Source: a virus
Direction: 5' to 3' (one strand)
DNA length: 64,000 nt
Virus record (IMG/VR): IMGVR_UViG_3300045120_000051
Span: 5,981-69,980 of that record
Both the position numbers and the translations under genes were made by a program. Shown one piece after another: positions 1 to 64,000 of this stretch; positions within the stretch are counted from its first letter, which is position 1; each line of letters starts with the position of its first letter. The notes beneath the pieces were generated by a model that was not told where the DNA came from, did no database searches, and saw only the letters and a list, made by a program, of their open reading frames with translations.

Positions 1-455
1 GTTTGCACCGGGTGCTCGGGCCACACCTCGCCGGACGAGTGGACAATCGTGAAGGCGTAGCGCACGGCCACGGCGCGATCCTCATCGAACATGGTGCGGT
101 CAATTTCAGTTTGGAACACGACGAGCCCGTGCCTCGCCATCAACGGCGTGAGGCGCTGCAAAATATCTTCCATCCTGGCGTAGTCGTAGCGGTGAAACTC
201 GTTCCTGCCATCCTTGCCGATGACGCCGATTTCGCTCATGACGGCACTAATCGCCTGAGCAATCTTGGCCACGCTGGTTTGGGGCAGTTGCGGGAATGGA
301 GCTATTGGCGCAACTGCTGGCAAAGGCCATTGTGCCACTATCGCCGGAGCCGTCACTGACGACGGGATATCCTGCACAGTGTTACCCATAACTGGGTAAC
401 CCGTAATGTTGTCAGGCGACGGGACGCGCGTTGCGGATTTCTGGTTCATGTTCAT
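1..455 (-). CDS. erf: ERF-family ssDNA annealing protein (runs off window start)
   Basis: Hand translation (absent from ORF track): ...KIAQAISAVMSEIGVIGKDGRNEFHRYDYARMEDILQRLTPLMARHGLVVFQ..., typical ERF N-terminal domain. ATG overlaps the upstream TAA (TAATG). Confidence 0.8.
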   Translation of the reverse strand, partial: MNMNQKSATRVPSPDNITGYPVMGNTVQDIPSSVTAPAIVAQWPLPAVAPIAPFPQLPQTSVAKIAQAISAVMSEIGVIGKDGRNEFHRYDYARMEDILQRLTPLMARHGLVVFQTEIDRTMFDEDRAVAVRYAFTIVHSSGEVWPEHPVQ

Positions 456-1336
456 TACCTCACATCTGCCTGATCTTCGACGGTTACGCCGGGGACTGTG
501 CGCCCTGCCTTGACTTCCTGTTGAGCGAGCTTGAGCAAGAGCACTTTCACTTCGGCATGGTTTTGAAAATACGCATAGAGCGCCTTATCGTCCGTAATGC
601 CGGTGACAACCTTGACCACCCCAATGTGGGCCGCCTTGCCGGTGGCACCCCTGATTTTGGTGACGGCTGGAGCCTTCTCGGCGGGGCGCGCCTTGAGTTT
701 CGTCGTCTCCCACTTGATCATCGCAGCGCGGATCGCGTCGGCCGCAGCCTTTGCGGCCTTCACGACGGGTTGCCATCTGGCATCGACATCCTTCGCGGCT
801 TGGAAGTGTGGAGCCTTCTCTTTTTCCCTCTTGGAATCGGCCTCATTGGACAGTTCGAGCAACCGCGAACGCAACGTCTGCGCCCGTGTTAGCGTGGCGT
901 CGTCGGTGATCTCGGCATAGGCTTCCGCACCGACCTTGGCGCTCTCGATCTGTTCGCGGATCAGTTCTAGGTCACTGATCGTTCCGCTGTTGTCGCCGAT
1001 GCCTCGGCCGTTAGTCTGTTCGTGGACCGTATCATCGATGTCGGACCATGAACCGCCGTCCTCCACCTTGCGGAATTCCGCCTCTGAGATTGGGTGTTGT
1101 ACGGCCCCCATCCATGCATCCGCAGCCTGGATGGCATTGACCTCGCGTCCATCAATCACGCCTCGGAGGAAGCCGTTCTCATCACGCCAGAACGCAGCGC
1201 CGACGTAGTGGTGCCTGCCTGATATCCTGTCCTTGCGGCGGATGCGGTAGTAGCCGCTCTCTACGTTGTCGATGCCCTCATGGATGGGCACCTTCTCGCC
1301 TGCAAGGCGCCGTTGCCAGTTAAGCCATTGATTCAT
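455..1336 (-). CDS. Hypothetical phage protein, coiled coil, Gp157-like C-terminus
   Basis: 293 aa ORF coupled to both neighbours; ends ...AGRTVPGVTVEDQADVR; lies in recombination module. Confidence 0.65.
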   Translation of the reverse strand: MNQWLNWQRRLAGEKVPIHEGIDNVESGYYRIRRKDRISGRHHYVGAAFWRDENGFLRGVIDGREVNAIQAADAWMGAVQHPISEAEFRKVEDGGSWSDIDDTVHEQTNGRGIGDNSGTISDLELIREQIESAKVGAEAYAEITDDATLTRAQTLRSRLLELSNEADSKREKEKAPHFQAAKDVDARWQPVVKAAKAAADAIRAAMIKWETTKLKARPAEKAPAVTKIRGATGKAAHIGVVKVVTGITDDKALYAYFQNHAEVKVLLLKLAQQEVKAGRTVPGVTVEDQADVR

Positions 1337-1659
1337 GATGCCACCCTCGTCTCATGCTCAACCGTCCAATCTGTGCCGACATAGTGAGATCGATTTCCGA
1401 AAGTACCATTCTTTAATTTTGTGACGCCATGAACGGACACTGAGAAGTCGAGGGTGTCTTGCCATGACCAGACATCGGCCTTGGTGATTTTGTATAGATG
1501 CCCATTCTTATCTTTAACGATGCTGCCTATCGCGACTCCGCATTCTGCAAGACAATGGTCGCGCAGGGCTGCTTGTGCGATATCTAATTTTTCTTTTGCC
1601 GCTTCGCATTCGGCCTTAGCTGCCTCAATCCTTTGCTTCAGTTCCAAGAAGCCCATCAC
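1333..1659 (-). CDS. Hypothetical protein
   Basis: 108 aa, RBS GGAG upstream, ATGA overlap with next gene. Confidence 0.65.
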   Translation of the reverse strand: MMGFLELKQRIEAAKAECEAAKEKLDIAQAALRDHCLAECGVAIGSIVKDKNGHLYKITKADVWSWQDTLDFSVSVHGVTKLKNGTFGNRSHYVGTDWTVEHETRVAS

Positions 1660-1699
1660 ACTGTCTCCGTTTCTCTATCGAGAAGGTCTGCGGTTTCGA

Positions 1700-1936
1700 C
1701 TAAATCCTATCCTGATTTCTAAGTTCATCGTCCTCGGCGCATTCCATCATTTCGTTGTGCAGGCGCTCTAGGTCTTGAATCGCATCGATCTCGGTGGCAC
1801 CAAATCCAACCATGTGTCGGTTGGCTGAATCCTCCGCGCCGTCGTAGTCGTCGTAGGTGGCGGACCAGTCGTATCCGCGTATCGGGATGGGCTTGGCCCA
1901 ATAGTGGGTGTTGATCACTCGCATGGGTTCCACCAA
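1700..1936 (-). CDS. Hypothetical protein
   Basis: ORF in leftward operon. Confidence 0.55.
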   Translation of the reverse strand: MVEPMRVINTHYWAKPIPIRGYDWSATYDDYDGAEDSANRHMVGFGATEIDAIQDLERLHNEMMECAEDDELRNQDRI

Positions 1937-2100
1937 TCCTCGCGGTCAGCAGCGGCTTCCATCCGGTCCAGATCGAGCGGGTCGCCCTGGTCGCCGACGA
2001 CAAACCCAAGGGCACGCAGTCTGCCAAACAGCACGTCATCCGGGATTGCGGCCATGGCATCGCTGAGTTCCGCGAGCGTTGGGATTTTTGGCTCAGTCAT
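1915..2100 (-). CDS. Hypothetical protein
   Basis: 61 aa, RBS GGAGG upstream. Confidence 0.55.
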   Translation of the reverse strand: MTEPKIPTLAELSDAMAAIPDDVLFGRLRALGFVVGDQGDPLDLDRMEAAADREDWWNPCE

Positions 2101-2205
2101 CTCACCCTCCTGCCATCACGAGAACAGCCACGCACACCATTGCAACGGCAGCGCATACGAATTGGGCTGCGATCCAGTAGATTTCTGTGCGGTCGTCGGT
2201 CATGT

Positions 2206-2424
2206 TTACCTCCATGCCACGACGGCGGTGATGTCCTCGCCGTAGTAGGCGAGCGAGGACGGCCCGTAGGTCATGCAATCGCTGACGCGACCGCCACGAC
2301 CACCTTTGGCCAGTTTCTTTGCGAGTTGCATCGCAATGATCTTGTTAGACATCGTTGCAATCTGCTGCGTGCAGATGCCGCGGGCCTCATCGTCCCAAAC
2401 AGTTGTGATGGTGTAGGTGGTCAT
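2206..2424 (-). CDS. Hypothetical protein, first gene of leftward operon
   Basis: 72 aa, purine-rich RBS, downstream of leftward TTGACA. Confidence 0.55.
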   Translation of the reverse strand: MTTYTITTVWDDEARGICTQQIATMSNKIIAMQLAKKLAKGGRGGRVSDCMTYGPSSLAYYGEDITAVVAWR

Positions 2425-2454
2425 TTCGTCCGCCCCTTGTTCGGTTGCGTCGCA

Positions 2455-2520
2455 GGTGTGTTATGGGCGCATTGACAGGCGGTGTCAATACGCATATACG
2501 CATATTTGTGAATTAAATTC
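2455..2520. promoter_or_regulatory. Divergent promoter/operator switch
   Basis: Palindrome ATTGACA-ggcgg-TGTCAAT gives a TTGACA on each strand; tandem TACGCATA repeats follow; sits at the strand switch. Confidence 0.7.
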
Positions 2521-2533
2521 TGGAGACAAACGA

Positions 2534-2737
2534 ATGCGCTATTTTTGCAACAGTGACCTAGTGAAACTGGCCCGCCAGGAAATCGGGGATGGAACCCAGA
2601 AGGAATGGGCAAAACGGAAGGGTGTATCAGTGCCGTACCTGTGCGACTTTCTGAACGGTCGCATCGAGGCTGGCCCCATGATTCTGAGGGCCTTGGGCTT
2701 TCACGTTAGGCCATTTTACAAGAGGGTAGAGAAATGA
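2534..2737 (+). CDS. Cro/XRE-like HTH regulator
   Basis: TQKEWAKRKGVSVPYLCDFLNGR helix-turn-helix; RBS GGAG; first rightward gene. Confidence 0.75.
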   Translation: MRYFCNSDLVKLARQEIGDGTQKEWAKRKGVSVPYLCDFLNGRIEAGPMILRALGFHVRPFYKRVEK

Positions 2738-3192
2738 ACAAATTCACCTGGACCCCCGAAAATCTAGCCTATGCCGTTGAGCAATGGGCACAAGGCGCGA
2801 CCTCAACGCTGATCGCCGCTGCCATTGGCACCACCCGCAATTCGGTAATCGGAAAGCTGAAGCGCGTGGGTGCCGTGCCAGCGCACCGCATCACGTTGCC
2901 GGTGGCGAGGGCTACCAAGGCAGCCGAGGCACCCCAAAACGCTCCCACGGTCACCCCTGTTACGCCTAAGGCCCCTCGCAGGGTTAGGGTGTCCAGGCCC
3001 AAGACCCTGCTGAAGTTGAGGTTTGCCACGGAGCACCGCCGCGCCGACTGCCGTTGGCCGCTCGGGAACTGGGCGTTTGGCAAGAATCTGCACAACGACC
3101 CCCCTGCCACGCTGTTCTGCGGAGCGCCTGCGGAGATGGGGAAATCGTGGTGTACGGCCCACTGCCAGCAAGCATTCCAACGTCGGAGATGA
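2734..3192 (+). CDS. gcrA: GcrA-family cell-cycle regulator homolog
   Basis: N-terminal WT...W.QG.TS..IA..IG.TRNSVIGK..R and C-terminal CRWPLG...FCG......SWC.AH...AFQ motifs. Confidence 0.9.
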   Translation: MNKFTWTPENLAYAVEQWAQGATSTLIAAAIGTTRNSVIGKLKRVGAVPAHRITLPVARATKAAEAPQNAPTVTPVTPKAPRRVRVSRPKTLLKLRFATEHRRADCRWPLGNWAFGKNLHNDPPATLFCGAPAEMGKSWCTAHCQQAFQRRR

Positions 3193-3449
3193 ACATGAAA
3201 ACGACCTACGATGTCGAAGTCCGTGCGCAGTGTCCCGTAAATCCGAGCGACACCGACGTGTATCACTTCACGATTGAGGCAGAATCCATGATCGAGGTCG
3301 AGAAGATCACGGCGTTTTTCGCCGACAACTCCGGTCTGAAAAACATCTTTCAGGAGACACTGACAAACAAGTGCGCCGTCACGCTCGGGGCCAAGGTCAA
3401 GAGCGTCGGGTGGCACTCAGGAGTCAAGGTAACATGCGAGGCACCGTGA
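3189..3449 (+). CDS. Small QueF-like (T-fold) protein
   Basis: CPVN..D.D.Y..TIE and FQE.LT resemble QueF Cys/Asp/Glu motifs; close to DpdA-like gene. Confidence 0.5.
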   Translation: MNMKTTYDVEVRAQCPVNPSDTDVYHFTIEAESMIEVEKITAFFADNSGLKNIFQETLTNKCAVTLGAKVKSVGWHSGVKVTCEAP

Positions 3450-3450
3450 A

Positions 3451-3645
3451 ATGAAAACCTACAGTCTTGAACAGGGCATTATGAACCCCCGTGACAAAAC
3501 TTTGAACTGGCAGACCTATGATGTTTACGAAACCTTGGAACAAGCCAAAAGGGAAGCCAAGAAAAGTCCAAGGTGTTTTTGGCGAGTCATTGAATCTACT
3601 GTTGTCTGGGAACACCGCGACACAATGGGCATCAAGGTCGTATAG
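3451..3645 (+). CDS. Hypothetical protein
   Basis: 64 aa ORF in operon. Confidence 0.5.
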   Translation: MKTYSLEQGIMNPRDKTLNWQTYDVYETLEQAKREAKKSPRCFWRVIESTVVWEHRDTMGIKVV

Positions 3646-3712
3646 CGGAGCCGACATATGGACAAGTTCAACGCCATGAAAACTTCACGGCAGAAAGTCC
3701 GTCAAAGGGACC

Positions 3713-4327
3713 ATGATTTACTTGAGCGGGTGCATCCGTCACGACGTGAGCCATCCGATGCTGGGATTTATTCACGTCCCCCGACGCCGTGAGGCATTGC
3801 CTGATGGGTGCATCTGGGCCGCCGATAATGGCAGGTTCAGTGCCCCATGGGAGTACACCGATGAAGCCTACTTACGATGGCTGGGGAGCCAAGATAGGGA
3901 ACGCTGCCTTTTTGCGACGGCACCGGATGTTCTGGCCGACCATATGGCGACTGTCGAACTTTCAAGACCATTATTCCCGCACCTTCGCGCTCTCGGCTAT
4001 CGCGCGGCTTTCGTCGCCCAAGATGGATGGCAGGATGCGACCACGCCGTGGGACGAGTTCGACGTGCTGTTCTTAGGCGGGACTACCTCGTTCAAATTAG
4101 GTGTTGGAGCCAATGCTATCGCCTCGGCACAGGCGCGAGGAAAGGCAACGCACATGGGCAGAGTCAACAGTTTCACACGACTGCGTGTAGCCGCTGCGAT
4201 GGGATGTGACAGTGCTGATGGTACATACCTTAAATTTGGCCCCGACATCAACACGCCAAAGATGCTGGCTTGGCTTGACCGACTGCAAGTCAACGAGATG
4301 CTTCCGTTTCATGCGAGGACGTTATGA
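3713..4327 (+). CDS. DpdA/TGT-like DNA transglycosylase
   Basis: TGT-barrel motifs in order: DNGRF, APDV, VAQDG, FLGG, HMGRVN, DSADGT. Confidence 0.7.
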   Translation: MIYLSGCIRHDVSHPMLGFIHVPRRREALPDGCIWAADNGRFSAPWEYTDEAYLRWLGSQDRERCLFATAPDVLADHMATVELSRPLFPHLRALGYRAAFVAQDGWQDATTPWDEFDVLFLGGTTSFKLGVGANAIASAQARGKATHMGRVNSFTRLRVAAAMGCDSADGTYLKFGPDINTPKMLAWLDRLQVNEMLPFHARTL

Positions 4328-4563
4328 ACGAACGCGACAAACGGATTCTGGCTATGGCTACCACCAAATCTAACGGCATGATCGCAAACGAACTCGAAGT
4401 TAGCCGTTCTGTCGTCTCAGGGGTCATATTCCGCAACCGCTACTCGCAGAAAGACCGAGGACCAAAAAATACAGTTGGATGGGGAAACCAAGGCCCCGGC
4501 AAGTGGGCCAAGGAACACTACAAAACAGGACCGAAAACTGGAGAGCAACTTGATGGACAATGA
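4324..4563 (+). CDS. Small HTH protein resembling the GcrA N-terminus
   Basis: IANELEVSRSVVSGVIFR. Confidence 0.55.
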   Translation: MNERDKRILAMATTKSNGMIANELEVSRSVVSGVIFRNRYSQKDRGPKNTVGWGNQGPGKWAKEHYKTGPKTGEQLDGQ

Positions 4564-4741
4564 CAACTACGAGATGGTGATCACGCTGGACGCCAAGACC
4601 GTGCAGCGGCTGGCTCAGGTCGGTCGATACCTTGGCGGCGTACATCCTAGGAAAATTGCCGAGAAATTGTTGCGGGACGTGTTAAATGATGACGCAATGA
4701 TCGAGGCTTGCTTGACGCAGTCCACCACCCGCCTGAATTAA
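4553..4741 (+). CDS. Hypothetical, possible ribbon-helix-helix
   Basis: MVITLDAKTVQRLAQV...IAEKLLRDVL pattern. Confidence 0.45.
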   Translation: MDNDNYEMVITLDAKTVQRLAQVGRYLGGVHPRKIAEKLLRDVLNDDAMIEACLTQSTTRLN

Positions 4742-4769
4742 CGCATCAAATCGAAGGGAGAAAATTAAC

Positions 4770-5150
4770 ATGGCTCGACCGAGGAAAGAGGCGTCCTACA
4801 ATTTGACACCGGCAAAAGACCTCAAGGCCCTGCTGAGAGCCGGCCAGAGGAACGATGTCGAAACCAACGCCCTGAATTCGTTGCTGAAGGACAAAATTGC
4901 TGATGCTGTCGCCAATAAGGGCTTGCACCGGAAAGCATTTTCCAATGCCCGTGCTCTCGACAAGCTGGAGCCGGAAGAGTTGAACGCCTTTTTCCGGAAT
5001 TTCGACCATTACTGCGAGGTTTTCGGGCTGCGCACGAGGGCCGACTCGGCACCTGCGCTTGAGATGCCGGAACCGGAGCCCGCACCTGAACGTGACAATG
5101 TGTCGCAGATCGGCCGTGGCCGCCGACGAGAATTGGCCGACGTGGGGTAG
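4770..5150 (+). CDS. GapR/DUF2312-like DNA-binding protein (divergent)
   Basis: Helical pattern LK.LL...K..IADA...G...KA......L.KL...E.......D.Y...FG mirrors GapR. Confidence 0.55.
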   Translation: MARPRKEASYNLTPAKDLKALLRAGQRNDVETNALNSLLKDKIADAVANKGLHRKAFSNARALDKLEPEELNAFFRNFDHYCEVFGLRTRADSAPALEMPEPEPAPERDNVSQIGRGRRRELADVG

Positions 5151-5156
5151 GCGTGA

Positions 5157-5607
5157 ATGTCCCGCAAGTTCGAACTTGTGCGCCTGACCCTTGCTGAGGC
5201 CAACGCCTTCGTGCGTGCCCATCACCGGCACCATAAACCTGTGATTGGGCACGTATTCTCCATCGGCGCTGCGCTGGACGACAATGTCGTCGGTATATCC
5301 ATCATCGGCCGACCCGTTTCTCGTCATCGGGACGACGGGGTGACGGCGGAGATTACGCGCCTCTGTACGGACGGAACCAAAGATGCGCCATCGTTCCTGT
5401 ACGGTGCCAGTGCTCGAGCAGCGTTTGCATTAGGATTCAAGAGGATAGGAACATACATCCTCGCAACTGAACCGGGGGACATCCCTGACAGCCGCAGGAT
5501 GGAGATGTCTTGGAGAACGCGGCGGCGGATCATGGTCTGTGCCTAGCCGACCGCGCGTCGATAAACATCCAACACAGACTAAGTTGTTGTTCGAAGTAGC
5601 CTTATGA
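5157..5607 (+). pseudogene. XF1762-family (Mom-like GNAT) gene with +1 frameshift at G5 run 5474-5478
   Basis: EANAFV..HHRHH, GRPVSR..DDG.T.EITRLCTDGT, SFLYGA motifs. The family C-terminus TSLTAAGW...GGSWSVPSRPRVDKHPTQ lies in another frame whose stop overlaps the rusA ATG. Confidence 0.75.
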
Positions 5608-6134
5608 GCCTCTTGGACCTCATCGAGCAGGGCGATACAGAAGCGGTTGCCCCGCTCCTTGTGGTCACCATGTCGGGGGCCCCAATCGGCAAGGGCAGGC
5701 CCCGTTCCCGCATCGTTCGCCCCCGCAATGGCCCCCAATTCGTCAGTGTCTACACGGATGCCTCTACGAGGGCCTACGAGGCCCGCCTACGCGCTGCCGC
5801 GCTCCGGGCCATGCGAGGCCAGCCGCCGCTGGAAGGGCCACTGGCGGTCACCGTATGGGCTTACGTGGTCATTCCAGAGAGTTGGTCGCTCAAGAGGCAG
5901 AACGCCGTGGTGGGAGGCTATGCGCCCGGTCGTCCCGATCAGGACAATATCCATAAGCTGGTGCTCGATTCCTTCAATAGTTCCAAGAAAATGGGTCCCG
6001 GTGTCTGGCGTGACGACGCCCAAATCGTGGACGGCAGGACGATCAAGCTCTACGCCCGGCGCCGGCCTGGGCTCATCATCGAGGTCCGGCGTGCCGGCAC
6101 TCCGCCGACGCCATGGGCGGAGGATTATATATGA
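5604..6134 (+). CDS. rusA: RusA-family Holliday junction resolvase
   Basis: KGRPR, RPD.DN..K.VLD..N, G.W.DDAQIV motifs. Confidence 0.9.
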   Translation: MSLLDLIEQGDTEAVAPLLVVTMSGAPIGKGRPRSRIVRPRNGPQFVSVYTDASTRAYEARLRAAALRAMRGQPPLEGPLAVTVWAYVVIPESWSLKRQNAVVGGYAPGRPDQDNIHKLVLDSFNSSKKMGPGVWRDDAQIVDGRTIKLYARRRPGLIIEVRRAGTPPTPWAEDYI

Positions 6135-6331
6135 CCAGAGATCGCCGCGCAGGAACGACCACCAAGCAAGCGAAATTGCGCCGTGATGTGGCATTGGCGC
6201 GGAACGATTTCCGCTACCCTTCCGTGGAGCGGGAGGCCCCGGCAGGGGTAACGTCGATGCCTGTCAAGGCGGTGGATGCCGCTACCCGGAGGCTGATTGA
6301 CGAGGCGCTGGCGAGGATAAATGGCCGGTGA
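6131..6331 (+). CDS. Hypothetical protein
   Basis: ATGA overlap, RBS GGAGG. Confidence 0.55.
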   Translation: MTRDRRAGTTTKQAKLRRDVALARNDFRYPSVEREAPAGVTSMPVKAVDAATRRLIDEALARINGR

Positions 6332-6497
6332 CGCTACCCCTAGCGTCATCGAAATAAACCCTACCACATCTAGGGACTTGCACTTCTGCGTGTGAAGGCG
6401 CATAAACAGAAACCCCCGCCAATGAAGGCAGGGGTTCCGTTTGGGTCACCCGTTGAGGGACGGGTTCCGCAGGCGGACCACGGTGTATGAGGCACCA

Positions 6498-6791
6498 ATG
6501 GCTACCCACCAAATAGACAATATCCCAAGTTCGCGCAAGACCTCTGCCGGTCGCCGCCATGAACTGCGCCTGCCTACGGCAATCCACATCACTGAAGCCC
6601 GCAAGATCGCCGAAAGGATCGGCGCGGACCAAGTGATGGTGATTGCCTTCAGCCGGGACCATTATGCGGCAGTGAGTTACGGCAAGACCAAGGCTCTGTG
6701 CGCTGATGCTGGAAAATGGCTAGATCGAATCTGCGATAATTTGGCTGACGGCACGCTGCCGGCGCCAACGAAGTCTGTAGCGTCTGAGTAG
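6498..6791 (+). CDS. Hypothetical protein
   Basis: ATG with GAGG RBS, followed by terminator-like hairpin. Confidence 0.55.
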   Translation: MATHQIDNIPSSRKTSAGRRHELRLPTAIHITEARKIAERIGADQVMVIAFSRDHYAAVSYGKTKALCADAGKWLDRICDNLADGTLPAPTKSVASE

Positions 6792-6830
6792 ACGGGCTGC
6801 CAGCAACCGCTGGTGGCCCGTTTTGTTTGT
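6792..6830 (+). terminator. Rho-independent terminator
   Basis: ACGGGCTGCCAGC-aacc-GCTGGTGGCCCGT stem then TTTGTTTGT. Confidence 0.65.
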
Positions 6831-7160
6831 GCGGTCGCCTCTATTTTGCAAGGACGACCGAAGTTGGCCGCCGATATGAGGGGAAATTCTCATATTGGCG
6901 GCCAGCGACCCACCGGGTGATCAACCGGACGGGACTAGGGGATCGCAGACGTAGCCGGGAACCCCACCCGGCGCGACCGGCGAAGCTATGACACCATGCC
7001 AGAGTGCCGATTTCCCCTCTTTCTTTCTTACTAACTGACTCTCTACCAAGTTGAGGGTCATCAAAGAAAACAAGTTCCTTTCTCGGAAGTCCTCTTTACT
7101 GAGCCGCGCGCGAGTAGGCCGGTTCCGACGCAACGGTAGCAGACGACAGGAGTACAACCA

Positions 7161-8657
7161 GTGATAAGCGAGTTGCGTGATTACCAAGTCAGCCTCATGA
7201 CCGCGCTGCGTCAGACGATAGCGCAGAGGGTGTTGCGGGTGGTGGTCCAATCCCCGACCGGGTCCGGCAAGACGGCCTGCGCGGCGGCTATCGTTGACGG
7301 TGCCCTCCAGAAGGGCAACCGGGTTGCGTTCGTCGTGCCTTATTTGTCACTGATAGATCAGGCGCAGGCCATGTTTTATTACGAGGGGATCACCGACGTT
7401 GGAATCATCCAAGGGCAGCATCAGGCAACCGATTGGAGCAAGCCGGTCCAAATCTGTAGCGCGCAGACCCTTGAACGCCGTGAGCGGTTTCCAGAGGCGC
7501 ATGTTGTCATCATTGACGAATGCCATCTGCTTCGCAAACACCACATCACTTGGCTGAAGCACCCCGACTGGCAAAAGGTCCCATTCATTGGATTGTCCGC
7601 TACGCCGTTCACCAAGGGGCTCGGCAAGTATTTTGAGACGATGCTGATTGCTGCGACGACGCAAGAATTGATCGACAAGAAATACCTGTCGCCGTTCCGC
7701 TGTTTTGCGTCGGGACATCCAGACTTGTCGAATGTCAAAATCGTGAGCGGGGAATATCAGAAGGACCAATTATCAGGAGCGATGCAAGAGGGAACGTTGA
7801 CGGCTGACATCGTGAGCACATGGAGGGACAAATGGGGTCAGGACAAGACGCTCTGCTTCGGTGTGGATCGGGCGCATGCAAAGAATATACAGGAGCGTTT
7901 CACGGAAGCTGGTATCAGTTGTGCCTATCAGGATGCGAACACTCCGCCCTCAGAGCGCGCCGAGATCAAGCGCAAGTTTCACAATGGGGAATATCGGGTT
8001 ATCTCGAATGTTGACACGCTGAGCGTTGGTGTAGATTTTGACGTGCGGTGTCTGATTTTGGCGCGGCCCACCCGGAGCGAATCAAGGTATGTGCAGATTG
8101 TCGGTCGCGCTCTGCGCACGGCACCGGGAAAAGATGCGGCACTGATTTTGGACCACAGTGACACGACGCAGAGGCTCGGATTCGTGACTGACATTTATCA
8201 CGACCGCCTCGATGATGGAAAACCTAAGCAGGCTATCGAGCGTAAGCCACGCCTTCCGAAAGCATGTCCGCAATGCACGGCGCTGCGTCCCGCAGGCGTC
8301 TCCAAATGTCCGGCATGTGGATTTGAGGCGGTGCGCGTCAATGGACATTTTGAACTGGACGGCGAGCTTGTCGAGATTGCGCCGGGAAATTCGCTAAAGA
8401 GAAAGGGTGCCAAGCGTGAATATACGATGGCGGAAAAGTCTACATTCCTTGCAGAGTTGAAGGCATACGGCATTTCGAAGCAATACAAGCCCGGATGGGC
8501 ATCGCGAAAGTATCAGGAAAAGTTCGAGGCATGGCCGCATTGGTCGATCAAGGACGTTGCGCCCGCTCCCTACCCGTCGTCGGCTACGATGATGTTCATA
8601 AAGTCTCGGCAAATCGCGTGGGCAAAGTCTAAGCGGAACGAAGTTCATGCGCAGTAA
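7161..8657 (+). CDS. SF2 DEAD/DEAH-like helicase (RadD/YejH/UvsW type) with Zn finger
   Basis: SPTGSGKT, DECH, SAT, GVD, QIVGRALR; CPQC...CPACG. Confidence 0.92.
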   Translation: MISELRDYQVSLMTALRQTIAQRVLRVVVQSPTGSGKTACAAAIVDGALQKGNRVAFVVPYLSLIDQAQAMFYYEGITDVGIIQGQHQATDWSKPVQICSAQTLERRERFPEAHVVIIDECHLLRKHHITWLKHPDWQKVPFIGLSATPFTKGLGKYFETMLIAATTQELIDKKYLSPFRCFASGHPDLSNVKIVSGEYQKDQLSGAMQEGTLTADIVSTWRDKWGQDKTLCFGVDRAHAKNIQERFTEAGISCAYQDANTPPSERAEIKRKFHNGEYRVISNVDTLSVGVDFDVRCLILARPTRSESRYVQIVGRALRTAPGKDAALILDHSDTTQRLGFVTDIYHDRLDDGKPKQAIERKPRLPKACPQCTALRPAGVSKCPACGFEAVRVNGHFELDGELVEIAPGNSLKRKGAKREYTMAEKSTFLAELKAYGISKQYKPGWASRKYQEKFEAWPHWSIKDVAPAPYPSSATMMFIKSRQIAWAKSKRNEVHAQ

Positions 8658-8928
8658 ACACCTCGATAGCCTGCTGTTTGCAATCGGCGTTCACGGTCCT
8701 ACGGTGGCATTCGAGCATTTGTCGTACATTCGGCGGCTGCGGACGACCGACAAGGATGCATTCCACGAGGTCAAGATGACGCTGATCGAGGCCGGAATGG
8801 AGCATGGCGACGTCATGGAAATGGTTCTCGGCCGTCACCCGCTCGGCTGCGCCTGCTGGCGGTGTGTCCTGATGCTGCACACACAGGCGCTACGGCACCA
8901 CGTAAGGCTCAATCAGGGAGGGGTTTGA
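8647..8928 (+). CDS. Hypothetical protein
   Basis: Operon-coupled ORF. Confidence 0.5.
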   Translation: MRSKHLDSLLFAIGVHGPTVAFEHLSYIRRLRTTDKDAFHEVKMTLIEAGMEHGDVMEMVLGRHPLGCACWRCVLMLHTQALRHHVRLNQGGV

Positions 8929-9137
8929 TGGACGATATCCTGCAAGCCGAATCGATATCCTGCGAACTGTGCGAACATAGCTCCGCGGTGCATGTCTGCC
9001 TGCACGATGGAGACGGGGAGATTTTCGCTGTGGCGCACGTCCCGGCGTCGAGCGGCAAGGAATTCCTCGCGCAGTTCAGGGCGTGCCTGAAGGCGACAGG
9101 GGAGATGACGACAGCGCCATCCGACTGGGTGCAGTGA
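8928..9137 (+). CDS. Hypothetical protein (CxxC)
   Basis: TGATG coupling, RBS GGAGG. Confidence 0.55.
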   Translation: MDDILQAESISCELCEHSSAVHVCLHDGDGEIFAVAHVPASSGKEFLAQFRACLKATGEMTTAPSDWVQ

Positions 9138-9279
9138 TGCTCACCCCTGACCACATCGCCCGCAGTGACAACCTCCGCCTCGCGCACGATCTTTAGGCGA
9201 CTGCCGCCGCATTGAAACTTGCCGATGCCTTTGCCAATGGCGCGGCGATTGATTTTGTCACAACCAGTGGAGTGTTACC

Positions 9280-9591
9280 ATGTTCAACGATCCCAACTAC
9301 ACCGACGAAGAGATCAGATTGATCACGGAAATGCGCGGCCATGAAATCACATGGTCGGAGATCAGGCGAGAACTGGTTGAGTCTGGCTACCGCCTCCGCA
9401 GTACGGACGCGCTCAAGCGAGCGATGCATCGTCGCCGAGAGGGGTTTGTCCGAACGCCCAAGGTGTATGATGAGCGGGCTGAGGAAGCAGTGGATGCCTC
9501 AGAGGCCCGGCTGGAACTGCGGAAGCTAAAGCGGGCAGACGAGGCGTTTTGTAGAGCTATGGCGCTGGAACTAAACGGAGCACACAAATGA
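9280..9591 (+). CDS. Hypothetical Myb/HTH-like protein
   Basis: YTDEE.RLI.EMR...TWSEI..L......RS..AL. Confidence 0.55.
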   Translation: MFNDPNYTDEEIRLITEMRGHEITWSEIRRELVESGYRLRSTDALKRAMHRRREGFVRTPKVYDERAEEAVDASEARLELRKLKRADEAFCRAMALELNGAHK

Positions 9592-10034
9592 CCAAGAGCG
9601 TTGCGACCAACGGCAAGACCGACCCTGTTTTCCCCGTGCGCAATCTTCCGCCTGCCATGCCGGTGGAATTACATCCGAAGGCACAACAAGCTGCCGCGGC
9701 GTGGAGCGACATGTGCGGTGCTATTGAGCGGCAGGAAGCGGAGATCGGCCAACTGCGGGCCGACCTCGCGGTGGAGCGTCGGCACGTTTCCGACTTGCAA
9801 CGGATGCTTGACGCTAAGATTGTGGACAGTGGCAGGTACCAGCGGTATGCCATTGAAATCCGTACCCGCCTTGCCCGCCTCGTCAAGGACGCGGAAAGCC
9901 TCAAAGCGACAACGCTCGAAGCTGATAGTTGCGCTCTGGAATTCTCATTGGAAGAGCCACCGACCGAGGCCCGCCCCGACGCGGTTGCTGCGGTCGAGAA
10001 AGCAATTGCAGGCGTGGCGCATGGGCGGGAGTGA
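9588..10034 (+). CDS. Hypothetical coiled-coil protein
   Basis: RBS GGAG, ATGA overlap. Confidence 0.6.
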   Translation: MTKSVATNGKTDPVFPVRNLPPAMPVELHPKAQQAAAAWSDMCGAIERQEAEIGQLRADLAVERRHVSDLQRMLDAKIVDSGRYQRYAIEIRTRLARLVKDAESLKATTLEADSCALEFSLEEPPTEARPDAVAAVEKAIAGVAHGRE

Positions 10035-10039
10035 CGAGG

Positions 10040-10363
10040 ATGGACGAGAAAGAACAGGCCAAGCACATTGCTAGCATGTGGCTTGATGGCCGAATGAACT
10101 CGCTCGTGCAGATGATCCCCGGCGATCCCGACTGCGACGCCTACGTGCTTGCGCGTCAATACCTACGCGCACTCGATGCAATTGATGACCTCCGCCGCCC
10201 ATCCGCCAGCGACATAGACCCAACCGCTGGCGCTGATCCTTATTGGAATTGGGGCCGCGGCACAAAGGCCCTGCTACTCTGCGTCATTCTGCTAGCCGGC
10301 TGCGGCGGCCCCGGTGGCTGTCCAGCTACCGATCCGGCATGCACGCAGCCGACCCGGAGGTGA
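10040..10363 (+). CDS. Hypothetical protein
   Basis: ORF in operon. Confidence 0.5.
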   Translation: MDEKEQAKHIASMWLDGRMNSLVQMIPGDPDCDAYVLARQYLRALDAIDDLRRPSASDIDPTAGADPYWNWGRGTKALLLCVILLAGCGGPGGCPATDPACTQPTRR

Positions 10364-10367
10364 TAAA

Positions 10368-10730
10368 ATGAGCCCCTCAGACCCACCATTCCCCCCACGC
10401 CGCCGGCATATGGCCAATAGGCGGCCAGCAATTACGTTTCAGGTGGAGCATCGAACCCATAGTGGAGCGGAATTTCCGTACCACGTCACAGTCGGTCTTT
10501 ACCGCGATCAATCCATTGATATTGGTGAGATTTTCATTAATACTGCGGGAAAGGCCGGGAGCGACATCGACACGATGGTCAGTGATGCCGCCGTTGCCGT
10601 AAGTCTCGCCCTGCAATACGGTTGTCCCATCGAGGTTTTGAGGTCGGCCATGAAACGCAACCCAGACGGCAGCCCCGCTGGCCTCATGAGCCACGCCTTG
10701 GACGAGGCCGCAAAGGTGGTGGGACGATGA
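10368..10730 (+). CDS. Stand-alone TSCPD domain (class II RNR C-terminal-like)
   Basis: Y.VTVG.Y....GEIFIN..K.GS.......AVSLALQYG.P.E.L motif. Confidence 0.8.
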   Translation: MSPSDPPFPPRRRHMANRRPAITFQVEHRTHSGAEFPYHVTVGLYRDQSIDIGEIFINTAGKAGSDIDTMVSDAAVAVSLALQYGCPIEVLRSAMKRNPDGSPAGLMSHALDEAAKVVGR

Positions 10731-10957
10731 CAACCAAGGCAGAACTCGCAGCCCTCGAAAAGGTCTTCGCGAGAGAAATTAAAGGGAACCTGCCCTTCCA
10801 GTCGAAGGCAAAGATATTTGCCAAATTGGCAGAGAAGGGGATGATCGAGCCGATGGTGAGAGAATTTCGCGGCGACCGCTTTGGCTCCTGTCGAGTTGAA
10901 GGATGGCTAATTGTCTCATTTAGGTCGGCTGACCTACTGCATGTCATGCGATGGTGA
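10727..10957 (+). CDS. Hypothetical winged-helix-like protein, possible frameshift near 10908
   Basis: FAKLAEKGMIE; an alternative frame continues LSHLGRLTYCMSC to TAA at 11015. Confidence 0.5.
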   Translation: MTTKAELAALEKVFAREIKGNLPFQSKAKIFAKLAEKGMIEPMVREFRGDRFGSCRVEGWLIVSFRSADLLHVMRW

Positions 10958-11001
10958 CGAGCCCAACGATAGTTCCACGATGACCCCACAAACGGCCACA
11001 A

Positions 11002-12450
11002 ATGCCCAATGGTAAGAAAAACACGGCTCCTGGTACCAAACCAGCCCCCAAGGCCAAAAACGCGCCAGCGAGCCTTCCTTGGCCTGCCGAGAGGATAGAA
11101 AAACGGCTTATCGGGGATTTGACTGCCTATCCCAACAATTCCCGCATCCACAGCGACGACCAGATTGATTTAATTAGCAAATCAATTACGGAATTTGGCT
11201 GGACGACGCCAGTCCTCGTGGACGAGGGGGACGGGGTAATTTGCGGCCACGCCCGCATCCGGGCGGCCCAGAAGCTCGGATTTGCCGAGGTCCCGGTCAT
11301 GGTAGCCCGCGGCTGGACTGAGGCGCAAAAGAAAGCCTACGTCATTGCCGACAATCAAATCCCGCAATCCGGCGCCTCGTGGGATTATGATTTATTGAAG
11401 GTCGAATTAAACAGTTTGGCCAAATTAGACTTTGATCTCAAGTTGATAGGATTTGATGATTTGCAGCTTGTGCAATTCATGGCCCAGCCCAATGGAAATG
11501 ATCCCGACGAGGTTCCTGAGCCGCCGGTCGTCCCCGTCTCGCGCACGGGGGATTTGTGGATATTGGGCAATCATCGGCTGCTGTGTGGGGATTGCACGTC
11601 CGCATCTGACGTAGCGGCGTGTTTGGGGAAAGTTAAGCCGCATCTGATGGTTACGGACCCGCCTTATGGGGTGAGTTATTCGGCGGGGTGGCGCAACAAG
11701 GCCATGCCATATAAAAATGATCCTTCTCGTTGGAAGGACGGCGCCGGTAGGGCTACCGGCGCCGTAACTAATGATGATCGCTCAGATTGGCGAGAAACAT
11801 GGGTCTTGTTCACCGGGGACGTTGCATATGTGTGGCATGCTGCCACTGAGGGCCATATTGTTGCGGAAAGCCTAATGGCTTGTGATTTCACAATACGTTC
11901 CCAGATTATTTGGGCTAAAAATCAATTAGTTATTTCACGGGGGCATTATCACCCGCAGCATGAGCCCCTATTCTATGCAGTGCGCAAATCAGCAAATGGG
12001 CATTGGTGTGGGGGCCGGACACAGACGACTCTTTGGCAAATAAACAAGCCAGTCAAATCTGAAACGGGCCATTCAACTCAAAAACCCGTCGAATGCATGA
12101 AGCGCCCAATCGAAAACAATTCCTCCGTAGGGCAGGCAGTCTACGACCCATTTGTTGGCTCAGGCACCACCATAATTGCCGCGGAGATGACACAACGCTC
12201 TTGTTTCGCTATAGAAATCGACCCCATCTACATAGACGTAGCCCTCCAGCGCTGGCAGAACTTCACCAACAAGCAAGCCACCCTCGAATCCACCGGCCAG
12301 ACCTTTGAACAAGTCAAGCAAGAGCGCCTAGACCATGCCAAAGAAAACCCAAAAACAAAGATTCGAGGGCGTATTCAAACAGGCAGTAGCCGAAGCCCTC
12401 GTGGAAATGCAGGACGTACAGGACAGCCAAGGCAGGACGTTCCAGGTTGA
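11002..12450 (+). CDS. ParB-N fused N4C/N6A DNA methyltransferase
   Basis: YPNNSRIH...EFGW..P...GHAR..AA (ParB/Srx); TDPPY; H.TQKP; DPFVGSGTT. Confidence 0.93.
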   Translation: MPNGKKNTAPGTKPAPKAKNAPASLPWPAERIEKRLIGDLTAYPNNSRIHSDDQIDLISKSITEFGWTTPVLVDEGDGVICGHARIRAAQKLGFAEVPVMVARGWTEAQKKAYVIADNQIPQSGASWDYDLLKVELNSLAKLDFDLKLIGFDDLQLVQFMAQPNGNDPDEVPEPPVVPVSRTGDLWILGNHRLLCGDCTSASDVAACLGKVKPHLMVTDPPYGVSYSAGWRNKAMPYKNDPSRWKDGAGRATGAVTNDDRSDWRETWVLFTGDVAYVWHAATEGHIVAESLMACDFTIRSQIIWAKNQLVISRGHYHPQHEPLFYAVRKSANGHWCGGRTQTTLWQINKPVKSETGHSTQKPVECMKRPIENNSSVGQAVYDPFVGSGTTIIAAEMTQRSCFAIEIDPIYIDVALQRWQNFTNKQATLESTGQTFEQVKQERLDHAKENPKTKIRGRIQTGSSRSPRGNAGRTGQPRQDVPG

Positions 12451-13033
12451 TAAACTTAGACTTCTCGCCAGATCCCTCGTCCACGAGGGCATCAAGGGTG
12501 ATGTCGTCGCCATCAAGGAAATCAACCGCCTTGAGATCAAGCCCCCACGCGGCCACCCAACATCCTACAAACCAGAATTCGACGCCCAAGCCCATAAACT
12601 GTGCCAATTAGGGGCAACAGATAGGGAACTAGCTGATTTCTTTGATGTTTCAATCGATACAATCACACAGTGGAAATCCGTTCACCCTCGTTTCTCCGCC
12701 TCCCTAAAAGTTGGAAAAGATGAGCCAGATGAACGGGTTGTAAGGAGTTTGTACCAAAGGGCTATGGGCTATTCGTTCGATACCGAGGAGATATTTGTCG
12801 TGGGCGGGGAGGTTACGCGCGTGCCCGTCCGCAAGCACGTACCGCCTGACGTAACTGCTTGTATATTCTGGCTAAAGAACCGGAGACAGCAGCAGTGGCG
12901 CGACGTTCACAAGCTTGAGCACGGCCAGCCCGGCGACTTCGACCGCCTGACCGACGACGAGCTAGTGCTTGAGATACGGCGGGAGAGCGAGGCCATTGCG
13001 TTGCTGGGCCACGGCAAGGGGACTGTTAACTGA
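12335..13033 (+). CDS. terS: Terminase small subunit
   Basis: G.PT.Y..E...A.KLC.LGATD.ELADFF.VS..TI..W...HP.F, SLYQRAMGY, PPDVTA.IFWLKNR...WRD. Confidence 0.85.
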   Translation: MPKKTQKQRFEGVFKQAVAEALVEMQDVQDSQGRTFQVDKLRLLARSLVHEGIKGDVVAIKEINRLEIKPPRGHPTSYKPEFDAQAHKLCQLGATDRELADFFDVSIDTITQWKSVHPRFSASLKVGKDEPDERVVRSLYQRAMGYSFDTEEIFVVGGEVTRVPVRKHVPPDVTACIFWLKNRRQQQWRDVHKLEHGQPGDFDRLTDDELVLEIRRESEAIALLGHGKGTVN

Positions 13034-13040
13034 GGTTTGA

Positions 13041-13075
13041 TTGACAATCGTCCGTAAATCGTCCATCAAACGTCT
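13041..13075 (+). promoter_or_regulatory. Promoter with direct-repeat operator (probably leaderless transcript)
   Basis: TTGACA then AATCGTCC x2 at 11-bp spacing plus a degenerate third copy; ATG falls near predicted +1. Confidence 0.55.
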
Positions 13076-13441
13076 ATGGACGCACCCAAGTGCAGACTGT
13101 GTGGCGAGCGGCACTACGGCCTCTGCCCCGGCCTTTCGAGGGGGCGTCCTGCTGTAGAGCCCAAGCGAGAAGTCAGGGGGCCGGTCAGCCGGTCGTCTGC
13201 GGTACACGGGGGAAAATCCGGGAGTGGTCACTCGGCCAACCTGCCTCGGCCCACCGGGCAGGCATCCAGTCCGCCCGCCGTGCAAGACCTCACGGCAACC
13301 AAGCCCAAGCGCGGCCGTCCTCGTGTCGAGGATCGCGGTAAGACCCTTGCGGCAATCAGGCCATGGGTGGCCGCTGGCATGTCGCGGGCCACTTGGTATG
13401 CGCGGCAGCGTGAAAAGAAAAACGGCGTACCCCCAAAATAA
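13076..13441 (+). CDS. Hypothetical DNA-binding protein (CxxC, GRP, PW..GMSRATWY motif)
   Basis: KRGRPR...RPWVAAGMSRATWYAR. Confidence 0.65.
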   Translation: MDAPKCRLCGERHYGLCPGLSRGRPAVEPKREVRGPVSRSSAVHGGKSGSGHSANLPRPTGQASSPPAVQDLTATKPKRGRPRVEDRGKTLAAIRPWVAAGMSRATWYARQREKKNGVPPK

Positions 13442-13442
13442 T

Positions 13443-13490
13443 TGTGCCACCCCTATTGACCTCCGTGCCAAATCGTGCCAATATGCGTCA
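13443..13490 (+). promoter_or_regulatory. Promoter with GTGCCA repeats driving the small-gene array
   Basis: TTGACC-17nt-CAATAT overlapped by three GTGCCA copies. Confidence 0.55.
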
Positions 13491-13509
13491 TCAGCAACGG
13501 AGAGCGCAG

Positions 13510-13842
13510 ATGGCTTCCACCAAATACTTCCAGGGCGAGACGGAACTGACCCGCATCCAGCCGATGGACAACAAGGTGTTTGCCGCTCGCTTTCCGGGCG
13601 TCAAGGGCCGCCGCTGGGATGGTTTCTCCCGCATCGTCGGTATGCCGGTCGGCTATCAGCCGGCTTGGACGGGCCGCGGCTACAGTGAAGACCTGCGCCC
13701 TGTCGAGCGCGTAATCGCGTACAAATCCAACCCCAGCAAGCACAAGTGCGATGGACGCTGCCTCAATGCCAAGGGTGGCAACTGTGAGTGCGAGTGCGGC
13801 GGCAAGAACCATGGCGCAGGCTTCCACTGCGTGGCGGCCTAA
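13510..13842 (+). CDS. Cys-rich phage protein
   Basis: CDGRCLNAKGGNCECECGGKNHG motif; RBS GGAG. Confidence 0.75.
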   Translation: MASTKYFQGETELTRIQPMDNKVFAARFPGVKGRRWDGFSRIVGMPVGYQPAWTGRGYSEDLRPVERVIAYKSNPSKHKCDGRCLNAKGGNCECECGGKNHGAGFHCVAA

Positions 13843-13875
13843 GCCCCCCTTCCCACCCAATCAGGAGTAACGCAG

Positions 13876-14070
13876 ATGACGCTCACCTACAGCCGCCCCG
13901 ACCTAGATGCCGCCAGCACCACGACAGATCACGGTCGTGCGATGCATGGCTGGCAATGCCCGGAGTGCTACGGAGTTAGGGTCGTTCCGCAATCTCCGCC
14001 TCGTCGTCCCCACGATCCTCACCGCTATGTTTGCAGCGAGTGCGGCTGTCAGTGGACAGGAGTAGCATGA
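13876..14070 (+). CDS. Small Zn-ribbon protein
   Basis: CPEC...CSECG; starts at the repeat-supplied RBS/ATG. Confidence 0.65.
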   Translation: MTLTYSRPDLDAASTTTDHGRAMHGWQCPECYGVRVVPQSPPRRPHDPHRYVCSECGCQWTGVA

Positions 14071-14132
14071 TGGCCGGTCGCCCCCTCGACGGTAAGCCCC
14101 CCTTCCCACCCTATCAGCAACGGAGAGAGCAG

Positions 14133-14324
14133 ATGAAGAAGGTTCTGGCAGAAATGGCCCGCGAGTGTGACGTGTGGGGCAAGAACGTGACTTGGCGTTG
14201 TGAGGCGGGCGATAGCACTATCCGCAATGTTGTCGGCATTGGCCGTACAGCGGATGAGGCAATTGCTGATGCAAAGCGCCAATACGCATTCCCAGTGACA
14301 ATTGAAGTGGTTGAGACGCCGTAA
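14133..14324 (+). CDS. Hypothetical protein
   Basis: Starts at the repeat-supplied RBS/ATG. Confidence 0.65.
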   Translation: MKKVLAEMARECDVWGKNVTWRCEAGDSTIRNVVGIGRTADEAIADAKRQYAFPVTIEVVETP

Positions 14325-14410
14325 TGCGCCCCCCTTCCCACCCAATCAGGAGTAACGCAGATGACCCACGTACAGATTCCCGCCTACACTGACCGTTGGA
14401 TGGTGCCGAT

Positions 14411-14602
14411 ATGATCATCGTTATTTGGAACAAGAATGGCATGCGCCTGCGCGTGCTTGAGGTGTTTGAAGGGAAGTGGGGCGAGACTTGCCTCATGGTC
14501 TGTAAAGAGACAGCGCCTAATCCGATCATGGGGCTCTTCTCCGTTCGTGCCGATCAAACATCACTGCTCGACCATATGGTGTGGAGGGGGCCGGTTCCAT
14601 GA
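14411..14602 (+). CDS. Hypothetical protein
   Basis: ATGA-coupled to the 17-codon mini-ORF 14361-14414. Confidence 0.5.
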   Translation: MIIVIWNKNGMRLRVLEVFEGKWGETCLMVCKETAPNPIMGLFSVRADQTSLLDHMVWRGPVP

Positions 14603-14886
14603 CCCAAACTAAGCGTAAGAGCGGTCGCCCCCTCGACAGCCAGAAGCACACGACCCTGACGGCGACCAAGCCGTGGGTTGCGGAGGGCATGTCGCGTAGA
14701 ACTTGGTACCGTCGGCGTAAGGCGGAGGCTCTACCTACCACCAAGTCTAACCGCGGTCGTCCCCTCAAGGGCGCGGAGCCTCGGCCGAAGCCATGGATTG
14801 CGCTCGGGATGAGCGAGTCCACATGGCGACGTCGGCAGAAGGGGCCGAGGAGGACGGCCAACCACTGGCGGAGGGCACCGGCATGA
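14599..14886 (+). CDS. Basic protein with two GRPL...KPW..GMS..TW.RR repeats
   Basis: Internal duplication visible in the translation. Confidence 0.7.
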   Translation: MTQTKRKSGRPLDSQKHTTLTATKPWVAEGMSRRTWYRRRKAEALPTTKSNRGRPLKGAEPRPKPWIALGMSESTWRRRQKGPRRTANHWRRAPA

Positions 14887-14917
14887 CCCGAGCCTTTCAA
14901 ACGAACGGAGAAAAGCA

Positions 14918-15109
14918 ATGATTGACGGTACAATCCGCTCCCACCGCGGTCGCATTGTGGTGGACTACTCGACACCGCCCGTGATCGAGTACGTTGACGA
15001 GCAGCCATTGCCGCTCAAGTGGCAGTTGTTCGCCGCCTTTATGGCCTGCTCTTGCACTGCGGCGATAGGCTTCATCTGGGCATGGCTGATATTTGGGGTG
15101 GCGCAATGA
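14918..15109 (+). CDS. Small membrane protein
   Basis: C-terminal hydrophobic helix, RBS GGAG. Confidence 0.55.
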   Translation: MIDGTIRSHRGRIVVDYSTPPVIEYVDEQPLPLKWQLFAAFMACSCTAAIGFIWAWLIFGVAQ

Positions 15110-15285
15110 TCTATCTGTTAATGACGTTACTCGTAATTGTTCCTCTCGCTATGCACATCGACGCATGCAACCTGCATGTGTGGGCGGTTGATAGCATGGG
15201 CGACGAGATAGATCGGGAGAGGTGGCGGTGTGAGCCGTTCTATCGCTACTGCAAATTCATGTCTTGGCCGTTACGATTGTTTTAA
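15106..15285 (+). CDS. Small membrane protein
   Basis: N-terminal hydrophobic helix, ATGA overlap. Confidence 0.45.
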   Translation: MIYLLMTLLVIVPLAMHIDACNLHVWAVDSMGDEIDRERWRCEPFYRYCKFMSWPLRLF

Positions 15286-15286
15286 T

Positions 15287-16957
15287 GTGACCACGTCCAC
15301 CATCGACAGGCCGAGGATCGAGCGCATCGGCAAGATGATAGCCGAGCACCACAGACGCATGGCCCGGAAGGCGCAGAGCGGGCCGGGTGGGCTGATGGAG
15401 TTCATCCGGTACTACTGGCATGTTTTGGAGCCTGAGACGCCGCTGGTCGAGGGCTGGACCATGGAGGCCATCTGCGAGCACCTTGAGGCCGTTACGGCAG
15501 GGAGAATCAAACGGCTGCTGATCAACGTCTCGCCAGGGAGTTGCAAGTCGCTAATCGTCAATGTGTTCTGGCCTGCGTGGGAAGCTGGGCCGATGGATAT
15601 GGCGCATCTGCGCTACGTGACGTTCTCCTACTCGGCCAGCTTGACCATGAGGGACAATGGCCGTTACCGGGACCTCATCGTTAGCCGTGAGTATCAGGAA
15701 CTGTGGGGCAAGCGTGTCCGGCCCATCAAGATCGGGGAAATGAAGATCAGCAATGACCACCAGGGCTGGAAGCTCGCCTCGTCGGTTGGCGGCGTTGGAA
15801 CTGGAGAACGTGGCGACCGGGTTATTCTGGACGATCCGCACAACGTCAAAGAGGCCGAATCGGACGTGGTACGTGATGAGACGATCCGGTGGTTTCGTGA
15901 ATCTATGTCCAACCGCCTGAACAGCCTGGAAACCGGCGTTATCATCGTGATCATGCAGCGGGTGCATGAAGAGGACATCAGCGGGATCATTTTGTCGCTG
16001 GGGCTGGAATACGATCATCTGATGATTCCGATGGAGTATGACTGGTATCGCCAGACCAATGATGATGGGTCACCGCAGCGGACCTCAATCGGCTGGTATG
16101 ACCCTCGATGGGCTGAAACACCGGAGGAATGCGACAAGTCGCTGGCGTGGCCAGAGCGGTTTCCTCCCGCGGTTATCGAGAGCACGAAGCACGTTGTGGC
16201 CCCCTTCGCTTGGGCCAGCCAGTACCAACAGAGCCCTGAGCCTCGTGGCGGTGGCATCTTCAAGCGGGAGTGGTGGCTGACGTGGGCTCCGCCTGACGGC
16301 AAGTTTCCTGAGTTCGAGTACATCGTGGCTAGCCTCGACAGCGCCTTTACGGAGAACGAGCAGAACAATCCCAGTGCGATGACGGTGTGGGGGGTGTGGC
16401 TGAACGATCAGAAGAAACGCCGGCTGATGCTGATCAACGCATGGCGGAAGTTCCTGCCGATGCATGGGCCTCGGGTGGAGAAGCAGCCTAACGAACTGGT
16501 CCAGGTCTATCGCCAGCGATCCTTGCAGCATTGGGGGCTTGTGGAGTGGTGCGCCGATACGTGCCGCCGGTTCAAGGCTGACAGGCTGCTGATCGAGGCC
16601 AAGACTAGCGGTATCACGGCCGGCCAGGAACTCGCCCGGCTTCACGGCCGCGAGGGCTGGGCGGTGCAAATGTGTCCTGTGAAGGGGGATAAGGTTGCCC
16701 GTGCCCTTGCGGTTCAGCCGACGTTCTCCCAAGGTATGGTTTACGCCAACGAGCGGCTGGACTGGGCGGAAATGGTCATTGACGAGATGGCTAAGTTTCC
16801 AAAAGGCAAGTATGATGACCTGACCGACAGCGCCACGATGGCGATTAAACACCTCCGCGACATTGGTCTAGCGCAGACTGACGAGGAAGCCGTGGCGGAG
16901 GAAATGGACCGGGTACGGCACCGGCCGAGGCTGCGGCCCCTCTATCCGACCGCCTAA
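15287..16957 (+). CDS. terL: Terminase large subunit
   Basis: LLINVSPGSCKS (Walker A), VILDDP, MQRVHE.D, YQQ.P, nuclease SLDSA, IE.K.SG, FPKGKYDD.TD; start uncertain. Confidence 0.95.
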   Translation: MTTSTIDRPRIERIGKMIAEHHRRMARKAQSGPGGLMEFIRYYWHVLEPETPLVEGWTMEAICEHLEAVTAGRIKRLLINVSPGSCKSLIVNVFWPAWEAGPMDMAHLRYVTFSYSASLTMRDNGRYRDLIVSREYQELWGKRVRPIKIGEMKISNDHQGWKLASSVGGVGTGERGDRVILDDPHNVKEAESDVVRDETIRWFRESMSNRLNSLETGVIIVIMQRVHEEDISGIILSLGLEYDHLMIPMEYDWYRQTNDDGSPQRTSIGWYDPRWAETPEECDKSLAWPERFPPAVIESTKHVVAPFAWASQYQQSPEPRGGGIFKREWWLTWAPPDGKFPEFEYIVASLDSAFTENEQNNPSAMTVWGVWLNDQKKRRLMLINAWRKFLPMHGPRVEKQPNELVQVYRQRSLQHWGLVEWCADTCRRFKADRLLIEAKTSGITAGQELARLHGREGWAVQMCPVKGDKVARALAVQPTFSQGMVYANERLDWAEMVIDEMAKFPKGKYDDLTDSATMAIKHLRDIGLAQTDEEAVAEEMDRVRHRPRLRPLYPTA

Positions 16958-16961
16958 AGGA

Positions 16962-17396
16962 GTGATCCATGTGGAACAGACAGCCGATAGAGTGCTGATG
17001 CTATCTATCGCCTTGCTTCTAGCTCTTACGTTGGCGTTCTACGCATATCAGGCTGCGGCACGCGAACTATACGAGGGTCAATACGCGCAGGTCGCTCCCT
17101 CCACCCGGCAGTGGTTCAAGGATCAGAAAGTACCGGGCACGCAGCGGTTGTGTTGCAGTGAGGCTGATGGGACTTCCGCCGAAGAAGATATTCGTCAAGG
17201 TCACTATTGGGTGCGTTTCACCGCCACGCAGTACAATGAAGGTGCTCCTCCGACTGAGGTTGACTCGGGGTGGATGCAGGTGCCGGACGAGACGGTTATC
17301 CACAATGCCGGCAATCCGAATGGGGCCGCCATTGTCTGGTGGGGCTGGCAAGATCGCTTGTTTATCAGATGTTTCGTCCCCGGCGCCAAGGTCTGA
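16962..17396 (+). CDS. Exported hypothetical protein (CC..AD motif)
   Basis: Signal-peptide-like N-terminus; WF...CCSEADG...NP.G.AIVW...CFVPG. Confidence 0.65.
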   Translation: MIHVEQTADRVLMLSIALLLALTLAFYAYQAAARELYEGQYAQVAPSTRQWFKDQKVPGTQRLCCSEADGTSAEEDIRQGHYWVRFTATQYNEGAPPTEVDSGWMQVPDETVIHNAGNPNGAAIVWWGWQDRLFIRCFVPGAKV

Positions 17397-17419
17397 GCCA
17401 CAAAGCAAAGGAGTAGGTA

Positions 17420-17707
17420 ATGCACGACAAAATCATCATGCCCAGCGAGGGCAACGGCGCAGTTCATTCTGACCCCAGCGTTGTCGCGTGCATCAATTTG
17501 CTTGAGCAGGCATTGACCGCGGCGAAGATGGGGCAGATCACGTCTGTGGCCATCGTGTCGTGCATGCATGGCGGCTTTGGTGCCGCCTTTGCCGGGACGC
17601 AGGGTGCTGAACTGAATCTAGGGCTCGACAGTCTCAAGAAGAACATCATAGAGGCGATCAGCAATCCCAAGAACCAGAGCAAGATCGTGCGGGCGAGGCC
17701 GATATAG
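17420..17707 (+). CDS. Hypothetical protein
   Basis: Strong RBS AAGGAG. Confidence 0.65.
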   Translation: MHDKIIMPSEGNGAVHSDPSVVACINLLEQALTAAKMGQITSVAIVSCMHGGFGAAFAGTQGAELNLGLDSLKKNIIEAISNPKNQSKIVRARPI

Positions 17708-17730
17708 TGCGAGGCTGATGTCGTGAGGAA

Positions 17731-17901
17731 ATGCCGATGACAATAACTGAACTTATGGGCATTAGACGCTCAATGATTATGCTTCGGGATGATGCAAACT
17801 CTCATGGCTTGTGGACACTTTGGATTGAGTACGGGGATTCGGTAGCATGGATCGAAATTGAGATATTAAAGATGCTTCAAATGAAGGTGTCGGTTCGTTG
17901 A
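17731..17901 (+). CDS. Hypothetical 56-aa protein
   Basis: Hand translation; fills the gap, GAGG RBS, TTGA overlap with next gene. Confidence 0.4.
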   Translation: MPMTITELMGIRRSMIMLRDDANSHGLWTLWIEYGDSVAWIEIEILKMLQMKVSVR

Positions 17902-18590
17902 GTTCCGGCCACACTCACAAGTCCAAGCGCACGGCGGCAGAGTTGGACGCCCTGCTGGACAATGCGCTGGCGGAACCGAAGATCAAGGCGCGGTGGGCGC
18001 GACCGTATAAGTTAGACCGAGGGCATGACATTCCATTGCTGGGGTCGTCCTCGATTGGGGGCAAGACGGTTTATTTGAGCCGCAATTTGCCAGCGTATCT
18101 TCAGATTGATGGCAAGCGGGTTGAGACTGCGCCTCCCCTCATTCGCCACGAGCGCATTGAGCAGGCTTGCGAGGACGAGTTGGGCTACGGCTACGAATTG
18201 TCCCATGAGATTGCCACGCGGTGGGAGCATCGATGGTTGACCGAGCGCAAGATTGATCCGGCCGAGTACGAGGCGGCCTTGGCCCCCTACATTCGGCGCG
18301 ATGAGAGTGAGAAGCTGGAGAAGGTGCCAACGGACCTGGACCTCCGCCCCGAGCTAGCGCCGCCCAAAGACACCGCCATGCTGGCCCGCATTCGTGCAGC
18401 GCAGGCCAAGGACAAGGCGCCTCAAGCCGTGGTAGACTACGTGGACAAGTCGCAGTCGAGCCGCCGTTGTGGCTTGTGTTCCATGTACGTCTATCCGGCC
18501 TATGGCGGACCCGGCTGCACTCTGGTAAAAGACCCGATCAATCCACATGGATATTGCAAGAGGTTCAAAGCAGGAGAGTTGGGCGCATGA
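17898..18590 (+). CDS. HExxE-motif protein with C-terminal HiPIP-like 4-Cys domain
   Basis: RHERIE...H..A...EH; Y...CGLCSMY...CTLVKDPINPHGYCKRF. Confidence 0.65.
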   Translation: MSSGHTHKSKRTAAELDALLDNALAEPKIKARWARPYKLDRGHDIPLLGSSSIGGKTVYLSRNLPAYLQIDGKRVETAPPLIRHERIEQACEDELGYGYELSHEIATRWEHRWLTERKIDPAEYEAALAPYIRRDESEKLEKVPTDLDLRPELAPPKDTAMLARIRAAQAKDKAPQAVVDYVDKSQSSRRCGLCSMYVYPAYGGPGCTLVKDPINPHGYCKRFKAGELGA

Positions 18591-18763
18591 CTAAACGTGA
18601 ACTTTGGAAGCTATATGAGGCGCTTGAGCGCATCGAGGCAAAGTTGTCGCGCGCCCATGTTGGAACTTTCTGGGATGGTGAATTTGTCTCAAAGGAGGGA
18701 GTTGGGTTTCTGCGACGGGCCGTCCTTGATGCTGCCGAAGATCGGGTACTAGCCGATGCCTGA
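18587..18763 (+). CDS. Hypothetical protein
   Basis: ATGA overlap, RBS. Confidence 0.5.
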   Translation: MTKRELWKLYEALERIEAKLSRAHVGTFWDGEFVSKEGVGFLRRAVLDAAEDRVLADA

Positions 18764-18795
18764 AACACCCGTCCAGTCAGACCTAGGAGAACTCG

Positions 18796-19023
18796 GTGGC
18801 TAAGCGCCCATCTTTGAAGGACTACTGCGGGGACATCTTGCCTGCATTCTGGGAAATGGATTGCGTGGTAGAAGTGAAAGACGGGAAGATTTTGGCTAAG
18901 GGAAACGGCAAGGAAATAGTGATTTTGACTGAGGATGAACTTAAAAGAGGGAGATTGGTGAAGATTTTGGATGAGCGCATACAAGAGTGTAAAAGACAAT
19001 TCAAGGTGATCCACCGTGCCTGA
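18796..19023 (+). CDS. Hypothetical AT-richer inserted gene
   Basis: RBS AGGAG; lies between 32-bp imperfect direct repeats. Confidence 0.55.
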   Translation: MAKRPSLKDYCGDILPAFWEMDCVVEVKDGKILAKGNGKEIVILTEDELKRGRLVKILDERIQECKRQFKVIHRA

Positions 19024-19291
19024 AACACCTGTTCAATCAGACCTAGGCCGCGCCGTCAGCCACGATCCTAACCAGGACTGGCCCGACAAGATCGAGATTG
19101 CGGCCTATTGGGGCAAGCGCAAACGCTGGATTGCGATTGACGCCGACCAGTTTTTCGGGCGCAACACGCATGGGGCTCCGATGTCGGGGGAGCAGTTGAT
19201 TGCGGCGGTCGATCGGCTGCGTCGGATGGGGCCGGACCCTGTAGAGCGGTCGTTCGCTGAGATCCGGGATGAGGCCAAGGGCAAGAAATGA
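19016..19291 (+). CDS. Hypothetical protein
   Basis: ATGA-coupled to portal gene. Confidence 0.6.
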   Translation: MPETPVQSDLGRAVSHDPNQDWPDKIEIAAYWGKRKRWIAIDADQFFGRNTHGAPMSGEQLIAAVDRLRRMGPDPVERSFAEIRDEAKGKK

Positions 19292-21633
19292 CCATGCCGG
19301 CATCTGAGGGCCTGCAAGTCGTTATCCAGGCCGACGACAAGGATGCCGTGCGCGTTGACCCGGTGACGGGCACCATTGAGACGGACACGGATGACGGCGG
19401 CGTGGTAGTCCAACTAGACGCCCACCGCGCCAGTGAAGGCGCAGATGCCGATGATCCCGAGGAATTCTACAAGAACCTAGCCCTTGAGCCGGACATGGCG
19501 TCTCGGCTCAGCATCATCGCGGATGACCTCTACCAGTCCATATCGGCTGACAATGACAGCCGTGGCAACATGGATGCCATCGAGGCCCGCGGCCTTGAGT
19601 TGATGGGGATCAAACTACAGGAACCAAATTCCGGCGTTGGCGATACCTCGGCCCCACTGGAAGGCATGTCGAGTGTCACCAACCCACTGCTGTTGGATGC
19701 CTGCTTGCGGAGTTGGGCCAACGCAGTGGGGGAACTGTTGCCGGCCAATGGGCCCGTGAAGGTCAAGGACGACGGGGAGGAAACCAACGCCGAGGATGAT
19801 CTGGCCGACGCTCTTGAGCGGGACTTCAATCATTGGTTCACGGTTTCGGCCCCGGAGTATTATCCCGACACGTCGCACATGCTGTTGTGGGGCACGCACT
19901 TCAAGGGCTCCGGCTTCAAGAAGATTTACCGCTGTCCGTTACTGCGGCGCCCGACCTCCAAGCAGGTATCCAGCAAGGACTTAATCGTCAGTGATACTGA
20001 GACGGATTTGAAATCCTGCGCCCGCATCACGCATAGTATCAGAATGCGACCATCCGTGATGAAGCGGATGCAAATGATTGAAGCATATAGGGATATTCCA
20101 CTCGCCCAGCCGACGCCCACGCCGAATGCGGTGGACGAGAAGATTGCCGGCATCCAAGGGACGGCACCGAATAACACAAGACCAGAGGACCAGCCCTACA
20201 CGCTTTGGGAGAGCCAATGCGAGTTGGATTTGGATGAATATGCTCCTGACGAGTTCAAGGGGAAGGGCATCCCACTTCCGTATCTGGTGACGCTGGACAA
20301 GGACAGCCGCGAGGTCTTGGCGATCCGCAGGGATTGGCAGATTGGCGATGACCAGTGCAATCGACGCCGGATGTACGTCAGGTATCCATACGTTCCTGGC
20401 CCAGGCTTTTACGGCACTGGCCTATTGGGCATTTTGGGCAATTCCACTGCGGCGATGACGGCGGCGTGGCGTGAGGCGCTAGACGCCGGGATGTTTGCCT
20501 CGTTCCCCGGTGGGCTCATGGCCAAACTGGGGACACGGCAGAATACCAGCAATTTCCGTGTTGCACCGGGCGAGTTTGCGGCTGTCGAGACTTCGGGCTT
20601 GCCGATCAATCAAGTCGTGATGGGGATGCCCTACCACGACGTGACGCCCGGCTTGATGGCGCTGATGGACAAGATCACGGCACAGGCTGAGAAGGTCGGC
20701 GGTGCCGCGAATACGCCAACGGCAGAGGGTGTGGCGAATACGCCGGTCGGCACAATGCTGGCGCAGATCGAGCAGGCGACCAAGGTGATGTCGGCCGCTC
20801 ACAAGGGCATGCATCAGGCGCAGAGCGAGGAAATCGAGCTAATCGCTGAACTGTTCCGGGAGAGCCCCGAGGACTTCTGGCGCGCTAACAAAGTTGCTCC
20901 GAAAGACTACTGGAACGAACAAAAGTTCATTCAGGCACTGAACGACTGCAATCTTGTTCCGGTGTCCGACCCGAATGTGCCGAGCCACATCCACCGCGTG
21001 ATGAAGGCGGTAGCGTTGGTTCAGTTGATGGCAGTCCCACAGTTTGCCACGCGCCTTGACCCGAAAGAAGTTCTGCTGCGTGTGCTGCGGGCGATGAAAG
21101 AGGACAGCGTTGGGCTAGTGGTCGATCCTCCGCCGAATGCTGGGACAGACCCGAAGGAGATAGAAGCCCAATCCAAGATCATTGTGGCGAAGACCAAGGA
21201 GAACGAGGCGAAGGCCAAACTGGCAATGCAGCCACAAGAACTGGCTGCTAAGCAGGAAGAATTCCAGACCAAGCGGGATCTTGCCACGGTGGACCTTGCG
21301 CGTGAGAAAATAATCCACCAGTCTGATGCCACGCAAGCGGCGGCCAAGATGGCGATGGCCGACCGTGAGCACCAGTTAAAGTCCACCGATCAGGCATTGA
21401 CCGCAGTTAAGACCATCTCGGATGTCTCTAAGGCCGCGCATGACAAGACCATCGGAGTAGCGCAGCATGGGCTTGCTACGGACCAAGCGCAGCACGGTCA
21501 GGCGATGGACGTTGCGAAGCACGGTCTGGACCTCGGACAGGCGGCGCATGATAGGACGATGGCCGAGAAGCAGCACGAGCTAGACAAATACGTTGCCAAG
21601 CATCCTCCGAAGCCTGCGAAGCCCAAGAAATGA
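19288..21633 (+). CDS. Portal protein (P22/podovirus-like, long helical C-terminus)
   Basis: 781 aa after terL; ELLPA.GPVK, G.GFKK.Y, Y.Y.PG.GFYG.GL, PVGT.LA.IE motifs. Confidence 0.88.
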   Translation: MTMPASEGLQVVIQADDKDAVRVDPVTGTIETDTDDGGVVVQLDAHRASEGADADDPEEFYKNLALEPDMASRLSIIADDLYQSISADNDSRGNMDAIEARGLELMGIKLQEPNSGVGDTSAPLEGMSSVTNPLLLDACLRSWANAVGELLPANGPVKVKDDGEETNAEDDLADALERDFNHWFTVSAPEYYPDTSHMLLWGTHFKGSGFKKIYRCPLLRRPTSKQVSSKDLIVSDTETDLKSCARITHSIRMRPSVMKRMQMIEAYRDIPLAQPTPTPNAVDEKIAGIQGTAPNNTRPEDQPYTLWESQCELDLDEYAPDEFKGKGIPLPYLVTLDKDSREVLAIRRDWQIGDDQCNRRRMYVRYPYVPGPGFYGTGLLGILGNSTAAMTAAWREALDAGMFASFPGGLMAKLGTRQNTSNFRVAPGEFAAVETSGLPINQVVMGMPYHDVTPGLMALMDKITAQAEKVGGAANTPTAEGVANTPVGTMLAQIEQATKVMSAAHKGMHQAQSEEIELIAELFRESPEDFWRANKVAPKDYWNEQKFIQALNDCNLVPVSDPNVPSHIHRVMKAVALVQLMAVPQFATRLDPKEVLLRVLRAMKEDSVGLVVDPPPNAGTDPKEIEAQSKIIVAKTKENEAKAKLAMQPQELAAKQEEFQTKRDLATVDLAREKIIHQSDATQAAAKMAMADREHQLKSTDQALTAVKTISDVSKAAHDKTIGVAQHGLATDQAQHGQAMDVAKHGLDLGQAAHDRTMAEKQHELDKYVAKHPPKPAKPKK

Positions 21634-21998
21634 CGTTTGACGAAAAGACACTGACTGAGGTGATTGAGGGTCGGTATCCTGTCGGCGCGCCAACGGACTG
21701 GTATCGTTCCGTGACGGGAGAGCCGTATGTTGAAATTGGATTGCAAGCAGACGGTAAGCCATCCGTGCCGGGGACGGTCGATGAAGACAAGGCGCGGGAA
21801 GTGGCATTTGATAGCGAGACGGCGTACTGGTCTGCGCTGTCCAGTTTTGAGTCCTACGCCGAAGATCGAAAGGGCGTGCTATACTGGCGTGTGAAGCCGC
21901 GTCTGGAGTGGAGTGATGACAAGTCGCGATGCATGTTCTACATGCGTCTTCTGATTTCCGAGACACTGCCTGACCCCAAGTTCGCAGTCTGCCCATAG
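21630..21998 (+). CDS. Hypothetical protein
   Basis: ATGA overlap. Confidence 0.6.
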   Translation: MTFDEKTLTEVIEGRYPVGAPTDWYRSVTGEPYVEIGLQADGKPSVPGTVDEDKAREVAFDSETAYWSALSSFESYAEDRKGVLYWRVKPRLEWSDDKSRCMFYMRLLISETLPDPKFAVCP

Positions 21999-22007
21999 GA
22001 GGCAACA

Positions 22008-22649
22008 TTGGCCCACCCCTACAATAGCGTTCGTCAGTCTCGCGTCGAGCATAGCCGCGCCGGTACTCTCACCAAGGGCTACGCATCCGGCGGTGCCGTG
22101 GTCGAGCGCGCCCGCGGTGGTCGAACGAAGGGCACAAACGTCAACGTGATTATCTCGCCGTCCGCCGGACAGGCTGCGCCCCCTCCACCCATGCCCATGG
22201 CTGGCCCCGTAGCCGCCCCTCCAATGCCCCCGCCGAGGCCGCCCATGGCCCCGCCGCCTGGGGTTGGCATGGTGCCCCCCGGTGGGCCTCCGATGCCTCC
22301 TGGCGGCCCTATCCGCAGCACGGGTGGCAGGACGGGCTACAAGAGCGGTGGAGTGGTTCCTGGTCCAGCCTGGAAGGAAGGGCTGCGTAATGGGACGCAG
22401 GTAACTCATGGCCCCGGCAAGATGGATGGAAAGGATATTGGCCGTCCCCGCGCGATAACCTACGCCAAGGGTGGTTCTGTTGATGCTCCGCAACGGGAGG
22501 AAGCAAATCAGCCAAGGCGAGCCACGGGCGGTGCTGTCGAGCACCCCATGAAGGGTGGCCGAGCGCCGCATCTGCCCGGTGGGGCGGGCGGTGGTCTTGC
22601 ACGGATTGCCAAGCAGCACCGCGGCAAGGTGGGAGGCAAGGCGATCTGA
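22008..22649 (+). CDS. Pro-rich basic protein with repeated xAxGGxV motifs
   Basis: YASGGAV, YKSGGVV, YAKGGSV, RATGGAV; RBS AGGAGG, TTG start. Confidence 0.75.
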   Translation: MAHPYNSVRQSRVEHSRAGTLTKGYASGGAVVERARGGRTKGTNVNVIISPSAGQAAPPPPMPMAGPVAAPPMPPPRPPMAPPPGVGMVPPGGPPMPPGGPIRSTGGRTGYKSGGVVPGPAWKEGLRNGTQVTHGPGKMDGKDIGRPRAITYAKGGSVDAPQREEANQPRRATGGAVEHPMKGGRAPHLPGGAGGGLARIAKQHRGKVGGKAI

Positions 22650-22819
22650 TGCCCGATACCGAAAACAAATGGCCTTTCACGGAAGTAGATCGTCGCGTTG
22701 ACGACGGCCCATATCTTATTGAAATAACTCAGGAGATTGGCGGATCAACTGTTCACGCTCAGTTCACCGTTGATCCAAGATGGCTCGCTGCCATTGAGGC
22801 ACCTGTCGATGACTGCTGA
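22649..22819 (+). CDS. Hypothetical 56-aa protein
   Basis: Hand translation MPDTENKWPF...; TGATG coupling. Confidence 0.4.
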   Translation: MPDTENKWPFTEVDRRVDDGPYLIEITQEIGGSTVHAQFTVDPRWLAAIEAPVDDC

Positions 22820-23036
22820 ATCCCCCGTCCGCATGTTTGCCCTAGACGACCACCGCACACCAAAGCGGCTGGCGGACAAGATGGCTGCGGAGCGTGACAA
22901 GGCCATCGAGGCGCTGCGGTTCGCGCAGGACTGGGCCGACTTCAAGCGGCGTTCAGGGTTTATCGCTGGCCTGGAGGCGGCTATCGCTACCTGCAATGAG
23001 ATCAACGAAGAACTATCCGGCAAACAGGGGAGATAA
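22809..23036 (+). CDS. Hypothetical head-module protein
   Basis: Helical 75 aa ORF before GroES. Confidence 0.6.
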   Translation: MTAESPVRMFALDDHRTPKRLADKMAAERDKAIEALRFAQDWADFKRRSGFIAGLEAAIATCNEINEELSGKQGR

Positions 23037-23038
23037 AT

Positions 23039-23455
23039 TTGGCTCGATCCAATGTTATGGGCAAGATGCGGCTTATTGCCGAATCGACGCTTGATGCGAA
23101 GGCGGCTTTGCTCAAAGAATTAGGTGACCTGTCTGGCGTCGAGGTTTTGCATAGTCAGGTATTGGTCGCCACCCGCATTGCCAACGCCAAGACGGCAGGC
23201 GGGGTTTTCCTTCCCGACAGTGCCATCCGCGAAGATCAGTTTCAGGGCAGTATCGGGCTTGTCATTGCTATCGGTCCTGGCGCCTTTCGGGATGGTCCGA
23301 TTGCTGAATTCCACGGGATCAAACTCAAACTCCACGATTGGGTGATGTTCCGCCCCTCGGATGGCCTGCAATTGGCCATTCGCGAGGTTCCCTGCCGGTT
23401 GTTCGAGGATACCGGCATCAAGATGCGGGTTAAAGATCCAAGTTTGTTCTGGTGA
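23039..23455 (+). CDS. groES: GroES-like co-chaperonin
   Basis: KTAGG.FLPD...G.VIAIGP.A...D.V.F. Confidence 0.85.
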   Translation: MARSNVMGKMRLIAESTLDAKAALLKELGDLSGVEVLHSQVLVATRIANAKTAGGVFLPDSAIREDQFQGSIGLVIAIGPGAFRDGPIAEFHGIKLKLHDWVMFRPSDGLQLAIREVPCRLFEDTGIKMRVKDPSLFW

Positions 23456-23463
23456 GGTAGACC

Positions 23464-24471
23464 ATGGCTGACGACGAGGAAATCGCCGTAACAATCGAAC
23501 AGGAAACACCGGAAGCTGGTGCCGTCACGGTTGAAAAGACCGACGACAAGCAGGTAGCCGTTGATCCGGTAGCGGACCTCAAGGGTCAGTTCGAGACACT
23601 ACAGACACAGACTGCCAATGAACGGCAGCGCCGCGAGGCAGCGGAGCGCGCCCGTGCGTTTGCGGAGGAAAGGGCTACCCAGGCCGAGAGGCAGGCATCG
23701 CAAGCCCTTGGGCGGGCTGCTGAGAGCCAATACGACACCGTTTTATCGGGACTGGAGGCCGCGAAGGCAGAATCGGAGTCCGCAGAACGTGAGTATCAGG
23801 CGGCCTACGATGCCGGCGATGGCAAGGCGATGGCGGCGGCGCAGCGCAAGATGGCGCGAGCCGAAGCCAGGGCGGTTGAGTACGAAGGGGCCAAGAACAG
23901 CATCGAGGCCCGCGCCCGCCGATCCGATCAAGAGCAAACCGTAGAGAGGCGGACAGAGCCCACCGAGGCATCACAGGTTCAGCAACCATCGGACCCTGTT
24001 GAGGCGTATATCTCCCAGCGAACCGAGCCGACGCAAAAGTGGCTGCGCGAGCACAAGGAATGGATTTCGGACCCATCCAAGAATGCCAAGCTGACGGCTG
24101 CGCACTGGAATGCCGTTGGTGATGGTCTGGCGCCCGATACTCCGCAGTATTTCGAGCATGTGGAGAAGTTCATTGGGCTGCGGCAAGCGTCAAAATCTGG
24201 GAACGGGGCGGCGCGCAAGAGCGGCGGCCCTCCGGTTGCGCCAGTAGGGTCACCCAGCGGCGGCGGGGCGAATGGAGGGAGCAATACCGTGACATTGACG
24301 GCGGGCGAAGCGAGGGCGGCTACGGATGGCACGCTAACGTGGAACTATCCGGATCCGACCGGCAAAAACAGATGGAAGAAAGGGGACGCAATCGGCGTCC
24401 AGGAGTTCGCCCGGCGCAAGCAGGAAATGAAAAAGCAGGGGCTCTACGATAAGAGCCTGACCGAAGGATAA
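23464..24471 (+). CDS. Capsid scaffolding protein
   Basis: Acidic coiled coil; C-terminal VTLT..E...A...G...FAR.K; position in head module. Confidence 0.7.
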   Translation: MADDEEIAVTIEQETPEAGAVTVEKTDDKQVAVDPVADLKGQFETLQTQTANERQRREAAERARAFAEERATQAERQASQALGRAAESQYDTVLSGLEAAKAESESAEREYQAAYDAGDGKAMAAAQRKMARAEARAVEYEGAKNSIEARARRSDQEQTVERRTEPTEASQVQQPSDPVEAYISQRTEPTQKWLREHKEWISDPSKNAKLTAAHWNAVGDGLAPDTPQYFEHVEKFIGLRQASKSGNGAARKSGGPPVAPVGSPSGGGANGGSNTVTLTAGEARAATDGTLTWNYPDPTGKNRWKKGDAIGVQEFARRKQEMKKQGLYDKSLTEG

Positions 24472-24476
24472 TTGCC

Positions 24477-25136
24477 ATGATCGATGAACCAGATGGCTCT
24501 CCTGACGAGCCCATGATCCGCAAGCGTCCCGGCCGTCCACCCGGTTCAGCCAAGGCAGCGCCTGTGCCAAAGCGTGCCTATGCACGTCAGGCTACCCGGC
24601 AGGAACAGCCGCGTGACTTGGCCCGCGAGCCTGCGCGTGACGGTGTTGTGGTCCAAGGGCGCGACGGGGAAGTGCTATCGCGCAAAAACAAGGACGTTGG
24701 TGATCCGTTTTACGTCGATCCTCGCATAATTCCCAAGGGCTGGGATTATCAGTGGAATACCTACACAGTGCATGGGCAGATAGCTGTGGATGAGCAAGTC
24801 AATATGCACGCCAATGGTTGGCGTGCTGTCCCGGCGTCTCGTCATCCCGGCCTTTACGTTCCGGTAGGAGAACAGGGTGCGATCATCAAGAAGGGGCTTC
24901 GCCTTGAGGAGCGGCCGAAGGCGATGTCTGAAGAGGCTCGCCAGGAGGAGTACGCCAAGGCTTATGGGCGCATGCGTGATGCGACTGATTCACTCCGTCT
25001 GACATCCAAGCTGCCGCAGGGCATGGAAATCAGTAAGAAGTATCGCGGGACTGGTGGCGATGTGAGGATTAGCACCGACCGCTATAGTGATATTCCAGCC
25101 CCGTCGTACCAGCCGCCAGACGACAGTACGCCGTAG
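24477..25136 (+). CDS. Conserved head-module hypothetical protein
   Basis: IP.GWDYQW...GW..VPA..HP...I..GL.L.ERP motif; follows scaffold. Confidence 0.65.
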   Translation: MIDEPDGSPDEPMIRKRPGRPPGSAKAAPVPKRAYARQATRQEQPRDLAREPARDGVVVQGRDGEVLSRKNKDVGDPFYVDPRIIPKGWDYQWNTYTVHGQIAVDEQVNMHANGWRAVPASRHPGLYVPVGEQGAIIKKGLRLEERPKAMSEEARQEEYAKAYGRMRDATDSLRLTSKLPQGMEISKKYRGTGGDVRISTDRYSDIPAPSYQPPDDSTP

Positions 25137-25142
25137 GCCGTT

Positions 25143-26795
25143 GTGCCCAAACTCGTCATCAACATCATCACGCGCAACCGTCCCCACCTGATTGTGGAGA
25201 CGGTTGAGAATTTCTTGGCTCAGATGACGACCGCGGACTGCGGCCTCATGGTTTCTGTCGATGACGATGACGTAGCGACCATCAAAGCACTGGAGCCTTA
25301 CTGCGGGCGTCAACGGACCCACATTTCAATCCAGCCTCGCGAGGACGCTATTGGCGACAAGTGGTCCCGTAGTTTCCGTTCGTTTCCCGATGCCGGCGCG
25401 CACATGCTGGCCGCGGACTATGCGATCTGCAAGACCAAGGGCTTTGACAAGAAGATCATCGATGCAGTGGAGTTGCTGCCGGACAACATCGGGGTGATCG
25501 GCGGCAAGTTCTGCAATGCATCGTTTTCGGCGTTCCAGGTGGTGACGCGGGGGCTGGCGAGGCGCATGGGCTTCGTCTACCCGCCCTACTTTCCCTACTG
25601 GTTTGTTGATCATTGGGTTGACGATATCGCCCGGATGATCGGACGGCTGGTCTATGTGGACGTTGACATTGACGCCGTGTCTCGCAAGCCGCCGACGCAG
25701 GAAATGCGGGACTTGGTGTTTTGGTCTACGTTCTTTGATCTGTGCCGGGGGCGGCGGCACAAATGTGCTGAACGCATCCTTGATGATAGCGACACCAGGG
25801 TGTGGCTTAAGTCCATAATGGTCGGCAATTTCGAGATCACTGATGTCCGCTCCAAATGGATCAACGATTGCGTCCGTGCCAGTGCGGCTCATGTCGAGAA
25901 CGCCATTGGCGCTGGCCCTCCCGACGAACGCTATCTGCGCTCGCTGGACGCAGCCAAGGCCATGATCCCGGAACTTGTCCAGGAAATGAAGGATGCCGGC
26001 GAGGACGTGTCGGCATGGATACCGCGCATGACCACGAACGTATCGCCCATCCGCAAATCAACCGGACCTCAGATGAAAAAGATTTTGCTGTTTGTCCCAG
26101 CCTTTGGGCAGATGATGTCCTGCACCACGGTGTCAACCATTATCCAGTTGATGCAGGTTTTACCGTCCAAGGCCATCGCAGGAGGATTTGGGACGCTCTC
26201 CTACCCCGACATTGCCGAGATGAGGGACGCCGTGCTCTCCCGGTGGTACGACCACATGACGGACTACACGCATCTGCTATTTATCGATGCGGACATGGGC
26301 TTTGCCCCCGAATTGGTCCTGGACATGCTGTTGTTCGACCAGCCATTGGTCGGTGCGATCTACCGCAAGCGGATCGAGCCGCCGCAGTGGGCCGCCTCAG
26401 GGAGCGGAGGGCCTACGACAGCTAGGACGGGAGATTTTATTGAGGTCGATGGCCTCGGCATGGGTGTCTGCCTTATCCGCCGTGATGTGGTGACAACCAT
26501 GCTGGAAAAGATGCCAGAATTGTCTGACGACAAGATCGCCATGCTGTCGATCCGGGACCTCATGGACCCTGCGGCAACGCGGATTATTAGGGCATTTGAC
26601 CCGATTCAGGGTCCGTCTGGTCGTGTGTCGGAAGACCTCTCTTTCTGCCAGCGGTGGCGTGAGTGTGGTGGAACCGTTTGGGGTGCGATTGGGCATTCTG
26701 TTTCGCATGTTGGAATGTATGATTTTTGCGGGAGGTACGCGGATGTGGCAGATAAAGCCCCGATAGTGCCGCCCGCGTTGCAAGCTGCTGAGTGA
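25143..26795 (+). CDS. Double GT-A/GT2-like glycosyltransferase
   Basis: Domain 1: TRNRP, SVDDDD, WFVD.W. Domain 2: THLLFIDADM, G.G.CLIRRDV, SEDLSFC.RW..CGG. Confidence 0.85.
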   Translation: MPKLVINIITRNRPHLIVETVENFLAQMTTADCGLMVSVDDDDVATIKALEPYCGRQRTHISIQPREDAIGDKWSRSFRSFPDAGAHMLAADYAICKTKGFDKKIIDAVELLPDNIGVIGGKFCNASFSAFQVVTRGLARRMGFVYPPYFPYWFVDHWVDDIARMIGRLVYVDVDIDAVSRKPPTQEMRDLVFWSTFFDLCRGRRHKCAERILDDSDTRVWLKSIMVGNFEITDVRSKWINDCVRASAAHVENAIGAGPPDERYLRSLDAAKAMIPELVQEMKDAGEDVSAWIPRMTTNVSPIRKSTGPQMKKILLFVPAFGQMMSCTTVSTIIQLMQVLPSKAIAGGFGTLSYPDIAEMRDAVLSRWYDHMTDYTHLLFIDADMGFAPELVLDMLLFDQPLVGAIYRKRIEPPQWAASGSGGPTTARTGDFIEVDGLGMGVCLIRRDVVTTMLEKMPELSDDKIAMLSIRDLMDPAATRIIRAFDPIQGPSGRVSEDLSFCQRWRECGGTVWGAIGHSVSHVGMYDFCGRYADVADKAPIVPPALQAAE

Positions 26796-26815
26796 TGGTT
26801 TAGGATGTGATTTGC

Positions 26816-26875
26816 GGTAAGGCTCGCCTAGGTGGGGTCCGGCACGGTTGGGCGAGGCATGGTATGGCGAGGTTG
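26816..26875 (+). repeat. GGY-NN pentamer array 1 (12 units)
   Basis: ggtaa ggctc gccta ggtgg ggtcc ggcac ggttg ggcga ggcat ggtat ggcga ggttg. Confidence 0.9.
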
Positions 26876-26910
26876 CTTGACGTGACCTTGAATTGATGAT
26901 TGGCTATCCA

Positions 26911-27004
26911 AATCGCGGCGATCAACGCGATTCGAAACGCGGCACCATCGACAACTTCCCCGTCGTCCGGTGTCGCTGAAAAGTGACCCCTGATTCCGCG
27001 TTTC
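26911..27004 (+). ncRNA. Candidate structured RNA leader
   Basis: AATCGCG/CGCGATT hairpin; GAAACGCGG/CCGCGTTTC stem enclosing smaller hairpins. Confidence 0.4.
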
Positions 27005-27025
27005 CGGGCTTGATCGGCCGGGCGC

Positions 27026-27125
27026 GGGGGAGACCGTCTGCGGCGCGGCTTGGCATGTCATGGTGCGTGTCCGGTCGGGTAAGATTAGGCTTGGTATGGC
27101 AGGGTCTCCTTTCATCAAAAGGAGA
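27026..27125 (+). promoter_or_regulatory. GGY-NN array 2 (about 12 units) enclosed by a stem that competes with an RBS-sequestering hairpin
   Basis: GGAGACC (27029-35) pairs with GGTCTCC (27103-09); TCTCCTTT (27105-12) alternatively pairs with AAAGGAGA (27118-25). Confidence 0.7.
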
Positions 27126-27135
27126 GGACGATTAA

Positions 27136-27750
27136 ATGACTAAGACCTCAGCTAAGGTTGTTCATATCAGTGAACCGACTGATGGTGGCAATGAGACAAT
27201 CGAACACTCAGAGCCTTACGCCGTCGCCGTAACTGTCGAAGGCTCCGCCGATTTTCTGTTTCATCGATGGAATCCGGAAGCCGTCGATGAGAAGGCCAAA
27301 GCCGCGAAGAACTCGAAGGGCAAAAAAACCGATAACATCGAGAGTTACGTTTATCGGCTTGACAACGGTGAACTCGCCATCCCCGGCGAATATATGCGGG
27401 GTAGTATCATCAATGCCGCCAAGTTCCGGCAAGACCCACGTTCACCGCGCAAGTCTGCGGCCGATTTGTTCAAGGCTGCAATCGTCGTCACGACGCCGCT
27501 TGCAGCGCTTGGCGTGAGTGATTGGGACTATCTCGACAAGCGCCGCGCGATGGTCCAACGGCAGGGCATCAACCGCGTGCGGCCGGCAATGCGCGCCGGC
27601 TGGACGTGCGAGTTCCATCTGTTGGTGATGCTGCCGGAATACGTTGATCGCGGCGCGTTGCGCGAGACAATCGAAAGCGCGGGGCGGCTCATCGGCCTTG
27701 GTGATTTCCGGCCGACATTTGGCCGGTTTGGCATCGTCAACTTCGAATAA
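27136..27750 (+). CDS. Stand-alone RAMP/Cas7-like RNA-binding protein
   Basis: N-terminal strand VTVEG.A.FL.H, IPG..MRGSI..AA, C-terminal Gly-rich loop AG..IGLGDFRP.FGRF; strong RBS; flanked by pentamer arrays. Confidence 0.8.
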   Translation: MTKTSAKVVHISEPTDGGNETIEHSEPYAVAVTVEGSADFLFHRWNPEAVDEKAKAAKNSKGKKTDNIESYVYRLDNGELAIPGEYMRGSIINAAKFRQDPRSPRKSAADLFKAAIVVTTPLAALGVSDWDYLDKRRAMVQRQGINRVRPAMRAGWTCEFHLLVMLPEYVDRGALRETIESAGRLIGLGDFRPTFGRFGIVNFE

Positions 27751-27758
27751 GGAGATCT

Positions 27759-28006
27759 GGTCGGGTGAGGCTGGGTGTGGCGAGGTCGGCCCTGGTCCGG
27801 CGTGGCATGGTGAGGCTAGGTTTGGTGAGGACGGGCGCGGCATGGCGCGGCAGGGCTAGGTCTGGCAAGGCTAGGTATGGTGAGGTACGGGCCGAAGGGC
27901 CGGTGTGGTACGGTCGGGTTCGGTGAGGCAAGGCTGGCTTCGGTTCGGTAGGCTCTGGTATGCTATGGTAAGGTGGGGCGAGATGGGGCTTGCTGAGGTG
28001 AGGATT
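27759..28006 (+). ncRNA. GGY-NN pentamer arrays 3a (26 units, 27759-27888) and 3b (21 units, 27902-28006), putative guide RNAs
   Basis: Strict 5-nt phase within each block; blocks separated by GGCC-GAAG-GGCC mini-hairpin; intergenic. Confidence 0.75.
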
Positions 28007-28011
28007 TAATC

Positions 28012-29397
28012 TTGAGGACTGTTTTATCACATGGTGTGTTTGATCCAATGCACATTGGGCATGTATTGCATTTGATCGAGGCACGGGCACAAGGCGACAG
28101 GCTTGTCGTAAGCGTTACAGCCGATGAGTTTGTTGCTAAAGGTCCAGATAGGCCCATCTTTAAGGGGGCTGAACGCGCGCAGGCATTGCGGGCTTTAAGT
28201 TGCGTTGATGACGTGATCATTAGTGAGTCTTATGATGCTGTCGATGTAATCAACAAGGTTAGGCCAAATCTTTTTGTTAAGGGTGTCGATTATAAAGATG
28301 TAAACGATGCTGCATTACAGCGAGAAATAGCCGCTGTGGAGGCTCACGGAGGTCGTTTCTATACCACGCATTCTGATAGATGGTCATCGTCCCGCATTGT
28401 AAACGGCGCGAGATTTGATGATGAAGCGATGGCTTATCTTGAGGGCGCCAGGGCGCGAGGGTTTTCTGACCGGATTTTGGCGGCATTCGAACGTGCAGAC
28501 AAGCTGAAAATCGCGTTCGTGGGAGAAACGATCATTGACCGCTACCACTACGTTTCCCCGCTGGGGAAGCCGGTGAAGGAATTCTGCCTTGCCACGGTCG
28601 AGGCCAAGGAATCGGAGGAGTTCCTAGGCGGCGTCATTGCGGCCAGCAAACACGCGGAATGGCCCCATGTGAACGTGGTGACCAGCGGTCAGTTCATCCG
28701 CAAGACGCGGTATGTGGACGTGGCGTTTAACCGGAAGCTGTTCGAGGTCTATTCTGAGCGCGAGATTGAGTTGAACGAAAAGCAGAGGACGGCGTTCCGC
28801 AGTGATCTAGTCGATGCTTTGAAGGCGGTTGATGCTGTTGTCGTGCTGGATTTTGGGCATGGACTCCTAACATCCGAAGAGCGTAGCTTCATTAGATCGG
28901 CTGGGTTCAGGAAGACAAAAAAGAAACAAAAGCCCATATTTACTGCCATTAACTCTCAATCCAACACTGCCAATTTTGGGTTTAATCCAGTTACGTTGCA
29001 TCCTGGCGCAAATTTTGTCTGTGTTGACGATCCAGAGGCGAGGCTTGCTACCGGGATGCAGAATGATCCAATGGGCGACGTTCTAACGTGCCTATCCGAC
29101 AAGATGTGCTGTTACCAGTTCATTGTCACGCACGGTCGGAATGGATGTACCTCCTTCACGAGATACAAGAATCCAGCCGTTCACATCCCCGCCTTCGCCA
29201 CCAACGGCATTGACACCATGGGGGCGGGAGACGCATTTCTGGCAGTGACAGCGCCGCTTGTTGCCGCGGGGCTTGGGCTGGAAGAGGCAGGCTTTGTGGG
29301 CAACGTGGCCGGCGCCATCAAGGTTGGCATCCTCGGCCATCGTCGCCATGTTGGTCGGCAGGAACTTATCCAGAGCGTGGAGGCGCTGCTTAAATGA
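28012..29397 (+). CDS. RfaE/HldE-like bifunctional nucleotidyltransferase + PfkB sugar kinase
   Basis: GVFD.MHIGH, V.VTAD..V.KG..RP, KG.DY, SSS.I; GETIID.Y, DFGHG, DTMGAGDAF. Confidence 0.9.
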   Translation: MRTVLSHGVFDPMHIGHVLHLIEARAQGDRLVVSVTADEFVAKGPDRPIFKGAERAQALRALSCVDDVIISESYDAVDVINKVRPNLFVKGVDYKDVNDAALQREIAAVEAHGGRFYTTHSDRWSSSRIVNGARFDDEAMAYLEGARARGFSDRILAAFERADKLKIAFVGETIIDRYHYVSPLGKPVKEFCLATVEAKESEEFLGGVIAASKHAEWPHVNVVTSGQFIRKTRYVDVAFNRKLFEVYSEREIELNEKQRTAFRSDLVDALKAVDAVVVLDFGHGLLTSEERSFIRSAGFRKTKKKQKPIFTAINSQSNTANFGFNPVTLHPGANFVCVDDPEARLATGMQNDPMGDVLTCLSDKMCCYQFIVTHGRNGCTSFTRYKNPAVHIPAFATNGIDTMGAGDAFLAVTAPLVAAGLGLEEAGFVGNVAGAIKVGILGHRRHVGRQELIQSVEALLK

Positions 29398-29579
29398 CGG
29401 ACAAGGATTGGGAAATACCGAGCCCTCGCAAGTACCTTGCTATAAAATACTCAACCCCGCCTGGAACTTGCAAGTGTGGTGAGTGCCAATTGGTGCCGCC
29501 CGAAATGCTGATGGTATGGGATGCTGAAATCCAGAGCCTCAAAGATCAGGTTAAACACCTGAGAATTATAAAACCATGA
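29394..29579 (+). CDS. Hypothetical protein
   Basis: ATGA-coupled on both sides. Confidence 0.55.
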   Translation: MTDKDWEIPSPRKYLAIKYSTPPGTCKCGECQLVPPEMLMVWDAEIQSLKDQVKHLRIIKP

Positions 29580-29794
29580 CCGACCTCCCCCCTCTCCACG
29601 TCATCGTCAAGTTCGGGAAGGATATCCCGCTATCCATCCAAGGGCCGGCGTTGCTGGAGATGGAGCGGCATCTGCGCAAGCTGGCGGCGGAGACGGTGTG
29701 CGGGCCCCTGTGGATTGAAGTCTTTAAGGAGGCCAAGGGGGATGATAGTAAGTTGCGCAGCGCCATGACCGAAAAGCAAAGATCAAAACTATGA
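29576..29794 (+). CDS. Hypothetical protein
   Basis: ATGA-coupled on both sides. Confidence 0.6.
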   Translation: MTDLPPLHVIVKFGKDIPLSIQGPALLEMERHLRKLAAETVCGPLWIEVFKEAKGDDSKLRSAMTEKQRSKL

Positions 29795-30954
29795 CCTCGC
29801 CCATGCCCGATTTTGTCGATCACGTTCTCGGCGTTGCTCCCGATTCCCCGTCCGTTCACAATCTTCAATTGGATGGGACAAAAATAGCTTGGTATCGAGA
29901 TCGCGTTGAGGCATGGGCTCGGGGCGAGCGCATCGCTCCGATCACGATGGACGTGGCCTGGACTCGCAAGTGCCAAGCAGCGTGCGGATTCTGCTATGCG
30001 AGTCTACAGTCCAGTGAAGGCGGCATCGATGTAACCCGGCAGGAAGCATTCGACTTCTTGGAAGACGCCGCAGCCATCGGCGTCAAGGGCGTCAGCCTCA
30101 TAAGCGACGGGGAAAGCACTGGCGTCCCCTACTATGCCGAATCGATCAAGTACGGTGCGTCCCTTGGTCTGCAAATGGGGATCAGTTCAAACGGGGTGAC
30201 GCTCACCCGAGATGTTCTGGAGGACATCCTGCCGTCGCTGAGTTACCTCCGGTACAATTTCAGCGGTGGCAAACGCAAGCGTTACGCTGAGATCATGGGG
30301 TTGAAGCAGATTTGGTTTGACCGCGTGGTGTCAAGCGTCAAGACCTCGATGGAGATCAAACGGCGCGACAACCTCCCTTGCACGGTCAACATGCAATTTG
30401 TCGTCCGTCCTGTAGACGGGGACCAGATTGTACCGTTTGCTAAACTCGCCGCCGAAATCCGCCCTGATTACGGAATCCTGAAGCACTGTTCCGATAGCTC
30501 GACCAATGACCTCGGTGTGGATTACCGAAAGTACAGCGAATTATTCCCGTTGTTTCAGGAGGCCGAAGGCTACTCGGACAAGGATTTTCGCATTGCGGTC
30601 AAGTGGTCGCGTATCCAGGACGAGGGCAAGCGAGATTACCAACGATGCTATGGGCCTCCGTTCATCCTGCAAATGTCCGGCAATGGCTTGATTGCTCCTT
30701 GCGGGCAGAAGTTCAATTCCAAGTACCAGAAATTCCACATGGGCCGGTTGTCGGAGATGCGTTTCCGGGACATCTTCAAGAGTGACCGCTACTGGGACAT
30801 CATCAACTATCTCGCCAGCGAGGACTTCGACGCGCAGAAGGATTGCGGCGAGAACTGCTTGCAGACAAACAGCAACTCGTGGCTGAATCGCTATGTGAAC
30901 GGGCAAGCGCAGTTTGCGACAACGCCCCCACCCCCGCAGATCGGTTTTCTGTGA
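29791..30954 (+). CDS. Radical SAM protein with SPASM/twitch-like domain
   Basis: CQAACGFC; C.GP......GNG...PC; C..NC. Confidence 0.9.
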   Translation: MTSPMPDFVDHVLGVAPDSPSVHNLQLDGTKIAWYRDRVEAWARGERIAPITMDVAWTRKCQAACGFCYASLQSSEGGIDVTRQEAFDFLEDAAAIGVKGVSLISDGESTGVPYYAESIKYGASLGLQMGISSNGVTLTRDVLEDILPSLSYLRYNFSGGKRKRYAEIMGLKQIWFDRVVSSVKTSMEIKRRDNLPCTVNMQFVVRPVDGDQIVPFAKLAAEIRPDYGILKHCSDSSTNDLGVDYRKYSELFPLFQEAEGYSDKDFRIAVKWSRIQDEGKRDYQRCYGPPFILQMSGNGLIAPCGQKFNSKYQKFHMGRLSEMRFRDIFKSDRYWDIINYLASEDFDAQKDCGENCLQTNSNSWLNRYVNGQAQFATTPPPPQIGFL

Positions 30955-31721
30955 CATTCGACATCGCCGCTGCCAAGGAACGGTGCCGGCGCTATCGGCG
31001 GCGCATTCTGGACATCTCGCAGCAGGTTTCGGCGCTTCACATTGCCAGCGCCTATTCATGCACCGAGATTGTGGATTGCATCTACCACGGTCTGATGCGA
31101 CCGCAGGAGACGTTCATCTTGTCCAAGGGACACGCCGGCATCATGCAGTATGTGGTACTGGAAGATCTCCGGGTGCTCAACAGAAGTGACCTTGAGGCTT
31201 ATTGCACCCGAAATGGGGTGCTTGGAACGCATCCCGACTACGGCAATCCGGGGATTGCTGCCTCGACAGGCTCCCTCGGTCACGGCCTTGGGATGGCGGT
31301 GGGAATGGCTCTGGCCAACCGTTCGGAGCGGGTTTACGTGGTTCTCAGCGATGGGGAGTTGCAGGAGGGATCGACGTGGGAAGCCATCTTGCAGGCGTCG
31401 TCGCTACGGTTGAACAATCTCACGGTCTTTGTGGACAACAACGACTTCCAGAGTTTGCAGCGAACGTCGGTCACTCACCCATCGTTTTATCCATTGGCTG
31501 CTAAATTTGTGGCCTTCGATTGGGGTGTGGTTGAAGTTGAGGACGGCCACGATAGTTGGGCCTTATACAAGGAATCTAAGCACGGGCATCTTTTCAGGCC
31601 CTTTGTGGTGATTGCGAAAACGACCAAGGGGAAGGGCGTCAGCTTCATGGAGAACATTCCCATCTGGCACTACAGGTCGCCCAATGTGGAGGAATACGCC
31701 AAGGCGATAGCCGAGCTATGA
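30951..31721 (+). CDS. Transketolase N-terminal (TPP-binding) subunit
   Basis: LSKGHA, TGSLGHGL..AVG, SDGELQEG.TWEA, T.KGKGVSFME..WH; GTG start overlaps upstream TGA. Confidence 0.92.
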   Translation: MTFDIAAAKERCRRYRRRILDISQQVSALHIASAYSCTEIVDCIYHGLMRPQETFILSKGHAGIMQYVVLEDLRVLNRSDLEAYCTRNGVLGTHPDYGNPGIAASTGSLGHGLGMAVGMALANRSERVYVVLSDGELQEGSTWEAILQASSLRLNNLTVFVDNNDFQSLQRTSVTHPSFYPLAAKFVAFDWGVVEVEDGHDSWALYKESKHGHLFRPFVVIAKTTKGKGVSFMENIPIWHYRSPNVEEYAKAIAEL

Positions 31722-32653
31722 GGAATGTATTCGCTGAGACGCTTTTCGAGGAAGCTGTTGGTAATCCTAAGATTTTCGTCGTGGCTGCGGATATTTCTCC
31801 GTCTGGAAGCATGGCTAAGTTTGGCCTGGAATACCCTGATCGCGTCATCAATGTTGGGGTGGCAGAGCAATCCATGATCGGGATCTGCGCCGGTCTGGCC
31901 ATCAAGGGGTGCCAGCCGTTCGCCTATACGATAGCGACGTTCAGTCTTTACCGGCCGTTCGAGATGGTGCGAGATGATCTTTGTTATCAGAACTTGCCAG
32001 TGACCGTCGTGGGGATGGGGGCGGGTGCGATCTACTCGACGCTGGGGGGAACACATCAGGCGATTGAGGACATCGCGATTGCGAGCGCGTTGCCCAACAT
32101 GCAGATCATAGCTCCGTGCGATCCGCTGGAATGTGCCGAGGCCGTGCGCTGGTGTGCCCGGCAAAGGAGTGGGCCGGTTTACCTGCGGCTTGGGAAGTCT
32201 GGGGAGTCCACCCTAACCAAGGATGCGGCGTCGTGGCAATTTGGCAAGATCAGGAAAATCCGTGCTGGTAGCGATATCTGCATTCTGACTTACGGGGTAA
32301 TCGCGGCAATGGCTGTCAATGTGGCGGATAGTCTAACGGGCTTGGGGTACTCTGTCGCCGTTGTGTCGGTTCACACGATGAAACCGTTGGATAGGCGTGG
32401 TATCGCGTCAATTTTGACCAACTACCAGCATGTGGTTGTCATCGAGGAACACGTTCCGCAGGGAGGTCTTGCGGCTCAAACCAAGCAGATTGCTTGGGAA
32501 TGCAAGGCGCGGTGCCGGCTGAACACGTTCACCTTGCAGGATGAATTCATCCATAACTATGGCACTCGTGACGAATTTCTCGCCGCGCATGGGCTTTCGG
32601 TTGAATGGATATCGGCGGCGGTTGCTCTTGACGCGCGTGCATTTTCGGCCTAA
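31718..32653 (+). CDS. Transketolase C-terminal (pyrimidine-binding) subunit
   Basis: NVGVAEQSMIG..AGLA, G.THQAIED, GPVYLRL, KPLD, EEH...GGL. Confidence 0.92.
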   Translation: MRNVFAETLFEEAVGNPKIFVVAADISPSGSMAKFGLEYPDRVINVGVAEQSMIGICAGLAIKGCQPFAYTIATFSLYRPFEMVRDDLCYQNLPVTVVGMGAGAIYSTLGGTHQAIEDIAIASALPNMQIIAPCDPLECAEAVRWCARQRSGPVYLRLGKSGESTLTKDAASWQFGKIRKIRAGSDICILTYGVIAAMAVNVADSLTGLGYSVAVVSVHTMKPLDRRGIASILTNYQHVVVIEEHVPQGGLAAQTKQIAWECKARCRLNTFTLQDEFIHNYGTRDEFLAAHGLSVEWISAAVALDARAFSA

Positions 32654-32824
32654 TGGACATTATCAGTTCCCATCACAAGCGCTGATGGTCGAGCTAAACG
32701 TCAGGTCTAGCGGTGCCCGCAGACCTTGACATATCACCGCAGCGAGCCGCCGCGGTCCACCTCTCGGCAATCCAGGCAACGCCTGCCCGGTCCAGCCCTC
32801 CGCAACCCGGAGCACGACCCGGCT

Positions 32825-33403
32825 ATGGCCAATTTACAATCGGCGTTCGGCTTCAGACATATCGGGTTTCTGTCCGGCTACGCTCCGGACTATCAGCAGC
32901 AAACCCGCCTCATCCAATCGACCAACACGACGAAGATATTCAATGGCGATCCGGTCGTTAAATCCGGCGCCACGAATTACATCGTGCAGGGGTCCAGCAC
33001 CACGATCCTGGAGGGCATCTTTGTCGGATGCACCTATCAGGCGACGGGTGGCTCGACTACGTGGTCGCCGTATTGGGTGGGCGCGGCAGCGGCCGATGCT
33101 ATCGGATACCTGATCAACGCGCCGGGTGCGCTGTTCCTGGCCGCCGCGCTCAATACCGCCATCGTGACCGCGAACATCGGCGCCAACATCGGCTATAACA
33201 TTGGCACCGGATCGACGGTCGGCGGTGGGTTCTCTGGCGCCACGCTGGACCAGAGCACGATCAACACCACCAACACCCTGCCGTTCCAGATTGTCAGCCT
33301 TTACCAGGGCATCGGCAACGGCTCAGATCCTCTCACGGCCTACAACTGGGCTGTCGTTACCTTCAATAACCAGAGGTTCAGAACTCTGACCGGCGTCGCG
33401 TAA
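32825..33403 (+). CDS. Putative capsid decoration/minor head protein
   Basis: MAN...FGFR, IFNGDPV, GIFVGC.Y; immediately before capsid gene. Confidence 0.7.
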   Translation: MANLQSAFGFRHIGFLSGYAPDYQQQTRLIQSTNTTKIFNGDPVVKSGATNYIVQGSSTTILEGIFVGCTYQATGGSTTWSPYWVGAAAADAIGYLINAPGALFLAAALNTAIVTANIGANIGYNIGTGSTVGGGFSGATLDQSTINTTNTLPFQIVSLYQGIGNGSDPLTAYNWAVVTFNNQRFRTLTGVA

Positions 33404-33442
33404 GCGGCTGGCCGTCCCGTCGCACTAGCTTAGGGGCCATCA

Positions 33443-34357
33443 ATGCCCGTCGCCCTCGCAAATATCCGCAGCGAATTGTTGCCCGGCCTGTTCGACGTGC
33501 GTGGGTCATACGACATGATCCCGCGACAGTGGGACAAGGTGTTCACCACCCACAAGTCGGAAATGGCCGTCGAGCGTTCGACGCAGATGGCCTTTGTGGC
33601 GTTGCCGTTCCTGAAAGATGAAGGGGCCGCCACGCAATTCGATAACAATGCTGGCGAACGCTTCACCTGGGCCTTCACGCACATCGAAGTTGCCTTGGGG
33701 TACGCGATCACGAGAAAAGCGATTGACGATAACCTCTACAAGGCACAGTTCAATCCGACAAACCTGAAGCTCCAGGAAGCCTTTGCGCAGTTCAAGGAAA
33801 TCCAGTCCGCGAACATCCTGAACCTCGGGACTACCTACAACTCAGCACAGATCGGAGATGGCGTTGCGCTGTTCTCGACGGCGCATCCCTACGACGGCGG
33901 CACATGGGCCAACACGTCGTCCGTGCCGAAGTCGCTGAACGAATCCTCGATGCTGGCCAACATGACGAACGTCCGCACGCAGTTCGTCAACGAACGCGGC
34001 CTGCGTATTTTGTCCAGGGCGCGTCGGCTTGTCGTGCCGCCCAATCTCGAACAAGTCGCAATCCGCCTCACCAAGACGGAGTTGCGCCCTGGCACCGCAG
34101 ACAACGACGTGAACGCCATCCTCACCCTCTCCGGTGGGCTGCCCGAAGGCTTCATCGTCATGGACTTCCTGACCTCGAACTTCGCGTGGTTCTTGACCAC
34201 GAATATCGAGGGATTGATTCACATGCTCCGCATCCCGTATGAGAGCGATATGTGGGTCGATAATGTCACGGACAACTTGCTTGTAAAGGCTTACGAACGC
34301 TACAGTTTTGGCGATAACGATCCTCGGGCCGCGTGGGGCGAGTTTCCCACGAGTTGA
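33443..34357 (+). CDS. Major capsid protein (Mu gpT-like, HK97 fold)
   Basis: L.PGL, K.EG....D, ALGYAIT..AI.DNLY, GDGVALFSTAHP, LVVPP.L...A.RL, ERYSFG..D.R. Confidence 0.9.
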   Translation: MPVALANIRSELLPGLFDVRGSYDMIPRQWDKVFTTHKSEMAVERSTQMAFVALPFLKDEGAATQFDNNAGERFTWAFTHIEVALGYAITRKAIDDNLYKAQFNPTNLKLQEAFAQFKEIQSANILNLGTTYNSAQIGDGVALFSTAHPYDGGTWANTSSVPKSLNESSMLANMTNVRTQFVNERGLRILSRARRLVVPPNLEQVAIRLTKTELRPGTADNDVNAILTLSGGLPEGFIVMDFLTSNFAWFLTTNIEGLIHMLRIPYESDMWVDNVTDNLLVKAYERYSFGDNDPRAAWGEFPTS

Positions 34358-34426
34358 CGTGTATTTGTTGACATTCACCCCGACAGAGGGAGATAAAAGA
34401 CAGGTAGCAACAAAGGGAGTTTCCCA

Positions 34427-34951
34427 ATGCTTGATAACCTGTCTGCTGCCCATGTTCGCGCTATCTTCTCGTATGACCCACAAGAGGGGCTTTTGCGGTG
34501 GAGAAATGATTGCGGGATGGGAAACCGAATACCGGCCGGGTCAGTGGCAGGGACGCTTAATAAGGAAGGATATAGGTACGTTATCGTTGATGGTAGGCAC
34601 TACCGAGCGGCACGGGTAATCTGGCTCTGGATGACAGGGAAATGGCCCCTCGGACAAGTGGATCACAAGGATAGAGGTACCTCGAACGACAAATGGGAAA
34701 ACTTGAGAGAGGCTACTGGCTCCCAAAACAAGGCCAATAGCCGGAAGTACCGAAACAAGAGTTGCTCTCTAAAGGGCGTGCAGGCAGTGCAGAAGCGTCA
34801 TTCCATCCGATACCGCGCAGTCGTCACGAAGGACGGCGTGCGGCGAAGTATCGGAAACTTTGGAACGCCGGAAGAGGCGCACGCTGCATACGTGAAGGCC
34901 GCGCAGGAATTGCACGGCGAATACGCTAGCGCGGGCACGGAGAACGGTTAG
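34427..34951 (+). CDS. HNH homing endonuclease with AP2 domain
   Basis: YDP..G.L.W, VDHKDR...N..W.NLREAT.SQN..N, G.F.TPEEA.AAY..AA.ELHGEYA; TTGACA upstream. Confidence 0.9.
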   Translation: MLDNLSAAHVRAIFSYDPQEGLLRWRNDCGMGNRIPAGSVAGTLNKEGYRYVIVDGRHYRAARVIWLWMTGKWPLGQVDHKDRGTSNDKWENLREATGSQNKANSRKYRNKSCSLKGVQAVQKRHSIRYRAVVTKDGVRRSIGNFGTPEEAHAAYVKAAQELHGEYASAGTENG

Positions 34952-36214
34952 ATGGCTGACAGCAATTTCCGCGGCCCGGTCACCTCCATGGGTCCGATGG
35001 AGAACTCTCCCGCGCAAGTCGAGATCTTCGACGGGCCGAGTGGGCTCTATCAGGGCAATGCGCTGCTTGATCCCCGTCAGGTTCCGTTCCCGAAGGATGG
35101 CACGACGCAGGGCCGGGTGGCGGCGTTCTTCAACTCGCCGCAGATCATCCTGGTTGACGCTATTCCGTCTGCGCTTTCGACCACTTCGATTGCGGCGGCG
35201 GCGAATGTGACTTCTGGCACGGCGATGACGTTGGCGACCACGGCTCCGGGTGGTGCTGCGGGTGTGCCGTCGATTGCATCCGGTGTTCCGATCATTCCGT
35301 TCGGTAGTGGGACTGTCACCACGGCGGCCTTGGCCTTGGATTTTGGTTTCACGACCGGCACGACTGCGGCGGCCAGTTCGACGGTGGCGGTGGTTGACAA
35401 CAGCCAGTTTACGCTTGGCCAATGGGTTTGCATTGGCGGGGCGGGAAATTCCGCCAAGACGGCGGCGTTGCTCACGCAGGTTCAGTCGATCAGCACGACC
35501 AACACCACGACCATCACGGTGCTTCCGGCGCCGGCTGGTACGCTGTCCAATGCGCCCATCGGTGGGGCCAATCTGTGGTCCACGTTCTACCCGCCGAGCA
35601 CGCAATTCGGCCCGCAGTCTCCGTCTGCCACGGCTCATAGCCCGAATATCGCGGCGGGGCTGTTGCGGCTGCACAATCCGCGCGAGGCCCTGGCCCGCGT
35701 GGTGTCGATCTCCAATGCGGTGAGCGCGTCGGGCGGCACCTTCACTGTGGCTGGATGGGACATCTATCGCCAACCGATGACCGAGACTATCACCGCGTCT
35801 CTGACGACCGCGGCGACGGTGTACGGCAAGAAGGCGTTCAAATACATCGGCTCGATCACGCCAAACTTCACCGATGCTCACAACTACGCGGTGGGGGTAG
35901 GCGACACCTTCGGCTTCTCGCTTCGCATCGATGAATGGGAAAATGCTCGTTTCTACTACGGTGGCGGCCTCATGGTAATCTCTACCGGCGTCATTGCGGC
36001 GGTCACTACAAATCCGGCCACGGCGACTACGGGCGACGTTCGCGGGACCATCCAGGTTTCGTCCAGTGGAAACGCGACGGCGATTGCCTCGCCACTTGCG
36101 GCGGCCACGGATGGTGTCAAGCGATTGGCGATTATCGCTTCTGCGCCATTCCAGAATGTCACGTATGCGAACCCCAACAACTACGCGCCACTCTTTGGCG
36201 TCACTCAGGTCTGA
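34952..36214 (+). CDS. Virion structural protein (Thr/Ala-rich)
   Basis: M..S.F.GPV start; G.D.Y.QPMTETIT...GKKAFKYI; follows capsid gene. Confidence 0.7.
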   Translation: MADSNFRGPVTSMGPMENSPAQVEIFDGPSGLYQGNALLDPRQVPFPKDGTTQGRVAAFFNSPQIILVDAIPSALSTTSIAAAANVTSGTAMTLATTAPGGAAGVPSIASGVPIIPFGSGTVTTAALALDFGFTTGTTAAASSTVAVVDNSQFTLGQWVCIGGAGNSAKTAALLTQVQSISTTNTTTITVLPAPAGTLSNAPIGGANLWSTFYPPSTQFGPQSPSATAHSPNIAAGLLRLHNPREALARVVSISNAVSASGGTFTVAGWDIYRQPMTETITASLTTAATVYGKKAFKYIGSITPNFTDAHNYAVGVGDTFGFSLRIDEWENARFYYGGGLMVISTGVIAAVTTNPATATTGDVRGTIQVSSSGNATAIASPLAAATDGVKRLAIIASAPFQNVTYANPNNYAPLFGVTQV

Positions 36215-36227
36215 TAGGAGACTGACG

Positions 36228-36506
36228 ATGAAGGGCAAGACGATCAAGCGCGCGAGCGGCGGCCGGATGCCCGACGTTGTCTCCGGGAACCCGAATGTTT
36301 TGAAAGAGGCCAAGGAACGCAAGAAGGGCGGTCGCGTGGCTGCTCCTACGAAGGTCGTTGGCCTTATGACAGGTGGGGCGGTGAAGCCTCGCATGGACCG
36401 TCCCGGCCGCAAGCGTGGCGGGGCTGTAGGAGCCAACAAGACCCCACTGAGCACGGCGCACAAGGCCACGTCGGCCGGTGAGCGGATGGGCGGCGAGCCG
36501 GACTAG
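36228..36506 (+). CDS. Small basic protein with GG motifs
   Basis: RBS AGGAG; RASGGRM, RKKGGRV, RKRGGAV. Confidence 0.7.
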   Translation: MKGKTIKRASGGRMPDVVSGNPNVLKEAKERKKGGRVAAPTKVVGLMTGGAVKPRMDRPGRKRGGAVGANKTPLSTAHKATSAGERMGGEPD

Positions 36507-36586
36507 GCTTGCTAATACAAGACTGACCCCTCGAGCGAAGGGCGACTTAGGCGGTTTTGGGCCGTTCCGCCCTTAAAGGACCGCCA

Positions 36587-37216
36587 ATGGCGCTACCAAT
36601 CATATTCTCCCAGGTTCTGGGTGCGTCGAGTGCTACTGCGGTTGTCAACGCGCAGGGCACCACGGCTGCATTGACGGCATTCACCCTCGCGACGACCATC
36701 CTGGATGTCCAGCGCAGGCTCCTGCTGACGTTCACCGGGAACGAAAGCTCGAACACGTTCCGGGTGGTTGGGACCAATGCTGCCGGCAATACGATCCGAG
36801 AGACGCTGACCGGGACGAACGCCACCACGGCGCAATCAAATCTGGACTTTAAGACGATCACCAGCATCACGCCGGTCAGTGCCACCGTGGGGACGACCTC
36901 GGCGGGGACCAATGGTGTTGGGTCTAGTCTGTGGCAAATCGTCAACTGGAACGCCGACCCATCAGATATTGGGTTTGGGGTGGAGCTTCGTAGCGGGGCG
37001 GCGAACTACACCGTCCAGTACACCTACGATGACCCCAACAATCTGCTAACCGGATTGGTCTACCCGACCCCATTCAATCATTCGGTTGTCGCCGCCCAAA
37101 CGACGACACTGGATGGTGTTTTTGCCTTCCCCGTCGTTGCGATCCGTCTTTTGACCAATTCCGGCACTGGGACTCTGTGGTTCCGGATGCTTCAGGCAGG
37201 ACTAGGAAGCCCATGA
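36587..37216 (+). CDS. Virion structural protein
   Basis: F.VVGT...GN.I.ET.TG, YTVQ.TYDD, P..AIRL...SGTG. Confidence 0.7.
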   Translation: MALPIIFSQVLGASSATAVVNAQGTTAALTAFTLATTILDVQRRLLLTFTGNESSNTFRVVGTNAAGNTIRETLTGTNATTAQSNLDFKTITSITPVSATVGTTSAGTNGVGSSLWQIVNWNADPSDIGFGVELRSGAANYTVQYTYDDPNNLLTGLVYPTPFNHSVVAAQTTTLDGVFAFPVVAIRLLTNSGTGTLWFRMLQAGLGSP

Positions 37217-38340
37217 TGACCCCCAATCGCCATAGGATGGCCGTGCGTGCGGTTTTAGCGACGGTGGGCATCGTTGCCGCCATGGCGGCCATAACGCATC
37301 CCTGGAAGGCTCTGAGCCAGAGCGCGCAGCCTGTCATTCCGTTGATCAATGGAACTCCGGGTGGCACTTCTGGAAATCCCGTCAATGTCACTGGGTCGTT
37401 CTCATCGACAACGACCGGCTTTCCCACGACGCAAACGACCGGCACGCCGATCTCCGTCACCACGGGCGGCGTCACCGGCACGCTTCCATCTGGTGCGGTG
37501 GTTGTCGCCACCAACGTCGGAACCACGAACCTCGCCTATTGCAAGTTAGGCGCGTCTGCGACGACGAGCGATCAGGCAATTGCGCCTAATGGCGGCTGGT
37601 TTGCCTTTACGGTTGGTGCCTCGACGCAGTTGACATGCATCACCTCCACGAGCACGACGACTGTGAATATGGTCGGCGGTTCAGGGCTTCCGACAGGCAC
37701 AGGCGGCGGCGGCGGCGGAAGTACTTCCAATTCGACTGGCGCCATTCAAAACGTAGCGGCTGCCACGAATATCCTCGATGCCCTCGGCGTCTGCCAATAC
37801 CTCGCAACGCCACCAACAATCACGGATACGCGGTATCAACAGTGTTTGATGGACGTGAATGGCAATGTAAAGGTTAGCGTTACAAATGTTAATGCAAACG
37901 GCCAAGCTACAATGGCGAACTCGTCGCCAGTGGTTATTGCGAGTAACCAATCCACACTTAATGTCAATGTAACAAACGCTACCACTCCTGGGCAAGTTAC
38001 GCCTGCAAATTCTTTGCCGGTCGTGCAAGCTGGTCTTCTGTATCAGGTCGTGGCTGCTGGTGCGACGGCAACGGCCTTGGTCGGGGCCGGTTCTGGAGCG
38101 ACAGGGGATTATCTGTCACATTGTGTAATTCAAGCGGCCAGTACGACTCCTGGCGTTGTTACGGTGTTTGATAATACAAATACCGGGGCTAACAATGTAA
38201 TAGATTTCCCTGGCGGGGCATCTAGTGTGTCTAATCTTGTGCCAATTTCTTATCCGGTAGGTGCATTTAGTAAGAATGGCCCCTGGAAGGTGACAACTGG
38301 CTCGAACGTGTCGGTACGATGCTTTGGGAACTTTTCGTGA
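37213..38340 (+). CDS. Fibre-like protein with signal-peptide-like N-terminus
   Basis: T/G/V-rich; GQATMANSSPVVIASNQ repeat. Confidence 0.65.
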   Translation: MMTPNRHRMAVRAVLATVGIVAAMAAITHPWKALSQSAQPVIPLINGTPGGTSGNPVNVTGSFSSTTTGFPTTQTTGTPISVTTGGVTGTLPSGAVVVATNVGTTNLAYCKLGASATTSDQAIAPNGGWFAFTVGASTQLTCITSTSTTTVNMVGGSGLPTGTGGGGGGSTSNSTGAIQNVAAATNILDALGVCQYLATPPTITDTRYQQCLMDVNGNVKVSVTNVNANGQATMANSSPVVIASNQSTLNVNVTNATTPGQVTPANSLPVVQAGLLYQVVAAGATATALVGAGSGATGDYLSHCVIQAASTTPGVVTVFDNTNTGANNVIDFPGGASSVSNLVPISYPVGAFSKNGPWKVTTGSNVSVRCFGNFS

Positions 38341-38501
38341 TGCGAGTTGCGATCATCGTGGCGGTGCTTTTGACAGCCACTGCATCTCCGGCTGGCTTCT
38401 CGATGCTGCAAGTCATAGCTCCTCCTGCGGGATTTCTTTATGGTGACAGCGGCTCTGATTTTTTATTAGATGACGGAGCGGGAAAGTTGGTCGCGGAATG
38501 A
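38340..38501 (+). CDS. Small protein with signal-like N-terminus
   Basis: TGATG/ATGA coupling. Confidence 0.5.
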   Translation: MRVAIIVAVLLTATASPAGFSMLQVIAPPAGFLYGDSGSDFLLDDGAGKLVAE

Positions 38502-39310
38502 ACCCCTTACCTCGTATCATTGTAATTTGCTGGGCCTTTGTGATTGCTGGGATGCTATGCCTAGCACAGGCGCAGTCAATTGGGGGATTCCCTCCGGGAG
38601 TGTTTAATAACCGTGCAGCATTGGATGCTGTGGGAGCACCTCCATCAGGCAGCGGATTTAGTGCTCACGGCACGAGCAATGATTTAAGTACCACTTCGAT
38701 TACAAACGACACTGTAACTGGCAATACTACGAATTGGGGAACGGCACGAGGGACGCAAAGTCAAAATTCTGGTCTGCATTATTTTGAAGTCAAGATGCTT
38801 ACCGCTTCTCCCGCTGGCTTGATGCTTGTCGGTGTGATGGATAATGCAACGGCAACTGGTGCCGGGATGGTTGATTTGGCTGGGAATTTTGCAAATGGTG
38901 TGGGGATTGTTCCGGCTAATGGTTTAGCTCTTAACACTGGCACAGGGTATGGATCAGTCTCTATTTCCAGTTGGACATTGGCCGATGGCAATACGATGGG
39001 GGTTGCAATCGATCTAACAAATGGTTTTGGCTACATATCAAGCAATAATAGTGGATCTTGTGTTTATCTAAACAGCGGTGTCCCAACATCTGGCGGCACG
39101 GGAACGGGGCATGTATTTACGTTTTCCGGCTCCCTAACAGTGTTTCCAGTGGTGACAACAAACGGTATTGGAAGTGGCCAGGGGCAGTTTCAGTTGATTA
39201 CGACAAACGCAGCTTTTGCGTGTGCCATGCCAAGCGGCTATTCTGAATGGGGCTTCTTGCTTGATCCTGCAAATGACAATCTCCCGATGTGGCTCGAACA
39301 GACGGCCTAG
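38498..39310 (+). CDS. SPRY/ConA-like domain protein
   Basis: SG.HYFEV, .VGV, G.TMGVAIDL..G; signal-like N-terminus. Confidence 0.7.
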   Translation: MNPLPRIIVICWAFVIAGMLCLAQAQSIGGFPPGVFNNRAALDAVGAPPSGSGFSAHGTSNDLSTTSITNDTVTGNTTNWGTARGTQSQNSGLHYFEVKMLTASPAGLMLVGVMDNATATGAGMVDLAGNFANGVGIVPANGLALNTGTGYGSVSISSWTLADGNTMGVAIDLTNGFGYISSNNSGSCVYLNSGVPTSGGTGTGHVFTFSGSLTVFPVVTTNGIGSGQGQFQLITTNAAFACAMPSGYSEWGFLLDPANDNLPMWLEQTA

Positions 39311-39314
39311 AACA

Positions 39315-40634
39315 ATGATAGCTCGGTTAGTGCATGTCCTTTTAATCGTTGCGGCAGCATTGTCGATTGGCAATTCAAGCCAAGCGCAATTCTGGATTGG
39401 TCAACTAACTAGCGGGTCTGTGCCGGTCTACGACGGCATCGGCTCGACGCGCTCCGTTGCTCCGGGGGGTGGGTTATTAAGTACGTTTAAGCAAATGATG
39501 GCGCGTTCTGGCCACTATGCCCGCAGTGGCCTTAGCCAGATAAAAATTATCAGTTACAATTTTGTCCTGAATGCAGGAGTGGAATCTGCTCCCGGATCGA
39601 CCGCGACTGTCACGGCGAGTATCGAATATCCGCAAGGCACATGCACTAGAATTACATGGAACAGCGGCTCTACCAGTGTCACGGTGCCAGATGGAGGTCT
39701 GTCAACCTCTGATTATATCACCTTGGCTATTCCCGATGGCAGTCTCTATTGGATACGCCAGTATTTCACGAGCACTGCGGGCGTGGTTGCGACAGTAAGC
39801 TACTACAACGATCCAACACATCTGGGTGATGCGCTCAATGCTGGTGCCTCTGGCATATCCGATCAGACGATGAGTTGCGATGCGGTAACAAACGTATTCG
39901 ACAATTTGATGTACGCGCCGATTGCAATCATCTCTCCGATACAGGTACCTTCTGTCTGCCTATTGGGCGATAGCATTGAATACGGGGTGAATGGCGATAC
40001 CAACATTACGAGTGGCGACCACGGCATTCTTGCTCCGTCCATAGGGCCATCGTTTGGCTATTCGAGCATGGGGCAGTCTGGAGAGACCGCCGGTAATTTC
40101 GTCGCAAGTCACACCAATCGAGCCGCGATTCTACCATATTGCTCTCACGTCATTGTCGAGTATGGCGTCAACGACTTAGCGGCAGGGCAGACCGCAGCGC
40201 AGCTAGAAGCTAACCTGACTACGATTTATGGGCTGGCTGCGGGCAAGACAATTTTCCAAACAACGATAACGCCAGAAAGCACGTCTAGCGACAGTTGGGC
40301 GACGGTGATGAACCAAACGGCGGCAGCGTGGGATGCCGCGCGGGTGACTTTTAATACCGCGCTCCGTAATAGCACATTTGGCCCTAACGGCGGCATGTTC
40401 GACACTGAGGCTGTTATCGAAAGTTCGTTGAACAGCGGCAAGTGGAAAGCCGGTGGCGCGTGTACACCTTGGACGGGCGATGGCGTACATCCCCTCCAAT
40501 GTGCTTTTAATGAAGTGCAGTCGTCGGGTGCAATCGATACAAGTAGGATACATCTTCCCTACTTGCTTCGACGCGACGTGCTGCCAAATGCAGCAAATGA
40601 CAACAGGCCAATGTGGGTGGAGCTAGCTGCATAA
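39315..40634 (+). CDS. SGNH/GDSL hydrolase (esterase)
   Basis: LGDSI, G.SGET, YGVND, DGVHP. Confidence 0.85.
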   Translation: MIARLVHVLLIVAAALSIGNSSQAQFWIGQLTSGSVPVYDGIGSTRSVAPGGGLLSTFKQMMARSGHYARSGLSQIKIISYNFVLNAGVESAPGSTATVTASIEYPQGTCTRITWNSGSTSVTVPDGGLSTSDYITLAIPDGSLYWIRQYFTSTAGVVATVSYYNDPTHLGDALNAGASGISDQTMSCDAVTNVFDNLMYAPIAIISPIQVPSVCLLGDSIEYGVNGDTNITSGDHGILAPSIGPSFGYSSMGQSGETAGNFVASHTNRAAILPYCSHVIVEYGVNDLAAGQTAAQLEANLTTIYGLAAGKTIFQTTITPESTSSDSWATVMNQTAAAWDAARVTFNTALRNSTFGPNGGMFDTEAVIESSLNSGKWKAGGACTPWTGDGVHPLQCAFNEVQSSGAIDTSRIHLPYLLRRDVLPNAANDNRPMWVELAA

Positions 40635-42607
40635 TGGACGCAAATAGACGTTTAGCTCTTCTTGGAGTTAGTGCGGCAGCATTGCTCGCGTCTTCGCAAG
40701 CTCGCGCCGACACGGCCTTCACCTCTTTTGCCTTTCTGGCGACAGGAGGGACGCGCACCAGAACTGATCCTGATCGATGGGGTGACGTTACTAACGTCAT
40801 GGATTTTACAGGCATCGATCCCACTGGGGTGGGCGACAGCACGGCTGCTATTCAAGCCGCGATAGATTATGCCGCCACTCAATCGGTTGTGCCACATGGA
40901 GGCGCCGTCTTTTTCCCTCCTGGGACCTACAAGGTATCTGCCCCGTTGATCAACGACAATGCCGCAACGCAGGTGCGGCTACTTGGGGCAAATCGGGCAT
41001 CGTCGTACATTTTCGGAACAGTTGATGGATATATTATTGATCAGAGTTCAAACAACGCTGGCATTATTTATGCAGTTGAGCACTTGCATATCTACAATGC
41101 TCAATTGTCTGGTGGTATCGATTTTTCGGTTGGGGCTATCCGATTTAACGGCCTGAGTAATGGGTTAATTGCCAATTGTCTAATATCGGGATGGAACGGG
41201 ATCGCATCGTATGCCAGCGGCTTCCACATCACGATAATGAACTGCGATTTTTCTGGTCCTAATGGTGGTCAAATTGGCAGCGTAGGTTGCTTTTCGTCAC
41301 AGGGGACTGTGATTTCGTGTAGCGCGACGGGGTGCTACATTGGATTTGTTTTGACAAATGGGGTTACGATCACTGGGAGTAGAAACGAAACCTGTTCTAT
41401 TGGCGTTCTTGCTGGCATGGGTGTCCCATATGGTTCGTTGACTCCATTTGCCGATAATAGCGAAGGGGTTGTCACGCCGGTCCCCATTAGTGCTATCTCA
41501 TGGTCCAGCGGCTCCGGCGGCGTGGCAACAGTGACTAGCAGCGTCTCGTTGACGACCATAGGATGGACGAGCGGCACCAAAACGATTCAAGTCATGGACG
41601 CGGGCGCTCCGTTGTTTGCCACTGGCATCAACACCGATCTTTATTGGTTGCCGTTCCAATTTGCCACTTATGTTGATGACACTCATTTCACCTATCCGCT
41701 ACCACACGATCCAGGGGCTTATTCTGGCAGCGGGGCATCGTTCCTTTTCTTCACGCAATTGGCTTGCCGGTTTGCAAGTGTGAGTGGGTATCAGACAGAG
41801 CGTTCAACGATTTCGTTCTTAGGGTTAAATATCAGCATTTCGTCAATCGAAAATTTTATTTGTACCGCGACCGTAGGACCAAATTTTCCGGGGGCGTCAG
41901 TTACCGGGAATGGGACGACGGCAACTGTAACAATGCCTGCTGAATATAATCTAGATCGCCTGGGGTGGATTACAAATTCCACCACACGGCCTCTGACTAT
42001 TCAGGGTGGCATATTCTCATTGAACGATGTGAAAGTGACCGGAACTCGCACCAGCAACACGACTTTCACGTACCTCTCGGCTGTTGTGGGTACGGAGGCG
42101 TCGGTTGATGTTAGTTTTAATCCCCACAATGGATTTCGTCTTCAAGGTCCAAGCGTTTTGACAGTTCAGAGTTGTTTCAACAACATTGCTGACGCAAATT
42201 TCGATGGTACGTCAGGTGCCGGTGGTATTGATATGTACTGTGCTGGTAGCGACTTTAACCCGTATGTCACCTTTATTGATTGCCAGATGACTGGGACCTT
42301 GGGGGGTACGCTTGGATGGATTATGCCAAAAGCAACCTCCAAGGCAAATGTTCAATATATCAATTGCGATAATCCAACCGGGTCAACCAATGATGCGGCT
42401 GGTAGCCAATCGGGAATGAATTTTGCCGATCTTCCTGGGCAGTCTGGTGTGATAATGACAACTCCTATCGAGGGGATGACTTACGATATTGTTAACTGTA
42501 ATGCCGCAACATTTCTAGCGACGGCCGCTGGTGCTGGTACTGGCGCAACGGCACACAGGCGCGTGCGGTACAATGCGGCAACGCCAGCGTGGCAGGTCAT
42601 TGGATGA
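40634..42607 (+). CDS. Pectate-lyase-like beta-helix tailspike/depolymerase
   Basis: NV.DF.G.DPTGV.DSTAAIQAAID...GG.VFFPPGTY.VS. Confidence 0.8.
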   Translation: MDANRRLALLGVSAAALLASSQARADTAFTSFAFLATGGTRTRTDPDRWGDVTNVMDFTGIDPTGVGDSTAAIQAAIDYAATQSVVPHGGAVFFPPGTYKVSAPLINDNAATQVRLLGANRASSYIFGTVDGYIIDQSSNNAGIIYAVEHLHIYNAQLSGGIDFSVGAIRFNGLSNGLIANCLISGWNGIASYASGFHITIMNCDFSGPNGGQIGSVGCFSSQGTVISCSATGCYIGFVLTNGVTITGSRNETCSIGVLAGMGVPYGSLTPFADNSEGVVTPVPISAISWSSGSGGVATVTSSVSLTTIGWTSGTKTIQVMDAGAPLFATGINTDLYWLPFQFATYVDDTHFTYPLPHDPGAYSGSGASFLFFTQLACRFASVSGYQTERSTISFLGLNISISSIENFICTATVGPNFPGASVTGNGTTATVTMPAEYNLDRLGWITNSTTRPLTIQGGIFSLNDVKVTGTRTSNTTFTYLSAVVGTEASVDVSFNPHNGFRLQGPSVLTVQSCFNNIADANFDGTSGAGGIDMYCAGSDFNPYVTFIDCQMTGTLGGTLGWIMPKATSKANVQYINCDNPTGSTNDAAGSQSGMNFADLPGQSGVIMTTPIEGMTYDIVNCNAATFLATAAGAGTGATAHRRVRYNAATPAWQVIG

Positions 42608-42757
42608 TCACAGGATGGACATTTCTCGCTCAAGTTCCTCGCGCTCTTGCGGCGTCATCAACGCTAGCCTCCGCTTTGCTTCCACGTTGAGCCATCGGAT
42701 CCCGACCACGAGGCCGTACACGATCATGGCAACAATGCTCAAAGCCAATAATTCCAT
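42608..42757 (-). CDS. 49-aa single-TM moron protein
   Basis: MELLALSIVAMIVYGLVVGIRW...; RBS GGAGG; only convincing minus-strand gene in the late region. Confidence 0.6.
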   Translation of the reverse strand: MELLALSIVAMIVYGLVVGIRWLNVEAKRRLALMTPQEREELEREMSIL

Positions 42758-42943
42758 GGTGGCGTCCTCCAGATACGGTGGGTGGCAATATGGTGCTGTA
42801 ATATATCTGAGACAAGGGTGAGTCTGGAATCCAAACGGGGCTGCGCAGGTTATAACGACCGGCGACCAGTGGGTCTCGAACTGGTCAGGCTGGCCAGCAC
42901 CATGAGTGGTAAACAGTCCGTAGTGTGATAGGATGATGACGGC

Positions 42944-43636
42944 ATGACGAGCAGTGGCACATATGCATTCAACCTCAGTTATTCGCAGGTGACGCTTGCG
43001 GCGTTTGAGCGCATTCAAATCCGCGCGCCGTCTATCCGCCAAGAGCATATGACCAGCGCCCGCACGGAACTGAATTTGGCGTTGGTGACATTCAGCAATT
43101 TGCAACCCAACCTGTGGTCGGTGGAATCGGGGTCGATAGCCATGGTGGCAGGGACGGCCACGTATTCGGTTCCCGCCCGCACGGTCATGATCCTTGACGC
43201 CTGGATCACGACGACTAGCGGTTCAGTGTCCAATGACCGCTATGTCACGCCGATCAGCCGCACCGAATATGCCAGCCTGTCCAACAAGCAGACGCAGGGC
43301 CCCCCTACGCAATACTGGTTCGACCGCCTTTTGTCGCCCACAGTGACCATGTGGCCGGTTGCCGATAGCAGCGGGCCCTACACGTTCAACTACTTCTTTT
43401 GCACCCAAATCCAGGATGCCAATCTGCCGGGGGGCGAGACGCCCAATATCCCGTACCTATGGCTGGACGCCTTGGTGGCGAGCCTCGCACACCGATTCGC
43501 CCGGATTTACAAACCAGAACTAGAAGCAATTCGGGAAAAGGACTACAACCGCGCTTGGGAGATCGCCGCCACCCAGAACGTCGAAAATGTGGCTACCAGC
43601 TTCGCGCCGGCCATCGGCGGCTACTACCGGAGATGA
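42944..43636 (+). CDS. Head-tail adaptor protein
   Basis: MT.SGT..FN, N...NLW, ISR.EY....NK..QG.PTQ.W.DR, LA...A. Confidence 0.75.
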   Translation: MTSSGTYAFNLSYSQVTLAAFERIQIRAPSIRQEHMTSARTELNLALVTFSNLQPNLWSVESGSIAMVAGTATYSVPARTVMILDAWITTTSGSVSNDRYVTPISRTEYASLSNKQTQGPPTQYWFDRLLSPTVTMWPVADSSGPYTFNYFFCTQIQDANLPGGETPNIPYLWLDALVASLAHRFARIYKPELEAIREKDYNRAWEIAATQNVENVATSFAPAIGGYYRR

Positions 43637-43639
43637 CTT

Positions 43640-44026
43640 GTGGGCTTCCGTCCGCATCCAAGAAGGGCCGAGACAAGCACGGACAGTCCCAGAGGGTGGG
43701 CTACGTGCCAGCGATGCGGCTTTATTACGAATATGGTGAAGCTGATCAATCAGACCGATTGGCGCGGGACGCAACTCCAGAGCCTCTACACCTTCGTCTG
43801 TGAGTCCTGCCTCGACAAGCCCCAGCGACAGCTTGGCACTGTCATCCTGCCGCCGGATCCTGTTGGGCTGCTCAATGCCCGTCCAGAGCCATATCCATCT
43901 GATGAATACTGGATGTGGCTGTGGGAGAACACGGGCTATCCAGTCTATCAAGAGGGCAGCCAAAGCGCGATCACGCTGGAATATTCCATTTACAGCAATG
44001 ATGGGGACTGGCCATGGCCGCCGTGA
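43640..44026 (+). CDS. Zn-finger tail-module protein
   Basis: A.CQRCGF...VC..CLD.PQ.Q...DP....ARP. Confidence 0.7.
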   Translation: MGFRPHPRRAETSTDSPRGWATCQRCGFITNMVKLINQTDWRGTQLQSLYTFVCESCLDKPQRQLGTVILPPDPVGLLNARPEPYPSDEYWMWLWENTGYPVYQEGSQSAITLEYSIYSNDGDWPWPP

Positions 44027-44487
44027 TTACGCCCGGTCCCCTCAGTCAAATGGTGCTCTACACCGGGCCGTTCATTGGCACGGAACGAATGCCTATTATT
44101 ATCCCGGATACTACGGTATCCACCGGGTTCACCAACAGAGCAATCACGCTAGCCGAGTTATCGACGCTCGTCCCATTCGGGGCATTTCCTCCCACCATCC
44201 TCACGTCGGGGGCCACGACTGGCAGTCCGTATGCAGCTACTGCAACAGATTTCCTGATCCTCGTGAACAAGACTGTATCAGCCAATACTGGAATTCTGTT
44301 CCCGACCTCTGTGGGGCGTGTGCTCCCCATTCTTGTGAAAGACCTCAAGGGTGATGCCGCTACGTACAACATCCATGTGACATTTACCGGAGGTCAATCG
44401 GCCGATGCGCAGACTGACTACACCCTCATCGGCAACTACGTCTGGCAGTGGTTCTATCCCTATTCAGGGGGATGGTACGCAGCATGA
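44014..44487 (+). CDS. Hypothetical virion protein
   Basis: VKD.KG.A.T.NI.V fibre-like motif. Confidence 0.6.
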   Translation: MAAVITPGPLSQMVLYTGPFIGTERMPIIIPDTTVSTGFTNRAITLAELSTLVPFGAFPPTILTSGATTGSPYAATATDFLILVNKTVSANTGILFPTSVGRVLPILVKDLKGDAATYNIHVTFTGGQSADAQTDYTLIGNYVWQWFYPYSGGWYAA

Positions 44488-45212
44488 ACTACTCACAGTT
44501 TGTTATCTCGATTGCCAACCTTCTGGTGGTGCCGACCAACGAGCCGCGGTTTGTGATTGCGTTGCCGGATATCATCACGGACGCTGAACAGCGCCTTTAC
44601 CGCGAACTGGACTTCCTCTCGACTACCGTGCGCGATAGTTCTCTCGCCCTGACATCCAGCAATCGTAATTTCACGTTGCCTGTCGGGACATCGACCACGG
44701 GTCCTACGGGGCCGTTCGTGGTGGTGGATGGCATCAACGTGATCAGCCCTGCCGGGACATCCAATCCAGACAGTGGCACGCGGAACCAACTGACGCCGGT
44801 TTCCAAGGAATTTCTGGATGCCTCGTGGAACAGCGTCACCGGGGCAACCGTCCCAGCCTACTTTGCGATGATCGATCAGGCGTCGATTATCGTAGGCCCT
44901 TGGCCAGATGGTGCGTATCAGATGGAGGTCATCGGAGAGCAACGCCCTGCGCCATTGTCGGCGACGAATACGACCACGTTCCTGTCGCTGTATCTGCCGG
45001 ACCTGTTTCTGTCGGCCGCAATGGTGTTTGGTTGCGCTTACCAAAAGAATTGGGGGAGCATGGCCGATGACCCGAAGATGGCCCAATCGTGGGAGATGCA
45101 CACCCAAACACTGCTAAAGTCGGCGCAAGTCGAGGAAGCACGAAAGAAATTCAACGCGGAAGGCTGGTCGTCAAAGGAGCCTGCACCTCTAGCCACTCCG
45201 CCAAGGACATAA
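44484..45212 (+). CDS. Second head-tail adaptor-like protein
   Basis: MNY......I, I..AEQRLYREL, P.YFA, P.PD.AY..E, L....PDL.L.A. Confidence 0.75.
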   Translation: MNYSQFVISIANLLVVPTNEPRFVIALPDIITDAEQRLYRELDFLSTTVRDSSLALTSSNRNFTLPVGTSTTGPTGPFVVVDGINVISPAGTSNPDSGTRNQLTPVSKEFLDASWNSVTGATVPAYFAMIDQASIIVGPWPDGAYQMEVIGEQRPAPLSATNTTTFLSLYLPDLFLSAAMVFGCAYQKNWGSMADDPKMAQSWEMHTQTLLKSAQVEEARKKFNAEGWSSKEPAPLATPPRT

Positions 45213-45215
45213 CCG

Positions 45216-46118
45216 ATGGCTACCGCCAACATTCAATTAGCCACACCCGCGAATGGCTCTTTTGTGGGCACCTGGGACCAGCCCGTCAACGCCAACACGA
45301 CGGTGATTGATGCCGTGGCGGGCAGCATCACGACCAAATCCCTCACCAATGCTAACGTCACCCTTTCGGTTACCGAGGCTCAGGTAGCCATTCTGCGGTT
45401 TACGGGCGTTCTCACCGGCAATTGCATCATCACCCTCCCTGCGATTATCAAATCGTGGATATGCGAAAACCTGACCACGGGCGCCTTTACGGTGAAAATC
45501 TCCGGTAGTTCCGGCAATGTGGTGGCGCTGCGTCCCGGTTCCTGTCAGGTCTATTGGGATGGCACTAACGTACAGTTCATCAATCTTGGTGGTGTTGGGG
45601 ACTATTGGGACGCGAGCGAGGCCGATACGCCGTTGTGGGTGTCAAGTTGCACAGTGCCGCCTGCGCTCAAGTGCGATGGGTCTACGTTCAGTTCGGTGAC
45701 ATATCCCATCCTGAATGCTCGCCTGGGCGGGACGACGCTTCCTGACTTCAGTGGTCGCACGGCAGCCTATCTTAATGGGGGGACTGGACGCATCACTACG
45801 GCCGGGTCAGGCATTGACGGTAATACGCGGTTTTCAGCAGGAGGGGCACAAAATATCACGCTTGATGCGACGACGCTGCCATCTCACACTCACACTGTAA
45901 ATGATCCGGGCCACACTCACACGTCAAATGCAAGCAACATAGTCAGTGCTTTTATTTCTAACTCTTTCTCTTCTGTTCAGGCCATTGTCTCGAACAACAC
46001 TGCAACGATTAACTCGGCAACCACGGGGATTTCTTTGAATTCAACGGGCAGTGGCGGCGCTCACAACAACATGCCTCCTGCCGTCATAAGCGGCGTCCGC
46101 ATGATATGGGCTGGATGA
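45216..46118 (+). CDS. Tail fibre with tail-collar domain
   Basis: L.CDGS....YP.L..LG.T.LPD..GR, LPSH.H...DPGH.H, G.AHNNMPP. Confidence 0.8.
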   Translation: MATANIQLATPANGSFVGTWDQPVNANTTVIDAVAGSITTKSLTNANVTLSVTEAQVAILRFTGVLTGNCIITLPAIIKSWICENLTTGAFTVKISGSSGNVVALRPGSCQVYWDGTNVQFINLGGVGDYWDASEADTPLWVSSCTVPPALKCDGSTFSSVTYPILNARLGGTTLPDFSGRTAAYLNGGTGRITTAGSGIDGNTRFSAGGAQNITLDATTLPSHTHTVNDPGHTHTSNASNIVSAFISNSFSSVQAIVSNNTATINSATTGISLNSTGSGGAHNNMPPAVISGVRMIWAG

Positions 46119-46122
46119 TGCA

Positions 46123-48153
46123 ATGCCATTTTCCAGTGTTAGACTTATCCCAGGCGTCAACGTCGAAAGGACGGCAACCCTCCTAGAGGCCGGCTATTCG
46201 CAAAGCCAATTGATCCGGTTCAAGGATAGCCTTGGACAGAAATACGGTGGCTGGCAGAAGTTCTACGATCTCACTGTGTCAGGCATCCCTCGGGATATGC
46301 ATGCGTGGGAGGACTTGAACAGTGTCACGCATCTTGCCGTGGGGACGACGACGGAGCTTGGCGTCATCACGTCAGGCAACATCAACGTCATAACCCCACA
46401 GACATTCACCTCGGACTTTGCGCCGAATTTCAGCACGGTCATCTCAACGAACGTTGTCACTGTTTTAGACACAAATATCGGCACACTTTCGGTCTACGAC
46501 TCTGTTCTGTTCCAGACGCCGATTTCCGTTGGCGGAATCATCATCTCAGGGCTCTATCCGATCCATTCGGTGCTGGGTGCCACGCTCTACACGATCATTG
46601 CCGATACCGCCACAGCGACGGTTAACAATGGTGGCGCAGTTCCCGTGTTCACCACGGCGATTACCGATTCGGCTGTTATCGTGACGCTCAATAATCATGG
46701 GCTGTCCATCGGCGGGCATATCGCTTTTGGTGTCCCGACCACGGCCAATGGCGTCACTATCTCGGGGCTCTACACCGTAGCGACGGTGACGAGCGCCAAT
46801 GCTTTTACAATCGCAGCATCGAATCAAGCCACCGCAAGCGGCTCGTTCAGCATGAATGCTGGGCTTGCTGATGCGGTCTATTACATCAATATCGGTCCTC
46901 AGGCAGTAGGGTCTGGATTTGGGATTGGTCCTTTCGGTGCTGGTGGATTTGGCACTGGCTCGACTACGACTGCACAGACCGGGACGCCCATCACTGCGGT
47001 TGACTGGACCTCGGACAATTGGGGGCAGATCCTTATTGCCGTCCCGCAGAATGGCGGGGTCTATGCGTTCGATCCGACCGGAGGATTTGCTAATGCTGGC
47101 CTTGTCGCAACAGCACCTCCAATCAATGGTGGGGGGTTCATCTCCAATGCGCAGCAAATCCTGATTTTATGGGCATCGTCCGTCGAGTACGACATTGGGG
47201 TGCAGCAAGACCCGATGACAGTGAACTGGTCCGCCTCGGGGGATTACACAAATTTCGTGGTGTCATCGACAACGCAGGCGGGGTCGTTCCGTATTCCCAT
47301 AGGTTCGACCATCCGTGGCGGGATGGCGGTTCAAAATCAGAACCTGATTTGGACTGATCTTGACCTGTGGGCAATGAACTACATCGGTTTGCCGTTCGTC
47401 TATGGGTTCAACAAGATCGGCTCGGGGTGCGGGTTGATTGGCTCGCATGCCGCGCAGCAGGTGCGTGGTGGTGTCTACTGGATGGGGCCAACGAATTTCT
47501 ATCAGTACGCAGGCTCAGGTGTTCAAGTTATCCCGTGCCCGGTTTGGGATGCCGTGTTTCAAAATCTCAATACGGCCAACTCCTACAAAGTTCGGGCGAT
47601 GCCTAACACGCCGTTCAATGAGGTCGGGTGGGAATATCCATCCTTGAACGCGACGGAGAACGATAGTTACATCAAATTCAACATCACGGAACCTGGAGGG
47701 CCGTGGGACTACGGGTTGTTGGCGAGGTCGGCCTGGATTGATCAGACCGTGCTCGGGATGCCCATCGGGGCAACTACGGGCGGGATCATCTACCAGCACG
47801 AGACGACGCCGGATGATGATGGAGCCCCTCTCACGGCATCGTTCACCACCGGCTATTTTATGATCGGGGACGGCGAGGATTTTGCCTACGTTGACCAGAT
47901 CATCCCGGATTTCAAGTTTGGGCCATATGGGGGGAACCACTCCGCGCAAATCCAACTGACGTTCAACCTGATCAATTATCCTGGCGACACGCCTATCAGT
48001 TATGGACCATATACTTTCATGGGCACAACGCAGTACATTCCGGTAGGGCTGCGGGGGCGTCAGATGAGCATCACGGTGCAATCCTCGGACGTTGGAAGCT
48101 GGTGGAGACTTGGGCGCGTGCGATATCGCTGGCGGCCGGACGGACGGGCATAA
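46123..48153 (+). CDS. Tail nozzle/stabilisation protein (P22 gp10/tubular-B-like)
   Basis: 676 aa beta-rich; DNWG..L, AGS.R...GS.I, CGLIG, FNEV.W.YP, R.AW.D, RGRQ, WRLG..R....DG. Confidence 0.8.
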   Translation: MPFSSVRLIPGVNVERTATLLEAGYSQSQLIRFKDSLGQKYGGWQKFYDLTVSGIPRDMHAWEDLNSVTHLAVGTTTELGVITSGNINVITPQTFTSDFAPNFSTVISTNVVTVLDTNIGTLSVYDSVLFQTPISVGGIIISGLYPIHSVLGATLYTIIADTATATVNNGGAVPVFTTAITDSAVIVTLNNHGLSIGGHIAFGVPTTANGVTISGLYTVATVTSANAFTIAASNQATASGSFSMNAGLADAVYYINIGPQAVGSGFGIGPFGAGGFGTGSTTTAQTGTPITAVDWTSDNWGQILIAVPQNGGVYAFDPTGGFANAGLVATAPPINGGGFISNAQQILILWASSVEYDIGVQQDPMTVNWSASGDYTNFVVSSTTQAGSFRIPIGSTIRGGMAVQNQNLIWTDLDLWAMNYIGLPFVYGFNKIGSGCGLIGSHAAQQVRGGVYWMGPTNFYQYAGSGVQVIPCPVWDAVFQNLNTANSYKVRAMPNTPFNEVGWEYPSLNATENDSYIKFNITEPGGPWDYGLLARSAWIDQTVLGMPIGATTGGIIYQHETTPDDDGAPLTASFTTGYFMIGDGEDFAYVDQIIPDFKFGPYGGNHSAQIQLTFNLINYPGDTPISYGPYTFMGTTQYIPVGLRGRQMSITVQSSDVGSWWRLGRVRYRWRPDGRA

Positions 48154-48489
48154 ATGGCGACCCTTGATGACGTAGTATCCAATCTACTCAGCATTGCCAA
48201 AAACATCGGCTCGCTGATTGGCGTGCTACAGACCACGTTGCCGCGTGTGACTGGGACGTTCACGATGGGCGCTGCGGCGACTACAGTGGTGACGGAGCCT
48301 GCGGTGAGGTCCAACAGCATCATCACGTTGCTGCCCACCAATGCGTCTGCGGCGACGTTGTTTGGCAGTGTGAAATCGCCATACGTGTCGGCACGAACGG
48401 TGGGCGTGAGTTTCACTGTGGCGACTGCGAGCGGGGGCGCCGCGGCAGGAACTGAGACGTTCAGCTATCAACTTCAAAACCCGGCGTGA
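48154..48489 (+). CDS. Small virion protein
   Basis: Directly follows nozzle gene. Confidence 0.6.
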   Translation: MATLDDVVSNLLSIAKNIGSLIGVLQTTLPRVTGTFTMGAAATTVVTEPAVRSNSIITLLPTNASAATLFGSVKSPYVSARTVGVSFTVATASGGAAAGTETFSYQLQNPA

Positions 48490-48493
48490 TGAC

Positions 48494-51400
48494 ATGCCCC
48501 TAGAGAAATCAAAATCACCGGCAGCGTTCAAGCGCAACGTGCGGACCCTGATGGGCGAGGTTGGCAAGTCACCGCATGTGCAGTCGCGGTCCCAAGCCTT
48601 GGCGGTCGCCTATAGCATCAAGCGGCGCGGCAAGGCAGAAGGCGGCGAGGTCGATGATCCGATCATGCCCATGCCTCGCAACCCTGCGGCGCCGGCAGAT
48701 TGGGCACAGAACGCCGTGCGAGGCGCTGCCGGTAAGGTGGGTGACATCGTCATGGCGCCGCGGAGGGCGATGGATCAAGGGATGACTACCGCCGACGCCA
48801 CGGACTGGGCTGGTGACGTTGCGACGACTATGGCTGGTACAGGAGGACTTGGCGCGGCCCGTGGTGCGTTAGGGACGGCCGGGGGCAAGTTGGTACAGCC
48901 CCAAGGCATCCGCGCCTTCCACAGTTCGCCGCACGATTTCGACAAGTTCGATTTCTCCAAGATCGGCACTGGCGAGGGCGCGCAGGTTTACGGGCACGGC
49001 GGTTACTTCGCCGAGAACCCGGCGGTGTCTGGGCAGGGTGGGCAGTATTGGAACCAGTTTCAGCACCGGTTTGAAGGGCCGGAAGGCGATGCTGCAAGTT
49101 ATTTGGCGCTGCATAATTTTGATCGGCAGACAGCCGCCAAGGCCGCGCGAGAGCAGTTAAATAAGAACATTGATTTTGCCAAAAACGTTCGTTCTTCGGA
49201 CGAGCTAGCCAGCTTGGCGGCACAACGCGCCAGTTTTGAGAAAACGGTGAACTTACTTGAAGGTGGCTCCCCGGTCGGCCCGCGCACCTACGAGGTCAAC
49301 ATCGCCGCGCGGCCGGAACAGATGTTGGATTGGGACAAGCCGCTGGCGCAGCAGCCTGAGGGTATTCAGAGGCTCGTGGCGGAAGGCCCTTCTCGCCTCG
49401 GCGGCAACGATGTTGTGCGCGGACAGCTAACTAGCCCCACCGGAGAAAACATTTACAGGCGCTTGTCGGTAATGAAGGGCAACACGGGGGCACCGAAAGT
49501 ATTGCAAGGCTACGATGTTCCCGGCATCCGCTACCTCGACCAGGAGTCGCGGCTTGCGACTGGAGATGCCGAGCGATTAATTAAGGATGTTCAACGGCGG
49601 TTGGCTTATGCCGATGAGATCGGAGCATCTCCAGCAGCCAGGAAAAAATTGGCTGATGAATTGACTGGGTATCAGAACAAGATCAATGCGGGAACCCACA
49701 ACTACGTCATGTTCCCCGGCACCGAGGACAAGGTCAAAATCTTGAAGAAGTACGGCGTGGCCGGGGTGCCTGCCGCTGGCGCTGCGGCGGCTGCGACGGA
49801 AGGTCAGCGCCCCATTGCAGGATTTGCCGAGGGTGGAGATGTTGACCCATGGCAGGCCGGTGTGGATGCGGCTAACCGTGCTGGAACGATGAGGCCGTCG
49901 CCCGTGGATACCAGCACCCCAGATGCAATGATGAGCATCGGCAGGGCAGGCGACACGCTCCGCAAGAACGCACCATTGTTGGCGGATACCGGACCAGGAC
50001 GCATTGCGCAGGCGCTCACGCGCGTAGTCACCGGGCAGACGCCGATTCCACCACACGGCATGCGACGGGAGGACTATACCGACGACCCGAATGCTCCGCA
50101 GCCGATTGAGCCACTGGTCAATGATGCCATGAACGTGGCGGATGTGATGTCGCTTGGCAGTATGCCAATGGCGACCAAAGGGGCGGCCGGGATTTTCGGA
50201 GGCCGTCTTGCGGTGACGGCGGACCATCAAGCTCTTAATCGCGCCCAAGCCATGGCCAAGGCCGGCGCCCCGCGTGAGGCCATTTGGAATGATACCGGAT
50301 GGTTCAAGGGCGGGGACGACAAGTGGCGGTTTGAGATACCGGATAATAAGGCCAAATTGACTCGCGATTGGCTTACGTCATCGCTCGACACAAGCCCTAA
50401 CAAAGTTGCCGCAAATAAATATGCCTTACTTGAAGGAGCAATAAAGCACCCGGACGCATTTGATGCTTATCCAGATACAAGGATGATGGGGTATAGGGGC
50501 CGGTTTGAGTATGGACCTGATACAATCCTTCAACGTAAGACGGATACGGGTGAAATCGCAGTCGGGGCTGGCGGCGGCCATTATATACCAAGCCGAGATT
50601 CAATAGATGCTGGCGGATTCGGATACGACCGCCCGCAAGCCAAGGCCGGCGTTCTTTCAACAACATTGCATGAGTTACAGCACGCAATCCAATCGCGCGA
50701 AGGTTTCGTGCCTGGGGCGTCTCCTTCTGACTTCATGTATCAGAATAGCCCTCTCTTCAAATATAGAGGGCCGCTCAATACTGCGGAGCAGGCTTATCGC
50801 CGCGTTGCCGGCGAGGTCGAGGCCCGCAACGTGCAGGCCCGCATGAACATGACACCCGAGGAACGGCGCGCAAAGCCGCCTTGGCTGACTGAGGACGTGC
50901 CGGCAGGACAGCAGATATTTGGGGCACAGGCACCGGTCGGGCCGCAGATGTCGGCGGGCATCCCACCGAAGGAGCCATTTCGAATCCAGCCGCAAGATAT
51001 ACGCGCTCCAAAAGCCGCCAACGTAAACACGTCAAAGGCCGAAGTTCTTGCAGACTTGCCTCCACCGCTCTCGCCATCTGATCGCATTTGGCAGAACTAC
51101 GTAAAGCGGATGGGGCCGGATGAAATGCTGAAATCAGGTCCGGTATGGAGTGCCGCGGAAAACTTGTCGGCGGCGAAGGGGATTTCACCGAGTGAAGCCT
51201 TTGCCGAGGTTGCCAACGATATGTTTGGTAGGATGGGGGCCAACCGTTTTATGACCCCTGCACAGGCTAAAATGCACATGGCGCGCGAGCGCGGGGTGCT
51301 AGTGCCGGTGCCGGCAGAGGGACTGACAATGAAGCGCCCGATATCAGGCTTTGCCGCAGGTGGCTCCCCTGACTTCAAGATTCACCCCTCCTACATTGCG

Positions 51401-51856
51401 AGGGCTCAGTCTCGGAGCCTCGGCCATACAGGGCCGATCAGTTCTATGGTGCCGGGGAGGACCGACCATCACGCGATGAGCGTGCCGCGCAACTCGTATG
51501 TCGTGCCGGCCGATATCGCCTCTGGCCTCGGCCAGGGCAACACTGCCGCAGGCATGAAAGTCTTAGGTGCCATGTTCCCGAAGTCTGGCCCCTACGGCTC
51601 CCCCGCAGCCGCGATGCACCGGGGCACGGGTATTCCGCGTCCTCCGCGTGCTGATGGTGGTGCTGCTGATGGTGTGGACCAAGACGTGCCGATCTATGCG
51701 GCGGGCGGGGAATTTATCGTGGCGCCGGCCGATCTGCACGATCTTGGCGGAGGTGACTTCAGTCATGCTCATGCTGTAATGGATGCATGGGTGAAATCAG
51801 AGCGCAAAAAACTAATAAAAACACTCAAGTCTTTGCCAGGACCGGCAAAGGACTGA
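48494..51856 (+). CDS. Polyvalent internal virion protein (ART-like, LPD23-like, zincin-like domains)
   Basis: FH.SPHDFDKF...IGTGEGAQ.YG.G.YF; IW..TGWF.G.D.KWRFEI.D; HELQHAIQ..EGF...GEVEARNV. Confidence 0.75.
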   Translation: MPLEKSKSPAAFKRNVRTLMGEVGKSPHVQSRSQALAVAYSIKRRGKAEGGEVDDPIMPMPRNPAAPADWAQNAVRGAAGKVGDIVMAPRRAMDQGMTTADATDWAGDVATTMAGTGGLGAARGALGTAGGKLVQPQGIRAFHSSPHDFDKFDFSKIGTGEGAQVYGHGGYFAENPAVSGQGGQYWNQFQHRFEGPEGDAASYLALHNFDRQTAAKAAREQLNKNIDFAKNVRSSDELASLAAQRASFEKTVNLLEGGSPVGPRTYEVNIAARPEQMLDWDKPLAQQPEGIQRLVAEGPSRLGGNDVVRGQLTSPTGENIYRRLSVMKGNTGAPKVLQGYDVPGIRYLDQESRLATGDAERLIKDVQRRLAYADEIGASPAARKKLADELTGYQNKINAGTHNYVMFPGTEDKVKILKKYGVAGVPAAGAAAAATEGQRPIAGFAEGGDVDPWQAGVDAANRAGTMRPSPVDTSTPDAMMSIGRAGDTLRKNAPLLADTGPGRIAQALTRVVTGQTPIPPHGMRREDYTDDPNAPQPIEPLVNDAMNVADVMSLGSMPMATKGAAGIFGGRLAVTADHQALNRAQAMAKAGAPREAIWNDTGWFKGGDDKWRFEIPDNKAKLTRDWLTSSLDTSPNKVAANKYALLEGAIKHPDAFDAYPDTRMMGYRGRFEYGPDTILQRKTDTGEIAVGAGGGHYIPSRDSIDAGGFGYDRPQAKAGVLSTTLHELQHAIQSREGFVPGASPSDFMYQNSPLFKYRGPLNTAEQAYRRVAGEVEARNVQARMNMTPEERRAKPPWLTEDVPAGQQIFGAQAPVGPQMSAGIPPKEPFRIQPQDIRAPKAANVNTSKAEVLADLPPPLSPSDRIWQNYVKRMGPDEMLKSGPVWSAAENLSAAKGISPSEAFAEVANDMFGRMGANRFMTPAQAKMHMARERGVLVPVPAEGLTMKRPISGFAAGGSPDFKIHPSYIARAQSRSLGHTGPISSMVPGRTDHHAMSVPRNSYVVPADIASGLGQGNTAAGMKVLGAMFPKSGPYGSPAAAMHRGTGIPRPPRADGGAADGVDQDVPIYAAGGEFIVAPADLHDLGGGDFSHAHAVMDAWVKSERKKLIKTLKSLPGPAKD

Positions 51857-51926
51857 TAAGATCAAGGCCCGCTAGGTGTTGATGCACCGAGCGAGCCTCT
51901 AACCAAACGAACGTCGGGAGTTCGAA

Positions 51927-52676
51927 ATGGCTGACAGTCACAATACGCTTATGCCTTCTTCTGCGAAAGAGGCCAAAGAGAGAGGAGAAAAATTCTACTT
52001 TACAGGCGTTCCTTGTAAACGAGGTCATGTTGCGTGCCGAGTTGCTAAAAAGGCCGCATGTGTTGAGTGCCTAAAGTTCTACTATCGTAAATATCGTGGT
52101 CAGAATCCTGAGCAGTGGAGACAAAGGGAAAGGGAGTATCGAAACAGAAATATAGAAAAGTTCAAAGCGCAGGACCGCGCTGCTTATGCCAGGAATCCTG
52201 AAAAATATAGGGCCAATAGGCGAGAGTGGTATGCCAAGAACAAGGAAAAGGCGCGCAAAACTTTTCTTCGTTATATGGAGAAAAATCGCGATGTAGTCCT
52301 AGCGAAAGCTCGCATTCAGTCTGCCAAATATCGGGCAGAGAATCCTGAGAAAGCGAGGCAGGCGATTGACGACTGGTGGTCCAGAAATCCCGGACGAAAG
52401 AAGGTCTACCATCGAAACCGGAAGGCAAGAAAGCGTGGTAATGGCGGCTCACACACAGCGGAGGACATTGCAGCCATCTTCAAGGCGCAGCATGGCCGTT
52501 GTGCAATTTGTCGCAAAAAACTCGGTGATGAACGCCACGTCGATCATATTACGCCAATTATCAAGGGCGGCAGCAACGATCCAAAAAACCTGCAAATGCT
52601 TTGTGAGCCTTGCAATCTTGCTAAGGCGGCCCGCGACCCCATCGACCACATGCAATCATTAGGATTTCTCTTATGA
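51927..52676 (+). CDS. HNH endonuclease
   Basis: YFTG.PCK.GH...C.EC; Q.G.CA.C....HVDHI.P..GG.N...NLQ.LC..CN..K. Confidence 0.9.
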   Translation: MADSHNTLMPSSAKEAKERGEKFYFTGVPCKRGHVACRVAKKAACVECLKFYYRKYRGQNPEQWRQREREYRNRNIEKFKAQDRAAYARNPEKYRANRREWYAKNKEKARKTFLRYMEKNRDVVLAKARIQSAKYRAENPEKARQAIDDWWSRNPGRKKVYHRNRKARKRGNGGSHTAEDIAAIFKAQHGRCAICRKKLGDERHVDHITPIIKGGSNDPKNLQMLCEPCNLAKAARDPIDHMQSLGFLL

Positions 52677-52939
52677 GCGACGATACACATCCGCTGTTGA
52701 CCGATCCGTATCAAATCCAGGTTGGATTTCACAACCAAGTTGTCGGCGTCGGATTTATGAATGGCAACGTCAACATCACTCTGGCCGTCGCTCGCTTTAC
52801 GCCACAAGATGGGAAGGTGGTACCGGACCTTGTGATATCCGCTCGCCTGCGCATGGATTTGTTTTGTATGCAACAACTTCATGATGAGTTAGGGCGCATC
52901 CTTGCGCAGAACGTGAAGCCGTCGAGCACAGTCCAATGA
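52673..52939 (+). CDS. Hypothetical protein
   Basis: ATGA-coupled on both sides. Confidence 0.6.
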   Translation: MSDDTHPLLTDPYQIQVGFHNQVVGVGFMNGNVNITLAVARFTPQDGKVVPDLVISARLRMDLFCMQQLHDELGRILAQNVKPSSTVQ

Positions 52940-53415
52940 CCATCCTGACCTGCCCAGTCCGCAAGGCCGACGCCGCCGACGAGGCGGAGCTTATGGAATT
53001 GTGCCGTGCACTTCATGCTGAGAACGGCATGTTCACCATGAGCGAGGACAAGGTGCGTGGAATGCTTCAGCGAGCCTTCAACAAGCAGGGTGCCATCGTG
53101 GGCGCGCTGGGGCCATCGGGGCATATCGAGGGTGCGATTTACCTGCTGATCTCGGACTACTGGTACTCTGACGATTGGCACCTGTCTGAACTGTTTTCGT
53201 TTGTGCTGCCGCAGTACCGCAAGTCGAACAACGCCAAGGAACTGATCACCTTCGCCAAGCGGTGTTCTGACGAGATCGGCATTCCTCTGATTATTGGCGT
53301 GATCTCGAACGAGCGCACCGAGGGCAAGGTCCGGCTGTATCAGCGTCAATTGAGCAAGCCTGCCGGGGCGTTTTTCGTGTACGATGCCAAGCATAGTCAC
53401 CTGCATACTGCCTAG
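52936..53415 (+). CDS. GNAT acetyltransferase-like protein
   Basis: VRKA..AD, E.F.FVLPQYR....A..L...A, RLY.R; precedes ejection genes. Confidence 0.8.
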   Translation: MTILTCPVRKADAADEAELMELCRALHAENGMFTMSEDKVRGMLQRAFNKQGAIVGALGPSGHIEGAIYLLISDYWYSDDWHLSELFSFVLPQYRKSNNAKELITFAKRCSDEIGIPLIIGVISNERTEGKVRLYQRQLSKPAGAFFVYDAKHSHLHTA

Positions 53416-53426
53416 AGGACAAGTCC

Positions 53427-56400
53427 GTGGGAACCAAGAATCAGACGACCACTACCCAGCAAACCCCCAATCCCACTGCGGGTGCTGCTTACAACAGCCT
53501 CCTCCAACGCGCCTCTGGCGTAGCGGATACGCCCTATCAATCCTATAGCGGAGAACTGGTTGCCCCCGTCAATGCGCAGCAGAACCTTGGCATCGGGAAC
53601 ATCAACCAAGGTGCTGGTTTTGCCCAGCCGTACATTCAGCAGGCGGCTCAGTACGCCACCAACGCCGCGCAGCCACTGACTGCGGAAGATATTGAACGCT
53701 ATTCGGACCCGTACACACAGCAGGTTATCAACGCCACGGAGGGGCAATTTGCCCACGACAATGCCGTGCAGCAGCAGGGCGTGCTCGGCAATGCCGCGGC
53801 GCAGGGTGCCTTGGGTGGCAACCGGGTGGGCGTGGCGCAGGCCCTGACGGCGGAGGGGCAACAGCGGGCGCAGGCTCCGGTCATCGCGGGATTACGCAGC
53901 CAAGGCTACAATACCGGCCTGAATACCGCGATGAACCAGCAGCAGCAGCAGGCGCAGGCTGCGTATTCCCTCGGGAATTTGGGCGTTGCCGGCCAGAACG
54001 CCTATCTGACCGGCGCCAATGCGCAGATTGGGGCGGGGACGCTTCAGCAGGGCACGCAACAGGCATTGAACGCGGCCAATTATGGCCAGTTTACGCAGGC
54101 GCAGGCTTTTCCGTATCAACAGGCCCAATGGCTGGCCGGCATCGATACGGGCGTGGGTTCCCAGATGGGGGGCACGTCTCAGACCACGAAGCCGGGGCCA
54201 AACCTCTTCAGCCAGATCGCTGGTCTGGGGATGGCGGGCGTGGGAGCCTTCACTGGAAATCCAGGGGCGGTCACTGGCGGATTGAACACTCTCTTTGGTG
54301 GAGGCAATAGCGCAGGCAACTACGGTGGATCGCCGGCAACCAATCCAAATCTCAATCCTGCGTCATTTGGGAATCTACAGAACCCCTATAGCAACCCCTA
54401 CGTCGCCCGTGGTGGTCGCATAGAAGGCTTCGACAGCGGCGGCGCTGTAGTGCCATACGGTGGGGTAGGGATGCCTTATGCGGGTGCCGGTCCATCCTGG
54501 ATGCCTCAGGCCCAAATAACGCATGGGCGGGGCTTGCCGGGCGTTGCAGGGGGCGATGACACGCCTTCCTCCCCCGGTGTGGCCAAAATCATGTCGGATG
54601 CCACGATGCTGGCCCGGAAGTTCATGAGCCAGCCAGGGGGTGAGGGTGCTCGGTACGGTGGCGTTGTGGCCCCGCCATCCGATGGAAGCATTATGGTTCC
54701 TCGTGGGTATGACGACGGTGGAGGCGTCCCTTTGCCACGGCCCGATCCAAGAGGGCCGCCTATCATGATCGGTGGGGTTGACCAACGGCCATCGTCTGGT
54801 GCTCCGGAATATGGGGCTAGTGATCATTTGAAGGCCGCATTACGGGCAGTATTCGAAGGTGGAAAGTATCGAGAAAGCGCGACCTCTCGCGGGGAAAGGG
54901 ATGATTCTGGTCTTTATGATCGGCGGCGCGGATACGAGGACGGCGGGACGCCGACCATGGCCGGATTTGGTTCGGGTTCGATGGTGCCGCAGGATTTCAA
55001 TTTATTCGACCCGAATCCGACCCCTGCCTATGCAAACGGTTTCCCGCCGGAAGATCGTCCGCCAAGCCAGTGGGACAGTGGGAAGCTCCGGGAGGTACCC
55101 TTCGATCCTGCCAGTTTTGCCCCTGGCACGTTCGGTATGGCAACCCCAGATGACCAGCCGCCCGACCCATATATCGGTGGCCGCGATGAGGCTTACCGTG
55201 CCGCCATGGCGGCGGCTGGCGATGATCCATATGGTGCCATCGAAGCACGGGCGGGCGTTGGCGACTCTTCCCAGGAGGCCCCCGCGGCCGGCGTCGGCAA
55301 TACTGGCGGCTGGTCATCTGGCATTGGGCCTGCGCTCATGTCGGCTGGTTTCGGGATGATGGCATCGCAGTCGCCGTTCATCGGGACGGCCATTGGCGAG
55401 GGTGGGTTGGCTGGCCTCAAGACCTACACCGAGGGTCAACAGCGCGAGGTGGCGAACCGCAGGGCCGAAGCCACGATGGCACGGCAGGCTGAGCAGACGA
55501 ACATCCAGCAAAAGAGCCTCGGTTTGCGGGTGAATGAACTGAAGCAACGGGCCCTACAGGCGCAGGAGGCCCTAAAGGCGCAGACACAGCGTCAGCAGGA
55601 AGCACTGAAGTCTCAGAAAGAGCGTCAGCAGGAGGCCATAAAGGCGCAGCAGGAGCGGCATGACGCCGATCTTGCAGAGCGCGAACGCCTGCATAGTAAT
55701 CCAATAAAGATTGGAGAGAATCCTCGCACGGGCGCTGCCATCATGGGTGTGCGTGACCCGAAAAATCCAAATCAATTTTTGGACCCCATTACACGCGAGC
55801 CCATAGACGCAGGCACCATGACCGGAGTGCAGCCATCTCGTCCATCGGGTACGCCGACTGCGCCTCCTGCGGCTGAACCTGTCAAGCCAGCCCCGCTGGA
55901 GGTTAAGGTTCCTGAATCGAGGGTCAAAACAGCATTCGGAGACGAGGAAGACGCAGCATCGGCGCTACGTGGCGTCCTAAATTCAGGTGGCACGCCTGAA
56001 GGCGTCAATCCAGACGTCCTTGATGATCCAATGTTGAGCGAGGGTGATCGCAACAAGGTCAAGGCAATCGGTGAAGGGCGCGCAGCGTTTCTGCCAATCA
56101 GCAGGGGCAACAAAGAAAACCAGTTCATCATGAAGAAGGCTTACGAGTACAATCCCAATTTGGATCAGACGATGTTTCCGCGTCGTCAGAGAACCGAGAA
56201 CTTTTATTCGGTCGGTACGCAAGGTGGGGGTGGCCAGCAAGTCATCGCTCTCAATAGATTTGCCGCCCACACAGGGTCGCTCTTGAAATTAGCCGAGAGC
56301 CTGGATGAAAGCCGGTTCCCAACTTGGAATGCTTTCCGCAATTTTGCTTCAAGACAGGGTGTTGGAGTTCTTTTCGGAGATAAGAAGGAAATGCAAGACG

Positions 56401-56804
56401 TTCTCGGAGCGTGGGACGTAAATGCGAAGGGAGTAGGCGATGAGGCTGCGAAGGTCTTCGCGGGGTCAAATCCTGCTCTTGCTGACCGCACAGTGTGGGA
56501 AAAGGTTCTGAAACCAGAGACGCCTCTTTCAACCATCAAAGCCAAACTACGGCAGGCTGTTGAGATGAGCGAGGGGGCGCTTCAAGCACTTGCTGCGGGT
56601 TACAACGAGGGCACGCGCAGCAATCATCAGCCACGCGAGTTTCTGACGCCGCACACACAAGAAATTTTTGAGGCAGTGAAGGCCAATCGTCCTATCGGAG
56701 ATGTTGTAAAACCGTCTGGCGGGGCCACGGCAACGGACAAGCCCAAGACTGTCATCCAGAATGGTCATAAGTACGAACTGCAACCAGACGGCTCTTATCG
56801 ATGA
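53427..56804 (+). CDS. DNA ejection/pilot internal virion protein
   Basis: Q/A/G-rich N-terminus (PYQ.Y.G..VA, Y..PY.QQVI.AT, GA.GG.R), multiple GG motifs, helical C-terminus. Confidence 0.75.
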   Translation: MGTKNQTTTTQQTPNPTAGAAYNSLLQRASGVADTPYQSYSGELVAPVNAQQNLGIGNINQGAGFAQPYIQQAAQYATNAAQPLTAEDIERYSDPYTQQVINATEGQFAHDNAVQQQGVLGNAAAQGALGGNRVGVAQALTAEGQQRAQAPVIAGLRSQGYNTGLNTAMNQQQQQAQAAYSLGNLGVAGQNAYLTGANAQIGAGTLQQGTQQALNAANYGQFTQAQAFPYQQAQWLAGIDTGVGSQMGGTSQTTKPGPNLFSQIAGLGMAGVGAFTGNPGAVTGGLNTLFGGGNSAGNYGGSPATNPNLNPASFGNLQNPYSNPYVARGGRIEGFDSGGAVVPYGGVGMPYAGAGPSWMPQAQITHGRGLPGVAGGDDTPSSPGVAKIMSDATMLARKFMSQPGGEGARYGGVVAPPSDGSIMVPRGYDDGGGVPLPRPDPRGPPIMIGGVDQRPSSGAPEYGASDHLKAALRAVFEGGKYRESATSRGERDDSGLYDRRRGYEDGGTPTMAGFGSGSMVPQDFNLFDPNPTPAYANGFPPEDRPPSQWDSGKLREVPFDPASFAPGTFGMATPDDQPPDPYIGGRDEAYRAAMAAAGDDPYGAIEARAGVGDSSQEAPAAGVGNTGGWSSGIGPALMSAGFGMMASQSPFIGTAIGEGGLAGLKTYTEGQQREVANRRAEATMARQAEQTNIQQKSLGLRVNELKQRALQAQEALKAQTQRQQEALKSQKERQQEAIKAQQERHDADLAERERLHSNPIKIGENPRTGAAIMGVRDPKNPNQFLDPITREPIDAGTMTGVQPSRPSGTPTAPPAAEPVKPAPLEVKVPESRVKTAFGDEEDAASALRGVLNSGGTPEGVNPDVLDDPMLSEGDRNKVKAIGEGRAAFLPISRGNKENQFIMKKAYEYNPNLDQTMFPRRQRTENFYSVGTQGGGGQQVIALNRFAAHTGSLLKLAESLDESRFPTWNAFRNFASRQGVGVLFGDKKEMQDVLGAWDVNAKGVGDEAAKVFAGSNPALADRTVWEKVLKPETPLSTIKAKLRQAVEMSEGALQALAAGYNEGTRSNHQPREFLTPHTQEIFEAVKANRPIGDVVKPSGGATATDKPKTVIQNGHKYELQPDGSYR

Positions 56805-58705
56805 ACATCCACGGGATCGGCGTCACAGTAGAGGTTCCAAAGGGAGCCACACGCAAGGGCACTGACCCAGATGGAAAATCGTGGGCCACGAAGATGCCCG
56901 CGGCTTACGGGCGTATTCCACGAACTACTGGTGCTGACCGTGAGCCCATCGACGCCTACATCGGCCCCCACGTCAAAAGCCCCAAGGTCTACGTCGTCAA
57001 CCAAAACGACGCCGAGAGCGGTGACTTTGACGAACACAAGGTGTTCCTCGGATTTTCATCCAAGCGTCAGGTGATCCGCACTTACATGGCGGCATTCTCG
57101 GATGGGAATGGCGGAGATCGTCTTGGCCGCGTGTCTGAGATGGACGTTCCTAAATTCAAGGAATGGCTGAAGGGCGACACGACTGAACCCATCAAGCGTG
57201 CGGAAGGTGGTCCGGTAGACAAGCCTGCGTTTGATCCATCGAAGCCGTTCGATCCTACCCCTGCGGTAGAAGCCAAGCCTGCATTCGATCCGTCCAAGCC
57301 GTTTGACGCTCCGACTGAACAGAACCAATTCATTTCGGCCGTAACCGACGTGCCTCACGAAATTTATGAGGCCGGAAGGTCTGCTATCGGCGCAATGTCC
57401 AAGATGAATCCGTTCTCGGATGAAGGTCACCAGCGCACGGTGGAAAGGCTCAAAAAGCCTGCGCTAGAGGCTATGAAGGAACAGTACGGCGATGTAGGTT
57501 CAGCCATTATGGGGGCCCCTGCATTGGCTGGCTCTCCTGTCACTGGCGCAGCGCGATCTCTTGTAGGCCATCCATACTCTGCCATCACGGGCATTCCATA
57601 CGACGAGGCCAAGGGCGCTGTTGACTTAGCGATGTCAGCCGTCGCCCCTCGTGGGGTTAGCCCGATTGGTGCTCGCACTGCCCCAGTGCGCCCGCCTCCG
57701 GTGCCAACGGCAGAGGAACTGCACGCATCTGCCACTGACGCCTATCGGCAGGCACGCGCCACCGGAGTTGAGATTGATCCGCAGCCTATTAGCCACTTGG
57801 CTGCGCGTATTGAGAGCGATCTTGCGGATATGGGATTGACCGCCCGAAATGTACCGGAGACGCATGAGATAATTAGAACTTTGCAAAATCCGCCACATGG
57901 CGGTGTGATGCGAGCGCAGGACTTTGAGAGGGCTAGGCAGGAACTTGTGGCGGCGAGGCAGAATGTCACGAACAGACGGGAGGGTAGGGCCGCTAACATC
58001 GTCATCGATCAATTGGACAACTACCTTGCCAACATTCCACCCGCCCACGTCATCCGTGGTGATGTCGGGTTGTTCCGTGATTTGATTGGTCGAGCCCGCG
58101 GAGACTATGCGGCGGCATCGCGTGCCGATACGACTGCCGGGAAGATTGAGCTTGGCGATCTTAACGCCGGGACGGCCTACTCAGGGCAGAACGTAGACAA
58201 TGCCATGAGGCAGGCAATCAAGCAGTTGATTCGACCGGACAAGAATGGCCGCACGCCAGCACAGAAGATGGGATTTTCTGAAGATGAAATTGCGCAGATG
58301 AATCGCGTGGCGCGCGGTACGGCGACCGGGAACACACTGCGAGCAATCGGTAAGTTGGCCCCCACTGATTTCGTCAAGGTGGCTGGACATGCGGCACTTG
58401 CTCATCAATCCGCAGGAACAACCATCCCGCTCTCCATAGCAAGCTTTATCGCCAAGCGGCTTGGGGACCGAGGAACCTTGCGTGCTGCGGAACGGATGGA
58501 CGAGATGGTACGTTCTCGTTCCCCATCGTATCGTGCCGCTGTAGCGGCGGCGAGGCCAGCACCGATTGCCGGACCATCACCAGCGGCGGGATTTGTTCCC
58601 CTAACTACAGGGGCGGCTGGCATGGGTGCTCCCGCCTTCGGGATGTCATCTCCGCGCATATTGGGTCCGGTGCCAGCCAATGCCGAGAATGACCAACCAC
58701 AGTGA
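56801..58705 (+). CDS. Internal virion protein with N-terminal polyvalent inorganic-pyrophosphatase-like domain
   Basis: E.PKG..R.G.D..G..W...M..AYG.I..T.GAD...ID.YIG, FDEHKVFLGF; FDPSKPFD x2. Confidence 0.75.
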   Translation: MNIHGIGVTVEVPKGATRKGTDPDGKSWATKMPAAYGRIPRTTGADREPIDAYIGPHVKSPKVYVVNQNDAESGDFDEHKVFLGFSSKRQVIRTYMAAFSDGNGGDRLGRVSEMDVPKFKEWLKGDTTEPIKRAEGGPVDKPAFDPSKPFDPTPAVEAKPAFDPSKPFDAPTEQNQFISAVTDVPHEIYEAGRSAIGAMSKMNPFSDEGHQRTVERLKKPALEAMKEQYGDVGSAIMGAPALAGSPVTGAARSLVGHPYSAITGIPYDEAKGAVDLAMSAVAPRGVSPIGARTAPVRPPPVPTAEELHASATDAYRQARATGVEIDPQPISHLAARIESDLADMGLTARNVPETHEIIRTLQNPPHGGVMRAQDFERARQELVAARQNVTNRREGRAANIVIDQLDNYLANIPPAHVIRGDVGLFRDLIGRARGDYAAASRADTTAGKIELGDLNAGTAYSGQNVDNAMRQAIKQLIRPDKNGRTPAQKMGFSEDEIAQMNRVARGTATGNTLRAIGKLAPTDFVKVAGHAALAHQSAGTTIPLSIASFIAKRLGDRGTLRAAERMDEMVRSRSPSYRAAVAAARPAPIAGPSPAAGFVPLTTGAAGMGAPAFGMSSPRILGPVPANAENDQPQ

Positions 58706-58775
58706 TGCAGGGAATGGTACAACCAAGAAAATGACGGCATAGAGTAGCCGCCACACCAGATTCGGAGCCACGCCT

Positions 58776-60878
58776 ATGATTGCGCGCATTGTTGCTGCCG
58801 TTCTGCTAGTTGCCGTGACGTGCTGCGCACTTCCAGCGCAGGCACAATGCACAGGTCAGGCCGCAGCGGGAACGCTATGCGGGAATCCAACGCTCGCGCA
58901 AGCCGTCCCACGGTATGGGCTCCCCGTCGCATTCGATCTTCCCACGTTGTCCGGCAACAATGCCTGGACGGGGACGAATACGTGGTCACCTCCGATTCCG
59001 CTCCTCTATGGAGGCACCAGCGCGGGATTGACGGCAGACAATGGAGCTATTGTCTACTCGACTGCCTCTGCACTTGCTCTGTTGGCACACACCACGACGG
59101 CGGGTCTTCCGTTGTTGTCAGGCAATGCGGCTGCGCCATCATGGGGTACGCGGTCTGGCAATACGACGACATACGTCACGACAACAGGATCTCAGACATC
59201 AGGGAACATTACATCGATAGATGCAAGCGGGAATCATATCGCCAGTGGCACGGCCCTTTCATCAATCGTGACCAGCGGCGGTAGCCTGACCGCGAATCTT
59301 CCAGTGATCGGAGCCGGTGGCCAAGCCGTGGCTGTCGGGACCCGATCCGGCAACACGACACAATTCGTAACGACGACGGGCACGCAGACATCCGGGAACG
59401 TGGTGTCGATAGATGCAAGCGGGAACCATATTGCAGGCGGCACGGCTCTCTCGTCGTATGTGGTTGGTCCTGCCAGCGCATGCGACAACTGTATTGTTCG
59501 ATTTGACGGAACGACGGGTAAATTGATCCAGAATTCGCTGCCCACGATCTCTGACACCGGCATTCTTAATGTTAAAGTTGGCTCTGACTCGGACAGCACC
59601 GGCCAGCCTTCTGGAACTTTTGCTACCATAATCTATAATGCCACCAATAGCACGGGAATGAATGGACTCTTTGTCAAAAACAATTGGACGGGCGGTGACG
59701 GCATTGTCTTGGAAGTCGGCAACGATCTCCTTGGTGGTGCTTATACGTCTCTTTTACAAGCTGGCCTCAATGTCTCGGTCGCGCCAACAGGAAATACTTT
59801 TTCAACCGTTTCAAGCATTACGAGCCAACGGCAGACAATCCAAGCCAATCTTCGCGAAATAACAGCCAACTATGGCGTCATAGCAGACCTTGGAAATGGT
59901 TGTGTTGGTGATATTGCGTGTGGAGACAAGATTGCTCTTTATGCAGGGGCAAATGCAAAAAATGGTTCCTTGAATGTCTTTGCCGCAAACTTCCTAACCC
60001 GTATTGAATCTGGCAACACAACGGCGCAAGGCCTTTGGACGGTTGAGGTTGACCAAGATAATCTCGCCGCCCATTATGGCGACTCGTTTCCATCGCTAAC
60101 CCTGCCCCTCGCCTATGGCGTTGACATAACCGGCGGGAGTTCCTTCCGTTCAACAGCCGCTCTCCACGTTGGAAGTCTCAACACAGGTACGCTGCCGAAT
60201 GGACAATGGAACATGGGGATTTTCTTCGGGAACCCCAGCGCGGTTCATTGCGCGGTATGTGATTTTTCGTTGGCAATTACGTCGTACTATGACACAGGTA
60301 CGCATACTGTATCATTCGATTTAGGCGCGGCTACAAATTCAGTTGGTTGGGCGCGGATAAAGAACAACGACCCACTGACATATAGGAATTTCCTAAACAA
60401 CGCGGATATTTCCGTTCTGAAGCTTGATGCCTCCAATCTTGTGAATCTCTACAACGGAGGATTGACCCTCTCCTCTGCCGGGGTTGTTACATCTGGGAAG
60501 TACATTGGGACAACTACCGGGTTTGCAACCTCGGCAACGGCCGGTGTCAACCTCCTTGCTGGGGGGCTCAGCGTTAAGACCGGATCAGAAGCTGATAGCA
60601 CCGGCCAGCCTGGAACAAACTGGGCGGCGATTGTTTACGATGCGGTGAACAACTCCGGAGCAGGCGGGCTCTTCGTTAAGAACAATTTTGCGACCACTGA
60701 CTCTATCACCTTCGAAGTCGGCACTGATGTTGTTAGTGGAGCCTACGCCTCATCTCTTCGCATCTTTGGGGATGGAACAATTGTAACGCCACGACTTCCG
60801 ACATCGGCCGGTGGTGGCGGTATTTTCGTATGCGTGGATACTTCTGGGAATCTGTATAAGAAGGCTACATGCCCATGA
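58776..60878 (+). CDS. Tail fibre/receptor-binding-like protein with internal duplications
   Basis: GTRSGNTT...SIDASGNHIA.GTALSS x2; DSTGQP...GLFVKNN...EVG.D...GAY x2; signal-like N-terminus. Confidence 0.7.
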   Translation: MIARIVAAVLLVAVTCCALPAQAQCTGQAAAGTLCGNPTLAQAVPRYGLPVAFDLPTLSGNNAWTGTNTWSPPIPLLYGGTSAGLTADNGAIVYSTASALALLAHTTTAGLPLLSGNAAAPSWGTRSGNTTTYVTTTGSQTSGNITSIDASGNHIASGTALSSIVTSGGSLTANLPVIGAGGQAVAVGTRSGNTTQFVTTTGTQTSGNVVSIDASGNHIAGGTALSSYVVGPASACDNCIVRFDGTTGKLIQNSLPTISDTGILNVKVGSDSDSTGQPSGTFATIIYNATNSTGMNGLFVKNNWTGGDGIVLEVGNDLLGGAYTSLLQAGLNVSVAPTGNTFSTVSSITSQRQTIQANLREITANYGVIADLGNGCVGDIACGDKIALYAGANAKNGSLNVFAANFLTRIESGNTTAQGLWTVEVDQDNLAAHYGDSFPSLTLPLAYGVDITGGSSFRSTAALHVGSLNTGTLPNGQWNMGIFFGNPSAVHCAVCDFSLAITSYYDTGTHTVSFDLGAATNSVGWARIKNNDPLTYRNFLNNADISVLKLDASNLVNLYNGGLTLSSAGVVTSGKYIGTTTGFATSATAGVNLLAGGLSVKTGSEADSTGQPGTNWAAIVYDAVNNSGAGGLFVKNNFATTDSITFEVGTDVVSGAYASSLRIFGDGTIVTPRLPTSAGGGGIFVCVDTSGNLYKKATCP

Positions 60879-61105
60879 TGAAACCTATTTTAGCTGTCAC
60901 GGGATTATGGCTTGCCACTTTTGGGACGGCCAATGCTCAACAGCAACCCACCTCGCAACAGATCATTGACCAGCGAGAAGCACTTCAGATTGGCGCTCTT
61001 CTTAAAAACAACATTTCTCTGAGTGTTCAACTTGAGGCGGCAAACGATGCCCTGGCAAAAGCACAGGCTAGGATCAAGGAACTGGAAGCCAAGGTTCCTA
61101 AATGA
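60875..61105 (+). CDS. Small coiled-coil protein with signal-like N-terminus
   Basis: ATGA overlap. Confidence 0.6.
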   Translation: MMKPILAVTGLWLATFGTANAQQQPTSQQIIDQREALQIGALLKNNISLSVQLEAANDALAKAQARIKELEAKVPK

Positions 61106-61236
61106 GCGACGTGATTGATACGCTAGCGATCATTGCGGCCTATGGCCTGAACATGCTGGCTCTCTTTGCGCTTGCGTTTGGTATTGCGGGCGTGCTCGTG
61201 CTTCCAATCGTCAACAAGTGGAAAAATAATCTGTGA
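61102..61236 (+). CDS. 44-aa membrane protein
   Basis: Hand translation MSDVIDTLAIIAAYGLNMLALFALAFGIAGVLVLPIVNKWKNNL; coupled on both sides. Confidence 0.5.
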   Translation: MSDVIDTLAIIAAYGLNMLALFALAFGIAGVLVLPIVNKWKNNL

Positions 61237-62438
61237 GCGAATCGTGGCGCGTTGCCAAATCACTCGACACCATATTGGTGCAGGTCAACGCAAAATGGCC
61301 CGACCGCGACAAGTCCAGCGACGGCACGGTTGCCTCGGATCAGCACCATCAGCAGAACCCTAGTTCTGATCATGAGCCAAATGCAGAGGGCGTGGTTTGT
61401 GCCCGCGACATCACGCACGATCCTCCTTATTTCGACTCCTATGCCTTTGCCGACATGCTGCTGCGCAAGAAGGATGAGCGCATCAAATATGTCATTAGCA
61501 ATAGCCGCATAGCATCTGGCACGGGGCAAGATCATCCGGCGTGGGTATGGCGACCCTACACAGGATCAAACCCACACGATCACCATGTCCACATCTCGGT
61601 CAAGGCCGATGCGGCGCACTATGACGATCCCCGGCCATGGGACATCGAGGGCGGCGACAGCGTTTCCAAGCCCGGCGACGTGCCAGACCATCCGCCGCCA
61701 TTATCGGTCTATCCCCCAACCTTGAAACTCGGCAGCAAGGGCGACGACGTTCGCCGGGTACAGCAGTTGTTGATGGTTGACGGTATCTTTGGCGACCTGA
61801 CGCGGATTGCCGTTACTGACTTCCAGCACGATAAGGGACTTGCGACTGACGGGATTGTGGGGCCTGAGACGTGGCAGGCGCTGCTCAAGATCGCACCGTT
61901 GCCAACACCCGTGGTCCGGCCGTCCCTGTATCTGACTGGAAAGTGCAGTTGGTTCGGGGGCCCGCTCGATACCGGCGTGACGCCCAGTGAGGGGCTAGCT
62001 TTTATCTATGCCGTGGAGGAGCAACCGACCATCTTCCTCCCAGAGCAACCTCCCGGTACGACCGGACTGGCACGGCGACTAGACCCGGCGAAACTCTTCA
62101 TTGCGTGCCGCTGGTCCTACGACAAGCCGTACCAATCCAAGGTCGATTTGCTCAAGCACAAGGCGCGGGTTCGTGCGTTAAAGACCGGGAAGGAGGCCGA
62201 CTGTTGGCCCGCCGATTGGGGGCCAAACGAGGCGACTGGACGCATTGCCGATCTCAGTCACGGCCTCATGACCTCGCTTGGAATAACCACTGACGACGAG
62301 GTCGAGGTAGTGTATCCGTCAGATATCCCGTCTATAGTGGCGAAGCCTACACCGTCGGTTCCCGCCCCGGCAGACTGGCGCGATTTTGATCTCTGGGGCT
62401 GGTTGAAATCAATGTTCTTCTCTAACCAAGGAAAATGA
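61233..62438 (+). CDS. Modular endolysin: M15-like peptidase + PG-binding + DPBB-like domain
   Basis: SDH.PN...A.DI...H.HHVHIS; L..GS.G.DV..VQ...DG.FG..T..AV..FQ...GL..DGIVG..TW; DWGP...TGR.ADLS. Confidence 0.8.
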   Translation: MSESWRVAKSLDTILVQVNAKWPDRDKSSDGTVASDQHHQQNPSSDHEPNAEGVVCARDITHDPPYFDSYAFADMLLRKKDERIKYVISNSRIASGTGQDHPAWVWRPYTGSNPHDHHVHISVKADAAHYDDPRPWDIEGGDSVSKPGDVPDHPPPLSVYPPTLKLGSKGDDVRRVQQLLMVDGIFGDLTRIAVTDFQHDKGLATDGIVGPETWQALLKIAPLPTPVVRPSLYLTGKCSWFGGPLDTGVTPSEGLAFIYAVEEQPTIFLPEQPPGTTGLARRLDPAKLFIACRWSYDKPYQSKVDLLKHKARVRALKTGKEADCWPADWGPNEATGRIADLSHGLMTSLGITTDDEVEVVYPSDIPSIVAKPTPSVPAPADWRDFDLWGWLKSMFFSNQGK

Positions 62439-62441
62439 GCC

Positions 62442-62978
62442 ATGAACCCACTGTCTCTTCTCATCCCGCTCCTGACGCACATGGACCAGATCATGAGCCT
62501 GTTGCCGTTCGTGCAGCGGGTGATCGCGCGTGGATTTACCGTCAATTCGATTGCGGAAGACCTCAAGGATTTGGGTAGTACGCATCTTCTCGACTGGCTT
62601 TCACACAACGGTGCGGCATTTTTCCCCGACGTTAAGCCTGATTTGCAAGTTGCGGCCGGTGCCGTGCTCGTTGCTCCTGACTACGTGATGAAAATCCAGC
62701 AACTGCTGAATAAGGTTATGTCACCATCTCCCAACTTGGACATTGACGGGCGGCTTGGCCCGAAGACGAGGGCCGCAGTCATCGCATATCAGACTGCGAA
62801 GGGTTTGACCGTTGATGCGTTCCCCGGCGATGCCACGCGGGCCGCGCTCGAAGCCGATTCGGTGAAGACCACCTCGACTGCGCTTGGCGGCTCGGGTGAG
62901 GCGGCAAACACCGTCGAGGTTCCCAAGGTGGCACCCGCCGCAACTCCGGCACCAGTTCAGGCACCGGCCGCAGCCTGA
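62442..62978 (+). CDS. Peptidoglycan-binding domain protein
   Basis: IQQ.LN...L.IDG.LGP.TRAAV..YQ..KGL.VD..PG..T.AAL. Confidence 0.8.
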   Translation: MNPLSLLIPLLTHMDQIMSLLPFVQRVIARGFTVNSIAEDLKDLGSTHLLDWLSHNGAAFFPDVKPDLQVAAGAVLVAPDYVMKIQQLLNKVMSPSPNLDIDGRLGPKTRAAVIAYQTAKGLTVDAFPGDATRAALEADSVKTTSTALGGSGEAANTVEVPKVAPAATPAPVQAPAAA

Positions 62979-62981
62979 CTC

Positions 62982-63326
62982 ATGACCGAACAACACTATC
63001 ATCACCACTTTTATCACCATCACGATCCTGGTCTTTGCGAGGTCAAGGCCGAGATCGCCAAGCTGCGCGACCTCATCATCAGAAACCAGGAGGTCCTAAT
63101 GGCCACGCTTGATGAAGTTCTTGCGGAAGTCACCGACGAAAGCAGTCGCCTTGATAGCATCCAAACTCTGATTGACGGCATCAAGCAGCAGCTTGCTGAC
63201 GCTCTCTCCGGTGCGGCGTTGCCGCCGGCTGTGCAGCAAAAGGTTGATGCGGTGTTTGCTGGGTTGACGGCAAACAAAGCCAAAATCGACACCGCGCTCA
63301 ATGCTGGAACGCCGCCCCCGGCCTAA
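62982..63326 (+). CDS. Hypothetical coiled-coil protein (alternative start MATLDEV with AGGAGG RBS)
   Basis: ORF in lysis region. Confidence 0.6.
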   Translation: MTEQHYHHHFYHHHDPGLCEVKAEIAKLRDLIIRNQEVLMATLDEVLAEVTDESSRLDSIQTLIDGIKQQLADALSGAALPPAVQQKVDAVFAGLTANKAKIDTALNAGTPPPA

Positions 63327-63383
63327 CCGTGACCTCCAACATACCGGGCCGCGGGTGACTGCGGCTCGGTTTGGACTGTCGAA

Positions 63384-63479
63384 ATGATGTTTATTTTCCA
63401 GATGCTCGCAACGGTCTTTTGGTCCGCAGTCATTTGGACCTTCATCTGCGCCGTTTTTGGATTCTGGGCTTGGTGGTAG
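63384..63479 (+). CDS. 31-aa hydrophobic peptide
   Basis: Hand translation MMFIFQMLATVFWSAVIWTFICAVFGFWAWW. Confidence 0.3.
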   Translation: MMFIFQMLATVFWSAVIWTFICAVFGFWAWW

Positions 63480-63481
63480 CA

Positions 63482-64000
63482 ATGATGACCAACCCAATCG
63501 TATTCTGGAGGGATTGGTGGAGCACCCTCAGTGCCGTTGAGCGGGCTGTCGTCGGTGCCCTGTTCGTCGCAGCGATCATCATCATCCTCGTGACGCCAGC
63601 CGGTGCGCAGGGGGTGCTTGAGCCGTCAAATAATGCTGTTTTGATTGCTCTGATAGCCGCCACGCCGTTGCTGCTGACAAGCCCAATCATCGCATGGATG
63701 AACGAACTGAGCCGCAGGCGTGACCGTGAGGAGGACAGAAGGGATCGGGCCGCGGTTGCAAAGGAAGCAGAAGATCGGGCCGCAAGGGCCAATGAGAGTG
63801 CCAAGTTGGTTGTAGCCAACACGGCGTCAACGGCGAAGTCGGCCATTGATACAAATATGAAACTTACCGCGGTGGCGAAGACAACCAGCGTCATCCACAC
63901 CCTTGTCAACTCGCAACTGACGGCTTCGAAGCAAGCCGAGTTTGATTCGATCACCCGTGAACTGGCATTGCTGCGGGAAATTGAGGGCATCGGCCCAGCC
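63482..64000 (+). CDS. Holin-like membrane protein (runs off window end)
   Basis: Hand translation: two hydrophobic segments then charged coiled coil and ...VIHTLVNS..; lysis region. Confidence 0.55.
   Translation, partial: MMTNPIVFWRDWWSTLSAVERAVVGALFVAAIIIILVTPAGAQGVLEPSNNAVLIALIAATPLLLTSPIIAWMNELSRRRDREEDRRDRAAVAKEAEDRAARANESAKLVVANTASTAKSAIDTNMKLTAVAKTTSVIHTLVNSQLTASKQAEFDSITRELALLREIEGIGPA

What the first reader, a model, noticed from the sequence alone, without database searches (positions are those of the whole stretch)
26816..28006. Lone RAMP/Cas7-like gene flanked by GGY-NN pentamer arrays: candidate non-CRISPR RNA-guided system
Seen: a 204-aa ORF (27136-27750) with RAMP-type features (IPG..MRG helix motif, terminal Gly-rich loop GLGDFRP.FGRF) and no other cas genes, repeats or spacers. 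It is surrounded on the same strand by about 70 pentamers in four blocks, with positions 1-3 nearly constant (GGC/GGT) and positions 4-5 freely variable. Established: RAMP/Cas7 proteins polymerise along RNA with a fixed nucleotide step. Inference: one protomer binds each pentamer by its GGY and displays NN, so information sits in the dinucleotides. From memory, this matches the recently reported phage VIPR systems; I cannot verify that here.
Basis: partly seen in the sequence, partly recalled or inferred. Interest (0 to 1): 0.97.

Follow-up and report, generated by a model that had tools for sequence, protein, structure and literature searches.

The report
Phage VIPR RNA-guided silencing locus
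This is a phage copy of the recently described VIPR system, a small Cas7-like protein flanked by GGY-NN pentamer guide-RNA arrays that probably silences a competing phage, so it is a real but already known kind of system.

Summary
ORF 27136-27750 (204 aa) sits among 70 same-strand pentamers in four blocks: G1 70/70, G2 61/70, Y3 69/70, positions 4-5 about 0 bits. These chains are far longer than in any shuffle.

The interpretation also holds. The protein matches the solved SUSP1 Vipr protein (PDB 36pp; E 3.8e-6 alone, 5.7e-11 as a profile). It keeps the published GGY-contact residues. It folds as a minimal Cas7/Csm3 RAMP. Of 122 distinct relatives, 114 carry such arrays on the gene's strand and 0 on the other strand.

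The host record is a complete 69,980-bp phage. I found no CRISPR array, no conserved accessory (vap) gene and no self-target.

This is therefore a member of the VIPR family described in three 2026 bioRxiv preprints, not a new kind of system.

Three things go beyond a plain match:
- A covariation-supported structured leader hides the vipr ribosome-binding site.
- The locus is a vap-less cassette with long uninterrupted arrays.
- There is one candidate natural target. Thirteen units (27749-27813) match 25 of 26 NN bases, in frame, in an HTH_17 early gene of another phage. This is suggestive only, with chance about 0.02-0.1.

Expression could not be tested.

The parts
26816..26875 (+). Array A: 12 GGYNN units (11 GGY, one degenerate GCCTA), upstream of the vipr leader. 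Candidate upstream vrRNA.
   Evidence: No target found for units 4-12 in IMG/VR.
26912..27034 (+). Conserved structured RNA leader: 4 helices, 32 pairs. The 3' strand of the long helix carries a Shine-Dalgarno-like GGGGAGAC, paired to CUUCCCC.
   Evidence: Alignments A2/A3 and RNAalifold. Model R1 finds it in 15 of 100 sources, always on the + strand just 5' of vipr. 97.3% of cells are paired, 20 of 32 pairs show compensatory changes, 0 of 500 shuffles reach this, and slid controls give 36-46% paired. No Rfam match at E<=1.
27042..27107 (+). Array B: 5 + 7 GGYNN units with a 1-nt register slip. It lies between the leader and the vipr start, and is present in 6 of the 15 leader-bearing loci.
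27106..27124 (+). Hairpin CUCCUUU/AAAGGAG that pairs most of the vipr Shine-Dalgarno AAGGAGAGG (27119-27127).
   Evidence: Read from the sequence and folded. Equivalent CUCC...GGAG hairpins with different stems occur in L009, L001, L055 and L059.
27136..27750 (+). vipr: a 204-aa minimal RAMP with an RRM core, a thumb hairpin at about residues 132-152 and a G-loop at 187-197.
   Evidence: PDB 36pp SUSP1 Vipr, E 3.8e-6 and 5.7e-11 by profile. phrog_4652, E 4e-16. AlphaFold2 pLDDT 84.7. Foldseek top hits are Csm3/Cas7. 5539 relatives.
27749..27813 (+). Candidate 13-unit guide: two non-GGY units (AAGGA, GATCT) plus units 1-11 of array C. Under the 1-nt skip rule, 25 of 26 NN bases match an HTH_17 gene in two IMG/VR contigs.
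   Evidence: The gene is identified and its module.
27759..27888 (+). Array C: 26 GGYNN units (24 GGY), starting 9 nt after the vipr stop codon.
   Evidence: A relative's contig differs here only at pentamer positions 3-5.
27889..27901 (+). Short spacer, G GGCC GAAG GGCC: a possible 4-bp hairpin that shifts the register between arrays C and D.
   Evidence: Read from the sequence. GC hairpins also follow array runs in L035 and L009. Function is inferred.
27902..28001 (+). Array D: 20 units (15 GGY, 5 degenerate).
   Evidence: Identical in a contig of run X4, and 1 difference in run X2.
28002..28011 (+). GGATTTAATC: a tail-like end of array D. Together with the last units it forms the GAGGTGAGGA ribosome-binding site for the next gene (TTG at 28012).
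   Evidence: Read from the sequence. Similar GGATACTTTGTT.. endings close each of five downstream arrays in L001. Only 35 of 372 array ends start with GGAW, so its role as a conserved tail is inconclusive.

Best explanation
The locus is a self-contained VIPR (Viral Interference Programmable Repeat) cassette in a complete 70-kb tailed phage.

Shown here:
- The 204-aa protein is a homologue of the structurally solved SUSP1 Vipr.
- It has a minimal Cas7-like RAMP fold and keeps the GGY-binding residues.
- It is flanked on its own strand by four arrays with 70 GGYNN units in all.
- The same arrangement recurs in nearly all relatives, with different NN.

Inferred from the published mechanism:
- The arrays are transcribed and cut into vrRNAs.
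- One Vipr protomer binds each repeat, hides the GGY and presents the NN.
- The filament pairs with double-stranded DNA that reads NN-x-NN-x (one base skipped per unit) and blocks transcription there.

The probable role is competition with other phages or mobile elements. One candidate target is the HTH_17 (excisionase-type) first gene of the replication module of an unrelated phage. It is matched by 13 units at 25 of 26 bases, in frame, with the skipped base at the codon wobble position.

This cassette has no accessory vap gene. The vipr ribosome-binding site is sequestered by conserved RNA structure, which suggests that Vipr synthesis is translationally controlled.
For: Homology to Vipr:
- phmmer against PDB gives 36pp_D 'SUSP1 Vipr protein', E 3.8e-6.
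- A profile of 26 relatives gives E 5.7e-11 over profile positions 27-196 and chain residues 6-188.
- The SUSP1 contact residues named in 10.64898/2026.04.26.720927 (sections 5 and 6) align to H43, K58, E85, Y86, R149, D190, F191 and R192 of the window protein. The SUSP1 residues are H17, K33, E71, M72, R138, D177, W178 and R179. Six are identical and two conservative (my reading of the alignments).

Fold:
- AlphaFold2 pLDDT 84.7, pTM 0.77.
- Foldseek against PDB: every listed hit is a CRISPR RAMP entry (Csm3/Cas7 of types III and VII, Cas7-11/gRAMP). The best is 6ifn_F at E 3.4e-7, and 144 hits have E<=1e-3.
- BFVD top hits are viral RAMP-like proteins of about 200 aa, TM 0.57-0.69.

Arrays.

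Relatives:
- 166 loci were fetched. 15 were dropped because my locator motif failed, leaving 122 distinct genes.
- 114 of 122 have a + strand chain of 6 or more GGY and 0 of 122 have one on the - strand. Among loci with 500 nt of flank on both sides, 77 of 80 have a chain.
- The three full-flank loci examined by eye that lacked a chain (L030, L050, L118) hold degenerate arrays.

NN variability:
- 4465 pentamers carry 0.03 and 0.01 bits at positions 4 and 5.
- L067, L069 and L070 have vipr 99.8-100% identical over the last 450 nt. They differ by 4 substitutions in 330 nt downstream, all at N4 or N5.
- A relative's contig in run X2 shows 17 listed differences in array C: 0 at GG, 6 at Y and 11 at NN.

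Phage context:
- The record is a complete virus record with direct terminal repeats.
- It has a terminase, a portal and a major head protein.

Targets:
- No self-target.
- The candidate target is supported.
Against: - Nothing shows that the arrays are transcribed or bound in this phage.
- vrRNA borders are unknown. Arrays C and D (26 and 20 units) exceed the 9-16 units described. They lack the pseudoknot tail of type II, and no hammerhead or other Rfam family was found.
- The strict consensus scan found no promoter in 26300-28000.
- Only one candidate target was found, and it is not secure. It came from 6 exact-core scans with 57 hits in all, and I put its chance at about 0.02-0.05, or up to about 0.1 with looser criteria.
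- Its first two units are not GGY.
- No second guide falls on the same contigs.
- The real 13-unit pattern hit 0 of 401 bacterial genomes, while the reversed control hit 2.
- Sequence similarity to SUSP1 Vipr is remote.
Confidence: 0.88

Rival explanations
1. It is a VIPR-family cassette, but it serves the phage's own regulation (or targets host genes or RNA) rather than competing elements. The arrays would be decoys or sponges, or timers of Vipr level, and the candidate target is a chance match.
For: - Only one candidate target was found, with chance about 0.02-0.1.
- The cassette sits inside an operon-like run of + strand genes, and array D supplies the ribosome-binding site of the next gene.
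- The leader and the hairpin sequester the vipr SD, so RNA-level regulation exists at the locus.
- The third preprint describes vrRNAs used as decoys (abstract).
Against: - No match above chance anywhere in the phage's own 69,980 bp under any skip rule.
- The NN strings vary rapidly between near-identical relatives, as expected for an arms race and not for fixed self-regulation.
- The published systems act on other elements.
Confidence: 0.07
2. The pentamer tracts act as DNA rather than as guide RNA, for example as two-tetrad G-quadruplex-prone tracts, iterons or recombination hot spots. On this view they only happen to lie beside a RAMP-like gene.
For: - GG every 5 nt on one strand could form G-quadruplexes (inference).
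- No RNA evidence is available for this locus.
Against: - The association with the gene is near universal and strand-specific: 114 of 122 loci on the + strand and 0 of 122 on the - strand.
- The neighbouring genes are otherwise unrelated. The largest shared neighbour cluster covers 16 of 123 loci, and the window's six flanking ORFs have no counterpart elsewhere.
- A pyrimidine is required at position 3, which a G-quadruplex does not need but the Vipr Y-pocket does.
- In SUSP1 the homologous tracts are sequenced RNAs that co-purify with Vipr.
Confidence: 0.03
3. It is a remnant or solo Cas7 of a degraded CRISPR-Cas system carried by a phage.
For: The closest solved folds are type III Csm3 and type VII Cas7.
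Against: - No CRISPR repeats in the window.
- No cas-protein match in PADLOC for the protein or four neighbours, and no Pfam or NCBIfam Cas7 model match.
- The best sequence match is Vipr, not any Cas7.
- The protein is a single minimal RRM, as described for Vipr.
Confidence: 0.01

Closest known systems
VIPR type II systems (Escherichia phage SUSP1, Pseudomonas fulva prophage); bioRxiv 10.64898/2026.04.26.720920, .720927 and 10.64898/2026.10.15.759431
   Same: - A homologous, phage-encoded protein of about 200 aa with conserved GGY-contact residues.
- Same-strand YNNGG/GGYNN arrays both upstream and downstream of vipr.
- Free NN positions.
- No self-target.
- The candidate target is a coding sequence read in frame with the skipped base at wobble, in a regulator or excision-type gene of another mobile element.
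   Different: - Only remote sequence similarity (E 3.8e-6 with the single sequence).
- No vap gene.
- Arrays of 20-26 uninterrupted units, against 9-16 units plus a pseudoknot tail.
- No repeated invariant tail in the window.
- A structured leader and a hairpin hide the vipr ribosome-binding site. The words 'leader', 'autoregulat' and 'Shine-Dalgarno' do not occur in this sense in the main texts of 720920 or 759431. 720927 was not word-searched.
Other VIPR types in the same preprint: stand-alone vipr, staggered overlapping vrRNA arrays, ribozyme-interspersed arrays (types I and V)
   Same: - A stand-alone vipr gene.
- Long continuous arrays that would have to be cut into adjoining vrRNAs.
- The text names six vap genes for seven types and assigns vaps to types II-VII, so a vap-less type (I, by my inference) exists.
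   Different: - No hammerhead or other ribozyme was found (Rfam, E<=1).
- The type could not be assigned. The tree, data S4 and figures S16-S19 are supplements or images that I could not see.
CRISPR type III Csm3 / type VII Cas7 backbone subunits
   Same: RRM core, thumb hairpin and glycine-rich loop. They polymerise on a guide RNA with a fixed step. Foldseek E 3.4e-7 to 1e-5, TM about 0.5.
   Different: - No CRISPR array, no other cas genes and no second domain.
- A 5-nt step with 3 bases hidden and 2 displayed, against a 6-nt step with 1 base flipped.
- The target is dsDNA read with gaps (published for SUSP1).

Membership tests
VIPR system | Vipr protein: sequence homologue of a characterised Vipr | tested here: met
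   PDB 36pp_D SUSP1 Vipr: E 3.8e-6 with the single sequence, and E 5.7e-11 with a 26-sequence profile, nearly full length.
VIPR system | Minimal RAMP fold: one RRM core, a thumb and a glycine-rich loop, with no second RRM | tested here: met
   The AlphaFold2 model (pLDDT 84.7) has a beta-hairpin at 132-152 and a loop at 187-197 before the last strand. Foldseek top hits are Csm3/Cas7. This is a predicted fold, not a solved one.
VIPR system | Residues that hold G1, G2 and Y3 and the skipped target base (SUSP1 H17, K33, E71, M72, R138, D177, W178, R179) | tested here: met
   They align to H43, K58, E85, Y86, R149, D190, F191 and R192 (read). H43, K58, Y86, R149 and R192 are invariant, and D190 is at least 90% conserved, in 26 relatives.
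VIPR system | Tandem YNNGG/GGYNN repeats (4 or more units) beside vipr on the same strand | tested here: met
   70 units in four blocks, above all shuffles. 114 of 122 relatives have them on the + strand and 0 on the - strand.
VIPR system | GGY conserved while NN is hypervariable among relatives | tested here: met
   0.03 and 0.01 bits at positions 4 and 5 in 4465 units. All 4 of 4 substitutions between near-identical loci fall at N4 or N5. A relative's contig shows 17 listed differences, none at GG. Positions 1-3 are enriched partly by the way chains were defined.
VIPR system | vrRNAs are expressed and co-purify with Vipr | not testable with these tools
VIPR system | Invariant structured 3' tail after each repeat tract | tested here: inconclusive
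   No repeated tail in the window. Array D ends in GGATTTAATC, which resembles the GGATACTTTGTT.. endings of five arrays in L001. Only 35 of 372 array ends begin with GGAW. The preprint says architectures differ between types.
VIPR system | Accessory vap gene next to vipr (typical, but not universal) | tested here: not met
   The largest neighbour cluster covers 16 of 123 loci. The window's six flanking ORFs match no neighbour of any other locus. Stand-alone vipr genes are reported in the preprint, so this does not exclude membership.
VIPR system | Natural target that fits the 1-nt skip rule, with no self-target | tested here: inconclusive
   No self-target. One candidate at 25 of 26 bases over 13 units, in frame, with chance about 0.02-0.1 (and my arithmetic). 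The other five scans gave nothing.
VIPR system | Encoded by a virus or provirus (typical) | tested here: met
   Complete 69,980-bp virus record with direct terminal repeats. Terminase, portal and head protein are present.
CRISPR-Cas (Cas7 of class 1) | CRISPR repeat-spacer array and further cas genes | tested here: not met
   No such repeats. No cas-protein match in PADLOC for the five proteins tested. No Cas7 family in Pfam or NCBIfam.

The most novel reading that the evidence does not exclude
This widespread clade is a vap-less, self-mobilising VIPR cassette with its own control circuit. It appears beside unrelated genes in contigs binned to many bacterial phyla.

A conserved structured leader, plus a second anti-SD hairpin placed directly after an inserted array, keeps vipr untranslated. 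Vipr binding to the adjacent GGYNN tract (or some other signal) would open it, matching protein supply to guide supply.

The long tail-less arrays would be cut into adjoining guides without a ribozyme or a Cas6. The first 13-unit guide would silence the excisionase-type early gene of a rival temperate phage.
Probability: 0.22. Interest if true: 0.7.

Novelty: new member of a known kind. Interest (0 to 1): 0.45.

Why it matters
VIPR was described only in 2026, and almost all experiments use one E. coli phage (type II).

This locus is a clean example from a distant, very abundant clade:
- 5539 relatives in the protein collection.
- Only one GenBank phage record holds a homologue, and there it is annotated as a helix-turn-helix regulator.
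- MAG contigs labelled from Planctomycetota to Pseudomonadota and Cyanobacteriota carry it.

It works with a single protein gene, so it may be the most minimal form of the system.

It offers three testable additions:
- How tail-less continuous arrays are turned into guides.
- Whether the conserved leader controls Vipr translation.
- A concrete predicted guide-target pair for a binding or repression assay.

It does not change the picture of what VIPR is.

Tried and rejected
Family and RNA searches:
- Pfam gave only a chance line (E 0.076). NCBIfam and PADLOC gave nothing for the protein.
- Rfam at E<=1 over 26000-28600 gave no hammerhead or any other family.
- The consensus promoter and terminator scan found nothing useful between 26300 and 28000. 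The TTGACG...GGCTAT upstream of the leader is my reading only.
- Folding the window's leader alone is not distinctive (z -1.28). The support comes from covariation.

Target searches:
- Own genome under all skip rules: best 80-90% on short windows, equal across rules, so chance.
- 845 kb of held relatives: at most 16 of 20 under every rule.
- IMG/VR exact cores: A units 4-12, 0 hits. C9-16, 6 hits, one of them (L187) at 17 of 36 outside the core but not contiguous. C12-19, 4 hits, and D1-8, 4 hits, with no extension. C19-26, 28 hits with no extension.
- 13-unit pattern with up to 3 mismatches in 401 genomes of one class: 0 hits, and the reversed control gave 2.
- Other guides on L174/L170: none above the null.
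- Relatives of the HTH_17 gene in IMG/VR: only the same two contigs.

Expression:
- No RNA holder listed for the stretch, so expression is untested.
- Parts of the stretch had no contig cover in runs X2-X5, and nothing is concluded from that.

Other:
- The tail motif GGAW at array ends occurs in 35 of 372 ends, so it is not general.
- The VIPR type could not be assigned because supplements and figures are not held.
Full report
**1. Observation**

ORF 27136..27750 (+) encodes 204 aa containing IPGEYMRG and a C-terminal GLGDFRPTFGRF.

In-phase parsing gives four blocks on the + strand:
- A, 26816-26875, 12 units.
- B, 27042-27066 plus 27073-27107, 5 + 7 units with a 1-nt slip.
- C, 27759-27888, 26 units.
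- D, 27902-28001, 20 units.

Over these 70 pentamers, position 1 is G in 70/70, position 2 is G in 61/70 and position 3 is C or T in 69/70. Positions 4 and 5 carry 0.04 and 0.03 bits.

Chains of 11, 6, 24 and 15 in-phase GGY compare with a maximum of 7 in 200 dinucleotide-preserving shuffles of the whole window. The maximum was 6 in 1000 shuffles of the local intergenic DNA. No chain of 5 or more lies on the - strand. Tandem Repeats Finder sees only fragments, because the units differ.

A period of 5 cannot be a coding periodicity. The short ORFs over the arrays are spurious.

**2. The protein**

Pfam, NCBIfam and PADLOC give nothing. PHROGs gives phrog_4652, function unknown, E 4e-16.

Against PDB sequences the only real match is 36pp_D, 'SUSP1 Vipr protein'. 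The E-value is 3.8e-6 for the single sequence. For a profile of 26 relatives (A1) it is 5.7e-11 over nearly the whole length.

I read those alignments against the contact residues given in the cryo-EM preprint (10.64898/2026.04.26.720927, sections 5 and 6):

| SUSP1 residue | Role in SUSP1 | Window residue |
|---|---|---|
| H17 | G1 contact | H43 |
| K33 | target backbone | K58 |
| E71/M72 | Y pocket, helix 1 | E85/Y86 |
| R138 | thumb, G2 | R149 |
| D177/W178/R179 | G-loop | D190/F191/R192 |

Most of these positions are invariant or nearly invariant in A1.

The AlphaFold2 model (pLDDT 84.7, pTM 0.77) has:
- an RRM-like beta-alpha-beta core;
- a long beta-hairpin at about 132-152, the thumb;
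- a loop at 187-197 before the last strand, the G-loop.

In Foldseek against PDB, every listed hit is a CRISPR RAMP entry: Csm3/Cas7 of types III and VII, or Cas7-11/gRAMP. The best is 6ifn_F at E 3.4e-7, TM about 0.5, and 144 hits have E<=1e-3. 6IFN chain E is one of the queries the VIPR authors started from. BFVD returns viral RAMP-like proteins of about 200 aa, TM 0.57-0.69.

**3. What is known**

VIPR is described in three bioRxiv preprints. What I read of each:

| Preprint | Parts read |
|---|---|
| 10.64898/2026.04.26.720920 | Outline, Results, Discussion, methods sections 18, 20 and 27, and passages that include the supplementary figure legends |
| 10.64898/2026.04.26.720927 | Outline, sections 5 and 6 |
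| 10.64898/2026.10.15.759431 | Outline, section 6, one word search |

Their model is as follows:
- Vipr is a minimal RAMP.
- vrRNAs are 9-16 YNNGG repeats plus a 3' tail.
- One protomer binds per repeat.
- The GGY is hidden and the NN pair with dsDNA, skipping every third base.
- The result is transcriptional silencing of competing phages or satellites.
- There are seven types with six vap genes.

Supplementary tables, data files and figure images were not available to me. The type of this locus therefore cannot be assigned.

**4. Relatives**

The protein collection holds 5539 relatives at E<=1e-3. I fetched 38 viral, 80 metagenome and 48 genome-contig loci.

Of these 166 loci, 15 were dropped because my peptide locator did not find the gene: L103-105, L120, L122, L124, L125, L127, L150, L151, L154, L158, L160, L161 and L164. 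The rest collapse to 122 distinct genes.
- 114 of 122 have a chain of 6 or more GGY on the gene's strand, and 0 of 122 have one on the other strand.
- Among the 80 loci with at least 500 nt on both sides, 77 have one.
- Three full-flank loci without a chain that I examined by eye (L030, L050, L118) hold visibly periodic but degenerate tracts.

In 4465 units, positions 4 and 5 carry 0.03 and 0.01 bits, and all 16 dinucleotides are used. The bias at positions 1-3 is partly built into the chain definition.

Three observations show NN variation at short range:
- L067, L069 and L070 have vipr 99.8-100% identical over the last 450 nt. They differ by 4 substitutions in 330 nt downstream, all at N4 or N5.
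- A contig of run X2 that overlaps the vipr 3' end and array C shows 17 listed differences in 27759-27816: none at GG, 6 at position 3 and 11 at positions 4-5. It also has several indels, and 39 more differences were not listed.
- Array D is identical in run X4 and has one difference in X2.

Aligners favour the GG register in repeats, so the X2 result is supportive rather than decisive.

MAG labels of the genome-contig loci span Phycisphaerae (many), Pseudomonadota, Acidobacteriota, Cyanobacteriota, Actinomycetota, Bacillota and others. Binning errors are possible.

Only one GenBank phage record has a homologue: DSL-LC04, 59% identity, annotated as a helix-turn-helix regulator.

**5. Context**

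The window is bases 5981-69980 of a complete 69,980-bp virus record with direct terminal repeats.

Genes identified:

| Coordinates | Annotation |
|---|---|
| 15230-16957 | terminase large subunit |
| 19288-21633 | portal |
| 23039-23455 | Cpn10-like |
| 25143-26795 | glycosyltransferase-like |
| 26816-28011 | the VIPR cassette |
| 28012-29397 | cytidylyltransferase + PfkB kinase (HldE-like) |
| 29791-30954 | radical SAM/SPASM |
| 30843-31721 | transketolase N-terminal part |
| 33443-34357 | major head protein |

No integrase and no HTH_17 gene was found in the phage.

No neighbour is conserved. The largest neighbour cluster covers 16 of 123 loci, and several top clusters appear to be spurious ORFs over the arrays (my reading). 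The window's six flanking ORFs match no neighbour of any other locus.

The unit that moves is therefore vipr plus its arrays, without a vap. The preprint assigns vaps to types II-VII and speaks of stand-alone vipr genes. A vap-less type therefore exists; that it is type I is my inference.

**6. Architecture particular to this clade**

*(a) The leader.* A conserved element of about 123 nt lies at 26912-27034, between array A and array B.
- With six sequences, RNAalifold predicts 32 pairs.
- A covariance model finds the element in 15 of 100 sources, always on the + strand just 5' of vipr.
- On that alignment 97.3% of cells pair and 20 of 32 pairs show compensatory changes. No shuffle out of 500 reaches this, and slid controls give 36-46% paired.
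- That alignment was fitted to the model, which favours the structure.

The 3' strand of the long helix is GGGGAGAC or AGGAGAC.
- In 9 of the 15 loci the vipr start codon follows 4-7 nt later, so this is the Shine-Dalgarno sequence and it is paired.
- In the other 6 loci, the window included, an array of 80-108 nt is inserted. A second hairpin (window 27106-27124, CUCCUUU/AAAGGAG) then pairs the new Shine-Dalgarno sequence, with different stems in different loci.

Rfam has no match. Word searches of the main texts of 720920 and 759431 found no mention of a vipr leader, autoregulation or Shine-Dalgarno. 720927 was not searched, and supplements were unseen.

*(b) The arrays.* Arrays C and D are long and lack a repeated tail. 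A 13-nt GC hairpin-like spacer separates them. Array D ends in GGATTTAATC and supplies the ribosome-binding site of the next gene. Relatives range up to 116 + 30 + 84 units (L011).

**7. Targets**

Under the published rule, the non-target strand reads NN-x-NN-x in the guide's order.

The phage has no self-match above chance, and the 845 kb of held relatives have none.

Six exact-core scans of IMG/VR gave 0, 15, 6, 4, 4 and 28 hits. I extended all 57 hits. Only one sequence extends, and it is present in two contigs (L170 and L174).
- Thirteen consecutive units at 27749-27813 match 25 of 26 bases. The match stops abruptly on both sides, and the genome search confirmed it (1 mismatch).
- The units are AAGGA and GATCT followed by units 1-11 of array C.
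- The site lies in a 74-aa HTH_17 (PF12728, E 1.3e-10) gene. It is in frame, on the peptide DLRDWVERLPAIE, with every skipped base at the wobble position.
- That gene heads a replication module: DUF3102, AAA_24, DUF669, a helicase, DUF6511 and Prim-Pol.
- The module belongs to a phage fragment unrelated to this one. Only the helicase is similar, at 26%.

Chance estimate:
- The empirical score tail on 2.7 million positions fits a per-base match rate of about 0.275.
- The reversed-pattern control gave 2 hits at up to 3 mismatches in 401 genomes, against 0 for the real pattern. This suggests a rate of up to about 0.30.
- With 57 hits and six ways to place five flanking units, the expected number of such matches is about 0.02-0.05 (my arithmetic). 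It may reach about 0.1, given that I would have accepted slightly different lengths.

No second guide falls on those contigs, which are 14%-complete fragments. I rate this candidate target as a lead, about even odds.

It resembles the published cases, where targets are lysis-lysogeny regulators and a satellite's excision recombinase, read at codon positions 1-2.

**8. Verdict**

The locus is a member of the VIPR family, so it is not a new kind of system.

Not shown for this locus:
- transcription and processing of the arrays;
- RNA binding by the protein;
- DNA targeting;
- the biological role.

The new points are modest.

Noticed in passing
window 26912-27034 (also L001, L003, L009, L012, L019, L035, L040, L042, L047, L048, L055, L059, L064, L074): Conserved structured RNA just 5' of vipr, with strong covariation (20 of 32 pairs compensatory). 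Its long helix pairs the Shine-Dalgarno sequence. No Rfam match. The words leader, autoregulation and Shine-Dalgarno were not found in this sense in the two VIPR main texts that I word-searched.
   Followed up: yes
L012 3388-3442, L019 2694-2748; also L013, L020, L021, L037, L038: An 11-unit GGYNN tract lies inside the vipr ORF, in frame. It encodes a 13-22-aa Gly/Ala/Ser-rich insertion just before the thumb hairpin. This is either a guide array embedded in coding sequence or an array-derived insertion.
   Followed up: partly
L011 2225-2963 and 3631-4050: Giant arrays beside a vipr homologue: 116 + 30 units upstream and 84 downstream, far beyond the 9-16 units described per vrRNA.
   Followed up: no
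window 25143-26795 and 28012-31721: The VIPR cassette sits inside a sugar-modification gene set between the scaffold-region genes and the major head gene. The set comprises a glycosyltransferase-like gene, a cytidylyltransferase + PfkB kinase (HldE-like), a radical SAM/SPASM gene and a transketolase N-terminal part. It may serve phage-directed heptose or glycan synthesis.
   Followed up: no
window 27997-28014: The last units of array D (GAGGTGAGGA) form the ribosome-binding site of the next gene, which starts at TTG 28012. Guide array and downstream gene are therefore probably co-transcribed.
   Followed up: no
GenBank OR003939.1 (Phage DSL-LC04) 22441-23046: This is the only GenBank phage record with a homologue (59% identity). 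There the gene is annotated as a helix-turn-helix transcriptional regulator, which looks like a misannotation of a Vipr.
   Followed up: no
L128 and L129 (one 343,696-bp scaffold of a cyanobacterial MAG): Two copies of the vipr cassette about 100 kb apart on one scaffold. The last 450 nt of the gene and the first 300 nt downstream are identical between them.
   Followed up: no
window 23039-23455: Phage-encoded Cpn10 (GroES-like) gene, Pfam E 1.8e-8, just upstream of the scaffold-like gene.
   Followed up: no
window 55562-55660: Three tandem 33-nt repeats (79-82% identical) inside the 1125-aa ORF 53427-56804.
   Followed up: no

Follow-up and report, generated by a model that had tools for sequence, protein, structure and literature searches.

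VIPR (Viral Interference Programmable Repeat) was recently described as a form of RNA-guided DNA silencing older than CRISPR, in three preprints from 2026 whose text is available in part (10.64898/2026.04.26.720920, 10.64898/2026.04.26.720927, 10.64898/2026.10.15.759431; see also 10.64898/2026.10.21.760802). As far as that text goes, Vipr, a minimal RAMP protein with an RRM core, a G-loop, and a thumb, polymerises with one protomer per repeat on vrRNAs of 9 to 16 YNNGG units, GGY being held by Vipr and the NN dinucleotides reading DNA with a one-base skip, and rival phages and satellites are silenced. In the accessible portion of one preprint, the filament is a rigid helix and the residues of SUSP1 Vipr that contact GGY are H17, R138, D177, W178 and R179 (10.64898/2026.04.26.720927); the value published for the pitch is ~72 Å per six subunits. 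A vap gene is "typically" present in VIPR systems, with no strict family requirement. Type II VIPR, represented by Escherichia phage SUSP1 and a P. fulva prophage, shares with the locus analysed here a small RAMP Vipr with conserved GGY-contact residues, same-strand YNNGG arrays that flank vipr, one of them upstream in the leader, and a phage context.

The window, a stretch of 64,000 nucleotides (positions 5,981 to 69,980 of IMG/VR virus record IMGVR_UViG_3300045120_000051), belongs to a complete virus record of 69,980 bases, which has direct terminal repeats, and contains a portal-like ORF. The features of the locus are collected in Table 1. An initial annotation had called its central gene RAMP-like, and this was borne out. 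A profile of 28 homologues matched PDB 36pp_D, "SUSP1 Vipr protein," with an E value of 3.9e-11 over residues 30 to 199, the sole match to a solved structure, and the best Foldseek matches of the AlphaFold2 model of the 204-aa protein (pLDDT 85.9) were Csm3/Cas7 RAMPs (E ~1e-6, TM ~0.5). The window protein differs from the type II proteins in being distant, the match having been reached by profile only; single-sequence tblastn against Felixounavirus-type coliphages gave weak matches (E ~2e-3) confined to the C-terminal third. The G-loop GLGDFRPTFGRF aligns with GVGDWRPRFGRF of SUSP1 Vipr, and the five GGY-contacting residues of SUSP1 Vipr align, in the order given above, with H43, R149, D190, F191 and R192. 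All 28 homologues share H43, R149 and R192, D190 is conserved in at least 90% of them, and the replacement of W178 by F191 keeps an aromatic residue. A Pfam search with the protein returned no family, and a PHROGs search returned only phrog_4652, of unknown function.

Relatives of the gene are frequent among viral contigs (38 loci); in one phage record, a relative's copy is annotated as a helix-turn-helix regulator. The neighbors of vipr in the window are a glycosyltransferase-like ORF and an HldE-like kinase/adenylyltransferase. No accessory vap gene was recognized beside vipr, nor any DNA-binding protein or nuclease among its neighbors, and a tRNA search found none. The protein, its key residues, the repeats, and the viral context together identify the locus as a VIPR system, that is, a system of a known kind, the "RAMP-like gene" corresponding to vipr and the "pentamer arrays" to vrRNA arrays. 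TRAP-like rings, single-stranded-DNA-annealing proteins, G-quadruplex tracts, and DNA-level iterons had been considered for the arrays with GG at a period of 5 and were dropped upon the Vipr match.

TABLE 1 Features of the vipr locus, numbered from the first nucleotide of the window
Feature	Position	Strand	Remarks
Array 1, vrRNA-type YNNGG units	26796..26876	+	11 in-phase GGY between 26816 and 26871
-35-like TTGACG	26877..26882	+	~37 nt upstream of P1; weak -10 in window
Conserved structured leader RNA, ~120 nt	26913..27032	+	Covariation; helices P1, P2, H2, H3
Leader helix P1	26913-17/26926-30	+	
Leader helix P2	26934-42/26996-27004	+	Present in 22/22 distinct sequences
Leader helix H2 (basal)	26955-71/27017-32	+	3′ strand is the SD-like CGGGGGAG
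Leader helix H3	26972-76/26983-87	+	
Strand A, GGGGGAGACC	27026..27035	+	SD-like 3′ end of leader, complementary to strand B; overlaps H2 at 27026-32
Array 2, vrRNA-type guide array inside vipr leader	27039..27104	+	13 YNNGG units, 10 with GGY
Strand B, GGTCTCCTTT	27103..27112	+	Anti-SD; its GGT is the last GGY of array 2
SD-occluding hairpin	27105..27125	+	8 bp, loop CATCA
Shine-Dalgarno (SD) region of vipr, AAAGGAGAGG	27118..27127	+	Read in sequence; predicted P(unpaired) ~0 for 27122-27
vipr	27136..27750	+	204-aa RAMP protein, Vipr family; ATG at 27136
Downstream vrRNA arrays	27759..28003	+	44 GGY, several registers

The pentamer array had also been taken initially for a protein-binding array, which is supported; the arrays parse into YNNGG vrRNA-type units and flank vipr. 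Within the window, the repeats have Y in 40 of 43 cases and GG in all 43, with mixed bases at NN. In-phase GG runs with a 5-nt period lie at 26831-72, 27088-104, and 27759-27933 (6, 20, and 8 repeats), and the downstream arrays include a run spanning 20 in-phase repeats (18 to 20 by two counts). Runs of at least 5 in-phase repeats adjoin vipr only; the rest of the 64 kb has just four runs of 4, each isolated. Array 1 begins directly 3′ of the stop codon of the upstream ORF, array 2 contains a 1-nt register slip at 27069, and the downstream arrays are separated by short T-rich spacers only, without an SD-type hairpin. A scan for self-targets of the window arrays under the 1-nt skip rule gave best matches (17/24 and 23/40) that were not above those of shuffled guides; the available text of the VIPR authors likewise reports an absence of self-targets.

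The placement of the arrays recurs in related loci. Of 39 related loci from the first round, 38 have arrays on the strand of the gene and none has them on the opposite strand; most of the arrays start just past the stop codon. The upstream array ended at most 33 nt before the ATG in 25 of 36 relatives and in L062 extended into the SD, indicating that an array-adjacent vipr ribosome-binding site is common in the family.

In the window, the segment between array 1 and array 2 proved to hold a structured RNA. The ~130 nt ahead of strand A show conservation in some of the relatives, and a covariance model of this leader, built from 10 relatives, matched 25 of 100 sources (22 distinct sequences) and none of 58 more distant loci. 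Of 80 loci listed by a loose pattern scan of viral contigs, the model matched 8, all re-finds of known contigs; all 10 new contigs obtained with a tighter pattern matched. In the leader alignment, 98.5% of cells were paired, compared with 39 to 48% with slid partners, 19 of 28 pairs were changed on both sides, and 0 of 500 shuffles reached the observed values, the pair counts being flattered by the fitting of this alignment (A3) to the covariance model. The basal helix H2, which hides an SD-like GGGGGAG, covaries, its SD-like pairs included; at one of these, 10 sequences have CG and 10 have UA. Compensatory variants are numerous in P2, where the mean energy is -12.4 kcal/mol for cognate and -8.2 kcal/mol for noncognate duplexes and a foreign partner equals a strand's own in only 8% of cases. 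P2 was not recovered by RNAalifold, whose prediction contained instead an invariant 4-bp helix incompatible with P2. As P2 crosses H2, the leader would form a pseudoknot or adopt alternative states. Rfam returned no match over the whole 64 kb at gathering thresholds and, at E ≤ 10 over 26700-28100, three chance-level matches only, none in the leader; a hammerhead or other known ribozyme in the leader thus had no Rfam support. The only match to a CRISPR family in Rfam lay inside the CDS and scored 17.8 bits against a gathering score of 39.

At most leader loci the 3′-terminal GGAG is the SD of the next gene, with an ATG 5 to 9 nt on, and in relatives without array 2 it is the real SD of vipr, masked by H2. 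An array abuts the leader directly in 8 of 31 element rows. TTGAC occurs 36 to 39 nt upstream of P1 in 14 of the 31 rows, a fixed spacing which suggests that the leader is promoter proximal; the TTGACG site in the window was not called by a consensus promoter scan. The 10 new contigs differ in what follows the leader. The next ORF is vipr in 3 of them, a vipr remnant followed by arrays in L285, a GIY-YIG/NUMOD3 endonuclease in 1 (Pfam E 6.4e-11), small ORFs with hydrophobic N termini in 3, and an unassigned ORF of 252 aa in 1, and in L286 arrays follow. Its occurrence ahead of such varied ORFs marks the leader as a portable module without specificity for vipr. We consider it a well-supported candidate for a new structured phage cis-regulator.

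Masking of the SD appears to go with this leader. The predicted probability that the SD is unpaired had a median of 0.00 at "direct" loci, where the leader ends in the SD (n = 11), and of 0.08 at loci with leader plus array (n = 6), compared with 0.50 in array-only relatives (n = 27) and 0.44 for the other SD-bearing ORFs of the window (n = 19). In HY02, a type II reference phage, the SD lies ~70 nt beyond the end of the last upstream vrRNA tail. Because the SD is not tied to array flanks in the array-only relatives or in HY02, masking is a feature of this clade and not a rule of VIPR.

We then considered the junction between leader, array 2, and vipr. The initial annotation had proposed that a strand upstream of the array (strand A) pairs with one downstream of it (strand B), that strand B can instead form a hairpin burying the SD, and that the two folds are mutually exclusive. 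The strings and both pairings are present in the sequence. A:B comprises 7 Watson-Crick and 3 G-U pairs, and TCTCCTTT (27105-12) and AAAGGAGA (27118-25) make a perfect 8-bp hairpin with a 5-nt loop that covers the SD. Both folds use 27105-12, so they do exclude each other. The hairpin is not followed by a U-run and a terminator scan found none there, so that we rejected a role as terminator.

Pairings of this kind might arise by chance complementarity within a G-rich intergenic region. The window contains 9 perfect 8-bp hairpins, compared with 7.7 ± 2.7 in 20 dinucleotide shuffles, and this absence of enrichment makes the hairpin alone weak evidence; the fold z-score of 27000-27150 is only -1.55. 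What lifts the pairings above chance is their recurrence, despite sequence differences, in all six loci of the same architecture, and we regard coincidence, already disfavored, as very improbable.

The layout of leader, array, strand B, and SD is found in the window, L002 (identical to L003 and L042), L010 (identical to L041), L052, L055, and L040, which amount to five distinct sequences. In line with the proposal that covariation be sought in homologous loci, A:B and B:SD were both kept in 6 of 6 loci, with compensatory changes. As an alignment of the six junctions by MAFFT (A4) misaligned the B/SD part, pair counts were taken from per-locus duplexes instead. A:B reads GGAGACC/GGTCTCC in five loci and GGAGGCT/AGCTTCC in L040, where two pairs are changed on both sides; the covariation of A:B thus stems from one lineage in a sample of only five distinct sequences, and the two changes could have passed through G-U intermediates, with no need for compensation. 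The cognate A:B duplex of L040 has a predicted energy of -15.8 kcal/mol, against -11.4 to -13.6 for its strand A with foreign B strands and -8.5 to -9.8 for foreign A strands with its strand B. The B:SD arms differ by lineage (TCTCCTTT/AAAGGAGA, CTCCAT/ATGGAG, TCTCC/GGAGA, TCTCCG/CGGAGA, and TCCTTC/GAAGGA), the loop-proximal pairs varying each time with complementarity kept. The cognate B:SD pairing was best or tied for best in 4 of 6 rows and within 0.3 kcal/mol of the best in the other two, L002 and L010. In 5 of 6 loci, strand B opens with the GGY that ends the array. Some of the A:B complementarity is built into the layout, since pairing with an SD requires CTCC in B, the GGT of B comes from the last repeat, and A was once an SD itself. 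Both pairings are absent from L082, which has the leader and a 26-repeat array.

The predicted energetics qualify the idea of a simple two-state switch. The minimum free energy (MFE) structure of 26905-27160 (-100.3 kcal/mol) contains H2 and joins the SD to strand B, with a shift in register (27103-13 with 27122-33); the register proposed initially (27105-12/27118-25) lies 2.7 kcal/mol above it. Forcing A:B in the window cost 8.9 kcal/mol for 7 bp or 12.9 kcal/mol for 10 bp, with a pair probability of ~2e-6 in RNAfold. The part of the initial proposal that stands is the existence and conservation of both pairings. In the window, however, the predicted ground state lacks the long-range stem, and RNAfold has the SD hidden without protein. 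With A:B 8.9 kcal/mol above the MFE, any ON state would need an input. The cost of forcing A:B was 0.0 kcal/mol in L052, in which A:B is the MFE structure and the SD arm is 0.95 unpaired, 1.5 in L055, 3.2 in L040, 5.1 in L002, and 6.2 in L010. Considered as a duplex by itself, A:B (-14 to -16 kcal/mol) exceeds B:SD (-8 to -10.5 kcal/mol) in stability, so the balance would be set by loop closure and by competition with H2. When the array and its last GGY were made unavailable for pairing, 6 of 6 loci folded to H2 plus the B:SD hairpin, an outcome that the constraint itself partly forces.

These data bear on the mechanism put forward initially, a pure negative autoregulation by titration of Vipr: A:B would close the array loop and leave the SD open, until surplus Vipr polymerised on the array, broke A:B, and let B hide the SD. 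The available description of a rigid helical filament with one protomer per repeat (10.64898/2026.04.26.720927) makes it physically reasonable that coating would break a long-range stem. The start of strand B within the last GGY, the closeness of upstream arrays to the ATG in 25 of 36 relatives and their reach into the SD in L062, the open SD of L052, and the partly forced refolding in all six loci fit this mechanism as well. It is opposed by the SD being hidden without protein in the window, L002, and L010, where A:B lies 5 to 9 kcal/mol above the MFE, by the holding of strand A in the covarying H2, and by the masking of SDs of genes unrelated to Vipr by the same leader. In addition, the searchable text of two VIPR preprints makes no mention of autoregulation. 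On balance we find titration by Vipr as the sole control unlikely.

It may also be that there is no switch, and that the B:SD hairpin serves constitutively as a 3′ cap or tail of a leader-borne vrRNA, or an element of mRNA stability or processing that merely overlaps the ribosome-binding site, A:B being a by-product of an old SD and an anti-SD. Characterised vrRNAs require a structured 3′ tail, according to the text available for two of the preprints (10.64898/2026.04.26.720920; 10.64898/2026.10.15.759431), and no structure other than the hairpin lies 3′ of array 2. The hairpin is also the predicted ground state in 5 of 6 loci, and 4 of the 7 A:B pairs follow from SD/anti-SD identity alone. 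However, A:B reaches 3 bp past the SD core and those positions co-changed in L040, L082 has lost the two pairings together, and the downstream arrays have no such hairpin. We regard this absence of a switch as unlikely.

The reading that we prefer is that the interval is the distal 5′ leader of vipr, with array 2 embedded in it and strand B acting as anti-SD, and that an A/B/SD relay gates translation, loading of Vipr reinforcing the OFF state. We give it a little less than an even chance (about 0.45). In the resting RNA, B would pair with the SD of vipr and throttle translation. The basal helix H2 of the leader would normally hold A, which would become available only once the base of H2 opens; free A would then capture B, and the SD would be released. 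With H2 closed as OFF and open as ON, the relay would keep the ancestral polarity of the leader after the insertion of a guide array between leader and gene, since A itself is the SD at the direct loci. Loading of Vipr on array 2 would sequester the GGT of strand B and hold A and B ~150 Å apart, as computed from the published pitch, so that Vipr would push toward OFF only and might be a second input. The commitment of A to the covarying H2 and the masking by the leader of SDs other than that of vipr suggest that the primary input may be the leader and not Vipr. Taken more generally, a conserved three-strand toggle probably gates vipr translation, its trigger being the state of the leader, loading of Vipr, or both.

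We advance only tentatively, as possible though not favored, a wider view, in which a portable, promoter-proximal, pseudoknotted leader of ~120 nt in soil phages would constitute a new class of cis-regulators, which hide the SD of whichever gene comes next (vipr, the GIY-YIG endonuclease, or small secreted ORFs). One lineage would have taken up a VIPR guide array together with an A/B/SD relay that keeps leader control, thereby coupling guide loading to effector translation in cis.

The VIPR system is thus known, and what appears new is a regulatory layer of leader, SD masking, and A/B/SD toggle, proposed here from sequence and predicted folding. The searchable VIPR text is silent on the control of vipr expression and of vrRNA biogenesis and does not speak of terminators. 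In the searchable text of one of the VIPR preprints the term Shine-Dalgarno is absent, and the "translation" passages shown concern the genetic-code table for ORF calling and not control. If the proposal is true, a guide array in the leader of its own effector, with strand competition at the ribosome-binding site, would give VIPR a first regulatory layer, and with it a compact, naturally occurring way to dose an RNA-guided effector against its guides. Should the toggle be inert, the locus would simply be one more member of VIPR. The leader RNA is of interest as a structured phage cis-regulator independently of the toggle.

Among described systems, type II VIPR is closest, with the differences that the downstream arrays of the window are long and nearly continuous, without the repeated 40-nt pseudoknot tail, that no vap-like neighbor was recognized in the window, and that the leader RNA, SD masking, and toggle are absent from the readable preprint text. 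The Cas7/Csm3 backbone of class 1 CRISPR systems resembles Vipr in its fold and in its periodic polymerisation on a guide; the register is 5 nt in the window and in VIPR and 6 nt in Cas7/Csm3, and the locus has no CRISPR repeats. Phages also use translational operators, as with the MS2 coat protein on the replicase hairpin and T4 gp32 and RegA on their own leaders. By analogy, an abundant nucleic-acid-binding phage protein would limit translation here through RNA at the ribosome-binding site; whereas those proteins bind their operator directly, array and hairpin are separate here and would be linked by strand competition only.

At the trp leader of Bacillus subtilis, binding of TRAP promotes a hairpin that blocks the SD at trpE. 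The tryptophan-responsive TRAP is an unrelated ring protein with specificity for (G/U)AG triplets. The analogy lies in a multimeric protein on short leader repeats spaced by ~5 nt, whose occupancy would choose between competing structures, one of which hides an SD; the repeats of the window differ in being guide RNAs with a second job, and dependence on the protein is putative. The platforms of riboswitches that combine SD, anti-SD, and anti-anti-SD strands offer a further parallel, in that three strands would compete and a conserved 5′ domain, portable between genes, ends in an SD-hiding helix. The leader of the window differs from them in having no identified ligand or aptamer class, with no Rfam match at E ≤ 10; the riboswitch features that it does possess are a covarying fold and a helix predicted to hide the SD.

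The leader RNA, a structured element of about 120 nt that is predicted to mask Shine-Dalgarno (SD) sequences, contains a helix P2 that crosses helix H2, and covariation was found in both, indicating either a pseudoknot or two alternative states.

Element matches were also observed immediately 5′ of non-vipr ORFs in five loci, L284, L287, L288, L290 and L289, and no vipr was found in the stretches of these loci that were examined. One of the ORFs is homing-endonuclease-like (GIY-YIG/NUMOD3), three are small and have N-termini resembling signal peptides, and one, of 252 aa, has no family.

We also considered the vipr loci that have an upstream array of YNNGG repeats without the leader RNA (e.g., L048, L051, L058, L009, L016, L061, L071 and L080). 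Between their last upstream repeat and the SD, a recurring pattern consists of a T-run, TAAC or CAAC, and A-rich sequence, in that order, and the distance from the end of that repeat to the ATG is usually 19 to 33 nt. In L062, the array extends into the start codon. At the 3′ end of the upstream array of L001 (Phage DSL-LC04), ahead of the SD, lies a terminator-like hairpin and its T-run. Downstream arrays, in the window and in L010, are interrupted by short GAGGAT-plus-T-run spacers with no long conserved tail; these may represent vrRNA ends or terminators.

The Vipr homologue of L001 shares 59% identity and is annotated in its record as a 'helix-turn-helix transcriptional regulator'. Bacterial MAG contigs also carry homologues, probably within prophages; examples are L128/L129, L156/L157 and many Phycisphaerae MAG loci, and some assemblies contain two. 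A covariance-model search found the leader RNA in none of these bacterial vipr loci. The genes surrounding the window VIPR locus are listed in the table.

Coordinates of the features described
Feature	Locus	Positions
Glycosyltransferase-like ORF, upstream of the VIPR locus	window	25143-26795
Leader RNA	window	26913-27032
Spacer in downstream array	window	27990-28011
Sugar-nucleotide-type phage gene set, directly 3′ of the VIPR locus	window	28012-32653
HldE-like cytidylyltransferase/PfkB kinase fusion	window	within 28012-32653
Radical SAM/SPASM protein	window	within 28012-32653
Split transketolase, N and pyrimidine/C halves	window	within 28012-32653
Vipr homologue	L001 (OR003939.1)	6001-6618
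Spacers in downstream arrays	L010	3740-3990
Leader RNA and the non-vipr ORF 3′ of it	L284	61-881
Leader RNA and vipr remnant	L285	603-900

In L285, what follows the leader RNA is no more than a short N-terminal remnant of vipr, and beyond it lie arrays and an unrelated ORF. The arrangement resembles a vipr deletion that spared the guide arrays, a situation similar to that of the 'solo vrRNA' phages of an October 2026 preprint.

What the first reader, a model, noticed from the sequence alone, without database searches (positions are those of the whole stretch)
27902..28422. Array 3b decodes as a gapped NN-x guide against a diverged allele of the adjacent RfaE-like gene
NN string of 27902-28001: GT AC CG TC GA AA TG TC TC AG CT AT AT AA GG GA GG TT GA GA. 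Codons at 28363-28422: ACC ACG CAT TCT GAT AGA TGG TCA TCG TCC CGC ATT GTA AAC GGC GCG AGA TTT GAT GAT. Comparing NN with codon positions 1-2 gives 12 full, 6 half and 2 non-matches (30/40 nt), ungapped. Read as codons the guide spells VTRS[DE][KN][WC]SS[SR]L[IM][IM][NK]G[DE]G[FL][DE][DE] versus the resident TTHSDRWSSSRIVNGARFDD. Several mismatches are conservative (K/R, I/V, AGy vs TCC Ser), as expected if the real target is a homolog in a related phage. The skipped base is the wobble position, so synonymous third-position escape would be ineffective. Inference: the element acts like a homing/competition module that attacks the sister allele and spares its own.
Basis: partly seen in the sequence, partly recalled or inferred. 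Interest (0 to 1): 0.95.

Follow-up and report, generated by a model that had tools for sequence, protein, structure and literature searches.

The report
Phage VIPR guide aimed at sister allele
The repeat array is a guide RNA of a recently described phage weapon (VIPR) that reads DNA two bases in every three, and this guide fits a rival phage's copy of the neighbouring gene better than the phage's own copy.

Summary
The NN dinucleotides of the 20 GGYNN units at 27902-28001 match codon positions 1-2 of 28363-28422 at 30/40, in frame. The next best of about 128,000 window positions is 22. None of 2,000 permuted guides reached 30.

The mechanism is already published. ORF 27136-27750 is a homologue of the solved SUSP1 Vipr protein, and GGYNN arrays flank it on the same strand. 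This is a VIPR system (three 2026 bioRxiv preprints): Vipr polymerises on vrRNA, hides GGY, and pairs NN with dsDNA while skipping every third (wobble) base, which silences transcription of competing elements.

One related phage lacking vipr in the stretch held (L043) carries an allele scoring 33/40, above the published 80% cut-off; the resident allele scores 75%. The closest protein homologues allow up to 37/40, but their DNA could not be fetched. Only 1 of 24 DNA alleles beats the resident. "Homing" has no support: no nuclease gene was found.

In relatives, vrRNAs hit other phages' vipr genes, this window's included, while their own loci score lower.

Verdict: a new member of a known kind. 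Weapon and spared allele lie side by side.

The parts
26816..26875 (+). vrRNA-like array 1: 12 GGYNN units, upstream of vipr
   Evidence: Found by the periodicity scan and the unit caller. No target above the shuffled null in the window, the genome or 97 loci. An exact 10-unit pattern had 0 hits in viral contigs.
27042..27107 (+). vrRNA-like array 2: 5 + 7 GGYNN units with a 1-nt register shift, just upstream of the vipr ribosome-binding site
   Evidence: Unit caller on the genome and sequence display. Too short for a meaningful target search.
27136..27750 (+). vipr gene: 204-aa homologue of the SUSP1 Vipr RAMP protein
   Evidence: A profile of 24 homologues hits PDB 36pp_D 'SUSP1 Vipr protein' at E 4.4e-11 over positions 27-195. 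The single sequence gives E 3.8e-6 and aligns the G-loop G-D-[W/F]-R-P-x-F-G-R-F and the thumb R-P. It matches phrog_4652 of unknown function. No Pfam or PADLOC family matched.
27759..27888 (+). vrRNA-like array 3a: 26 GGYNN units, target unknown
   Evidence: No match above the nulls in the window, the genome or the loci. Three exact 10-unit patterns had 0 hits in viral contigs.
27886..27905 (+). Small GC hairpin between arrays 3a and 3b, where the register changes; a possible boundary or tail of vrRNA 3a
   Evidence: Fold -11.5 kcal/mol, z -1.5; 15 of 200 shuffles fold as well, so it is not significant alone.
27902..28001 (+). vrRNA array 3b: 20 GGYNN units, the guide in question. The last GA unit(s) may belong to a conserved ...GGYGA-GG(A/T) ending seen on arrays 1, 3a and 3b and in relatives.
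   Evidence: NN string confirmed. Scores: 30/40 on the resident gene, and 33/40 on the L043 allele with 28/32 over the first 16 units. The shared ending was read by eye.
28000..28014 (+). GAGGA Shine-Dalgarno sequence and TTG start of the RfaE-like gene, overlapping the short U-rich stretch after array 3b
   Evidence: Sequence. Relatives' arrays end in similar GGAT + T-rich stretches (by eye).
28012..29397 (+). RfaE-like bifunctional gene: N-terminal cytidylyltransferase-like domain and C-terminal PfkB kinase domain
   Evidence: Pfam PF01467 at 1.3e-16 and PF00294 at 1.5e-16. 2,687 homologues at E<=1e-5.
28363..28422 (+). Near-self site: codons 118-137 (TTHSDRWSSSRIVNGARFDD), matching guide 3b at 30/40 with the skipped base at the wobble position
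27252..27281 (-). Site inside this phage's own vipr (peptide DFLFHRWNPEA) matched by vrRNAs of relatives
   Evidence: The L010 array at 4905 scores 18/20 and the L002 array at 2652 scores 17/20. The skip base is the wobble in 10 of 10 units. Their own loci score 13/20 and 14/20.
27696..27725 (-). Site inside vipr (G-loop, GLGDFRPTFGR) matched by a relative's vrRNA
   Evidence: The L020 array at 2998 scores 18/20 here and 20/20 on L017-L019. The skip base is the wobble in 10 of 10 units.

Best explanation
The window holds a VIPR (Viral Interference Programmable Repeat) cassette of about 1.2 kb at 26796-28011. It sits between a glycosyltransferase-like gene and an RfaE-like gene of a 70-kb phage with direct terminal repeats. 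The cassette holds one vipr gene (27136-27750) flanked by four GGYNN arrays.

By the published mechanism, Vipr protomers polymerise one per pentamer on the transcribed array. They bury each GGY and present each NN. The filament pairs those NN with dsDNA while skipping every third base, forming an R-loop triplex that blocks transcription.

Array 3b is such a guide. Its NN string is the sense-strand reading of codon positions 1-2 of a conserved motif of the cytidylyltransferase domain of RfaE-like genes (V-T-R-S-D/E-K-W-S-S...I-I-N-G-E).

Inferred: its working targets are the alleles of sister phages that lack VIPR. These phages share a syntenic module, and their capsid protein is 88-92% identical. 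The alleles score 82.5% at DNA level and up to 92.5% allowed by the peptides. Binding there would silence the rival's RfaE-like gene and probably the genes downstream on the same strand. The resident allele lies 11 bases after the array and matches at only 75%, under the published 80% cut-off, so it is probably spared.

Shown here: the anatomy, the homology to Vipr, the statistics of the match, and the better match in a sister allele. Inferred, not shown: transcription and processing of the array, binding, repression, and sparing of self.
For: Vipr homology:
- PDB 36pp_D 'SUSP1 Vipr protein' is hit at E 4.4e-11 by the profile and 3.8e-6 by the single sequence.
- The SUSP1 residues named in 10.64898/2026.04.26.720927 align to conserved residues: D177/W178/R179 to D190/F191/R192, and thumb R138 to R149.

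Arrays:
- The only arrays of 6 or more GGYNN units in the genome lie on the vipr strand, flanking vipr.
- 36 of 38 related vipr loci carry same-strand arrays and none carries one on the other strand.

The code:
- 30/40 in frame on the resident gene. 0 of 2,000 permuted guides and 0 of 100 Markov genomes reach it.

Better non-self target:
- L043 scores 33/40, and 28/32 over units 1-16.
- Peptide bounds are 37/40 for P0002, P0003 and P0020. Across 24 DNA alleles the actual score was the peptide maximum minus 2.6 +/- 1.3.
- A 30-letter loose end from a related allele in run X2 reads GERLDEEVVR and fits units 15-20 at 10/12, the same as the resident (read by eye).

Sister phages lack VIPR:
- 0 of 29 records with the RfaE-like gene encode a Vipr homologue; 11 of them are at least 90% complete.
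- The positive control gave 5 of 5.
- Gene order is shared and the capsid protein is 88-92% identical.

Same self/non-self logic in this clade:
- Six vrRNA segments of relatives hit other phages' vipr at 85-100% of NN positions.
- Their own loci score 65-80%.
- The published work reports the same pattern (10.64898/2026.10.15.759431, section 8).
Against: - Only 1 of 24 placed DNA alleles exceeds the resident, which would rank second. The guide is therefore about as close to self as to most of the family.
- The best candidates (P0002, P0003, P0020) were scored only as peptides; their minimum possible scores are 26-28.
- Exact searches for guide sub-patterns found nothing in viral, metagenome or genome contigs.
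- The self match of 30 lies above the scrambled-guide ceiling of 27, so weak self-binding is not excluded. I found no quantitative mismatch tolerance in the sections and term searches I read of the three preprints.
- At 20 and 26 units the arrays are longer than the 9-16 reported for SUSP1 and P. fulva.
- No conserved pseudoknot tail or vap gene was found.
- There are no RNA data.
- The N-terminal domain as a whole is diverged (62% to P0002). The target stretch (60%) is not specially diverged, so there is no local escape signature.
Confidence: 0.7

Rival explanations
1. Autoregulation. The resident RfaE-like gene is itself the working target. A partly matched guide placed directly upstream lets the Vipr filament dampen or time the phage's own sugar-nucleotide module.
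For: The array ends 11 bases before the gene it matches. The self score of 30/40 is above every permuted-guide score, whose maximum is 27. The resident allele ranks second among the alleles with DNA in hand. The preprints I read give no mismatch-tolerance curve.
Against: Mismatches fall in 8 of 20 units, spread along the guide. A sister allele fits better, and family peptides allow much better fits. The published surveys found no self hits at >=80% and treat lower self scores as avoidance of autoimmunity. No other array here or in 38 relatives' 10-kb loci shows a strong self match: the best is 27/40 among millions of tests.
Confidence: 0.1
2. Relic or by-product of guide origin. The guide was made from, or against, an ancestral local allele and now has no effective target. 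The match records only shared ancestry of guide and gene.
For: No perfect or near-perfect target was found in three public collections by exact sub-pattern. The best DNA target is only 82.5%. How vrRNAs gain new NN content is not described in the parts of the preprints I read. No similar guide exists among 52 arrays of relatives.
Against: GGY conformity of array 3b is high: 15 of 20 units are perfect GGY and the rest have 2 of 3. This argues for maintained function. The NN positions fit the family consensus at its most conserved codons, as published for working guides. The collections searched are incomplete, and the closest homologues come from sources whose DNA I could not reach.
Confidence: 0.12
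3. Not a guide at all. The array is a G-rich 5' leader, such as a protein-binding attenuator of TRAP type or a G-quadruplex tract, and the match to the coding sequence is fortuitous.
For: The array overlaps the ribosome-binding site of the downstream gene. The 5-nt periodicity recalls the triplet-plus-spacer sites of TRAP (recalled, no call).
Against: Chance is excluded: 0 of 2,000 permutations reach the score. A Vipr homologue is adjacent. The same arrays in relatives hit vipr genes in wobble phase.
Confidence: 0.03

Closest known systems
Type II VIPR of Escherichia phage SUSP1 and the Pseudomonas fulva prophage (bioRxiv 10.64898/2026.04.26.720920 and 10.64898/2026.04.26.720927)
   Same: - A small Vipr RAMP protein.
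- GGYNN arrays on both sides of vipr on the same strand.
- NN read against dsDNA with one skipped base that falls on the codon wobble.
- Targets in coding sequences of competing phages.
- Self matches under 80%.
   Different: - Sequence similarity to SUSP1 Vipr is remote (E 3.8e-6 for the single sequence).
- Arrays have 20-26 units here, and about 150 in relative L012, against the 9-16 reported.
- No vap gene is conserved beside vipr in 27 loci.
- No pseudoknot tail was recognised.
- The host is unknown and the phage is uncultivated.
- I could not assign a VIPR type, because figures and supplements were not available.
vipr- and vrRNA-targeting vrRNAs of SUSP1-family phages (bioRxiv 10.64898/2026.10.15.759431, section 8)
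   Same: The guide is aimed at a relative's version of a gene the carrier also has. The self score is lower than the non-self score. In this clade too, relatives' guides hit conserved vipr motifs.
   Different: Here the targeted gene is not part of VIPR. It is the RfaE-like gene immediately downstream of the guide, so the guide and the spared allele are physically linked.
Class 1 CRISPR Cas7 backbone (Cascade, Csm/Cmr)
   Same: A RAMP filament on a guide RNA. The thumb breaks the guide-target duplex at a fixed period. This comparison is drawn in the preprints.
   Different: - The period is 5 nt on the guide against 3 nt on the target, with only 2 paired bases per unit.
- There is no repeat-spacer array, cas genes or PAM.
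- The scaffold bases GGY are fixed by sequence.
TRAP (trp RNA-binding attenuation protein) sites
   Same: Many triplets spaced by 2-3 nt in a leader RNA, each bound by one protein subunit (recalled, not tested).
   Different: TRAP spacers carry no target information and TRAP is unrelated to RAMPs. Here the spacers encode a DNA address.

Membership tests
VIPR system | A Vipr protein (RAMP homologue of about 20 kDa) is encoded in the locus | tested here: met
   The 204-aa ORF hits PDB 36pp_D 'SUSP1 Vipr protein' at E 4.4e-11 (profile A1) and 3.8e-6 (single sequence).
VIPR system | The residues that hold GGY in SUSP1 Vipr are conserved: G-loop D177, W178, R179 and thumb R138 | tested here: met
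   They align to D190, F191 (aromatic) and R192, and to R149-P150. R149, P150 and R192 are invariant and D190 is >=90% conserved in 24 homologues.
VIPR system | RAMP fold: RRM core, G-loop, thumb | not testable with these tools
VIPR system | Tandem GGYNN (YNNGG) repeats flank vipr on its strand, with GGY fixed and NN variable | tested here: met
   There are four arrays of 12, 5+7, 26 and 20 units, and no other array of 6 or more units in the genome. 36 of 38 related loci carry same-strand arrays. Among 52 unique arrays none has an NN string resembling 3b.
VIPR system | A conserved structured 3' tail follows the repeats (a pseudoknot in the SUSP1 clade) | tested here: inconclusive
   Arrays end in GGYGA-GG plus a short GGAT/T-rich stretch in close relatives (by eye). 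Folds are not better than shuffles. There were no Rfam hits.
VIPR system | The 1-nt skip rule holds: NN matches the target with one skipped base, mostly the codon wobble | tested here: met
   Array 3b matches RfaE-like genes in frame. Relatives' guides match vipr with the skip at the wobble in 10 of 10 units, for three guides.
VIPR system | A natural non-self target at >=80% NN match and no self hit at >=80% (published criterion) | tested here: met
   L043 scores 33/40 = 82.5% and self scores 30/40 = 75%. This rests on a single DNA-level target.
VIPR system | A vap accessory gene lies beside vipr ('typically' present) | tested here: not met
   No ORF family other than vipr overlaps recurs within 3.5 kb in more than 3 of 27 loci. 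The paper says 'typically', so this feature is not strictly defining.
VIPR system | vrRNA is expressed and bound by Vipr, and a matched promoter or gene is repressed | not testable with these tools
   No RNA run holds this sequence; the runs laid were DNA contigs.
CRISPR-Cas | A repeat-spacer array and cas genes | tested here: not met
   There are no direct repeats with spacers, only pentamer tracts. No Rfam CRISPR repeat family matched, and no PADLOC family matched Vipr.
Hammerhead-interspersed VIPR arrays | Hammerhead ribozymes lie between vrRNAs | tested here: not met
   The Rfam scan of 26500-28300 at E<=1 gave 0 matches.

The most novel reading that the evidence does not exclude
The guide and the spared allele form a linked 'poison-antidote' haplotype. 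The VIPR cassette sits directly upstream of an RfaE-like gene whose N-terminal domain is a diverged mosaic patch. Against P0002 that domain is 62% identical, while the flanking segments are 94% and 100% identical. In mixed infections with near-identical sister phages the guide would silence the common allele. Any recombinant that took the cassette without the adjacent diverged domain would silence itself. VIPR would then drive the spread and divergence of the neighbouring gene segment, and could explain mosaic allele turnover in phage auxiliary modules.
Probability: 0.25. Interest if true: 0.6.

Novelty: new member of a known kind. Interest (0 to 1): 0.4.

Why it matters
The sequence alone led a reader to the non-contiguous NN-x code, and that code turns out to be the VIPR rule published in 2026. 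The case is a clean positive control for the scan.

For the VIPR field the locus adds four things:
- An environmental clade of vipr-only cassettes with long arrays and no recognisable vap gene.
- A web of guides aimed at each other's vipr genes.
- A natural guide whose best genomic match is the gene next door at 75%, while a sister allele passes the 80% cut-off.
- A ready-made graded target series (self, L043-type, P0002-type, perfect). This series could be used to measure mismatch tolerance and self/non-self discrimination, for which I found no figures in the parts of the preprints I read.

Tried and rejected
**Searches and scans that found nothing**
- blastn of 26700-29500 against the phage collection found no match.
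- tblastn of P0002 against the phage collection found only distant hits under 60% identity.
- Exact scans for the guide all gave 0 hits: units 1-9 in viral contigs, and a 26-base pattern (units 1-3, 5-9, 12-16) in metagenome contigs and genome contigs. That pattern should match L043, but I never ran it on viral contigs.

**Attempts to reach the closest homologues' DNA**
- The search for related loci with the window's RfaE-like protein alone gave only 3 distant loci.
- With P0002 in genome contigs it gave none.
- In metagenome contigs it gave L100, which is 98% identical to P0002 residues 1-115. That contig ends three codons before the target site.
- Laying contigs of four runs on 27600-29500 gave no cover for 27984-28431. 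This is no evidence either way.
- The short pieces 80-95% alike on vipr, the arrays and the conserved RfaE-like parts in the same runs are only a weak hint that relatives share samples.

**Other arrays**
- Arrays 1 and 3a have no target above the shuffled nulls in the window, the genome or 97 loci.
- Four exact 10-unit patterns had 0 hits.
- Array 2 is too short to test.
- Relatives' arrays had no hit of 28/40 or more in their own 10-kb loci.

**Structure and signals**
- Rfam gave no matches.
- Promoter and terminator scans were not above shuffles.
- Hairpin and tail folds were not significant.

**Ideas considered and dropped**
- Quintuplet or NNG-codon translation of the array. The match is to bases 1-2, not to amino acids.
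- Collagen-like or pentapeptide coding. All frames contain stops.
- A local escape signature. The target stretch is no more diverged than its domain.
- My line 'DTR len 49' is an artefact of the loop and means nothing.
- The array scan of the 56 RfaE-like loci covered the + strand only. The six-frame Vipr search covers both strands for 29 of them.

**Supplements**
- Supplements of the three preprints (lists of VIPR loci, types and targets) could not be seen. I therefore cannot say whether this clade or this record is already listed there.
Full report
**What is there**

The stretch 27759-28001 lies between ORF 27136-27750 and ORF 28012-29397. It is made almost entirely of GGYNN pentamers. A periodicity scan and a unit caller find only four such arrays in the whole 69,980-bp virus record. 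All four are on the + strand around ORF 27136-27750:
- 26816-26875, 12 units
- 27042-27107, 5+7 units
- 27759-27888, 26 units
- 27902-28001, 20 units

The record has direct terminal repeats, and the window is its bases 5981-69980.

**The observation**

Against 28363-28422 it gives 12 full, 6 half and 2 non-matching units, which is 30/40. The NN fall on codon positions 1-2 of the ORF that starts at 28012.

Over both strands of the window the next best scores are 21 and 22. None of 1,000 base-permuted guides, 1,000 unit-permuted guides or 100 Markov genomes reaches 30; the maxima are 27, 27 and 26. The match is real. Arrays 1 and 3a have no comparable match.

**What it is**

A profile of the 204-aa ORF and 23 homologues hits one solved structure, 36pp 'SUSP1 Vipr protein', at E 4.4e-11. 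The single sequence gives 3.8e-6. That name led to three 2026 bioRxiv preprints on VIPR systems.

I read the following:
- 10.64898/2026.04.26.720920: outline, Results, Discussion, two Methods sections and term passages.
- 10.64898/2026.04.26.720927: outline, the first part of Results and a term search.
- 10.64898/2026.10.15.759431: outline, sections 6, 8 and 17, and term passages.

They describe the following:
- A small RAMP protein, Vipr, binds one GGYNN unit per protomer, buries GGY and presents NN.
- The guide pairs with dsDNA under a '1-nt skip rule', and the skipped base usually falls on the codon wobble.
- There is no PAM, and either strand can be targeted.
- The outcome is transcriptional silencing of competing phages and satellites.
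- Natural targets are called at >=80% NN match, and no self hit reached 80%.

The SUSP1 residues said to hold GGY (D177, W178, R179, R138) align to D190, F191, R192 and R149 here. These are invariant or nearly so in the clade. At least 36 of 38 related vipr loci from viral contigs carry same-strand arrays next to vipr. The locus is a member of that family.

**Is the real target a sister allele?**

The downstream gene is an RfaE-like fusion of a cytidylyltransferase domain and a PfkB kinase domain. It has 2,687 homologues at E<=1e-5.

In the closest ones the homologous peptide is VTR[ST]DKWSS[ST]RIINGERL.., against the resident TTHSDRWSSSRIVNGARFDD. The guide spells V-T-R-S-[DE]-[KN]-[WC]-S-S... 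The largest NN score these peptides allow is 37/40 for P0002, P0003 and P0020.

DNA was available for 56 loci from viral contigs. At the homologous site the 24 placeable alleles score 33, 29, 29, 27, 27 and downward to 15.
- The best is L043 at 33/40 = 82.5%, with 28/32 over the first 16 units.
- Only this one allele beats the resident 30/40.
- In these 24 alleles the actual score is the peptide maximum minus 2.6 +/- 1.3. The 37-maximum homologues should therefore score about 34-35, but I could not fetch their DNA.
- A 30-letter loose end of a related allele in one run fits units 15-20 at 10/12, the same as the resident.

The RfaE-like loci share gene order with the window, and their capsid protein is 88-92% identical. 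None of their 29 records encodes a Vipr homologue; the positive control gave 5 of 5. The window's phage thus carries a 1.2-kb VIPR cassette, between the glycosyltransferase-like gene and the RfaE-like gene, that its sisters lack.

**Context in the clade**

I scanned 52 unique arrays of relatives against all loci. The scan shows guides that hit other phages' vipr genes on the antisense strand, in wobble phase, at the most conserved motifs (FHRW and the G-loop). This window's vipr is among the targets: 18/20 at 27252-27281 and 18/20 at 27696-27725.

For the six guide segments tested, non-self scores are 85-100% and own-locus scores are 65-80%. This is the same self/non-self pattern the October 2026 preprint reports. 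It parallels 3b, at 82.5% on the sister allele and 75% on self.

**What is not supported or not known**

- 'Homing' has no basis. No nuclease or conserved accessory gene lies beside vipr in 27 loci.
- Sparing of the resident allele is inferred from a bioinformatic cut-off. The self score exceeds the scrambled ceiling, so weak self-binding or autoregulation remains possible.
- The arrays are longer than the 9-16 units published.
- The tails are short and unstructured by my folds.
- The VIPR type could not be assigned.
- The targets of arrays 1, 2 and 3a are unknown.
- The RfaE-like gene is a mosaic relative to P0002: 62%, 94%, 51% and 100% identity in four successive segments. The target stretch is no more diverged than its domain.

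**Verdict**

The mechanism is already known (VIPR), and this locus is a new environmental member. The modest new point is that a guide lies directly beside the diverged, probably spared, copy of the gene it targets in sister phages.

Noticed in passing
window 27252-27281 (-) and 27696-27725 (-); loci L010:4905, L002:2652, L020:2998: vrRNA arrays of related phages match this phage's own vipr gene at 17-18 of 20 NN positions, in wobble phase, at the FHRW strand and the G-loop. Their own loci score 13-16 of 20. This looks like a web of mutual vipr targeting in the clade.
   Followed up: yes
L029:2892-5576 (+) (same in L030); record G032: The Vipr domain is the C-terminal end of an open frame of about 895 aa with no stop. 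The N-terminal 700 aa match no Pfam family. It may be a Vipr fusion protein or a missed start.
   Followed up: partly
G030:C1:38463-39011 (record of L010): A second, weak vipr-like copy (E 1.4e-15) interrupted by one TAG lies in a phage that also has an intact vipr.
   Followed up: no
L012:4225-4973 and 5631-6055; L006:5659-6300: Very long GGYNN tracts of about 150, 85 and 128 units flank vipr. This is far beyond the 9-16 units per vrRNA reported, so they are presumably multi-guide or staggered arrays.
   Followed up: no
window 28012-29397: The RfaE-like protein is a mosaic relative to its closest homologue P0002: residues 1-149 are 62% identical, 150-256 are 94%, 257-394 are 51% and 395-461 are 100%. 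The public gene call for this protein (P0001, 441 aa) is 20 residues shorter, which would cut off the N-terminal nucleotidyltransferase motif that homologues keep. The TTG at 28012 fits the homologues.
   Followed up: partly
window 23464-34357: A sugar-modification module lies just upstream of the major capsid gene. It holds a glycosyltransferase-like gene, the RfaE-like gene, a radical-SAM/SPASM gene and a split transketolase-like pair. It is syntenic but variable among sister phages.
   Followed up: partly
window 55562-55657: A 33-nt tandem repeat, 2.9 copies at 75% match, lies inside the long ORF 53427-56804.
   Followed up: no
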